Assembly: GCA_040007135.1 (NCBI GenBank)
Contig: JBDTVO010000001.1
Location: forward strand, 1 to 37,963
Source: Devosia sp.
Lineage (GTDB): Bacteria > Pseudomonadota > Alphaproteobacteria > Rhizobiales > Devosiaceae
Direction of reading: 5' to 3'
Length of the DNA stretch: 37,963 nt
The notes under the pieces were generated by a model that worked only from the letters and a program-made list of their open reading frames with translations, made no database searches and was not told the origin of the DNA. Shown in pieces: positions 1 to 37,963 of the stretch (position 1 is the stretch's first letter; each line of letters starts with the position of its first letter). The translations under genes were made by a program, and so were the position numbers.

Positions 1-1
1 C

Positions 2-1597
2 GAGACAATGCGATCGGCGCCGCTGCCGGCATCGGCGCTGGCGGACGCCGGTGACGCGGGTGAAGGCGGGCTGGTGGCGTTCTTTGCGGCGCAGACGACC
101 GAGGAGGCGCCGGAGCAGCCCTACCCGGTGCAGCAGGCCGACGGGACGATGGCGGATGTCACCTATGGGGTGTTCACGCACGCGATCTTTTCGGCTTTGG
201 CCAAGAACCCGAACCTCACCTACCGGCAACTGGCGCAGAGCGTCCTCGCGAGCTACGTCGCCGACAACTGGCTGAAGCCGACGCCGCTGTTCGAGGGCAA
301 GCTCGACGCGCAGGTGTTCGGCAACGAGGACGTGGTGCCGGCGGCGCAGTGGCCGATCGTGGTGGGCGGCGACGGGGTGACGCTGTCGATCTCGGCGGGG
401 CAACTACAAGGACTGGCGCCGGGCAGCCGGCTGTTGATCGTGCCGAGCCCGGCGGCGGCGAACGAGGAGGCGCTGGGGGTGATGGAGGCAACCAGCGTCA
501 CGCAACTGCGCGCCAAGCTGGCGCCGGTGGCCGACGCGGCCCACCCGGCGATTGCAGCGGCGGCCATTCCGACCGGCGCCTATGTGCGGCTGGTGGAGGT
601 GCACTATCCGTTTGAGCTGACGGTGGCCCGGCCCGACACGGCCGGCGCCGATCCGGTCGCGGCCAGGGTGGTCGAGGCGGCGCTCGCGGCAATCGAGACA
701 CAGGCCGAGAAGCCGCTGAAGCTGCGGGTGGTGGCAGCGGGCGAGACCGCCGACGTGCGGCTGGCGCTGCTGTCGGAGGCGGCGGTGGCGCGGCTCGGGC
801 ATCCCGATGCCGCGGGCGGTGCAGCTGCCGACGGAGCACAGCGGGTGTGGCTGTTGCCGGCGAGCGGCGAGGTATCGCTGGATCCAGTGCGGCGGCCTCC
901 GGCGCTACTGCTGCCGGCGGCGGGGGCGGCCGGGGCGGATGGAACGGGATTTCAGAAAAAGCTCGAGGAGAGCCTCACCACGATCTTCAGGGCGACAGGC
1001 CTGTCGCGGCTGACGGCAGCAAGCACGTTTGGACCGCGCGACTTCACGCTGAGCTTCGGCCGGCAGGAGGCCGGGGCCGACGCAATCGTGGCGATGGCCG
1101 CGGAGGAAACCCCGGTGATCCGGCCGGGGGACCGGCTGTATGTCGATTTCACCAATGCCTCGGGCAAGGCAGCGGACCTCAACCTGCTGTTCATCGACCA
1201 CGACTACGGCATTACGCTCTTGTGCAGCGCACACCTCGCGGCGGGCGACCGGTTGTTCCAGCCTTTTGCCGACATCGATGACGGCGACCACGGCAGCGAG
1301 CGGATCGTGGCGGTGATCAACGAGACCGGCAAGGAGATCACCGACCTCAGGTTCCTGACCCAGCCGAAGCTGGCGGCGACGCGCGGGCTGGAGCAGCCGG
1401 GACTGTTGGGGATGCTCGACGACCTCGGGGCCGGCGTTGCGACACGGGCAAGCCCGCCATCGCAGCGCGACTACAAGACGCCGCGCGGCGCCGTGGTGAT
1501 GGTGCCGCTCGAGGCGCTGCCGGGCAGCGGGGCGACGCGGGCGGCCGATATGGCGCTCAGCGATCCACGCACACCCGAGGGCGAGTGCGCGCTCTAG
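2..1597 (+). CDS. Caspase-like (peptidase C14) protein with C-terminal DUF4384-like domain, 5'-truncated by the window edge
   Basis: The frame is open from position 2. LVAFFAAQTTEEA...YGVFTHAIFSAL...LTYRQLAQSV...PTPLFEG resembles the C-terminal (p10-like) half of bacterial C14 domains. GDRLYVDFTNASGKAADLNLLFIDHDYGITLL resembles DUF4384. The catalytic His/Cys would lie upstream of the window and cannot be checked. Confidence 0.72.
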   Translation, partial: ETMRSAPLPASALADAGDAGEGGLVAFFAAQTTEEAPEQPYPVQQADGTMADVTYGVFTHAIFSALAKNPNLTYRQLAQSVLASYVADNWLKPTPLFEGKLDAQVFGNEDVVPAAQWPIVVGGDGVTLSISAGQLQGLAPGSRLLIVPSPAAANEEALGVMEATSVTQLRAKLAPVADAAHPAIAAAAIPTGAYVRLVEVHYPFELTVARPDTAGADPVAARVVEAALAAIETQAEKPLKLRVVAAGETADVRLALLSEAAVARLGHPDAAGGAAADGAQRVWLLPASGEVSLDPVRRPPALLLPAAGAAGADGTGFQKKLEESLTTIFRATGLSRLTAASTFGPRDFTLSFGRQEAGADAIVAMAAEETPVIRPGDRLYVDFTNASGKAADLNLLFIDHDYGITLLCSAHLAAGDRLFQPFADIDDGDHGSERIVAVINETGKEITDLRFLTQPKLAATRGLEQPGLLGMLDDLGAGVATRASPPSQRDYKTPRGAVVMVPLEALPGSGATRAADMALSDPRTPEGECAL

Positions 1598-1609
1598 GAG
1601 GGAGCGGCC

Positions 1610-2638
1610 CTACTTGTAGTGCTCGCTGAGGAACTGGGCGATGGGGCCCGAGAGCCGCACGGCATAGTTGCGGGTATCGTCCTCGGCCACGTTGATGCCG
1701 TGGATGACGGTGTTACCGCTGGCATCGAGGGTGAACAGCGCCGCACCCGAAGCCCCCTGGGCGGAATCACAGTCGTGCCAGAAGACGGTGTCGCCGAAAT
1801 TGGCGTCGTCGACGTGGCACTTGTCCTGCCACAGCGTGCCCTTGGGCTTGTCGGCGGGGTAGCCGATCATAGTGGCGTCGAAGGCCAGGCTCTTGTCGGG
1901 GCCCCAGCCGAGCCAGCCGATCTGGTTGCCGGCGTCAGCGGCGAGCTCGACCTCGGCAAGATCCCACGGCATCGAGGTGCCGTAGTTCTTGCCGTCGAAG
2001 CCGTCGACGTAGCCGCTCAACACATTGATGTAGGTGATCTCGAAGCGGCCGAACGGCGCGTTCACGCCGTCGGTGACGCCGGGATAGAACTGGCCCTGGC
2101 CGACGAAGCCGCCAGCCTCGTGCTTGTAGACGCAGTGGGCGGCGGTGAGGATGGTCTGCGGGCCGATGAGCGTCGCCGTGCAGCTGGTCCAGACGCCCTT
2201 CTGGTCCTCGGTCCAAAGCCAGCCGACGACCGCTGCGGGGAAGCTCTTGCCATCGGTGATCTGCGTCCGGCCGTCGGCACCAACAACGGTGCCGGCGCTC
2301 TGGCCCGTATTGGATCCGGCGACAGACGCCTCGACCAGGCCGCGCATCGCGGCGGACGCTGGCATCTGGGTCACCGAGCCGTCGGGGTTGCGGGTGAGCG
2401 TCCCCATGCTGCCCACTGCAGCGTCGAGGTCCGGCATGGCGCGGGTGGCGGTGGCGCCATCGACAGCAAGGAGCGGCGCACCGGCAAGGGAGTCGGGGAG
2501 CGTCACCGGCGTGGCCGCGCCGGCAGAGCCGCCGGCCGGGCCGGGATTGCTGATGATCGTGCCCATTGCCATGGCGGGCATGGTCAGCGTCGCGCCCAGC
2601 AGCAGGGCGGCGAGCGACGTCGCGGTACGAATGTGCAT
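1610..2638 (-). CDS. Secreted V8-like/trypsin-fold serine protease (S1B type)
   Basis: ATG at 2638 with AGGGGA SD, followed by signal peptide MHIRTATSLAALLLGATLTMPAMA. Triad motifs: CTATLIG..ILTAAHC (His), WDLA (Asp), CDSAQGASGA (Ser). Probable mature start VVGADGR after a long propeptide. Confidence 0.9.
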   Translation of the reverse strand: MHIRTATSLAALLLGATLTMPAMAMGTIISNPGPAGGSAGAATPVTLPDSLAGAPLLAVDGATATRAMPDLDAAVGSMGTLTRNPDGSVTQMPASAAMRGLVEASVAGSNTGQSAGTVVGADGRTQITDGKSFPAAVVGWLWTEDQKGVWTSCTATLIGPQTILTAAHCVYKHEAGGFVGQGQFYPGVTDGVNAPFGRFEITYINVLSGYVDGFDGKNYGTSMPWDLAEVELAADAGNQIGWLGWGPDKSLAFDATMIGYPADKPKGTLWQDKCHVDDANFGDTVFWHDCDSAQGASGAALFTLDASGNTVIHGINVAEDDTRNYAVRLSGPIAQFLSEHYK

Positions 2639-2742
2639 GGCGGAGATTCCCCTTGTTCTCGTGGATGGAGTGAAATCGACATTGGCGGCGCCGTCAACAG
2701 CCCGGACCGGCGGGAGAGGCAGCGATCTGGGCGGAATGGGCA

Positions 2743-3735
2743 TCAGGGCGCACCGATTTGAGCGGCGATCCAGTCGTGGACGCTGGCGACCCTGCTGTAG
2801 ACGCCATAGACGTCGCGGTGGCCGCATTTGATGTCGGCGTTCGAGGGCCCCTCGCCCCAGCTGACGATACCGACCTCGACCACGCGGCCGGCGACGGTGG
2901 CGACGAGCGGGCCGCCGCTGTCGCCGTAGCAGGAATCGCGGGTGCCGGTTTCGAGGCCGGCGCACAGCATCGTGCCGGTGAGTGGATCGGGCAGTCTTGC
3001 GGCGAGTTCGTCGCCGGCGCTGTCGAGGTCGCGCGCGGGGATGTGGTAGCGCGCGCCGAGCTGGCGCAGCGAGTCCCTTAGATCGCCGGCATAGATGGCA
3101 CGGATGCCGCTGTCGCAGGCGGCGCTGGTGACGATCTCGAGGTCGCTGCCAAGGAGATAGCGCGGGTAGGCGCCGTTCTCGGTCATGCCCCAGCCGAGGA
3201 CGGTAGCGGCACGTGCCGCCGCGGTGCCATCGTCGATGCCGACGGTGGGCAGGCCCGAAGGGGCGGTGAGTTCGATGAGGGCGACATCATGGTCGAGGCT
3301 GTCGGGGTCGAAGCGCTCGTGAACGATGACGCGGCTCGCTGCGAGGCGCCGGCCCGCCATCAGGTCGATGCTGCCGGCGAGGACGATGAACTTGTCAGGG
3401 GTCAGCGCGACGCCGTCGCGGACCACGCAATGCGCCGCCGTCAGCACCCAATCCGGAGCGATCAGCGCGCCGCCGCAAAACTGCGAGCGGTACTGCGATT
3501 CAGGATCGTCGGAGAGGCCGTCGGCACTGAGCAGAGCCACCTGGAAAGCAAACGCACCCTCGGCGATTTCCCGCCCACCGAAGACGCCGGCGGGCCGGAG
3601 GCCGGCCGGCACGACTTGCGCGGCACGCAAGGGTGGAACGAGATCGTAGGGGCTAGGGGGATGCGATTGTGCGGCGACGGGCGGCACGGCGAGCACAAAC
3701 AGACCCAGCAGCACCAGACAGCCGACAAACTTCAC
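2743..3735 (-). CDS. Secreted trypsin-like serine protease (S1A)
   Basis: GTG at 3735 with GGAGG SD and a signal peptide. VFGG mature N-terminus, CGGALIAPDWVLTAAHC, DHDVALIEL, DSCYGDSGGP, GIVSWG and GVYSRV are all present. Confidence 0.93.
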   Translation of the reverse strand: MKFVGCLVLLGLFVLAVPPVAAQSHPPSPYDLVPPLRAAQVVPAGLRPAGVFGGREIAEGAFAFQVALLSADGLSDDPESQYRSQFCGGALIAPDWVLTAAHCVVRDGVALTPDKFIVLAGSIDLMAGRRLAASRVIVHERFDPDSLDHDVALIELTAPSGLPTVGIDDGTAAARAATVLGWGMTENGAYPRYLLGSDLEIVTSAACDSGIRAIYAGDLRDSLRQLGARYHIPARDLDSAGDELAARLPDPLTGTMLCAGLETGTRDSCYGDSGGPLVATVAGRVVEVGIVSWGEGPSNADIKCGHRDVYGVYSRVASVHDWIAAQIGAP

Positions 3736-3749
3736 CGCGAACCCCTCCG

Positions 3750-3781
3750 ATGCACACTCCCGCGTGTCGCGGGTGTTGCAT
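3750..3781 (-). other. Imperfect hairpin just upstream of the trypsin gene SD
   Basis: ATGCACACTCCCGCG-TGT-CGCGGGTGTTGCAT inverted repeat (+ strand letters). Confidence 0.4.
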
Positions 3782-3880
3782 ACGCCGAGCCCCTGCCCGC
3801 GCATTGCACCATCCTGAACAGTGCTTTAGCCGAAAATCGGTCGGAATCATCTTTTCTTTGCGGCGACTTCTCTCCTAGAA

Positions 3881-4618
3881 ATGGCCGGCATGAGAGATGG
3901 TCCCACCAAAGCCGCAGGCCGCGGCCGTCGCGAAGCCAAGCCACCAGCCGAAGAGGCTGGTGAGGCGCGGCGCGAAGCTGCCCTGCATGAGCGCTCGCAT
4001 ATCGGCGTCGGCATCATGGAAGGGATGCTGTCGGCGCGCCCCGACGACGATCGACCAAGCCGGCTGCATCGTGCCGACGAGATCGCCGCGGTGGTGCTCA
4101 AAGTGGTGACGATTTTGGCGTTGACCTTCGGGCTGTTCGAGTACGACCGGCAGAAGGCCGACGGGCGGGTGAACCAGTCACTGGAGCTGGTCAAGGAATG
4201 GGACAGCAGCGGCACCCAGGGCGCCTATACGCGGATCAACGATGCGATCTGGCCGCTGCTGCAGCAGGCAACACACGACCAGGGTGGAACCGATATCGAC
4301 GCGGCGACGCGCGAGGTGATCTACGCCAATATCGGCGAGACCATCACCGGGCGTGATGACCAGTTCTCGTCGGACGCCGACCACGACGTCGACAAGGTGT
4401 TCCAGTTCTTCGACCGCGCCGCCACCTGCGCCGACCAGGGCCTGTGCGACTACGATGTGCTGAAGACATTCTTCGGCGCCGAGTCGCAAAGCTTCTGGCT
4501 GTATTTCAGCCGCTACGCCGAGCGGCGCCAGCAGGACGGCTACGGCGGCTACGCCAACTGGACCCGCAAGTTCATCGAAGGCGACATCCACCGTCCGAAG
4601 ATGTTCGGACTTATCTGA
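3881..4618 (+). CDS. Hypothetical single-TM protein, DUF4760-like (start uncertain; ATGs at 3890, 4016 and 4025 are alternatives)
   Basis: One hydrophobic segment (IAAVVLKVVTILALTFGLF) is followed by a helical domain with VDKVFQFFDRAATCADQGLCDYDVLKTFFG..SFWLYFSRYAERR, which resembles the DUF4760 pattern. Codon usage is normal for this genome from about 4016. Confidence 0.7.
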   Translation: MAGMRDGPTKAAGRGRREAKPPAEEAGEARREAALHERSHIGVGIMEGMLSARPDDDRPSRLHRADEIAAVVLKVVTILALTFGLFEYDRQKADGRVNQSLELVKEWDSSGTQGAYTRINDAIWPLLQQATHDQGGTDIDAATREVIYANIGETITGRDDQFSSDADHDVDKVFQFFDRAATCADQGLCDYDVLKTFFGAESQSFWLYFSRYAERRQQDGYGGYANWTRKFIEGDIHRPKMFGLI

Positions 4619-4627
4619 GCGACAGGC

Positions 4628-5494
4628 TCAGGCTTCCAGCCGTGCCAGCAGGCTCGAGGTGTCCCAGCGGCGGCCGCCCATGGCCTGCACCTCGGCATAG
4701 AACTGGTCGACGAGTGCGGTAAGCGGCAGGCGGGCGCCGTTGCTGCGGGCCTCGTCGAGGACGATGCCGAGGTCCTTGCGCATCCAGTCGACGGCGAAGC
4801 CGAAATCGTATTTGCCGGCGAGCATGGTGGGGCCGCGGTTTTCCATCTGCCACGACTGCGCCGCGCCCTTGGAGATCACATCGATGACGGCGGCGACGTC
4901 CATGCCGGCGGACTTGCCGAAATGGATGGCTTCGGCCAGCCCCTCGACCACACCGGCGATGCAGATCTGGTTCATCATCTTGGCGAGCTGGCCGGCGCCA
5001 GATGGGCCGAGTAAGCGGCAGGCGCGGGCAAAGCCCATGATGACGGGTTCGGCGCGGGCGAAGGCGGCGGCATCGCCACCCACCATGACGGTGAGCTGGC
5101 CGTTCTCGGCACCGGCCTGGCCGCCGGACACGGGCGCATCGAGGAAGCCGAAGCCGGCCGCGAGGGCGACGGCGTGCAGCTCGCGGGCGACGAGGGCAGA
5201 CGCGGTGGTGTGATCGACAAAGACCGTCCCCTGCCCCATCGCGGCAAAGGCGCCGTCCGGCCCGAGGGTCACCTGCCGCAAATCGTCGTCATTGCCGACG
5301 CAGGCAAAGACGATGTCCTGGCCTTCGGCAGCCTGGCGCGGCGTGGCGGCGGCGCGGCCACCGTTGGCGGCGACCCATTCGTCGGCCCGGGCTCTGGTCC
5401 GGTTGTAGACGGTCACGTCGTGGCCCTTGGCCTTGAGGTGCCGCGCCACGGGCGCACCCATCACCCCCAAGCCGATGAATGCCGCCTTGACCAT
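4628..5494 (-). CDS. NAD(P)-dependent beta-hydroxyacid dehydrogenase (3-hydroxyisobutyrate/tartronate semialdehyde reductase family)
   Basis: ATG at 5494 with GGGAGG SD. Motifs AFIGLGVMG, FLDAPVSGG, catalytic K in AKMMNQ, and FAVDWMRKDL. Confidence 0.93.
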   Translation of the reverse strand: MVKAAFIGLGVMGAPVARHLKAKGHDVTVYNRTRARADEWVAANGGRAAATPRQAAEGQDIVFACVGNDDDLRQVTLGPDGAFAAMGQGTVFVDHTTASALVARELHAVALAAGFGFLDAPVSGGQAGAENGQLTVMVGGDAAAFARAEPVIMGFARACRLLGPSGAGQLAKMMNQICIAGVVEGLAEAIHFGKSAGMDVAAVIDVISKGAAQSWQMENRGPTMLAGKYDFGFAVDWMRKDLGIVLDEARSNGARLPLTALVDQFYAEVQAMGGRRWDTSSLLARLEA

Positions 5495-5552
5495 GCCTCG
5501 CCTCCCGCAATTTGCCGCGTGGTGATACCGCCTCGAGGGCGAAGCGCAAAGC

Positions 5553-5981
5553 TCAGGCGGACTTGTCGCTGTTCTTGCCCGGATGGGCGGCAACGATGCC
5601 ACGCTTTTCGAGGACTTCGGTGGTCTTCCTGGCGCGATCGACAAGCAGGTCGCGGAGGTTCTTGAGTTCGGCGTCCTCGAGGCGTTCGGCGGCGACGAAA
5701 TGGTTGTCGGCGCCGCGCAGGGCATAGATCAGCTCGTCGAGCTTGGCCTGCACCGCCTCGCCGTCACGGTTCTGGCTGTTCTGCAGCACGAAGACCATGA
5801 GGAAGGTGATGATGGTGGTGGCGGTGTTGATCACCAGTTGCCAGGTTTCGGAGAAACCGAAGAGCGGCCCGGAGACGGCCCACACCACGATCAGTATCAC
5901 CGCCGTGGCGAAGGTTGCGGGCCGGCCGGCAAGGTGCGCGACCGAGTGGGCGAAGTGCGAAAAGACACTGCGTGAGCTCAT
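5553..5981 (-). CDS. Low-affinity iron permease family protein
   Basis: FSETWQLVINTATTIITFLMVFVLQNSQNRD..AVQAKLDELI signature. Confidence 0.9.
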   Translation of the reverse strand: MSSRSVFSHFAHSVAHLAGRPATFATAVILIVVWAVSGPLFGFSETWQLVINTATTIITFLMVFVLQNSQNRDGEAVQAKLDELIYALRGADNHFVAAERLEDAELKNLRDLLVDRARKTTEVLEKRGIVAAHPGKNSDKSA

Positions 5982-6059
5982 GGCCACCTGCAATGCCCGG
6001 ACGGCCCGGGTGGTTCCGGCGGTTGCGCGGCAAGGCGTTTCCTACCATCCTTGGACAAA

Positions 6060-6082
6060 GGGCCGGAAGGACAATCCGGCCC
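6060..6082 (+). other. GC-rich hairpin in the 5' region of the enolase-superfamily gene
   Basis: GGGCCGGA-AGGACAA-TCCGGCCC, a perfect 8-bp stem just upstream of the SD. Confidence 0.45.
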
Positions 6083-6101
6083 GTACGAGAGGATTCCGAC
6101 A

Positions 6102-7424
6102 ATGCCGACGACTGCCAAGACGCTCGAGGTCACCGACACCATGAGCAACGCCGTGCGCACCGCTTCGCAGCCGAGTGCGCTGAAGATCACCGATATCCGC
6201 ATCGCCACGGTGAAAGGGCACGGGCTCTACCCGATCCTCAGGATCGACACCAACCAGGGCGTCTATGGGCTGGGTGAAGTGCGCGACGCAGCGCACCCCG
6301 ATACGGCGCTGCGGCTTAAGCACATGCTGGTGGGACAGAACCCCTGCAACGTCGACTACCTGTTCAAGTCGATCCGGAACTATGGCGGCGACAGCCGCGA
6401 GGCTGGCGGCGTCTGCGGCATCGAGATCGCGCTGATGGACCTCGTCGGCAAGGTCTACGGCATCCCCTGCTACCAGCTGCTGGGCGGCAAGTACCGCGAC
6501 AAGGTGCGGCTCTATGGCGATACGCCGATGCCGGACGACATTTCGCCCGAGGGCTATGTGCAGGTGGTGATGGGGCGCAAGAAGCTCGGCCTCACCTTCA
6601 TCAAGTTCGACCTGCCGCCGGAATTGTTCCTGTCGACGCCGGGGGCGCTGGTGGGTCAGGCGACCAAGCACGAATATCCCGAATACAAGCAGTGGTACGT
6701 GCCGGGTCGCGGCGCCGGTCCGCGCATCAGCGAGAAGGGTGTGGCGCGGGCGGTGGAAATCACGGCGGCGGTGCGAGCGGCGGTGGGCGACGAGATTTCG
6801 CTCTGCACCGACCATTTCGGCGAAGGCTTCGTGATGGCCGACGAGGCCATCCGCATCGGCCGGGCGCTCGAGCGTTACAACCTGGCGTGGATCGAAGACC
6901 CGATGAAGTGGACCGATATCGCCAACCACAAGAAGGTGGCCGACGCGCTGCTGACGCCGGTGGCTGCCGGCGAGGACTGGTATGCGTGGGAGGGATTTCG
7001 CGAGGCGATCGAGACGCGCGCCGTCGATATCATCCATCCCGACATGCTGAGTTCGGGCGGGCTGAGCGAAACCAAGCGCATCGCCGACCATGCCGAGCGC
7101 TTCGGCATTCCAACGGCGCTGCATGCCTGCTGCTCGCCGGTAGGGTTCATGGCCAACGTCCACCTCGGCGCCGCGATCTCGAGCCTCGTTGCGGTGGAGC
7201 ATCACGGGCTCGACCTGCCGTTCTTCCGCGACCTGGTGACCGGGCTCGAGCCCGACTACATGGCTGACGGCTATGTGACGGTGCCGGGCGCGCCGGGACT
7301 GGGGATCGATCTCAACGAAGAGGCGATCCGCGAAAACATGGCCAAGGGCTTCGAGTATTTCACCAGCACCGAAGAGTGGGACAAGCGCCGGGTGGGGCCG
7401 CTCTGGGGACACTACGGCGACTGA
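6102..7424 (+). CDS. Mandelate racemase/muconate lactonizing enzyme family protein (acid-sugar dehydratase-like)
   Basis: ATG at 6102 with GAGAGGA SD. Motifs GIEIALMDLVGK..GIPCYQLLGGKYRDKVRLY and KFD; metal ligands in TDH, WIEDP and AAGED; His in ALHA. Confidence 0.9.
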   Translation: MPTTAKTLEVTDTMSNAVRTASQPSALKITDIRIATVKGHGLYPILRIDTNQGVYGLGEVRDAAHPDTALRLKHMLVGQNPCNVDYLFKSIRNYGGDSREAGGVCGIEIALMDLVGKVYGIPCYQLLGGKYRDKVRLYGDTPMPDDISPEGYVQVVMGRKKLGLTFIKFDLPPELFLSTPGALVGQATKHEYPEYKQWYVPGRGAGPRISEKGVARAVEITAAVRAAVGDEISLCTDHFGEGFVMADEAIRIGRALERYNLAWIEDPMKWTDIANHKKVADALLTPVAAGEDWYAWEGFREAIETRAVDIIHPDMLSSGGLSETKRIADHAERFGIPTALHACCSPVGFMANVHLGAAISSLVAVEHHGLDLPFFRDLVTGLEPDYMADGYVTVPGAPGLGIDLNEEAIRENMAKGFEYFTSTEEWDKRRVGPLWGHYGD

Positions 7425-7446
7425 TACGGTCGATGCCGGTGCGGCG

Positions 7447-8223
7447 ATGAAGCTCGCGACGTTCAACATCAACAACGTCAACCGGCGACTGCCGGTGCTG
7501 CTGGCGTGGCTCGAGGTGGCGCGGCCCGATATTGTCTGCCTGCAGGAGCTCAAATGCACCGATGCGGAGTTTCCTGCCGCGACGCTGGCGGCGGCGGGAT
7601 ACGAGGCAGCCTGGGTGGGGCAGAGCGCCTGGAATGGCGTCGCCATCCTGTCGCGGGTCGGCGCACCGGTGGTGACGCGGCGGACGCTGCCCGGTGACGG
7701 CAAGGACAAGCAGGCGCGCTATCTCGAGGCCGCGGTGGGCGGGCTGGTGGTGGGATGCCTCTACGCGCCCAACGGCAACCCGCAGCCGGGACCGAAGTTC
7801 GACACCAAGCTGGCCTGGACCGAGCGGCTGATCGTCCATGCCAGTGAGCTGATGGCGAGCAAGCTGCCGGTGGTGCTGGCCGGCGACTACAACATCGTTC
7901 CGGAAGAACGCGATATCTACGTCACGACCTCCTACGCTGGTAACGCGCTGCTGCAACCCGGGCCGCGCGAGCAGTACCAGCGATTGCTGGCGGCGGGCTG
8001 GACCGATGCGCTGCGCAAGATGCATCCGAAGGACGCGGCGCTCTACAGCTTCTGGGACTACATGCGCAATCGCTGGCCGCGCAATGCGGGCCTGCGGCTC
8101 GACCATGTGCTGCTGAGCAAGACGCTGGCGAAGCGGCTCACCGGCGCGGGCGTCGATCGCGACGTGCGCGGGCTGCCCGAGGCCAGCGATCATGCGCCGG
8201 TGTGGGTGAGCCTCAAGGATTGA
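7447..8223 (+). CDS. xth: Exodeoxyribonuclease III (AP endonuclease)
   Basis: ATFNINN, DIVCLQELK, WNGVAILS, YAPNG, GDYN, GLRLDHVL and SDHAPV motifs. Confidence 0.95.
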   Translation: MKLATFNINNVNRRLPVLLAWLEVARPDIVCLQELKCTDAEFPAATLAAAGYEAAWVGQSAWNGVAILSRVGAPVVTRRTLPGDGKDKQARYLEAAVGGLVVGCLYAPNGNPQPGPKFDTKLAWTERLIVHASELMASKLPVVLAGDYNIVPEERDIYVTTSYAGNALLQPGPREQYQRLLAAGWTDALRKMHPKDAALYSFWDYMRNRWPRNAGLRLDHVLLSKTLAKRLTGAGVDRDVRGLPEASDHAPVWVSLKD

Positions 8224-8239
8224 GCGCCGGACACGGGCC

Positions 8240-9109
8240 TCAGCCCTTGACGGCGCCCTGCAGCAAGGCGGCGACGAACTGGCGCTGGAACAGCAGGAAG
8301 AGGATCACCGTGGGAGCGATGATGATCAGCGAGCCGGCGCAGAGCAGCGGGATATTGGTACCCCATTGGCCCTGGAAGGCGCCGAGCGCCCCGGCCATGG
8401 TGCGCTCGAGCGGGATTTCGACGAGGACGATGGGCAGCAGGAACTGGTTCCACGTCCACAGGAACTGCAGGATCGCCAGCGACAGGATGGCGGGGCGGGC
8501 GATGGGCACCTGCACCAGCCAGAACTGCTGCCAGGCGCTGGCGCCATCGATCTGCGCCGCCTCGCTCATCTCGTCGGGCACGTTCACGAAATGGGCGCGC
8601 ATCCAGTACACCGAGAAGGGCATGAACAGGCCGATCAGCGGCAGGATGATGGCGAGCTTGGTGTTGAGCAGGCCCATGGCGCGGACTTCGTAGTAGAGCG
8701 GCGTTATGATGCCTTCGAACGGCAGCGTCAGGCCGAGGACGAAGAGCAGGTAGACGAGCTTGCTGCCGCGCGGCGCGAGCTTGGCGACGCCGAAGCCGGC
8801 CATGGTGCCGATCAGCACCGAGATGGGCACGACGCCAAGGGCGATGATGGTGCTCGACAGCAGCAGCCGGTCCATGTGGGCGGCGTTGAAGGCGTCGATG
8901 AAATTCTGCCACTGCGGATCAGTGGGCCACTGCAGGCCGGGCGGATAGGTGCCGGAGGGCGCCAGCGCCGCCGAGAACATGGTGACGAAGGGCATCAGCG
9001 TGACGATCATCAGGCCGACGAGGATGGTGCGGGCGCCGATGGTGCCGAGCGGCAGCGGCAGACGCTCGCGCCGCGCCGCGGTGGGGGCGGCAATGGCTGC
9101 GTCGGTCAT
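8240..9109 (-). CDS. Carbohydrate ABC transporter permease (MalG-like)
   Basis: Multiple TM segments and EAA loop (EMSEAAQIDGAS). ATG at 9109 overlaps the upstream TGA (ATGA). Confidence 0.93.
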   Translation of the reverse strand: MTDAAIAAPTAARRERLPLPLGTIGARTILVGLMIVTLMPFVTMFSAALAPSGTYPPGLQWPTDPQWQNFIDAFNAAHMDRLLLSSTIIALGVVPISVLIGTMAGFGVAKLAPRGSKLVYLLFVLGLTLPFEGIITPLYYEVRAMGLLNTKLAIILPLIGLFMPFSVYWMRAHFVNVPDEMSEAAQIDGASAWQQFWLVQVPIARPAILSLAILQFLWTWNQFLLPIVLVEIPLERTMAGALGAFQGQWGTNIPLLCAGSLIIIAPTVILFLLFQRQFVAALLQGAVKG

Positions 9110-10029
9110 TTGGGCTGCCTCGTCAGCCACTGGATGGGCAGCACGCAGACGATGACCAGCACCATGAGGACGACGGCCAGCGCCGAGGCGAGCCCGACCT
9201 GGCGGTGGGCGAAGGCGAGCCGGTAGATCTCGAGGCCGGGGACGGTGGTCTGGATACCGGGACCGCCGCCGGTGGCGATATAGACGATGTCAAAGCTGGC
9301 GAGCGCGGCGATGACGGTGACGGTGACGCAGACGCCGATCTCCTGGCGGAGGCCGGGCAGCGTGATCCAGCGGAATTCGCTCCAGGCGGAGGCACCGTCG
9401 AGCTTGGCCGCCTCGTAGAGGCTGGGGTCGATGCGGGCGATGCCGGTGACCAGCAGCATGGTGCACAGGCCAAGCAGCACCCACGCGCCGATGATGCCGA
9501 CGGCGGGCAGCGCGAAATCGAAATCGCCGAGCCAGCCGCGGGTGATGCCGCCGAGGCCGATGAGGTTGAGCGCCTGGTTGACGACGCCGTTGCTGGCAAA
9601 CATCCAGGTCCAGGCGATGCCGGCGGCGACCAGCGGGATGACCTGCGGGATGAACAGGATGGTGCGGGCGGTGGTGCCGAAGGCGCCGCTCAAATGATTG
9701 CGGATGGCCGAGGCGACGCCGAGGCCGATGAGGATGGGAATGAGGGTGAAGTAGATGGCGAGCTGGAAGGCATTGCCGAGGATTTGCAGGAAATCGCTCT
9801 CGCTCAGCACCACGAGGTAGTTGGAGAGGCCCTTGAACTGGGCCTTGCCGATGCCGTCCCAGCGGAGCAGCGAATAATAGACCGACATGCCGATGGGGAC
9901 GAGCACGAAGGCAGCGTAGAAGGCGAGCGCGGGGACGATGAAGGCCCACGCCACAACGACGCCGCGACCCCTCTGGGAGAGAAGGGGCCGCGACGCCGAT
10001 GGCAGGCTATGTGGCTCGGCGATCGTCAT
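9106..10029 (-). CDS. Carbohydrate ABC transporter permease (MalF-like)
   Basis: TM segments, FKGLSNY, and EAA loop LYEAAKLDGASAWSEFRWITLP. Confidence 0.93.
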   Translation of the reverse strand: MTIAEPHSLPSASRPLLSQRGRGVVVAWAFIVPALAFYAAFVLVPIGMSVYYSLLRWDGIGKAQFKGLSNYLVVLSESDFLQILGNAFQLAIYFTLIPILIGLGVASAIRNHLSGAFGTTARTILFIPQVIPLVAAGIAWTWMFASNGVVNQALNLIGLGGITRGWLGDFDFALPAVGIIGAWVLLGLCTMLLVTGIARIDPSLYEAAKLDGASAWSEFRWITLPGLRQEIGVCVTVTVIAALASFDIVYIATGGGPGIQTTVPGLEIYRLAFAHRQVGLASALAVVLMVLVIVCVLPIQWLTRQPK

Positions 10030-10056
10030 ATCGAAGACGCTGCCACAGTTTTCCGG

Positions 10057-11358
10057 CTAGCGCGAAAGTTCCTTGACGTATTCGGCCTGCACGCTCTTGA
10101 GCAGCCCGGCCGCGTCCTGGCGTCCACCGACCATCTTCTGCAGCTCCGGCGTCCACGCCTCGGCGTAGATGGCGCCGGTGGCGTTGGCGATGAAGTCCAT
10201 GGCGCCATTGTCCTTGGCGATGGTGGTGCCGGCGGCGAGAGTCTCTTCGGTGACCGAGCCCGCCGTCACCGCCGGCATGGCGAGGTCAACCGGACCGCCC
10301 GGGTTGGAGCCGCCGATGGCGACATCGATCTTGCGCGCCTCAGCATTGGTTCCGACCCAGTTGAGGAAGAAGGCGGCGCAATCGGCGTTCTTGGCGTTGG
10401 CGCCGATCCCATAGGTCAAGGGCGCCGACATAGCGGCGTGCTTGCCGCCGGCAATTGCGGGCGGCATCAGGAAGAACCCGACATTTCCAGCCATCACCTT
10501 GTCGAGGTTGCCCGACTCCCAGTCGCCGTTGAACAGGAACAAGCCGTCGCCATCGTGGAAGCGGCCATTGGCGGTCGCGTAGTCCACCGAGTTGATGTCG
10601 TCCTGGAAGTAGCCGGCCTTGATCCACTGCTCGAGATGCTGCGTGGCGGTCAGATTGGTCGGCGTGTCGATGTCGGCGCCCTTGCGCTGGAAGATCCAGT
10701 CATTGACGGCACCGGGATCGCCATACGACCCCATCAGGTTCTGCAGCGGAAAGGTCAGACCAACGACTGGCTTGTTCCAGATGATGATTGGCGGAATGCC
10801 GGCGGCCTTGGCCTTGGCCATCAGGTCTTCGAGCTCGGCGACGGTCTCGGGCGGCTTGGTCATGCCGATCTTGGCGGCGAGGGCCTTGTTGTAGAAAATA
10901 CCGGTCATCGAGTAGTTGAGGCCCATGGCGTAGAGCGAACCCTCGCCACGCGGGCTGCCGCCGTCGGCGACGCGGTTCTGCGCCAGCTGGGCAGGCGGGT
11001 ATTTGTCCCAGCCCAGATCGGTGGCGTCCTGATCGAGATTCTTCAGCAGTCCGTCCTTGACCAGGTCGCTGATCGAGGGGAGCCGGATGAGGTCGGGGGC
11101 GTTGTCGCCGGCCAGCACGCGCGGACTGTTTTCCATCAGCGTCGCGAACTGGTCTTCCTTGATGTTGAAGGTGACGTTCGGGAACTGCTTGGTGAACTCC
11201 TTTGAGAGCTCGGTGGGCAGCGGGAAGCCGGTCTCGAAATACGAGTTGAGCACCACCGGGCCGGTGCCGCAGCTTGGCGCCGCGTAGGCAGCGCCGGCGG
11301 TTGCCGACATAAGGGCGGCAGCCAACAGGGTCAGTTTTGCAGTGTTTGGCACGTTCAA
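10057..11358 (-). CDS. Carbohydrate ABC transporter substrate-binding protein (CUT1 type); start is TTG 11358 or GTG 11352
   Basis: GAGGAGG SD, signal peptide ending AYA, FTKQFPNV...APDLI, and GIFYNKALAAKIG..PPETVAEL. Confidence 0.9.
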   Translation of the reverse strand: MNVPNTAKLTLLAAALMSATAGAAYAAPSCGTGPVVLNSYFETGFPLPTELSKEFTKQFPNVTFNIKEDQFATLMENSPRVLAGDNAPDLIRLPSISDLVKDGLLKNLDQDATDLGWDKYPPAQLAQNRVADGGSPRGEGSLYAMGLNYSMTGIFYNKALAAKIGMTKPPETVAELEDLMAKAKAAGIPPIIIWNKPVVGLTFPLQNLMGSYGDPGAVNDWIFQRKGADIDTPTNLTATQHLEQWIKAGYFQDDINSVDYATANGRFHDGDGLFLFNGDWESGNLDKVMAGNVGFFLMPPAIAGGKHAAMSAPLTYGIGANAKNADCAAFFLNWVGTNAEARKIDVAIGGSNPGGPVDLAMPAVTAGSVTEETLAAGTTIAKDNGAMDFIANATGAIYAEAWTPELQKMVGGRQDAAGLLKSVQAEYVKELSR

Positions 11359-11406
11359 CTGTTCCTCCTCAGTTTGGACGTTGGTTTCGTCGTTTGGTAT
11401 TCGTCG

Positions 11407-11424
11407 TGCTAAATCCATTTAGCA
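11407..11424. promoter_or_regulatory. Putative LacI-family operator, copy 1
   Basis: TGCTAAAT-CC-ATTTAGCA: perfect 8-bp arms, identical to the arms at 13810-13827. Confidence 0.85.
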
Positions 11425-11445
11425 CCGCCCCGGGGTGATGGTCAA
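11417..11445 (-). promoter_or_regulatory. Putative internal sigma70 promoter for the ABC transporter genes
   Basis: The minus strand reads TTGACC-N17-CTAAAT, similar to the rhizobial CTTGAC...CTATAT consensus. The -10 overlaps the operator. Confidence 0.55.
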
Positions 11446-11501
11446 TTGCCCTCCCGGGTGTCGAGCCAGCGGCACATGCGAGGCCGCCGTGAAATCTTGT
11501 T

Positions 11502-12725
11502 CTAGCTATTGGCGACAGTCATGGCTCCCTGGTCGACGAGGCAGAGGCGCAGCGCGTCGATGATGCGCGTGGCGCGGAGATCGCCGCCGCCCTGCATGAA
11601 ATGGGTGATGAAGCCGAAGCCGATCCCGAGCCCCGGTTCGGCAAAGCCGCACTGGCCGCCGGCGCCGTCGTGGCCGAAACCGCGGCCCGTGACGAAGCGG
11701 CGGGTTTCGGAATCGAGCTGGAAGCCCATGCCCCAGCGCGACCAGGGGGGCGGGACGGGAAACACCGGCGGGCCCTCGCTCTCGACGACGGTGAGCCGCT
11801 CGACCGTGGCCGGCTGCAGCAGCCGCCTGCCGCCGGTGTCGGCGACCGTTGCCGACCAGATCTTGGCCAGGGCACGGGCCGACATGATGCCCCCTGCCCC
11901 CGGGATTTCGGCGGCCCACAGCCGCTGGTCGTTGAAGCCGCCGGCCGGCTCGGCGAGCGTTGGCGGCAGGGCGGTCCCAAGGGTCGCGGCGCGCTCGCTC
12001 CAGTCGACGGCGCCAGGCGGGCGCGAGGCCGCGGCGTCCGCCAGCTGACGGCGAAACGCCTCACTGGGCGTGAGGTGAGCGACGCGAGGCATCTCCTTGG
12101 CGGGCAGGCCGATCCAGGCATCGACTCCGAGCGGGCCGGTGATCGATTCGGCGAACAGTTGCCCGACCGTGCGGCCGGTGACACGGCGCAGCACCTCGCC
12201 GACCAGCCAGCCGTGGGTGATGGCGTGATAGGCGTAGGCTTCGCCCGGCGGCCAAAGCGGCTCTTGCTGCTCCAGCTTGCGAACCATGCCGGCCCAGTCG
12301 GTGATCTCAGCGGTGGTGATGTCGAGAGTTGGCGCCGAGAGGCCGGCGCGGTGGGCCAGCAGATGGCGGACCTGGGTTCCGGCTTTGCCGTTCGCCGCAT
12401 ACTCGGGCCAGTAGCGGCTCACCGGCGCGTCCGGATCGAGGCGGCCGGCCTCGATCAACTGGGCGGCGAGGATCGACACCAGCCCCTTGGTGCAGGAGAA
12501 GACGACGCCGATCGTGTCCTCCTGCCACGGACGTGAGTCGCGCGCGTCGGCCGTGCCTCCCCAGAGATCGGCAATCGGCTCGCCGCCGCGCCAGATGGAG
12601 AGCGCGGCACCGCTGCGCGGATCGTCGAAGGCGGCAGCGAAGGCTTCGGCGACGGGCGCGAAACCGGGCGCGACGTGGCCGTGGATCGTGGTGCCGATGC
12701 TGCGCGGGGCGCTCAAGGTGCTCAC
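11502..12725 (-). CDS. Serine hydrolase, beta-lactamase-related family VIII esterase (EstB-like)
   Basis: GTG at 12725 overlaps the upstream TGA. SxxK (FSCTKG), LLAHRAGL, PG...AYHA and FGHDGAGG motifs. No signal peptide. Confidence 0.9.
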   Translation of the reverse strand: MSTLSAPRSIGTTIHGHVAPGFAPVAEAFAAAFDDPRSGAALSIWRGGEPIADLWGGTADARDSRPWQEDTIGVVFSCTKGLVSILAAQLIEAGRLDPDAPVSRYWPEYAANGKAGTQVRHLLAHRAGLSAPTLDITTAEITDWAGMVRKLEQQEPLWPPGEAYAYHAITHGWLVGEVLRRVTGRTVGQLFAESITGPLGVDAWIGLPAKEMPRVAHLTPSEAFRRQLADAAASRPPGAVDWSERAATLGTALPPTLAEPAGGFNDQRLWAAEIPGAGGIMSARALAKIWSATVADTGGRRLLQPATVERLTVVESEGPPVFPVPPPWSRWGMGFQLDSETRRFVTGRGFGHDGAGGQCGFAEPGLGIGFGFITHFMQGGGDLRATRIIDALRLCLVDQGAMTVANS

Positions 12726-13690
12726 GGCACCACCGTCGCGGGTTCGAGGACAAGGAGATTGCCATCGGCGTCGAGGCCAAGCGGCATCGGATCGCTGATG
12801 GTGCCGGGGAAGCTGCCGTCGGCGGCGCGCATCGAAAAGGCCAGCAACACCCAGCGGCCTTCGGGATCCTTGACGGCCCGCCCGGCATACCAGGTCTCGG
12901 GCAGGAGCAGGCGGGCGGCGGCGATATCGAACGGGCCCACCGGCCCGGCCGCCGGCGCCCACCAGATGCCGCCGATGCCACCGGCGTTCGGCCCGGCAAG
13001 ACGCGGCGCGTCACAGCAGAAGAGCACAATGATACGGCCGCCGATCTCGATCACCTGCGTGACCTCGATATGCGCGAAGCCCGAGTGCGGTTGGCTCAGC
13101 GGCGGGCGCACCTGCCAGGTCTCCAGATCGGTCGACACGGCGTGGCCGACGACGCCGCGGTCGAACTCGTCGCCGGCGTTAGCGCGCGCCGTGACCAGCA
13201 TGTGCCAACCCTCGCCGTCCGGGTCGGCAAACACCCACGGATCGCGCCAGGCTTCCTCCGGCCACGCGGAGGTGCCGAGGGTCTCGTACCAGCGCGCATC
13301 GGCGCGGACGATCGGACCGGGTAGCTTGGTCCAGGTGAAGAGATCGGGCGAGGTGGCGACGCCTATGGTCTCGATGTTGGTGGCAGCATCGGGCGACAGA
13401 AAGTGCGCGCCGGTGTAGAACAGGCGCCAGAGCCCATCGGGGCCGCGAAGGACGCTGCCGGTCCAGGTGGCGGTGTCGTCGAAGGCCCCCGCCGGGCTGG
13501 GCGCGAGCGCCACCGCGTGCTCGGTCCAGTGCACGAGGTCGCGCGAACTGGCGTGGCCGATGCGGGCGTTGCGGTGACGGAGGTTGGCGTCGCCCAGCGC
13601 CTTGGGCGCGTGGAGGAAGAAGCAGTGGTAGAGACCGGCATCTTCGGCCAGCCAGAAATCCCAGACCCAGGCGTCGGCAAGCGCAAGCAC
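12722..13690 (-). CDS. Glycoside hydrolase clan GH-J (GH32-like) beta-fructofuranosidase, propeller domain only
   Basis: GTG at 13690 with GGAGGAG SD. Nucleophile WVWDFW, IGHASSRDLVHW, WTGS, WRDP and probable acid/base HIEV. Confidence 0.85.
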   Translation of the reverse strand: MLALADAWVWDFWLAEDAGLYHCFFLHAPKALGDANLRHRNARIGHASSRDLVHWTEHAVALAPSPAGAFDDTATWTGSVLRGPDGLWRLFYTGAHFLSPDAATNIETIGVATSPDLFTWTKLPGPIVRADARWYETLGTSAWPEEAWRDPWVFADPDGEGWHMLVTARANAGDEFDRGVVGHAVSTDLETWQVRPPLSQPHSGFAHIEVTQVIEIGGRIIVLFCCDAPRLAGPNAGGIGGIWWAPAAGPVGPFDIAAARLLLPETWYAGRAVKDPEGRWVLLAFSMRAADGSFPGTISDPMPLGLDADGNLLVLEPATVVP

Positions 13691-13808
13691 GATAGCTCCT
13701 CCGCCACGGGCCGGCCGCCTGTGGCGGGGTTCGTGGATCGCTGTTCTATCGGAGCCGACGCAGGGATGACCACCTGCCGCAACGTCTCCGTCGACAGCGT
13801 TGGCTCCT

Positions 13809-13838
13809 TTGCTAAATTGATTTAGCATAGATTGTCAA
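13809..13838 (-). promoter_or_regulatory. Putative sigma70 promoter of the GH32-like operon
   Basis: Perfect TTGACA on the minus strand at 13838-13833. A weak -10 (TAGCAA) lies 18 nt downstream, and the operator covers the spacer and -10. Confidence 0.55.
13810..13827. promoter_or_regulatory. Putative LacI-family operator, copy 2
   Basis: TGCTAAAT-TG-ATTTAGCA in the divergent region between the GH32-like gene and lacI. Confidence 0.85.
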
Positions 13839-13930
13839 TGCGGCCAGCGGCGCTACGCGATGGACGCAGCATACAATTTGTTGAGGCCGGAAGAGACAGT
13901 GTATGACAGGCGGGACGGTCGGGGCCGAGC

Positions 13931-14971
13931 ATGAACGCAAGAGCTGAAGCCAAGAAGCGCGCGACGCTTGCCGATGTTGCACGGCTGGCGGGACTGTCGC
14001 GCACCGCGGCCTCGATGATCCTCACCGGCAAACCCGATACGCGGCTGTCGGCGGAGGCGCATGCGCGGGTGATGGCGGCGGCCGACCAGCTTGGCTACCG
14101 GCCCAATATGGCGGCGCGCAGCCTGCGCACCGAGCGCACGCAGTCCTTCGCGTTTATCTCGGACGTGGTGGCGACGACCCGCTTTGCGATGGGGCTGATC
14201 CGCGGCGCGCTGGAGGCGGCGGAAAAGGCCCAGCACGTGATGCTGGTGCTCGAGACCGGTGGCGAGCCGGCGCGCGAGAGCGAGGCGATTGCGGCGGCGC
14301 TTGATCGACAGGTCGATGGCATCATCTTTGCGGCGATGCGGGCGCGCGAAGTGTTCGTGCCCGACATGCGGCTCGGCACACCGGTGGTGATGCTGAATGC
14401 CACCAACCCGCGCTTTCCGGTCTCGGTGCTGCCCGATGAGGCGGCGGGCGGCAAGGCGGCGGTCGAGCTGCTGTGGGCCGCAGGCATCCGCAGCGGCATC
14501 GGGCTGTTGGGCCAGAGCGACGTGGCGGAAGCGGGCCTCTTTCGATCAGAGACGGTGTCGCGGCGCGTCGCCGGCATCCGCTCGCAGATGCAGAAGCGGC
14601 GGTTGAGCTTTGTGGCCGAGGAGTCGTGCTGGAACTGGGAGCCGGACGAAGGCTACAAACTCGCCAAGCGCATGCTGAAACGCGGGCACGGGATCAGGGC
14701 ACTGCTGTGCATGAACGACCGGCTGGCGTTCGGCGCCTACCAGGCCGCGGCGGAACTGGGGATATCGGTGCCCGACGAGGTCGCCATCGTGTCGTTCGAC
14801 AATGACGAGATTGCCGCGTACCTGCGGCCCGGCCTCACCACCATCGCACTGCCGCACGAGGAGATGGGTCGGCGCTCGGTCAACCTGCTACTCGAGGGCG
14901 GCGCCAAAGGCGAGCATCTGGTGCCGATGCCGGTGATCGAGCGCGGCTCGGTGGGCAAGGTCAAGCGTTAG
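13931..14971 (+). CDS. LacI family transcriptional regulator
   Basis: TLADVARLAGLSRTAAS HTH, LGYRPNMAARSL hinge, CMNDRLAFG, SFDN and PGLTTIALP. Confidence 0.95.
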   Translation: MNARAEAKKRATLADVARLAGLSRTAASMILTGKPDTRLSAEAHARVMAAADQLGYRPNMAARSLRTERTQSFAFISDVVATTRFAMGLIRGALEAAEKAQHVMLVLETGGEPARESEAIAAALDRQVDGIIFAAMRAREVFVPDMRLGTPVVMLNATNPRFPVSVLPDEAAGGKAAVELLWAAGIRSGIGLLGQSDVAEAGLFRSETVSRRVAGIRSQMQKRRLSFVAEESCWNWEPDEGYKLAKRMLKRGHGIRALLCMNDRLAFGAYQAAAELGISVPDEVAIVSFDNDEIAAYLRPGLTTIALPHEEMGRRSVNLLLEGGAKGEHLVPMPVIERGSVGKVKR

Positions 14972-15774
14972 ACGCCAGCGGTGGCGGGGCCCATGACGCC
15001 CGCTTCGGCGGCCGAGAGCAGCGAGCGGAGCTCGGCACCGCCGGCCATCAGCTCGATGACTTCGCCGATCGGCTTGTCGGCCTTGTCGAAGCTGGCCGAC
15101 ATTTCGCCGCGGCGCATGACGACGAAATGATCGCCGACCGAATAGGCATGGTAGGCGTTGTGGGTGATGAACACCACGGCAACGCCGCGCTGGCGGACGG
15201 TGTGGATCAGCTTCAGCACGGTGGCGGATTCGCGGACGCCGAGCGCCGCCGTCGGTTCATCCAGAACCAGCACGCGGGCGCCGAAATGCAGCGCCCGGGC
15301 GATGGCCAGCGCCTGTCGTTCGCCGCCCGAGAGGGTGCCGACGAGTTGGCCCGCGTCGTGCACGCGGCTGATGCCGAGTTCGCGCAAGCCGGCGAGAGCA
15401 ATGCGGCCAGCTTCCTCGATATCGAGGCGGCGGAACGGGCCGCGCCCCTTGGTCGGCTCGGCGGCGAGGACGAAATTGCGGGCGACGCTCATCAGCGGCA
15501 GGGTGCCGATCTCCTGATAGACCGTGGCGATGCCGCGCTCGCGGGCGTGGCGCGGCGAGACGAGGTGGGAGACTTCGCCGTCGATCAGCACGTCGCCACT
15601 GGAAGGCCGTTCGACGCCGGTGAGAATCTTGATCACGGTGGATTTGCCGGCGCCGTTTTCACCGAGGAGGCAGAGCACCTGCCCGGCCTCGACGCTCAGC
15701 GAAAGATCGTTGACCGCCTGGACGCCCTGGAAGTGCTTGGAAATACCGCGCAGCTCCACGATCGGGGTGGCCAT
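14968..15774 (-). CDS. Sugar ABC transporter ATP-binding protein (single NBD)
   Basis: ATG at 15774. Walker A GENGAGKS, signature LSGGERQ, Walker B VLVLDEPT and H-loop FITHN. Confidence 0.94.
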   Translation of the reverse strand: MATPIVELRGISKHFQGVQAVNDLSLSVEAGQVLCLLGENGAGKSTVIKILTGVERPSSGDVLIDGEVSHLVSPRHARERGIATVYQEIGTLPLMSVARNFVLAAEPTKGRGPFRRLDIEEAGRIALAGLRELGISRVHDAGQLVGTLSGGERQALAIARALHFGARVLVLDEPTAALGVRESATVLKLIHTVRQRGVAVVFITHNAYHAYSVGDHFVVMRRGEMSASFDKADKPIGEVIELMAGGAELRSLLSAAEAGVMGPATAGV

Positions 15775-15776
15775 GT

Positions 15777-16835
15777 CTAGCGCCCCATCGCGAACTGGCG
15801 GAGCCGGGCATTGGCGAGCACGGCGAGGAGGAGCAGGAGGCCGATGAAGAGGTCGGTCAGCTCGGAGTTCCAGCCGAGAAAGAAGACGCCCATCGAGACG
15901 ATGCCGTAGGTCATGGCGCCGAACACGGTGCCGAGCAGCGAGCCGTAGCCGCCGGTCAACAGCAGGCCGCCGATGACGCAGGCAGCGATGCCGGAAAAGA
16001 CGTATTGGGCGCCGAGCGTCACGCTGGCGTTCTGGAAGGTGTAGGTTTCCATGACGCCGACAAAGGCGGCGCCGATCGAGGTACAGAGGAAGAGGATCAT
16101 CTTGACGCGATTGGTCGGAACGCCGGCGAGGCGCGCGGTATCGAGGCTGCCGCCAGTGGCGTAGATCCAGTTGCCGAAGGGCGTGCGCTGCATCACCCAG
16201 ATGGCGACGCCGGCGATGATGATCCAATGCACCAGCGCGATGTTGAATTCGTACCACTTGGCAGCGAAGACGAAGTTGGCCGAGCCGGTGGCGACAGCCG
16301 AGATGCTGCTCGAGCCGGTGATGCCGATCGAGATGCCGAGGGCGCCGCCGGTGACCATGAACATGGTCGACAGGGTGACGATGAAGGACGGCAGCTTGGT
16401 GCGGACGACGAGGAAGCCGTTGAGCAGGCCAACCGCTACGGCGGCGAGGAAGGCGAAGCCGACGCCGATCCACGGATCAAGGCCGAAATAGCCGGTGCAG
16501 ATGCCGACAATGATGGACGCTGCGCCGACCATCGAGCCGACGGAGAGATCGAACTCGCCGGCGATCATCAGCATGGCGATGGGGATGGCCATGATGCCGA
16601 GGTCGGCCGCCGTATCGAGCCAGTAGGCGGTGCCAAGCGGCGACAGAAATCCGCTCTTGCCGGCGAGCACGGCGAAGAACAGGAACACGGCCAGCGCCGA
16701 AAGAATGCCGCCCGTTTCCGGCCGCGTGATGAGGCCGGCGAAGACAGAACGACGGCGCGTGGCGCCATCGTCCGATTTGGTGTTGGCAGGGGCCTCGGAA
16801 GATGACCCAGCGGCCGCCGATTGCGTATTCGTCAT
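15777..16835 (-). CDS. Sugar ABC transporter permease (RbsC-like)
   Basis: GEFDLSVGS, LPSFIVTL, TPFGNWIYATGG and IAACVIGG..L.GGYG motifs. Confidence 0.93.
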   Translation of the reverse strand: MTNTQSAAAGSSSEAPANTKSDDGATRRRSVFAGLITRPETGGILSALAVFLFFAVLAGKSGFLSPLGTAYWLDTAADLGIMAIPIAMLMIAGEFDLSVGSMVGAASIIVGICTGYFGLDPWIGVGFAFLAAVAVGLLNGFLVVRTKLPSFIVTLSTMFMVTGGALGISIGITGSSSISAVATGSANFVFAAKWYEFNIALVHWIIIAGVAIWVMQRTPFGNWIYATGGSLDTARLAGVPTNRVKMILFLCTSIGAAFVGVMETYTFQNASVTLGAQYVFSGIAACVIGGLLLTGGYGSLLGTVFGAMTYGIVSMGVFFLGWNSELTDLFIGLLLLLAVLANARLRQFAMGR

Positions 16836-16869
16836 CCGCCAGATCCTCGATCCCAGGCCAAATCGAAGA

Positions 16870-17868
16870 TTACTTCGATCCGATCACGTTCGCATATTGC
16901 TCGAACACGCCCTTGATCTTGTGGATGTTCGCCGCGTCGACGACGCTTGGGCCGGTCGCCACTTCGCCCACCGGCGCGATGCCGTATTTGGCGTAGTGAT
17001 AGGCGAACAGCACGCCGTAGTAGCCGTCGAGATACGGCTGCTCGTTGATGAGGAACAGCATCTTGCCGCTCTCGATCTGCTCGAGCGCGACGGCCGACAC
17101 TTCCATGGTGCCAACCGCGACCTTGCCGGTGAGCTGCACGGTTTCGACGGCGGCGGTGGCGGCAACGCCGACCAGCGCGTTTTCGGTGAAGACGCCGTCG
17201 ATGGTCGGATGGCTCTGGAGGTAGGCGCCGATGTTGCGGGTGACCTTGTTGAGATCGGTCGAGTCAGCGGTCGGCAGTTCGAGGTTTTCCGAGGCGATGC
17301 CGAGTTCCTTGGCGCGGCCGCCGAGGGCTTCGCAGATCGACTGCAGGTACGGATTGCCCGGCACGTTGATGACGCAAAGGATGTTCTTGGCGCCGCCACC
17401 CTGCAGCCGCTCGGCTGCGATGATGCCGACGTCGAGCGGATCCTGGCCGACGAAGCCGAAGGCGCCGGTGCTCTTCCAGGTCGCCCGGCCGGACTGGTTC
17501 ACATAGACCGGAATGCCGGCGGCCACGGCTTGCTTGATGAGAGGATCGACGACGGTCGAAATGAAGCTGCCGACGACGATGGCGTCGGGATGCTGGGCGA
17601 TCGCGGCCTGCATGGTGCGGGCCGACGAGGCCTCGATGTCGTGCTCGTCGATCGGGATGTAGTTGAGATCGACGTTGAGGTCCTTCGCCGCATCGTTGGC
17701 GCCCTGGTAGAGCGGCGGGAAGAACGAATCGTAGAGTGGGCCCGAAACGAACGCGATCTTGATCTTCGCGTCCTGGGCCATGGCCGGGACGGTCGCAAGA
17801 CCGCCAAGGGCCGCCGCCAGCGCCAGCGCGCCAAGGGCCGTCGTCAATGAGCGTAGCGCTCTCGTCAT
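16870..17868 (-). CDS. Sugar ABC transporter substrate-binding protein (RbsB-like)
   Basis: ATG at 17868 with GAGGAGG SD, signal peptide ending AMA, FF..LYQGANDAAKDL and INEQPYLDGY. Confidence 0.92.
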   Translation of the reverse strand: MTRALRSLTTALGALALAAALGGLATVPAMAQDAKIKIAFVSGPLYDSFFPPLYQGANDAAKDLNVDLNYIPIDEHDIEASSARTMQAAIAQHPDAIVVGSFISTVVDPLIKQAVAAGIPVYVNQSGRATWKSTGAFGFVGQDPLDVGIIAAERLQGGGAKNILCVINVPGNPYLQSICEALGGRAKELGIASENLELPTADSTDLNKVTRNIGAYLQSHPTIDGVFTENALVGVAATAAVETVQLTGKVAVGTMEVSAVALEQIESGKMLFLINEQPYLDGYYGVLFAYHYAKYGIAPVGEVATGPSVVDAANIHKIKGVFEQYANVIGSK

Positions 17869-17953
17869 GTGAATTCCTCCTCTGTGGATACCCCGAATGC
17901 GGTGCATTGGCCCCGCATTCCTCCTCATGCTCGTCTGCCGTTTTCGGGCGTTG

Positions 17954-17964
17954 TTGTCCGACAA
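17954..17964. promoter_or_regulatory. Putative GntR/FadR-type operator, box 1
   Basis: Perfect palindrome TTGTC-C-GACAA in the divergent region next to a FadR-type gene. Confidence 0.7.
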
Positions 17965-17984
17965 GCTGGCCCGATGTAATCTTC

Positions 17985-17995
17985 TTCTCAGACAA
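17985..17995. promoter_or_regulatory. Putative GntR/FadR-type operator, box 2
   Basis: TTCTC-A-GACAA, one arm mismatch, 31 bp (about 3 helical turns) from box 1. Confidence 0.55.
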
Positions 17996-18059
17996 AGGTC
18001 AATCGCTGGACGAACCGTCAGGAAGCGACTAAATCAGCGACGGCAAGGCGGAGGAGACT

Positions 18060-19859
18060 ATGGCGCTGTTGCTCGATCGGCGGATGCTGGGCCGCGCGGA
18101 TGGCATCATCGACGCCGGCTTGTCTGAGAAAATGGCCGAAGTCGCGGCCGCTCAGATGCATCCGGATACCGGCGAATTCAGCATCGCCATGCTGCGCGCC
18201 TGGCTCGACGAATATGGCGCGATGAGCGCTCGCGGCCACGAGATCGCGGTCGAGACGGCAACGCGGACCTTCGACACGCCCACCGGCCGCGTCACGACCC
18301 GGATCTACAATCCGGGCGAGACGACGCTGACCATCATCTTCCTGCACGGCGGCGGCTGGTCGTTCGGCACCATCGACACGCACGACCACATCACGCGCTG
18401 GCTCGCCGCCGAAACGGGTGGGCAGGTGATCTCGGTCAACTACGACCTGGCGCCGGAGCACCCCTACCCTGCCGCGATGAAGCAGGCGGGGGCGGTGATC
18501 TCGGCGATCATGGGCGAGTCGGGACGGCACCCGGTGTTTGTCGCCGGCGATTCTGCGGGCGCCAACGTCGCGGTGACGGCAATCCTCGACTTGCCGGCGG
18601 CGCTGCGGAAGCGGCTCGCCGGGTTCATCTCGATCTATGGCGCCTATGCGCCGGAGATGACGCTGTCGTCGCACCGGCTCTACGGCGACGGGCGCTTCGG
18701 GCTTTCCGAAGCGCAGATGCGCTGGTTCTGGAACCTCTACGCGCCGCACGTGCCGCCCGAGCATCGCGCCAGGATGCTGAGCCCGATCGGGGCCGACCTC
18801 AGCGACTTTCCACCGACGCTCTGCATCGGCGCCGAGTGCGACCTGCTGCTTGACGACACCCTCGCCTTTTATGGCGAACTCGCCAAGGCGGCGGTCGACG
18901 TGACGCTGTCGCTGTGGTCGAGCCTGCCGCACGGCTGCATGCATTTCGTCGGCGTCATCGACAGTGTCACGGCGGCCGCCGGATCGATCGTGCAGTTCGT
19001 GGACGCGCACCGGCAGCGGGCCCTCCACCTCGAGACGGTGAAGAGCGAGGCACGGCCGGTCGCCGCCACGCCGCCGCCGGGCGAGACGATCGTCGACGTC
19101 GAGCCGCTGTTCACCGGCGGGCGGTCGCGCCTCCACGGTTCGCTGACGCACCGGATCGCCGCCGACATCATCAAGGGCGTGCTGGCGCCGGGGGCGCTGC
19201 TGCCCAACGAGGACAAGGCGAGCGCCTCCTTCGGCGTGTCGCGCAGCGCCTATCGCGAGGCCATCCGGACGCTGGCAGCAAAAGGCCTGGTGCTGGCGCT
19301 GCCCAAAGTGGGGACCAAGATCGCGCCGCGCACAACCTGGCGCATCCTCGACCCCGATGTGCTGGCCTGGCATTTCGAACTGGAGCCGACCGACGAATTC
19401 GTGCGCAACCTGTTCGAATTGCGCAAGATCGTCGAGCCGAGCGCCGCAGCGCTGGCGGCAACGCGGCGCGATGACGGCGAGCTGTCGCGGCTGGCCGATT
19501 CACTGGCCCGCATGGCGCGGATGAACCCGCGCACCGGCGGCTGGCTAAATGCCATCATCGCCTTTCACGAGGAGCTGCTGCTGGCCGCCGGCAATGAAGC
19601 CATTGCGTCGCTATGGCCGGCGGTACAGACAACGCTCCGCTGGTCGGTGAAGCTGCAGATGATGCTGCCGACGCTGTCGCTGGCGCACGATCCGGTCGCC
19701 GACCACGCGCGGGTGTTCGAAAAGATCGCCTCACAGAACGCCGCCGGAGCGCTGGAAGAGATGGCGCTGCTGATCGACTCGGCGCTGCAGGACACGCTCA
19801 ACAACAGCCGGCGGGTAAAGACGGCGCGCGCCGCGCTCGAGGGCGCCCGCGCGTCGTAG
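18060..19859 (+). CDS. Fusion protein: HSL-family alpha/beta hydrolase (esterase) + GntR/FadR regulator (wHTH + FCD)
   Basis: GGAGGAG SD and a single 599-aa ORF. N-half: FLHGGGW, YDLAPEHPYP, GDSAG, ECDLLLDD, PHG. C-half: PGALLPNE...FGVSRSAYREAIRTLAAKGLV...PKVGTKI, LFELRKIVEP, AFHEELL..AGN. Confidence 0.9.
   Translation: MALLLDRRMLGRADGIIDAGLSEKMAEVAAAQMHPDTGEFSIAMLRAWLDEYGAMSARGHEIAVETATRTFDTPTGRVTTRIYNPGETTLTIIFLHGGGWSFGTIDTHDHITRWLAAETGGQVISVNYDLAPEHPYPAAMKQAGAVISAIMGESGRHPVFVAGDSAGANVAVTAILDLPAALRKRLAGFISIYGAYAPEMTLSSHRLYGDGRFGLSEAQMRWFWNLYAPHVPPEHRARMLSPIGADLSDFPPTLCIGAECDLLLDDTLAFYGELAKAAVDVTLSLWSSLPHGCMHFVGVIDSVTAAAGSIVQFVDAHRQRALHLETVKSEARPVAATPPPGETIVDVEPLFTGGRSRLHGSLTHRIAADIIKGVLAPGALLPNEDKASASFGVSRSAYREAIRTLAAKGLVLALPKVGTKIAPRTTWRILDPDVLAWHFELEPTDEFVRNLFELRKIVEPSAAALAATRRDDGELSRLADSLARMARMNPRTGGWLNAIIAFHEELLLAAGNEAIASLWPAVQTTLRWSVKLQMMLPTLSLAHDPVADHARVFEKIASQNAAGALEEMALLIDSALQDTLNNSRRVKTARAALEGARAS
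18120..18130. promoter_or_regulatory. Putative GntR/FadR-type operator, box 3 (inside the fusion gene)
   Basis: TTGTC-T-GAGAA, the exact reverse complement of box 2. Confidence 0.4.
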
Positions 19860-19865
19860 CGCGGG

Positions 19866-22595
19866 CTACCTGGCGGGGAGCAACGCGGGTTCGGCTGCGG
19901 CGGCGTCTTCGCGGGGACCGGCCGGCACCGCGGCGAGTGTGAAGCGGAACAGCGCGCCGCCCCCTGGCGCCTCTTCGACCCAGATACGGCCGCCGTGCTG
20001 GGCGACGATGCGGCGCGAAATGGCGAGGCCGAGGCCGGCGCCCTCGGGCTTGCCGTTCATGGTGTCGCCGAGTTGGCGGAAGCGCTCGAAGACGATGTCG
20101 CGATGTTTCGGCGGAATGCCGGGTCCATTGTCGGCGACCGCCAGCTCGAACTGGTCGCCGGCCCGGCGCAGCGACAGCTCGGCGCGGCCGCTCCCGGGCG
20201 TCGCGAACTTGGCGGCATTGCCGAGCAGGTTGATCACCACCTGCACCAGTCGATCGTGATCGCCGATCACCGGCGCCGCGCGCACATCGATGTGTGTCGT
20301 CAGTGCGACGCCGCGCGTGGCAAAGACCTGCTGCATCGCCGCGGTCGCGTCGCGGGCGGCGTGGACGAGATCGACGGGCGCGAGGGTTGCAGGAGCGCCG
20401 CCCTCGCTGATCCGCGACAGGTCAAGCAACTGGCCGATGAGCCGGGTCAGCCGCTCGGACTCGCCGACGACAACGCGCAGGAACTCCTGGCGATCGCTGT
20501 CGGAAATGTCGGCGTGGTCGCGGAGGATTTCGGAGAAGGCGCGGATCGAGGCGAGCGGGGTGCGCAGCTCGTGGTTGACGGTGGCGATGAAGTCGTCCTT
20601 CAGTCGGTCCAGCTCCTGCAGGCGCTCGTTGGCCTGCTGCAACTCGCCGGTGGCGGCCTCGAGCGCCCTGTTGGTTTCGATCAGGCGCGAGGCTTCGTCG
20701 AGAATGCCCATCACTTCCTCGACGCCGAGCGGCTGCTCCTCGACGATGGCGCCGACCAGGGCTCGCGCCGACGAGGCGCCGATGACGCTGGCCAAGAGGC
20801 GCTCGTAGTAGAGCACGGTCTCGGCGTCGGCGTTGATGGCGGTGGCGGGATCGAGGCCGCGCTCGCGGGCCCAGATGTCGAAGGCGGCGGCGGTGCGCTC
20901 GCGGCCGAGAAAGCGCGAGGCCAGCGACTGCAGGTCGGGGATGAGCGCCGTACGCCGCCAGATGCGCGCCGCCTCGGCAGGATTGTCGGCATCGAGAAAC
21001 AGCGCCGCGTGGGCGCGGTCGACGGGACGCTGGCGGCCCAGCATCGAGACGACCAGCAGCGAGCCGAGATTTGCCAGCAGCGACCAGAACGTCGCGTGGG
21101 TCACCGGATCGAGGCTGGTGAGGCCGAACAACGCATAGGGCCGCAGCAGGTCGATACCGAAGGGACCGACGGCGATGAAGCCGGCCACCGGAGAGACCTG
21201 GGTGAAGGACGGAATGAACAGGGTATAGCACCAGACGGCGAAACCCAGCGAGATGCCGGCGATGGCGCCGGCCTTGGTGGCGCCGCGCCAGAACAGCCCG
21301 GCCAGCAGAGCCGGGGCGAACTGGGCGACCGCGACGAACGACATCAGCCCGATCGACACCAACGTCACCTGGGCATTGTCGTGGCGCATGTAGAGATAAC
21401 CGAGCGCCATCACCGCGACCATGACGCCGCGGCGGACCCAGAGCAGCAGGCGGGTGAGATCGGTGCGCTGCTCGAGGCCGAATGGCTTCACCCGCAGCAG
21501 CGCCGGCATGACGACATCGTTGCACACCATGATCGACAAGGCCGTGGTCTCCACCACCACCATGCTCGCCGCCGCCGAAACGCCGCCGAGGAAGGCGACC
21601 AGCGCCAGCACCGGCTGGTTGGCGAGCAGCGGCAGGGCGAGGACGAGATTGTCGGGGTTGGCCGTGCCGGGCAGCAGCAGCCGGCCGGCCATGGCGATGG
21701 GCAGGACGAAGATGTTGATCAGCAGCAGATAGAGCGGGAACTGCCAGACGGCGCGATCGAGATGCCGCTCGTTGACGTTTTCGACCACCATCACCTGGAA
21801 CTGGCGCGGCAGGCAGAAGCTCGCAAGCAGCGCGAGGAACGTCATTCCAACCCAGCTGAAGCCGTAGTGCTCGGGCGAGCGGGCGAAGATCTGCGCGACC
21901 TCGGGGACGGTGGCGGCCTGGGTGAAGAGATCGCCGAAGCCGTGGAAGAGGCCATAGACGACGAAGAGGCCGATGATGGTGAGGCCGATGAGCTTGAGGA
22001 TCGATTCTGCCGCGATGGCGACGACCATGCCGGGGTGGTGCTCGCCGGGGTGGATGGAGCGGCTGCCGAACAGCATGGCGAAGACGGTGAGTATGGCCGC
22101 GGCCCACAGCGATCCATCGAACCAGAACGGCTGGTTGGCCGGATCGGGCGAGGTCAGGGTGAGCGCCGCAAAGCCGTTCGACACCGATTTCAACTGCAGC
22201 GCGATGTACGGCACGAGGCCGATGACGGCGATGATCGTGACCAGCGCGGCGACACCGCCGGAGCGGCCGAAGCGGGCACCGATGAGATCGGCGATCGAGG
22301 TGATCTGGTTGGCCTTGCTGATCCGCAAGATGCGTCGCAGCAGCAGCGGGCCGAGGCAGAAGGCGAGCGTCGGGCCGAGATAGATGGGGAGAAAATCAAA
22401 GCCGTTGAGGGCGGCGCGGCCGACGCCGCCGTTGAACGTCCACGAGCTGCAGTAAACGGCCAGCGACAGCGTATAGACGAGGCTCGAGCCGGCGATACGA
22501 CCGAGGCGCTTCGAGCCGCTCTCGACCAGCCAGGCGATGGCGAAGAGGACGAGCAGATAGGCGACGGCGACGCCAAGGACCAGCGGCTGGCTCAT
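19866..22595 (-). CDS. SLC5 (sodium:solute symporter)-STAC-histidine kinase sensor (CrbS/CbrA-like), without PAS or receiver domain
   Basis: SSS domain (LSLAVYCSSWTF.G.VG, PYIALQLK, CLPRQFQV), STAC-like helices (LASRFLG..ERLLASVIGASSARALV), H-box VNHELRTPL, N-box NLLGNAAKF, DNGPGI and GAGLGLAIS. Confidence 0.92.
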   Translation of the reverse strand: MSQPLVLGVAVAYLLVLFAIAWLVESGSKRLGRIAGSSLVYTLSLAVYCSSWTFNGGVGRAALNGFDFLPIYLGPTLAFCLGPLLLRRILRISKANQITSIADLIGARFGRSGGVAALVTIIAVIGLVPYIALQLKSVSNGFAALTLTSPDPANQPFWFDGSLWAAAILTVFAMLFGSRSIHPGEHHPGMVVAIAAESILKLIGLTIIGLFVVYGLFHGFGDLFTQAATVPEVAQIFARSPEHYGFSWVGMTFLALLASFCLPRQFQVMVVENVNERHLDRAVWQFPLYLLLINIFVLPIAMAGRLLLPGTANPDNLVLALPLLANQPVLALVAFLGGVSAAASMVVVETTALSIMVCNDVVMPALLRVKPFGLEQRTDLTRLLLWVRRGVMVAVMALGYLYMRHDNAQVTLVSIGLMSFVAVAQFAPALLAGLFWRGATKAGAIAGISLGFAVWCYTLFIPSFTQVSPVAGFIAVGPFGIDLLRPYALFGLTSLDPVTHATFWSLLANLGSLLVVSMLGRQRPVDRAHAALFLDADNPAEAARIWRRTALIPDLQSLASRFLGRERTAAAFDIWARERGLDPATAINADAETVLYYERLLASVIGASSARALVGAIVEEQPLGVEEVMGILDEASRLIETNRALEAATGELQQANERLQELDRLKDDFIATVNHELRTPLASIRAFSEILRDHADISDSDRQEFLRVVVGESERLTRLIGQLLDLSRISEGGAPATLAPVDLVHAARDATAAMQQVFATRGVALTTHIDVRAAPVIGDHDRLVQVVINLLGNAAKFATPGSGRAELSLRRAGDQFELAVADNGPGIPPKHRDIVFERFRQLGDTMNGKPEGAGLGLAISRRIVAQHGGRIWVEEAPGGGALFRFTLAAVPAGPREDAAAAEPALLPAR

Positions 22596-22613
22596 GGCGC
22601 GCTCATCGCCGGC

Positions 22614-22832
22614 TCACGAGGAACCACCGTCGCCCTCGGGCGGAGCGGCGGCGCGGGTTACCAGCGCGACACAGACGATAACCAGGGCCCAGGCGCCGAA
22701 CAGATAGAGGTAGAGCACCGGCCAGCCGAACACGGTGCCGCCGAACAGATTGAGCACCGGCGGATTGAACAGGACGAGGCCGAGGACGAAGAGGCCAATC
22801 ATGCGGTCGCGGCGGGCGGTGCGGCGGAGCAT
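22614..22832 (-). CDS. Small two-TM membrane protein preceding the SLC5 kinase
   Basis: LFVLGLVLFNPPVLNLF..VFGWPVLYLYLFGAWALVI. It starts 1 nt after the receiver stop and ends 18 nt before the kinase start. Confidence 0.8.
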   Translation of the reverse strand: MLRRTARRDRMIGLFVLGLVLFNPPVLNLFGGTVFGWPVLYLYLFGAWALVIVCVALVTRAAAPPEGDGGSS

Positions 22833-22833
22833 C

Positions 22834-23223
22834 TCAGGCGCGCTGCGGCTGGCGCGGGCTGGCGAGGACGCCAGCCACGCAATCGACGACGTCGCTGATG
22901 GCGAAGGGCTTTGTCACATAGGCGTCGGCGCCGGCGGCGAGACCCTTGCTGTGATCGGCGTCGCCGCCGCGGGCTGTGAGCATGATGATGCGAACGTCGT
23001 CGTAGTCGGACGAGGCGCGCAGCTTGCGGCAGACATCGTAGCCATTGGCGCGCGGCATCATCAGGTCGAGGAGGAGGACATCGGGCGTCGCCTCGGCGAT
23101 GGCCGCGAGGGTCGCCTCGCCGTCCGCCGCAACGCGCACGTCGTAGCCTTCGCGCCGCATCAGGAAGGTGAGGGCGCGGAGGATATTGGGGTCGTCGTCG
23201 GCGATGAGGATGGAGGCGGGAAT
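22834..23223 (-). CDS. Stand-alone response regulator receiver protein (apparent ATT start)
   Basis: Frame reads ATT-PASILIADDDPNILRALTFLMRREGYD...LLLDLMMP...IMLTA...YVTKPF. A GGAG SD lies 6 nt before ATT 23223. No in-frame ATG/GTG/TTG lies between it and the upstream TAG (23286-23284). Confidence 0.85.
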   Translation of the reverse strand: MPASILIADDDPNILRALTFLMRREGYDVRVAADGEATLAAIAEATPDVLLLDLMMPRANGYDVCRKLRASSDYDDVRIIMLTARGGDADHSKGLAAGADAYVTKPFAISDVVDCVAGVLASPRQPQRA

Positions 23224-23315
23224 GGCAGGCTCCGTGCGGTCGAAAAAGCCTAAACCCCTTGTATTTGCCCAGCAAGCCTCACACTATCGCGCGTCGGCAT
23301 GCGGGAGGTGTGACG

Positions 23316-24071
23316 ATGCCACTGGATACGCGTGCGACAGATGCGAAGGCGGGGCGGCGGGAGCTGCCCGTTTCGGCATCGCGGTCGCGTATCCTTGTGG
23401 TCGAAGACGACGCCAATATTGCCGAGCTGCTGACGCGCGAGTTGCGCGGGCTGGGCTGCACCGTCGACGGGGTGCGGCTGGGCGGCGATGCGCTGCTCGC
23501 CTCGCGCAGCACCGACTATGCGCTGATGATCGTCGACCTCGGCCTGCCCGATATGGATGGGGTGGAGCTGGTCCGCGAAATCCGCCGGCGGGCGATCGAG
23601 GTTCCAATCCTGATGCTGACGGCTCGACGGCGGGTGGAGGACCGGGTGGTTGGTCTTGCGAGCGGCGCCGACGACTATCTCGGCAAGCCGTTCGCGGTGC
23701 CGGAGATGCGGGCGCGGGTGTTGGCGCTGCTGCGGCGGCCGGCGCGACTGCGCGGCGAACAACTGGCGGTCGCCAATCTCGCCATCGACAGCGAAGCACT
23801 GGAAGCGATGGTCGAGGGCGTCGGGCTGGCGCTGCCGCGCAAGCAGTACCTGCTGCTCGAGCTGCTGGTGCGGCGCAAGCACCACACGACGCCCAAGCGC
23901 ATGATCGAGGAAGCTCTCTACGGCTTCGACGACGCGGTGAGCGCCAACTCGATCGAGGCGCAGGTGTCGAAGCTGCGACGGGCGCTGCGGTTGGCGGGTG
24001 CGGCCATTACCATCGAGACGCGCCGCGGCATCGGCTACCGGCTCAGCAGCCGCGAGGCTGGTGCGCACTAG
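23316..24071 (+). CDS. OmpR/PhoB family DNA-binding response regulator
   Basis: ATG at 23316 with GGGAGGT SD. ILVVEDD, VDLGLPDMDG, MLTA, GADDYLGKPF, and wHTH NSIEAQVSKLRRAL..IETRRGIGY. Confidence 0.94.
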   Translation: MPLDTRATDAKAGRRELPVSASRSRILVVEDDANIAELLTRELRGLGCTVDGVRLGGDALLASRSTDYALMIVDLGLPDMDGVELVREIRRRAIEVPILMLTARRRVEDRVVGLASGADDYLGKPFAVPEMRARVLALLRRPARLRGEQLAVANLAIDSEALEAMVEGVGLALPRKQYLLLELLVRRKHHTTPKRMIEEALYGFDDAVSANSIEAQVSKLRRALRLAGAAITIETRRGIGYRLSSREAGAH

Positions 24072-24073
24072 CG

Positions 24074-24373
24074 ATGGCGCGACGACCGGCGCCGACCCCC
24101 GAAGAGCTGCGCCTGCTCGATCCCGACAGGATGTTTGTCGAGCGGCTTGCCGCTGACCGCGCTGCGCTCGCCACGAGCGTAGCGGCGGGCGACGCGCTGC
24201 GGACCCGGGCGATCGTTCATGGTCTCGCGGGCGCGGCGGGAACTTTCGGGTACACCGCGATCGGCGACATCGCGCTCGAGCTCGACGCGGCGGCCGCAGC
24301 GGGCGAAAATTTGTCCCAGAAGGCCATATTTTCGCTGCTGGAAGCTCTGGAAAGATCGCTGAAGTCAGCTTGA
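24074..24373 (+). CDS. Stand-alone Hpt (histidine phosphotransfer) domain protein
   Basis: 99 aa, Ala/Leu-rich and helical, with VHGLAGAAGTFGY matching the Hpt HxLxGxA motif. ATG lies 2 nt after the regulator stop. Confidence 0.8.
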   Translation: MARRPAPTPEELRLLDPDRMFVERLAADRAALATSVAAGDALRTRAIVHGLAGAAGTFGYTAIGDIALELDAAAAAGENLSQKAIFSLLEALERSLKSA

Positions 24374-24403
24374 GGTCAGCTTCAGGTCAGGTTGTGCTCA
24401 GCC
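24364..24403 (+). promoter_or_regulatory. 11-bp-period direct repeat array, putative OmpR-family binding site
   Basis: GTCAGCTTGAG / GTCAGCTTCAG / GTCAGGTTGTG / CTCAGCC starting at 24364, 24375, 24386 and 24397. Confidence 0.7.
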
Positions 24404-24549
24404 GCCTCCCGTTAACTCGCCTCAGGGACTGGAGGAGACCCGAGTTGCCGGACGCTTGAGGAGGCGACGGTGGCATCGATGTCGGAACTCCCCGCAGCTC
24501 CAAGGAGAAGCGGGCCGCGCTGCGGCTCCGCAATCAGGGAGGATTACGC

Positions 24550-25890
24550 ATGTCTAAGTCGCTAGACCTTGGCGGAGCCGTCAGCCGGCGCGCCGTTTTG
24601 ATCGGCATGGCCGGTGCCGCAGGCGCCATGGCGCTGCCGGAAATCGCCTTCGCCGCCGACTATCCGCCGCTCGGCACGTTCCCCGCCGGCCAAGCGGGCG
24701 ACAGCGTGTTCGTCGGCATCGACGTGCCGCTGACCGGCACCTACGCCGCCGCCGGCGCCGATGAGCAGAAGGGCATCGAGCTCGCCATCGAGCATCTCAA
24801 CAGCGGCGACGATCTGATCAAGGCGATCTCGCCCAAGACCACCAAGGGCGTGCTCGGCAAGACAGTGACGTCGTCGGCTGCGGACGAAGCTGCGAAGGCC
24901 GATATCGCAGTGCAGAACGCCACCAAGTTCGTCCAGGACAACAAGGCCTCGCTGCTGATCGGCTCGGTGTCGTCGGGCACCGCCGTGGCGCTCAACCATT
25001 TCGCGCAGGACCAGAAGGTCATCTACCTGCCGGGCATTTCGGGCTCGAACGACACCACCGGCAAGGACTGCACGCGCTATTCGTTCCGGTCGTGCTTTTA
25101 CGCGTACTCAACCTCGGCGGCACTCGCCCCGGTGCTGATCGACAAGCTGGGCAAGACGCGCAAGGCGGCGTACCTCACCCCCGACTATACCTACGGCCAC
25201 ACCGTCTACGACTCGATGACCAAGTTCACCGAAGCCGGCGGCTGGACCACGGTGACCAACCAGCTGTTCCCGCTCGGCGCCACCGACTATTCGGCCTACG
25301 CGCTCAACATCGCCAATTCCGGCGCCGATACGCTGGTGGTGATCGGCTTCGGCAACGACGCGGTGAACTCGATCAAGCAGGCCAAGCAGTTCGGCCTGCT
25401 CGACAAGATGACGCTGGTCGTTCCCTACATGTCGCCCTACCTCGTGCAGCAGGTCGGGCAGGATTTGATGGCGGGCGTCTACGCCGGCCTCGATTTCTAC
25501 TGGGACATCGGCGACAAGTTCCCGCTGGCCAAGCAGTTCGTCGACAAGTTCGAGGCCAAATACGGCGCCAAGCCGGAGTGGGGCGCACACGCGGGCTACC
25601 TGCAGATCGCGCTCTGGGCCGATGCCGTCGAGACAGCCGGCACCTTCTACCCGCCGGAAGTCATCAAGGCCTATGAGTCGGGCAAGAAATACGCCGACTC
25701 CACGGTCGGTCCGATCTCCTGGCGCGCGGCGGACCACCAGCTCATCCGGCCGGTGATCGTCGTCCAGGGCAAGAAGACCGCCGACATGAAGGGCAAGGAC
25801 GACTTCTATTCGGTGGTCGAGGTCGTGCCCGGCGACGGCATCATGCAGGATCCGAAGGCGTTCGGCTGCATGCTGGGCGAGGCCACCTGA
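24550..25890 (+). CDS. Liv/HAAT-type ABC transporter substrate-binding protein, Tat-exported
   Basis: GGGAGG SD, twin-arginine signal SRRAVLIG...AFA, VGIDVPLTGTYA, GSVSSG and PDYTYG. Confidence 0.92.
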   Translation: MSKSLDLGGAVSRRAVLIGMAGAAGAMALPEIAFAADYPPLGTFPAGQAGDSVFVGIDVPLTGTYAAAGADEQKGIELAIEHLNSGDDLIKAISPKTTKGVLGKTVTSSAADEAAKADIAVQNATKFVQDNKASLLIGSVSSGTAVALNHFAQDQKVIYLPGISGSNDTTGKDCTRYSFRSCFYAYSTSAALAPVLIDKLGKTRKAAYLTPDYTYGHTVYDSMTKFTEAGGWTTVTNQLFPLGATDYSAYALNIANSGADTLVVIGFGNDAVNSIKQAKQFGLLDKMTLVVPYMSPYLVQQVGQDLMAGVYAGLDFYWDIGDKFPLAKQFVDKFEAKYGAKPEWGAHAGYLQIALWADAVETAGTFYPPEVIKAYESGKKYADSTVGPISWRAADHQLIRPVIVVQGKKTADMKGKDDFYSVVEVVPGDGIMQDPKAFGCMLGEAT

Positions 25891-25901
25891 TCTGCTTCTT
25901 A

Positions 25902-25934
25902 TCGCCCGGCGATGCCGCTAGGCTCGCCGGGCGA
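25902..25934 (+). terminator. Intercistronic hairpin after the SBP gene (mRNA stabiliser or partial terminator)
   Basis: TCGCCCGGCGA...TCGCCGGGCGA perfect 11-bp stem with only a weak U tail. Confidence 0.6.
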
Positions 25935-25960
25935 ATTGTATCCAAGGGGAGAGCGACAGC

Positions 25961-26827
25961 GTGCTGAACTGGGGCAATTTCGTCTCCCAGCTCTTCAACG
26001 GGCTCGTGTCGGGTGCTTTGCTGGCGCTCATCAGCGCCGGGCTGACCATCGTATATGGGACGCTGGGAGTGCTCAACCTCGCGCACGGGGCGCTGTTCAT
26101 GCTCGGCGGCTATGCCGGGTTCGTCGCGTATCAGGCGACCGGCAGCTTCGTTGTCGCGGTGGTGGTTGGAGCCCTGTTTGTCGGCCTCGTCGGCGTCGTG
26201 CTTGAGCGGCTGATCGTTCGCTTCTTCTATGCCCGACCGGAGGAAGACCAGATCCTCGTGACCTTCGGCGTCGGCATCGTCATTGTCGAGCTGGTCCGCT
26301 ACGGTTTCGGCAGCCTGTCGCAAAGTGTGCAGGCGCCGGTGCTGGTGAGCCCGATCGTCAATCTGGGCTTTGCCATCTATCCCGAATACCGCCTGCTGGC
26401 CTTTGCCATCGTGGCGGTGGCGCTGGCGATCCTCTATTTCGTCCTCTACCGGACCCGGCTGGGCATGGTGGTGCGCGCCGGGATCGAGGATTCCCAGATG
26501 GTCGACATGCTGGGCATCAACGTGCAGCGCATCTTCATGCTGGTGTTCGGCATCGGCGCCATGGCGGCGGGTTTCGCCGGCATCATCAACGCTCCGATCA
26601 TTTCCGTGACGCCCAACGTCGGCGACGACATCCTGATCGAGTGTTTCGTGGTCGTGGTGATCGGCGGGGTCGGCTCATTCCCTGGCGCCATCGTCGGCGG
26701 CATCATCGCCGGTGAGATCATGAGCCTCACCTCGATGTTCAATCCGCAACTGAGCCAGGTGATGCTGTTCGCGGCGATGACGCTGGTGCTCGTTACAAGG
26801 CCGCAGGGCCTGTTCGGGACGAGGTGA
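25961..26827 (+). CDS. Branched-chain amino acid-type ABC permease (LivH-like)
   Basis: GTG start, QLFNGL..G..LALISAGLTIVYG...LNLAHG and VVVIGGVGS. Confidence 0.94.
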   Translation: MLNWGNFVSQLFNGLVSGALLALISAGLTIVYGTLGVLNLAHGALFMLGGYAGFVAYQATGSFVVAVVVGALFVGLVGVVLERLIVRFFYARPEEDQILVTFGVGIVIVELVRYGFGSLSQSVQAPVLVSPIVNLGFAIYPEYRLLAFAIVAVALAILYFVLYRTRLGMVVRAGIEDSQMVDMLGINVQRIFMLVFGIGAMAAGFAGIINAPIISVTPNVGDDILIECFVVVVIGGVGSFPGAIVGGIIAGEIMSLTSMFNPQLSQVMLFAAMTLVLVTRPQGLFGTR

Positions 26828-26834
26828 GGCCGCA

Positions 26835-28655
26835 GTGACCGCTCCTCCGCGCCGGCGTTTCCGCTACCTCGCCGAACTCGTCCTCGCGCTCGTCCTCGTC
26901 GTCGCGCCATTCACGCTGCCCTATATCGGCGGCAATTCAGACACGCTGAGCCGCATCCTGATCTGGGGCCTGTTCGGCCTTGGCTTCGACCTGATCTTCG
27001 GCTTCACCGGACTGCTCAGCTTCGGGCAGGCGGCGTTCTACGGGTCAGGTGGGTTCATCTCGTCCTATCTGCTTGTGTCGCACACCATCCCAAACGTGTT
27101 CCTGGCGCTGCTCATCGGGCTGGTCGGCGCAGCGCTGATCGGGCTCGTGGTCGGGATGCTGGCGCTGCGGCGCTCCGGCATCTATTTCGCGATGATCACC
27201 GTGGCGTTCGGCGAGATGTTCTTCTTTCTCGAGAACTCGGCGCTTTACCCGTGGACCGGCGGCGAGAACGGACTGCCCAATGTGCCCAAGCCGCGCATCA
27301 CCCTGCCCGGCTTCGACTTTTCGTTCAGCGACCCATGGGCCATGTATGGGCTGCTCGCGGTGCTATTCTTCGTCGGCTACGTGATTGCCCGGCGGATCGT
27401 TGCCTCGCCGTTCGGACACGTGCTGACGGCGATCCGCGACAACCCGACGCGCGCCCAGGCGGTGGGGCATCGCATCCAGCGCTACAAGCTCAGCGTGTTC
27501 GTCATCGCCGCGGCCTATGCAGGCCTTGCCGGCGGACTCGAGGGCACGCTGCAAAGCTACATGTCTCCCGAGGCCTTTACCTTCGAGACGTCGGGCCAGC
27601 TGGTGATGCAGACGGTGATCGGCGGCGCCGGCACGCTGCTCGGACCGCTGGTCGGCGGGGCGCTGTGGCTTTACCTGCGCAACGAGCTGCAGTCGGCCCT
27701 GAGCCTTGGTGCGGCGTGGAAGCTGGTGCTGGGCGTCGTCTTCGTCATCCTTATCATGTTCCTCCGCCGCGGCATCGTCGGCGGCATCGCGGACCTCTGG
27801 CACATGGTGCGGCCACGGCGCGAAGACATTGCGCCGCCGATGCTTTCGGAGGCGGAGGAAGAGGTGGCGGCGACGCCGCACCGGCCGCCGCCCAACAGCG
27901 AGAGGATCGCGATCGAAACGCGGGGCCTTGGCAAGCGCTATGGCGGCATTGTCGCCAACGAGGATGTGACCTTCGTCGTGCACGAGGGTGAGATTCGTGG
28001 CCTCATCGGGCCGAACGGGGCGGGCAAGAGCACATTCTTCAAGATGCTGACGGGCGAGGTGCGTCCGAGCTCGGGCGAAATCTTCCTCTTCGGGCAGGAC
28101 GTGACCAAGCTCGACGTCACAGCGGTGTGCCAGCTCGGCGTCGCGAAGAGCTACCAGATCAACCAACTGTTTCCGAAGCTGACGGTGCGGCGAAACCTGA
28201 TGATCTCGGCGCTATCGCGAGCCCGCGGCGATTTCCGCCTGGACCTGTTCCGCCACGTCGACAGCATGGACGAGCTCAACGCCGATATCGACGAAACGCT
28301 GCGCCTGCTCAACCTGACGGGGCGCGCCGACGTACCGGTGTCCGCCCTCGCCTATGGCGAAAAGCGGCGGCTCGAGATCGGCCTCGCGCTCGGCACCGAC
28401 CCGAAGATCCTGCTGCTCGACGAGCCGCTGGCCGGCATGAGTCCGCAAGAGCGAGCCGACACCGTCAAGCTTTTGAAGCAGCTCGCCATCGGGCGGACGC
28501 TGGTAGTGGTCGAGCACGACATGGATGCGCTCTTCGACATGGCGGACAGGGTGACCGTGCTGGCGCAGGGGCGGATACTGGCCGAGGGCACTCCTGCTGA
28601 GGTGCAGGGTAGCGCCGCAGTGCAGGACGCCTATCTCGGGGGTGTCCACACGTGA
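26835..28655 (+). CDS. Fused ABC permease/ATPase (LivM-LivG-like)
   Basis: GFTGLLSFGQAAF and TGGENGL permease motifs followed in frame by GPNGAGKS, LAYGEKRR and LLLDEP. Confidence 0.93.
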   Translation: MTAPPRRRFRYLAELVLALVLVVAPFTLPYIGGNSDTLSRILIWGLFGLGFDLIFGFTGLLSFGQAAFYGSGGFISSYLLVSHTIPNVFLALLIGLVGAALIGLVVGMLALRRSGIYFAMITVAFGEMFFFLENSALYPWTGGENGLPNVPKPRITLPGFDFSFSDPWAMYGLLAVLFFVGYVIARRIVASPFGHVLTAIRDNPTRAQAVGHRIQRYKLSVFVIAAAYAGLAGGLEGTLQSYMSPEAFTFETSGQLVMQTVIGGAGTLLGPLVGGALWLYLRNELQSALSLGAAWKLVLGVVFVILIMFLRRGIVGGIADLWHMVRPRREDIAPPMLSEAEEEVAATPHRPPPNSERIAIETRGLGKRYGGIVANEDVTFVVHEGEIRGLIGPNGAGKSTFFKMLTGEVRPSSGEIFLFGQDVTKLDVTAVCQLGVAKSYQINQLFPKLTVRRNLMISALSRARGDFRLDLFRHVDSMDELNADIDETLRLLNLTGRADVPVSALAYGEKRRLEIGLALGTDPKILLLDEPLAGMSPQERADTVKLLKQLAIGRTLVVVEHDMDALFDMADRVTVLAQGRILAEGTPAEVQGSAAVQDAYLGGVHT

Positions 28656-29350
28656 GCTACCTCGAGGTCGACAAGCTCAATAGCTACTACGGCGACTCGC
28701 ACATCCTGTTCGACGTGTCGCTGCGGCTCGAGCAACGCGACGTCGTGGCACTGCTCGGCCGCAACGGCGCGGGCAAGAGCACGACGCTGAAGTCGCTGAT
28801 GGGGGCAGTCGAGGCACGTACGGGCAGCATCACGCTCGAGGGCCGCGAGTTGCGCGGTTCCAAATCGCACACGATCGCCAACGCCGGGCTGCAACTGGTG
28901 CCGGAGGAGCGGCGCATTTTCGGCGGGCTCAGCGTCGAGGAGAACATCATTCTCGCTGGCCTGACGGCGAAACCCGCCTGGCCGCTGGAGCGGGTGTACG
29001 ACATGTTCCCCAGGCTCAAGGAACGCCGCAGCAGCCGCGGCACCGACCTCAGCGGCGGTGAGCAGCAGATGCTGGCGATCGCACGTGCATTGACACGCAA
29101 TCCGAAGGTGCTGCTGCTCGACGAGCCGTTCGAGGGACTGGCGCCGATCATCGTGCGCGACCTGCTGGCGATCTGCGAACGGCTGGCGAAGGAGGGCCAG
29201 ACGATCATCATCGTCGAGCAGAATCTCGCCGCGGCGCTGTCGATCGCGAGCCGCGCCTATATTCTCAACAACGGACACGTGGTGTTCGACGGCACCAGCG
29301 CGCAGCTGCAGGCGTCGCCGGAAATCCTCAGCCGCTACGTCGGCGTCTAG
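28652..29350 (+). CDS. ABC ATP-binding protein (LivF-like)
   Basis: GTGA overlap with the upstream gene, GRNGAGKS, VPEERRIF, LSGGEQQMLA and LLLDEP. Confidence 0.94.
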   Translation: MSYLEVDKLNSYYGDSHILFDVSLRLEQRDVVALLGRNGAGKSTTLKSLMGAVEARTGSITLEGRELRGSKSHTIANAGLQLVPEERRIFGGLSVEENIILAGLTAKPAWPLERVYDMFPRLKERRSSRGTDLSGGEQQMLAIARALTRNPKVLLLDEPFEGLAPIIVRDLLAICERLAKEGQTIIIVEQNLAAALSIASRAYILNNGHVVFDGTSAQLQASPEILSRYVGV

Positions 29351-30027
29351 TCGTCCGAGGCGAGCCAGCCCTGCAGGTCATGCAGGCTCTTGCCGATGCC
29401 GTCGGGCTCGACGCCCAGCCGCTCCACCGGCGCGCCGGCGCGATTGACCCAGAAGGTGCGGAACCCGAAGCTCGCGGCGCCGGCCACGTCCCAGCCGTTG
29501 GAGGACACAAGCAGCAGCTCCGATGGGGCTGCGCCGAAATGGTCAGCCGCGGTCTGGTAGGCCGCAGGTGACGGCTTGAACCGGCGCGCCGCGTCGACGC
29601 TGAGGAGCGCCGCGAAATGCTGCCGAAGACCGGCATTGGTGAAGGCCGCCTCAAGCAGCGCCGGCGTGCCATTGGAGAGGACGGCCAGCGCCGGGCCGGT
29701 GGATGCACGGAGCGCCTCGAGCGCCGGGGCGGCGTCGGCGAAGGCGGTGAGATGTTCGTACTGGGATAGCAGCCGGGCACGATCCGGCCCCGACAGCGAT
29801 AGACCGAGCGACCGCAGTGCGTAGTCGAGTGCGTCGGCGGTCACCTGCGCGAAGTCCTCGTAGCGGTCCGAGCGCGTGCGCAGCCAAGTGTACTGGAGCT
29901 GCTTGTCGCGCCACAGCCGGCTGAGGGCAACGCTCGAGCCGGGCAGCAATTGCTCGGCGAGGTCGCTGACGCTGAGAACATCGAGCAGCGTGCCGTAGGC
30001 ATCAAAGAGAATGGCGGCGAGCTTCAT
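29347..30027 (-). CDS. Haloacid dehalogenase type II (L-2-haloacid dehalogenase family)
   Basis: FDAYGTLLD, WRDKQLQYTW, LSNG, FKPSP..Y and VSSNGWDVAGA motifs. Confidence 0.92.
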   Translation of the reverse strand: MKLAAILFDAYGTLLDVLSVSDLAEQLLPGSSVALSRLWRDKQLQYTWLRTRSDRYEDFAQVTADALDYALRSLGLSLSGPDRARLLSQYEHLTAFADAAPALEALRASTGPALAVLSNGTPALLEAAFTNAGLRQHFAALLSVDAARRFKPSPAAYQTAADHFGAAPSELLLVSSNGWDVAGAASFGFRTFWVNRAGAPVERLGVEPDGIGKSLHDLQGWLASDD

Positions 30028-30102
30028 GGATACCGTTATGGCCGGGACGACGCGCAGGGCCCAAGCCTAGCCCGTCTCCAGCCAAGGGCCACTAGCGAAG
30101 TC

Positions 30103-30133
30103 ATTTTTGAATTCCATTTGACTGATTAAATAT
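30103..30133. promoter_or_regulatory. AT-rich divergent promoter region, possible ROK operator
   Basis: ATTTTTGAATTCCATTTGACTGATTAAATAT, an AT island with imperfect dyad symmetry and a TTGACT hexamer upstream of the ROK gene. Confidence 0.4.
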
Positions 30134-30169
30134 GGGGTGCAAAGCTTACGATCGACCGGAGGCTTTCGC

Positions 30170-31342
30170 ATGGGGCTGCGCGGGACGAACCAAGAGTCGG
30201 CGCGACCGTACAACCGGCGCATCGTGCTTGAATCCATCCGGCTGAATGCGCCCACGACTCGGGCCGATATTGCCCGGCGCGTCGGTCTCACGGTGCAGAC
30301 CGTTTCCACCATCATCCGCGAGCTGCAGGACCAGGACTACGTGCTGTCGTCGCGCGCCGAGCCGACACGGCGCGGCCTGCCGCCGGCGAGCCTCAGGATC
30401 AATCCCGATGGCGGCTATGCCGTCGGCGTGCATGTCACGCCGCTGGGGATCGACGCCGGGCTCATCAATCTGGGTGGCGAGGTGATCGATGAACTCCACC
30501 GCGACGCGCCAAGCGCCTCGCCCGACGAGGCCTTCACGCTGATCGGCTCGCTGGTGTCGGATCTGGTCGCACGGCGCCCGAACGGCAGGATCCTCGGAAC
30601 CGGCATGGCCCTGCCCGGCCCGTTCGATGTCGACTCGATGAGCTTCGTCGGTCCGACGACGATGGCCGGATGGAGCAATGTCGCGGTGCGCGAGCGGCTG
30701 GCCGAACGAACGGGGCTGCCGGCATTCATCGAGACCGACATGGCGGCGGCGGCGCTGGGCGAGCGGCTTTACGGGCTCGGAGCGCTCTATTCGGATTTCT
30801 ACTATCTCCATTTCGGCGTCGGGCTGGGGGGCACCATGGTGCACGATGGCACCGTGCTGCGCGGCGCCTGGGGCAATGCCGGCGAGATCGGCCATATCGT
30901 TGCGATCCCCGATGGTGAGCCTTGCCACTGCGGCAATGCCGGCTGCCTCGAGCGCTACCTGTCGCTCGACGCCTTCCGGCGCCGTCCACCGGCGATGAGC
31001 GAGACGGCATGGGTCGAGCGGGTGGCGCCGATCTTTCGGAATGCGATCGCCACGATCGAGAACCTGTTTGACCCACAGACCATCGTCTTGGGCGGGCTGG
31101 CGCCGCCGAGCCTGATGCGCCAGCTCGAAGCGACGGCGGCGACACTGCCCCATTCGGTTTCGGCCCGGCGCAACCGGACCAGCCCGCGGCTCATCCTGTC
31201 GCGGGCGGGACAGCATTCAGTGCTGCGCGGCGCCGCGGCATTGGCGATCGCCGGCGTATTGTCGCCGCGTATCGACCAGATGTTCGCGCCCGAGCGCGAG
31301 CGCGCGCCCGATCTGGTGGTCCAGGGAGGCGTAGCGGCATGA
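30170..31342 (+). CDS. ROK family transcriptional regulator
   Basis: ATG at 30170 with GGAGG SD. HTH TRADIARRVGLTVQTVSTII and the ROK Zn motif GNAGEIGH...CHCGNAGCLE. Confidence 0.94.
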   Translation: MGLRGTNQESARPYNRRIVLESIRLNAPTTRADIARRVGLTVQTVSTIIRELQDQDYVLSSRAEPTRRGLPPASLRINPDGGYAVGVHVTPLGIDAGLINLGGEVIDELHRDAPSASPDEAFTLIGSLVSDLVARRPNGRILGTGMALPGPFDVDSMSFVGPTTMAGWSNVAVRERLAERTGLPAFIETDMAAAALGERLYGLGALYSDFYYLHFGVGLGGTMVHDGTVLRGAWGNAGEIGHIVAIPDGEPCHCGNAGCLERYLSLDAFRRRPPAMSETAWVERVAPIFRNAIATIENLFDPQTIVLGGLAPPSLMRQLEATAATLPHSVSARRNRTSPRLILSRAGQHSVLRGAAALAIAGVLSPRIDQMFAPERERAPDLVVQGGVAA

Positions 31343-32118
31343 GCGAAGCGCTGCTGGTGCTCGACAACATCACCAAGAACTACGGCGCCATCGAAGCGCT
31401 CAAGGGCATCTCATTCTCGATCGGCAAGGGCGAAGTGGTGGCGCTTCTGGGCGACAATGGCGCCGGCAAGTCGACGCTGGTCAAGATCATCGCCGGTGGG
31501 CTCGAGCCCAGTTCCGGGCGCATGCTGTTCGAGGGGCGCGAGTTCCTCGCCAAATCCCCCGCCGAGGCCAAGGACGCCGGTATCGAGACGGTCTACCAGG
31601 ACCTGTCGCTGTGCACCAATGTCGATGTCGTCGCCAATTTCTTCATGGGCCGCGAAATCACCAAGAGAGTGCTCGGCATCCCGATCCTGCAGGAGCGCGA
31701 GATGGAGGCGGTGGTGGCCAAGGCAATGGCCAATGCCGGCACCAAGATTCCGTCGCTGCGCAGCAAGGTCGAGCACTTGTCCGGTGGCCAGCGGCAAGCG
31801 ATCGAGCTCAATCGCTTCGTCCACTGGGGCGGCAAGCTGGTGCTGCTTGACGAGCCGTTTGCGGCGCTGGGCGTCGAGCAGACACGGCGCGGTCTCGACA
31901 TGATCCGCCAGATCGCCAGCCGGGGGATCGGCGTCATCATCATTACGCATATCATGCAGCAGGCATTCCAGGTGGCCGACCGGATCGTGGTGATCCGGCA
32001 GGGCGTCGTCGCCGGAGATGTGGCGCGTGAAAATACCAGCCCCGATGCGGTGATCAACATGATCACCGGGGAAACCCTCGCCGGCGCCGGACCGGCAGGC
32101 GGGTCGGCGGTCGCATGA
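31339..32118 (+). CDS. Sugar ABC transporter ATP-binding protein (single NBD)
   Basis: [27 protein letters not shown] and IITH. Confidence 0.94.
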
Positions 32119-32144
32119 AGTCCGGTACAACAGGAGCGAACGAG

Positions 32145-33185
32145 ATGAAGAGAATCCTTCTAGCCTTGTTCGGCGTCGCCGCATTGGCCATGGCCATGCT
32201 GACGCCGGCCTTCGCCCAGTCCAAGGGCACCGTGTACTACCTCGTGCCGACGCTGCTCGACGAGTTCCAGACCGGCTCGATCACCGCGCTCGAGCTGTTT
32301 CTCAAGCAGGTCGGCTACGACATGAAGACGCTCAACGCCGACAACAAGACCGACGCTCAGCAGAGCCAGATGAACGACACCATTGCGCTGAAGCCAGCGG
32401 CGATCATTCTCGCCGCAGTGGATTTCAACGCGCTGAAACCGTCGATTGAAGCGGCGATGGCCGCGGGCATCCCGGTGGTCGAGTTCGATCGGCAGATCAC
32501 GTCGACACCGTCGGCGTTCACGTCGGTCGCCGGCACCGTGGAAATCGGCTACGTCGCCGCTGCCTCGGCCGAAAAGCTGCTCACCGCGAAGTACGGCTCG
32601 GTAAAGGGCAAGGTGCTGCAGATCCTCGGCGACCCCGGCGATCCCTATACCCTCGATATCCAGAAGGGGTTCGAGGAAAAGCTGGCGGCGTTCCCGGACG
32701 TCAAGATCATCTCGGTTCCGGCTATGGGCTGGGCCGCCGATGCTGCCGGCACGATCGCCAACGACCAGCTGGTCGCCAACCCCGATATCGATCTCATCTT
32801 CTCGCATGCCGCGCATCTGTCGGTTGCCGTCGTCGCCTCGCTCGAGGCGGCCGGCAAGAAGCCGGGTGACATCATGTTGATGAGCTCGAACGGTGCGCCA
32901 GTCGGTCTCGATCTGATCCGCAAGGGCTGGCTCAATGTCGAAGTCGAGCAGCCGCTCTACGCTCAGGCGGCGGCCGTCGCCATGTTCATGGACAGGATCG
33001 TCGCGCACCAGGAGATCAAGGCAGGCGAGTACGACGTCCTCGGTCTCAAGGGCGTGGTGACGATCGAGGCCTGGGGTCCCAACATCAAGGTACCGGGCAC
33101 CGCGATCGACAAGGACAACGTCGACAACCCGGCGTTCTGGGGCAACATGAAAGCCCCGTCCGGAACGGTCACCTCCGTTCCGTAA
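32145..33185 (+). CDS. Sugar ABC transporter substrate-binding protein (RbsB-like)
   Basis: ATG at 32145 with AGGAG SD, signal peptide ending AFA, and [18 protein letters not shown]. Confidence 0.92.
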
Positions 33186-33196
33186 CGCCACAACCG

Positions 33197-33220
33197 CCCG
33201 GGCGCCGCGAGGTGCCCGGG
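33197..33220 (+). terminator. Intercistronic GNRA hairpin after the SBP gene
   Basis: CCCGGGCGCC-GCGA-GGTGCCCGGG, a 10-bp stem with no U tail. Confidence 0.55.
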
Positions 33221-33241
33221 ATCCTTCCGGGAGCCCAGCGC

Positions 33242-34237
33242 GTGACACCCCGCAATCGCCGTTTGCTCGAGTTCACACTCGACAATCTGGTCTGGCTGAT
33301 GCTGCTGGTCGTACTGGCAGCGTTCTCGCTGACCATTCCCAACTATTTCCAGATCAACATCTTCACCAACATCATCGAGGCCTCGAGCGTGCTCGGGGTG
33401 ATGTCGATCGGGTTGGCACTGGTGATCATCGCCGGGCATATGGATCTGTCGGTCGAGTCGGTGGCGGCGCTCAGCGCCATGGTCATGGGCATCATCTTCT
33501 GCTCGGCCGGCATCGGCATCGGCGTGCACCTGACGCCGGACTGGCTGGCAGTCCCCGCCTCGCTGGCTCTGGCGCTCGGCGCTGGCGCGCTGATCGGTGC
33601 GTTCAATGGCTACCTGATCGTCAAGGTAAAGATGAACGCCTTCATCGTCACCCTCGCCTCCTACATCTGGGTACGCGGACTGGTGCTCGCGGTGTCGGGC
33701 GGGCGGTCGGCGCAGGACCTGGCGCCGGCTATCCGGTTCTTCGGGATCCAGCGCGTCATCGGCATTCCGCTGACCGCCTGGATCGCCATTATCTGTTACG
33801 TCGTATTTTCGTTCGTCATGGCGCGCACGCGCTTCGGCCGGCACCTGATCATGATCGGCGGCAACGAGGCAGCAACGTTCCGCGCCGGCATCCGGGTGAG
33901 CCGAATCCTGCTCATCGCCTTCATCCTCGCCGGCGCCATTGCCGGGCTCTCTGGCTGGCTGCTGGCGGTGCGCACCTCCGGCGCCACCGCAAATCTGGGG
34001 ATCGGGCTGTTGTTCAATGCCTTCGCCGCAGTGGTGATCGGCGGCGTCAGCCTCAAGGGCGGCGTCGGCGCCCTGCCGGGAGTGTATGCCGGCGTGCTGC
34101 TGCTGTCGGCGATCAACACCGCGATCAACCTCATGGGCCTCCCCGCCACCTCCACCCAGGTGATCCACGGCCTCTTGGTCCTGGCTGCGGTGCTGCTGGA
34201 CACGTTCAAGCAGACCATTCGCCAGAGGCTCGCGTGA
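33242..34237 (+). CDS. Sugar ABC transporter permease (RbsC-like)
   Basis: GTG at 33242 with GGGAG SD. GHMDLSVES, NAFIVTL, GGNEAA and AAVVIGGVSLKGG motifs. Confidence 0.93.
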   Translation: MTPRNRRLLEFTLDNLVWLMLLVVLAAFSLTIPNYFQINIFTNIIEASSVLGVMSIGLALVIIAGHMDLSVESVAALSAMVMGIIFCSAGIGIGVHLTPDWLAVPASLALALGAGALIGAFNGYLIVKVKMNAFIVTLASYIWVRGLVLAVSGGRSAQDLAPAIRFFGIQRVIGIPLTAWIAIICYVVFSFVMARTRFGRHLIMIGGNEAATFRAGIRVSRILLIAFILAGAIAGLSGWLLAVRTSGATANLGIGLLFNAFAAVVIGGVSLKGGVGALPGVYAGVLLLSAINTAINLMGLPATSTQVIHGLLVLAAVLLDTFKQTIRQRLA

Positions 34238-35016
34238 GCGGACGTCTCGATGGCAAGGTGGCCCTGATCGTCGGGGCCGCCCGCGGCATCGGCAAGGGCA
34301 TTGCCCAGCGGTTCGCCGAAGAGGGTGCGCGGCTGATCCTTGCCGACATCGAGGCCGAGGCCGGAGCGGCGACTGCGCGGGAACTCGACGCGGCTTTCGT
34401 GCGCACCGACATCTCGCAGATGGCCGACGCCGAGGCAGCGGTCAACGTGGCGCTCGAGCACGGGCGGCTCGATATCATGGTGCAGAATGCCGGAATCTAT
34501 CCCTGGCAACTGCTCGAGGACACCAGCCCCGACGACTGGGACCGTGTCATGGCGGTGAATTTGCGCGGCAGCTTCGTTGCCGCACGCGCAGCGCTGGTGC
34601 CAATGAAGCAGCAGGGCAGCGGCCGAATGCTGTTCACCTCCTCGATAACCGGGCCGCACGTCACGAGCCCGGGGCATGGGCACTACTCGGCGACGAAGGC
34701 CGGCATCAACGGGCTGATCCGCGCCGCGGCGCTGGAATTCTCCGGCTATGGCATTACGGTGAACGGGGTGGAGCCGGGCAACATCCTCACCGAAGCGATC
34801 ATGCTCTATCGCGGGCCTGAGTTCATCAAGTCGATGGAGGACGCCATTCCACTGGGCCGGCTGGGCAGCGTTCGCGACGTTGCCAACGCGTTCCTGTTTC
34901 TTGCCTCCGATGACGCCAGCTACATCACGGGCACCACAATCGTCGTCGACGGCGGCCAATTGCTGCCGGAAGGCAACGACTTCAAGCTCGTGCCGCATGA
35001 TCCTCGGACTGAGTGA
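34234..35016 (+). CDS. SDR family NAD(P)-dependent oxidoreductase (FabG-like)
   Basis: GAARGIG, QNAGI, TSS, YSATK, VNGVEPG and VDGG motifs. GTGA overlap with the permease. Confidence 0.93.
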   Translation: MSGRLDGKVALIVGAARGIGKGIAQRFAEEGARLILADIEAEAGAATARELDAAFVRTDISQMADAEAAVNVALEHGRLDIMVQNAGIYPWQLLEDTSPDDWDRVMAVNLRGSFVAARAALVPMKQQGSGRMLFTSSITGPHVTSPGHGHYSATKAGINGLIRAAALEFSGYGITVNGVEPGNILTEAIMLYRGPEFIKSMEDAIPLGRLGSVRDVANAFLFLASDDASYITGTTIVVDGGQLLPEGNDFKLVPHDPRTE

Positions 35017-35650
35017 CGGCTTCCAGATCCGGCAGGCCAGCGAAGCCGACCGCCCGGCACTATCGTCGATCTGCCTGCAGACCGGCGCCGCAGGCGAGGA
35101 TGCTACGGCGCGCGAGGACGACGGCACGCTGCTGGGGCTGATCTTTGCCGTTCCCTATCAGGTGTTCGAGCCCGAACTCGCCTTTGTCCTCGAGGGTCCA
35201 GGCGGGGTTTGCGGCTATGTGCTTGGCGCCCTGGATACCAAGAGCTTCAACGCCCGGCTGGCGGCGGACTGGTATCCGCAGCTACAGCAGCGGATCACCG
35301 CGCCACCGGTAGATCGCGCTCTCTGGAGCGGCAGCGACTGGGCGCGACACCACATCCACCATCCAACGATTGAGATGCCTCGGGCGCTTGCGCCGTATCC
35401 GTCGCACGGTCACATCGACCTCCTGCCGGACGCGCGTGGCCGGGGCTTCGGCCGCGAGCTGATGGGCACGCTCGAGCGCAAGCTGGCGCAACTTGGATCG
35501 CCGGGAATGCATCTGGGTGTCGCGCCCAGTAACGAGCGGGCCCGCGAGTTCTACCGGCGTATCGGCTTTGAGGAGATGCAGGCGCCCGACCTGCCGGAGC
35601 AAACGGTGTACATGGTCAAGCGGCTCGGCGGATCGTCAGCCCGTCCCTAG
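34997..35650 (+). CDS. GNAT family acetyltransferase, resembling the O-GlcNAcase C-terminal HAT-like domain family
   Basis: IRQASEADRPALSSICLQTG, VCGYVLGALDT, YPSHGHIDLLPDARGRGFG and N.RA.EFYRRIGF. Start is uncertain (ATG 34997 overlaps the SDR end). Confidence 0.85.
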   Translation: MILGLSDGFQIRQASEADRPALSSICLQTGAAGEDATAREDDGTLLGLIFAVPYQVFEPELAFVLEGPGGVCGYVLGALDTKSFNARLAADWYPQLQQRITAPPVDRALWSGSDWARHHIHHPTIEMPRALAPYPSHGHIDLLPDARGRGFGRELMGTLERKLAQLGSPGMHLGVAPSNERAREFYRRIGFEEMQAPDLPEQTVYMVKRLGGSSARP

Positions 35651-36336
35651 TAGAGTCCGAGGTTTCGTTGCAGGGCCGCGGCGAAGTGGGCCTGGATGGC
35701 GGCGACGGCGGCCACCGGGCTGCGCGCACGGCAGGCCTCGAGCACGGCGATGTGCTCGCGCAGGGACCGGAGCGCCAGCGGCGTCGTCATACGCCGGTCC
35801 AGCCTGAGCATGCGCAGGTAGTTGTGGACGCGCCTGTAGACGGTGTCGACCAGCGGGTTGTGAAGGCTGCCGACGATGGAGCTGTGAAGGAGCAGCTCCA
35901 GTTTCTCCATCTCGTCTCGAACCTCGTCGGTCAGTCCCTCGCCTTCAACTCTCAGACGGACATCCTCATGGGTTCGAATGAGATCGTCGATCTGCGATGC
36001 GGGGGCGGTTTCAGCAAACACGGCAACGGCCGCCGACTCGATGATGCCGCGCAGCTCATAGGTTGAGCGCGTCAGCTCGAGTCCCGGTTTGACGAACTGG
36101 ATGCCGGTGCGGGGATGGATCGTCACGATCCCTTCAACCTCGAGCACCCGCAGCGCGTCCCGCAAGGGCCCCAGGGGTACGCCGGTCAGCTCCACCAACT
36201 CGGCCTGGGAGACAAACGCCCCAGCCGCCAGCTTCCGCTCGAAGAGGATCTCAAAGACCCGCTTGTAGGCCAGGTCGCTCAGCCGACGGCCGACTCCCGC
36301 CTCCTCGGCGGTCTTTCTTGGAACTTTCGCGGCCAC
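35647..36336 (-). CDS. GntR family transcriptional regulator (FCD domain)
   Basis: GTG start, wHTH SQAELVELTGVPLGPLRDALRVLEVEG, YELRGIIE, and SLREHIAVLEA...AIQAH. Confidence 0.9.
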   Translation of the reverse strand: MAAKVPRKTAEEAGVGRRLSDLAYKRVFEILFERKLAAGAFVSQAELVELTGVPLGPLRDALRVLEVEGIVTIHPRTGIQFVKPGLELTRSTYELRGIIESAAVAVFAETAPASQIDDLIRTHEDVRLRVEGEGLTDEVRDEMEKLELLLHSSIVGSLHNPLVDTVYRRVHNYLRMLRLDRRMTTPLALRSLREHIAVLEACRARSPVAAVAAIQAHFAAALQRNLGLY

Positions 36337-36377
36337 CTATTGACGACCCCTCTCTTTGGTAGTTTATACCGCGCCTT

Positions 36378-36387
36378 TGATATATCA
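36378..36387. promoter_or_regulatory. Palindrome TGATATATCA, candidate GntR operator
   Basis: Perfect 10-bp palindrome in the 72-bp divergent gap between gntR and the enolase-family gene. Confidence 0.55.
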
Positions 36388-36408
36388 TCTATAGGCGTAT
36401 GATTGCTC

Positions 36409-37572
36409 ATGCGAATAGCCGGTTTCGAAATTACCCGGTTTCAGTTTGCTCGTGACCGGGTCATCGGAGACAGCCAGGTGCGCGCCGACGAGGCGAACGC
36501 AGCATCTGTGGAACTGATCGACGACAAGGGCAATCGCGGCCTCGGCTTTGCACAGATCCTGTTCAACACGCTGCCGGCGCTCGGTGAGATCAACAGGGTC
36601 TTCGAAGCGGAGGTCTGGCCGGGTCTAAAGGGCGAGCACCCGCTGGCGATCGCTCATCGCGTGAACCGGCCGCGGGGCGGCAATCAGCGGGCCTTCACGC
36701 TGCCATTTCACGAAGCGGTGCAGGTTGCGGTCTGGGACCTTGCGGCTAAGCAGCAGGGCCTGCCGCTGCATCGACTGCTGGGATCGCGGCGCGACAAGGT
36801 CCGCGCCTATGCGTCCGGCCTCGATTTCCATCTCAGCGACGAGGCCTTCGTCGAGCTGTTCAAGCGGGCCGATTCCCTCGGTTACCGGGCTTTCAAGATC
36901 AAGGTCGGGCACACCGATTTTGAGCGCGACCTGCACCGCCTGAAGCTGCTGAAGCAAACCGTCACGCCGGGCTCGCAGGTGATGATCGACGCCAATGAGG
37001 CGTGGGGCGCCAAAGAAGCGGTGGTCAAGCTCGAGGCTATCCGCCGCGCCGGGCACGAGCTGATGTGGGTGGAAGACCCGATCCTTCGCTACGATTTCGA
37101 AGGTCTGCGGCTGCTGCGGGAGAGCATCCCTTGGACGCTGATCAACTCGGGCGAATATCTCGATGCGGCAGGCAAGCGGGCCCTGATGCTCGCTGGCGGC
37201 ACCGACATTCTGAACGTCCACGGCCAGGTCACCGATGTGATGCGGATCGGCTGGCTCGCCGCCGAGATGGGCATCCCGGTTTCGCTCGGCAACACCTTTC
37301 TCGAGATCGGCGTGCACATGGCGTGCGCGCTGCCCGAGGTCGAGTGGCTGGAATACTCGTTCCAGAACTTTGAGCATTTGGTCGAGCAGCCCATGGACAT
37401 CAGCGACGGCTGGATTCATGCGCCCGACCGGCCGGGCCACGGCCTGGTCCTGTCAGAAGCCGCGCGCCGCGACTGGGCGCGCCCCGAAATCCTGTCGCGC
37501 AATGAGCTTGGTGATCCGCCTCTGCGGTCTCCCGCCGCCAGTACCCCCAGGCTCGCCGCGAACGCAGGATGA
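36409..37572 (+). CDS. Mandelate racemase/muconate lactonizing enzyme family protein
   Basis: AVWDLAAK..GLPLHRLLG, AYASG, FKIKVG, metal ligands in DANE, EDP and GEY, and PDRPGHG. Confidence 0.9.
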   Translation: MRIAGFEITRFQFARDRVIGDSQVRADEANAASVELIDDKGNRGLGFAQILFNTLPALGEINRVFEAEVWPGLKGEHPLAIAHRVNRPRGGNQRAFTLPFHEAVQVAVWDLAAKQQGLPLHRLLGSRRDKVRAYASGLDFHLSDEAFVELFKRADSLGYRAFKIKVGHTDFERDLHRLKLLKQTVTPGSQVMIDANEAWGAKEAVVKLEAIRRAGHELMWVEDPILRYDFEGLRLLRESIPWTLINSGEYLDAAGKRALMLAGGTDILNVHGQVTDVMRIGWLAAEMGIPVSLGNTFLEIGVHMACALPEVEWLEYSFQNFEHLVEQPMDISDGWIHAPDRPGHGLVLSEAARRDWARPEILSRNELGDPPLRSPAASTPRLAANAG

Positions 37573-37603
37573 ACATGAAGAGAAGTCAACAAGGAGGAAC
37601 GAC

Positions 37604-37963
37604 ATGAACAAAATCAGACTTATGGCGGCGCTCGCAGCCGTCATGGTGGCTGCTCCTGCGGTCGCGCAGGAGATCACCGCGTGGGACGTTAACGTAACGC
37701 GCAATCCCGCCTACTTTGCCGCTGCCAAAGCGGCGTTCGAAAAGGCCCATCCGGGCGTGACTCTGACTTGGGTCGCCCAGCCGGACGCCGAGTACTACAA
37801 CCTGCTCAATACTGCCTTCGCGTCGAAGACCGGCCCTGACGTGATCTGGGCCAATGGCGGTGCGAATGCCAAGAGCCTCACCGGCTCTCTGCTTCCGCTC
37901 GACGACAAACTGCCCGACCTGATCTCTCAGGTCGTCGGTAAGTCGGCCTTCACCGGCACCGAC
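37604..37963 (+). CDS. Carbohydrate ABC substrate-binding protein (CUT1 type), 3'-truncated by the window edge
   Basis: Not in the ORF track. AAGGAGG SD, then MNKIRLMAALAAVMVAAPAVA-QEITAWD...FEKAHPGV...GPDVIW, open to the end of the window. Confidence 0.88.
   Translation, partial: MNKIRLMAALAAVMVAAPAVAQEITAWDVNVTRNPAYFAAAKAAFEKAHPGVTLTWVAQPDAEYYNLLNTAFASKTGPDVIWANGGANAKSLTGSLLPLDDKLPDLISQVVGKSAFTGTD

What the first reader, a model, noticed from the sequence alone, without database searches (positions are those of the whole stretch)
18060..19859. Esterase-transcription factor fusion: HSL-family hydrolase joined to a FadR-type repressor
Seen: one uninterrupted 599-aa ORF. Its N-terminal half has an apparently intact HSL-type esterase (HGGG, GDSAG Ser, Asp in ECDLL, His in PHG). 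A Pro/Ala linker (EARPVAATPPPGE) follows, then a complete GntR wHTH + FCD. I see no obvious internal ATG + SD for the regulator half. Known: GntR/FadR regulators normally begin with the wHTH and carry no enzyme domain, and I do not recall this architecture. Inference: a one-component 'trigger enzyme' that hydrolyses an imported ester or lactone and senses the released acid via FCD, controlling the divergent sugar ABC operon.
Basis: partly seen in the sequence, partly recalled or inferred. Interest (0 to 1): 0.85.

Follow-up and report, generated by a model that had tools for sequence, protein, structure and literature searches.

The report
Esterase fused to a sugar-uptake repressor
This gene encodes one protein that joins an ester-cutting enzyme domain to a DNA-binding repressor domain, a fusion conserved across many bacteria, and it likely switches a neighbouring sugar-type importer on when an acylated sugar arrives and then likely removes that signal by cutting the ester itself.

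Summary
Confirmed and extended. The 599-aa ORF is one gene: an HSL-type esterase (S165-D261-H291), a variable linker and a DgoR-like FadR regulator. All 120 best homologues listed carry the three domains in one chain, the triad and DNA-reading residues are near-invariant, and both halves form one clade: a single old fusion, not a lost stop. It is rare (2 of 400 order genomes) and travels with a divergent three-gene CUT2 importer (24 of 31 GTDB loci). A FadR-type palindrome, TTGTCNGACAA, sits in the importer's predicted promoter spacer and again inside the fusion's own codons 21-24, at near-whole helical turns (possible looping). The sister importer clade is also paired with an esterase, of an unrelated fold (15 of 16 loci), so the cargo is likely an O-acylated sugar or cyclitol. 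No paper on the architecture was found, and the scan had not noted it on other DNA. It works like known enzyme-repressor fusions but is a new architecture; substrate, inducer and coupling are untested.

The parts
18060..19859 (+). Esterase-FadR fusion gene, 599 aa (P0001)
18060..19025 (+). HSL-type alpha/beta-hydrolase with cap (aa 1-322): HGGG at 18345-18356, S165 at 18552, D261 at 18840, H291 at 18930
   Evidence: VIA Z about 35, about 300 residues aligned to HSL esterases
19026..19094 (+). Variable Pro/Ala-rich linker, no separate start with a ribosome-binding site
   Evidence: (pLDDT under 50 at aa 326-339)
19146..19322 (+). GntR winged helix-turn-helix; S394, R395, R399, E400, K416, G418 invariant in 121 of 121
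19410..19775 (+). FCD effector/oligomerisation domain, remodelled: R455, H503, N512, W528 kept, metal Asp replaced by I499 (19554-19556), fusion-specific W495 and Q533
18050..18056 (+). Ribosome-binding site GGAGGAG of the fusion gene
   Evidence: sequence
17985..17995 (.). Predicted operator O1 (TTCTCAGACAA), in the spacer of the predicted importer promoter
   Evidence: at most one mismatch in 20 of 24 loci; shuffle rate 0.005
17954..17964 (.). Predicted operator (perfect TTGTCCGACAA), 31 bp from O1, just downstream of the predicted -10
18120..18130 (.). Predicted operator O4 inside the fusion's coding sequence (codons 21-24, TTGTCTGAGAA)
   Evidence: TTG at this Leu in 37 of 40 Leu-Ser cases, against 193 of 1869 Leu codons elsewhere
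17974..18002 (-). Predicted promoter of the importer operon: TTGACC (18002-17997), 17 nt, TTACAT; the TTGACN..TAC pattern recurs in orthologous loci
   Evidence: not reported by the strict consensus scan
16870..17868 (-). CUT2 sugar-type solute-binding protein, inositol/rhizopine-binding lineage, lacking the Arg seen in 4RU1
15777..16835 (-). CUT2 ABC permease
14968..15774 (-). ABC ATPase (single domain; start from a codon model)

Best explanation
The gene encodes one 599-residue protein joining an HSL-type esterase with a complete catalytic triad to a DgoR-like FadR regulator that likely represses the divergent sugar-type ABC importer and would likely be released from DNA by the intact imported ester, which its own esterase half would then cut. 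Step 1 (sites shown, binding inferred): regulator dimers sit on TTGTCNGACAA sites in the importer's promoter spacer, next to it, and inside the fusion's own codons 21-24, perhaps closing a DNA loop. Step 2 (inferred): basal import brings in an O-acylated monosaccharide or cyclitol. Step 3 (inferred): the remodelled FCD pocket, which has lost its metal Asp and a Lys and gained a Trp, binds this uncharged ester and lets go of DNA. Step 4 (inferred): the tethered esterase removes the acyl group; the freed sugar or inositol enters pathways encoded elsewhere, which is why no catabolic gene is conserved in the module; and the loss of inducer restores repression. The result would be a four-gene module that imports, cuts and self-limits.
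For: Triad kept: S165 119 of 120, D261 121 of 121, H291 121 of 121, and in all 10 further fused loci checked, at 45-65% identity. One clade for each half (esterase stem support 100, regulator stem 99; FastTree). Orthologous binding protein next to the fusion in 24 of 31 GTDB loci; 6 more carry a different sugar-type ABC importer; one contig is too short. In a 400-genome sample of the order, the fusion's esterase half and the orthologous binding protein occur in the same 2 genomes, side by side. O1 in 20 of 24 loci against a shuffle rate of 0.005; the motif fits the FadR TKGT-N3-ACMA type (PMC4494728 passage). Sister-clade binding proteins have an SGNH esterase within 1.5 kb in 14 of 16 loci and a beta-lactamase-fold serine hydrolase with SxxK in a 15th, across 7 families; the nearest plasmid hit lies with a tannase/feruloyl esterase. 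The lower tier shows SGNH in 0 of 6 loci and inositol- or rhizopine-type genes in 8 of 8 extended loci. Effector pocket: acidic residue in 90 of 90 stand-alone relatives, 0 of 121 fusions.
Against: No activity, binding or expression data. The substrate class rests on gene neighbours only. R455, H503 and H549 (110 of 121) are kept, so a carboxylate could still bind, and DgoR D146A kept reduced galactonate binding (PMC7674646 passage). Two short-contig fragments inside the regulator clade (P0253, P0254) have Glu at this position, and L042 has lost R455. The motif is shared with other FadR proteins: the two strongest sites in the genome lie beside other FadR genes, so the assignment rests on conserved position. 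6 of 31 loci use other importers, so the cargo may differ across the family. The model does not fix the relative position of the halves (pTM 0.58). Related genomes are not independent counts.
Confidence: 0.48

Rival explanations
1. The esterase domain is itself the sensor. Substrate in its active site, or the acyl-enzyme state, changes its contact with the regulator half or breaks an esterase-mediated dimer-of-dimers that loops the promoter operator to the in-gene operator. The FCD pocket would be mainly structural.
For: O1-O4 spacings fall in six classes (115-118, 127, 135, 145-150, 156-157, 178 bp) near 11, 12, 13, 14, 15 and 17 helical turns (34 loci; p about 0.01 on six class means). Fusion-specific conserved residues lie on both halves. 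In sister loci a separate SGNH esterase sits beside a GntR whose FCD has lost the Arg, Asp and both His (L145, L148, L018; no Pfam FCD hit), or beside ROK regulators lacking the EIGH and zinc motifs. Precedent: the HSL esterase Aes inhibits MalT by direct contact (PMC10427625 passage).
Against: The FCD pocket residues remain near-invariant, as if they still bind something. The linker is long and variable (32-53 aa in 86 parseable sequences). The spacing classes were defined after seeing the data, and most loci belong to two clades. The fold match to Aes is a tie among many HSL esterases (26-27% identity; 136 bits against a cut-off of 389). A stand-alone esterase (P0132) is nested in the clade.
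Confidence: 0.2
2. One reading: the esterase hydrolyses an imported ester or sugar lactone, and the FCD senses the released acid, as DgoR senses galactonate.
For: The closest solved regulator is DgoR (E 2e-21). Close stand-alone relatives lie in oxidative arabinose/galactose (aldonate) loci in 4 of 6 examined (L119, L172, L174, L175). R455, H503 and H549 are kept.
Against: The metal Asp is lost in 121 of 121 fusions and the Lys is replaced by Gln in 121 of 121. No aldonate dehydratase or kinase is conserved beside the fusion; dehydratases appear only in single loci (L039, L043). The sister importers go with SGNH esterases, not with lactonases.
Confidence: 0.18
3. The two halves work independently. 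The fusion only ties esterase levels to an autoregulated repressor whose inducer is unrelated to the esterase substrate.
For: Flexible, variable linker; stand-alone esterase P0132 with 3 cluster members; sister systems do the job with separate genes.
Against: The fusion is kept down to about 45% identity with few true splits, and the effector pocket changed along with the fusion. Apparent split forms share 90% clusters with full-length fusions or end in out-of-frame tails.
Confidence: 0.12
4. The ORF is an artefact of a lost stop codon or a mis-assembly of two genes.
For: The source is a fragmented draft genome (295 contigs, 81% complete); some database records are split.
Against: 120 of 120 listed homologues and 28 of 31 GTDB loci are fused in one frame, including named strains Rhizobium sp. 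BK313, Kaistia hirudinis DSM 25966 and Devosia equisanguinis CIP 111628; a contig bridges the linker without difference.
Confidence: 0.01

Closest known systems
Trigger enzymes that fuse a DNA-binding domain to an active enzyme: PutA, BirA, NadR, RbkR (PMC5397151, passages read)
   Same: One chain holds a metabolic enzyme and a DNA-binding repressor, and controls genes for the same compound; RbkR also controls transporters.
   Different: Those have a bare DNA-binding domain and use the enzyme as sensor, in vitamin or amino-acid metabolism. Here a hydrolase is added in front of a complete FadR regulator that keeps its own effector domain, in carbohydrate uptake.
E. coli DgoR and alphaproteobacterial arabinose/galactose FadR regulators (PDB 7C7E; PMC7674646, passages read)
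   Same: wHTH plus FCD, R102/H150/H195 equivalents kept, TTGT-N3-ACAA-type operator overlapping the promoter.
   Different: Preceded by a 322-aa esterase; D146 equivalent is Ile; Q173 and R179 align to Leu in the pairwise alignment; no aldonate pathway genes conserved next to it.
E. coli Aes-MalT (PMC10427625, passages read)
   Same: An HSL-family acetyl esterase coupled to a regulator of a sugar ABC importer; Aes is among the top fold matches.
   Different: Aes and MalT are separate proteins and MalT is a STAND activator; P0001 is not an Aes orthologue (136 bits against a cut-off of 389).
GntR subfamilies with enzyme-like sensor folds: HutC (chorismate-lyase fold) and MocR (aminotransferase-like)
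   Same: GntR wHTH in one chain with an enzyme-derived fold.
   Different: There the enzyme fold is C-terminal and replaces the effector domain. Here it is N-terminal, extra, and keeps a full catalytic triad.
myo-Inositol and rhizopine CUT2 importers (PDB 4RU1, called a verified myo-inositol transporter in PMC10747050; NCBIfam NF052284)
   Same: Best sequence and fold match of the neighbouring binding protein; same binding protein-permease-ATPase order in related loci.
   Different: 30% identity, 157 bits against a cut-off of 420, the Arg of 4RU1 ESRC is Ile/Val, and no iol or moc genes lie beside it; an esterase goes with it instead.

Membership tests
Bacterial HSL (family IV) esterases | HGGG oxyanion motif | tested here: met
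   aa 96-99, 118 of 118 ungapped sequences; HGGA in three divergent loci
Bacterial HSL (family IV) esterases | GDSAG nucleophile with Asp and His of the triad | tested here: met
   S165 119 of 120, D261 121 of 121, H291 121 of 121
Bacterial HSL (family IV) esterases | alpha/beta-hydrolase core with N-terminal cap | tested here: met
   Model m67d5b0115201 aligns over about 300 residues, Z about 35, rmsd 2.4-2.6
Bacterial HSL (family IV) esterases | Ester hydrolysis | not testable with these tools
   needs an assay
Aes acetyl esterase (PRK10162) | Score above the equivalog cut-off | tested here: not met
   136 bits against 389
FadR subfamily of GntR | GntR wHTH followed by a helical FCD domain | tested here: met
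   PF00392 51.5 bits, PF07729 60.2 bits, both above cut-off
FadR subfamily of GntR | wHTH at the N-terminus of the protein | tested here: not met
   wHTH starts at aa 363, behind the esterase
FadR subfamily of GntR | Palindromic TKGT-N3-ACMA-type operator near the regulated promoter | tested here: met
   TTGTCNGACAA, 3 matches in 37,963 bases against 0.41 expected, all within 180 bp; 20 of 24 loci. Pattern only; binding not shown.
DgoR (galactonate repressor) | Metal site D146/H150/H195 | tested here: not met
   I499/H503/H549; no acidic residue in 121 of 121 fusions
DgoR (galactonate repressor) | dgo catabolic genes in the regulated locus | tested here: not met
   only the ABC importer is conserved
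Trigger enzymes (PutA, BirA, NadR, RbkR type) | Enzyme and DNA-binding domain in one polypeptide | tested here: met
Trigger enzymes (PutA, BirA, NadR, RbkR type) | The enzyme's ligand or catalytic state controls DNA binding | not testable with these tools
   needs EMSA or reporter tests with active-site variants
Rhizopine importer MocB (NF052284), for the neighbouring binding protein | Score above the cut-off, with moc genes adjacent | tested here: not met
   156.6 bits against 420; no moc or iol genes conserved beside it

The most novel reading that the evidence does not exclude
The esterase is the sensing and bridging subunit of the repressor. It links two FadR dimers into a DNA loop between the importer promoter and an operator written into the fusion's own codons, and turnover of the imported ester opens the loop. 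The fusion would be the welded form of a wider, undescribed system in which importers of acylated sugars are controlled by esterases that command repressors whose own ligand sites have decayed (a fused HSL esterase with FadR; separate SGNH esterases with a pocket-less GntR or a ROK protein).
Probability: 0.2. Interest if true: 0.85.

Novelty: new variant of a known kind. Interest (0 to 1): 0.66.

Why it matters
Enzyme-repressor fusions with tested function are few and come from vitamin and amino-acid metabolism. This family adds a hydrolase to a complete FadR regulator and comes with a defined four-gene module, predicted operators and culturable carriers (Rhizobium sp. BK313, Kaistia hirudinis, Devosia equisanguinis). 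One active-site substitution can therefore separate substrate sensing, product sensing and enzyme-state sensing. It also points to a lineage of importers that is nearly always paired with an esterase, likely a route by which alphaproteobacteria take up acylated sugars or cyclitols, and it shows an effector pocket that changed together with a gene fusion.

Tried and rejected
Lost stop or frameshift: rejected. Split homologues as the normal state: rejected; P0123 and P0237 come from contigs of the same length and look like one frameshifted gene, P0237 and P0245 share 90% clusters with 612- and 618-aa proteins, and P0124, P0127 and P0135 end in out-of-frame tails. P0132 (328 aa, 3 members) looks like a true stand-alone esterase, but its neighbourhood could not be fetched and no unfused copy appeared in 400 order genomes. 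Wider regulon: a weight-matrix scan of the genome gave two stronger sites, both beside other FadR genes (C68, C6), so no extra targets were assigned. Aes orthology: rejected. The strict promoter scan found nothing in 17800-18200. Expression: no RNA holder listed, which says nothing either way; small-share runs were not used for habitat. Inositol pathway in the host: an iolD-like gene is present (61%) but iolE was not found with one query in an 81% complete genome, so this is uninformative. Only the best 120 of 599 hits were seen. Fold searches of the whole model covered the esterase half only. The careful tree did not finish; a quick tree and FastTree were used. dN/dS was not computed. Literature searches for the architecture and for precedents found no paper on this fusion; the library lacks most subscription journals and no supplements were read.
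Full report
Observation. The ORF at 18060-19859 (+) is there as described: 599 aa, a strong ribosome-binding site, Abhydrolase_3 at aa 92-294, GntR at 363-421 and FCD at 451-572, all above Pfam cut-offs. The three in-frame GTG codons near the linker have no Shine-Dalgarno. The window is the largest contig of a 2.6-Mb, 295-contig, 81% complete, 66% GC draft genome.

It is a family, not an accident. A protein search returned 599 hits; the best 120 were listed, and all 120 carry the three domains in one chain at 53-83% identity. Automatic pipelines label many of them with both domain names, and the ESM Atlas holds two clusters of 63 and 58 members with this content. A GTDB scan gave 42 loci, of which 31 are this family and 11 are 29-37% matches to the esterase half only. 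Of the 31, 28 are full length in one frame, two end at contig ends and one (L049) has several frameshifts. Named carriers are mostly Hyphomicrobiales (Roseiarcus, Rhizobium sp. BK313, Devosia, Kaistia hirudinis, Bauldia), with two Rhodobacterales bins and one bin labelled Acidobacteriaceae. The gene is rare and patchy: 3 of 24 same-genus genomes and 0 of 16 from other families, 2 of 400 order genomes, 0 of 400 class genomes; some of these are likely the same loci as. Devosia-labelled members fall in four places of the tree, and integrase genes flank L038 and L090, which suggests horizontal spread. In FastTree trees of each half against the nearest stand-alone proteins (29 fusions, 29 esterases, 24 regulators, subsampled), both halves form one group on a long stem (support 100 and 99), with the unfused esterase P0132 and two regulator fragments nested inside. 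One old fusion with rare later splits fits best.

Both halves are under constraint. Among 121 proteins the HGGG motif is 118 of 118, S165 119 of 120, D261 and H291 121 of 121; the recognition-helix and wing residues S394, R395, R399, E400, K416 and G418 are invariant; the linker is the most variable part. The triad also holds in ten further fused loci at 45-65% identity. The AlphaFold model has mean pLDDT 87 but pTM 0.58, so the halves are well modelled and their relative position is not. The N-terminal half superposes on HSL esterases over about 300 residues (Z about 35); E. coli Aes is among the top matches, but as a tie at 26-27% identity, and the Aes equivalog score is far below cut-off. 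The closest solved regulator is E. coli DgoR.

Neighbourhood. The only conserved neighbours are three divergently transcribed genes: a CUT2 binding protein, permease and ATPase. The orthologous binding protein (69-85% identity) lies next to the fusion in 24 of 31 GTDB loci. Six others carry a different sugar-type importer (divergent CUT1 in L034, L039, L043; co-directional CUT2 in L040, L041, L046), and L025 is too short to tell. In the 400-genome order sample the orthologous binding protein occurs only in the two genomes that have the fusion, adjacent to it. No catabolic enzyme is conserved in the module.

Operators. TTGTCNGACAA occurs three times in the window with at most one mismatch (17954, 17985, 18120), against 0.41 expected; 1 of 100 shuffles reached three. 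It fits the FadR-type palindrome with three bases between GT and AC (PMC4494728, passages read). The 17985 site lies in the spacer of a TTGACN-N17-TAC-type promoter facing the importer, and this placement recurs in 20 of 24 loci against a shuffle rate of 0.005; the strict sigma-70 scan does not report this promoter. The 18120 site lies inside the fusion's codons 21-24. There the Leu codon is TTG in 37 of 40 Leu-Ser cases among 50 loci, against 193 of 1869 Leu codons elsewhere in the gene, so the DNA sequence itself is likely selected. In the 34 distinct loci with both sites scoring at least 12 bits (of 55 with a parsed start), the distance falls in six classes near 11, 12, 13, 14, 15 and 17 helical turns; a simulation on the six class means gave p about 0.01. 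The classes were defined after the fact, and most loci belong to two clades, so looping is a lead. The motif is not unique to this protein: the two strongest sites in the genome lie beside other FadR genes, and stand-alone relatives have similar sites.

What is imported. The binding protein's best solved match by sequence and fold is 4RU1, described as a myo-inositol transporter (PMC10747050, one passage). It scores below cut-off for the rhizopine family, and the Arg of 4RU1 ESRC is Ile or Val in all 22 orthologues aligned. Its relatives form tiers. The lower tier sits with inositol- or rhizopine-type genes in 8 of 8 extended loci, one of which has an alpha/beta-hydrolase beyond the regulator, and in both plasmid loci opened. 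The nearer sister tier is different: 14 of 16 loci have an SGNH esterase of the Sm23/MsAcT type (names recalled for PDB 4TX1 and 2Q0Q) within 1.5 kb, a 15th has a beta-lactamase-fold serine hydrolase directly downstream, and one (L131) has none. The nearest plasmid hit lies upstream of a tannase/feruloyl esterase. The same transporter lineage is thus paired with esterases of four different families, which is the best evidence that the cargo is an ester and that the fused domain is catalytic. An O-acylated monosaccharide or cyclitol is inferred; the compound is not identified.

What is sensed. Close stand-alone regulators with context lie in oxidative arabinose/galactose loci in 4 of 6 cases and keep the Asp that, with two His, binds the metal needed for galactonate binding in DgoR (D146/H150/H195; PMC7674646, passages read). 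I compared the 121 fusions with 90 stand-alone relatives: 88 hits from P0257 down, plus two more, leaving out two fragments and the higher hits that look like pieces of fusions. The position is Asp 88 and Glu 2 of 90 in stand-alone proteins and never acidic in fusions (Ile 86, Val 23, Leu 4, Met 3, Thr 3, Ala 2). A Lys (78 of 90) becomes Q533 (121 of 121), and a Gly (78 of 90) becomes W495 (120 of 121), one helical turn from I499. R455, H503, N512 and W528 stay invariant, and H549 is kept in 110 of 121. Exceptions: two short-contig fragments in the clade have Glu, and L042 lacks the Arg; and DgoR D146A still bound galactonate weakly. The pocket therefore looks rebuilt for a less charged ligand, not lost. 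In three sister loci the regulator beside the SGNH esterase is a separate GntR whose effector domain has lost the Arg, Asp and both His; in others it is a ROK protein without the EIGH and zinc motifs (motif names recalled). Locus L018 holds both systems side by side.

Mechanism. Shown: the fusion, the intact triad and DNA-reading residues, the conserved importer, the conserved palindromes and the altered pocket. Inferred: repression of the importer and of its own gene, an ester cargo, and the inducer. The shared core, an active esterase on a repressor of this importer, I put near 0.85.

Comparison and novelty. It works like the trigger enzymes PutA, BirA, NadR and RbkR (PMC5397151, passages read) and recalls the control of MalT by the esterase Aes (PMC10427625, passages read). 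It fails the membership tests for DgoR and Aes, and the defining trigger-enzyme property cannot be tested here. A review of alpha/beta-hydrolase domain partners did not mention this fusion in the passages found (PMC11878206), and searches found no paper on it; other papers were seen as listings only, and subscription journals and supplements were not covered. Earlier notes of this scan hold nothing on this DNA or protein and one unrelated GntR-M20 peptidase fusion. Verdict: a real, conserved and, as far as these searches reach, uncharacterised architecture; a new variant of a known kind; interest 0.66.

Noticed in passing
L145:10136-11730, L148:7032-8614, L018:12935-14407: A separate GntR with an intact wHTH but an effector domain lacking the Arg, Asp and both His sits divergently from an SGNH esterase and the sister importer; a candidate for control by a partner protein.
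   Followed up: partly
L146, L147, L149, L150, L152, L153; G000:C15 (L157:6194-11506): SGNH esterase paired with a ROK regulator lacking the EIGH and zinc motifs, beside CUT2 importers; the window's own genome has such a locus with a different binding protein and a fused permease-ATPase.
   Followed up: partly
L018 (G019:C131): One locus holds the most divergent fusion (45%), a co-directional CUT2 importer, an SGNH esterase, a pocket-less GntR and the sister importer, a possible intermediate stage.
   Followed up: partly
window 8240-14971: Next-door LacI-controlled operon with a GH32-like hydrolase, a beta-lactamase-fold serine hydrolase and a CUT1 importer; a second esterase-plus-importer unit, not conserved beside the fusion in other loci.
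   Followed up: no
window 19866-23160: Solute-symporter-like sensor histidine kinase and a receiver protein, convergent with the fusion (CrbS/MxtR-like acetate sensor, label recalled); not conserved in other loci.
   Followed up: no
window 2-3804: A 531-aa ORF open at the contig end with no Pfam match, followed by two trypsin-like proteases on the other strand.
   Followed up: no
L172 (G620:C4): The closest stand-alone regulator found with context lies in an arabinofuranosidase and oxidative arabinose locus with two PF00756 esterases, a hint towards acylated arabinose.
   Followed up: partly
P0132, P0347, P0348: A 328-aa stand-alone esterase nested in the fusion clade, seen on three Logan contigs; neighbourhood unknown.
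   Followed up: partly
L049, L083, L048: L049 has several frameshifts across the module and L083 one near the C-terminus (sequencing error or decay); L048 is labelled Acidobacteriaceae but groups among alphaproteobacterial members (transfer or mis-binning).
   Followed up: no
cluster 2: The database files P0001 in a cluster of unrelated 46-55-aa proteins; likely an index error.
   Followed up: yes
G000:C68:9464 and C6:16615: Stronger copies of the same palindrome lie beside other FadR genes (a multiple-sugar importer and a sugar-acid catabolic locus), so cross-talk between paralogues is possible.
   Followed up: partly
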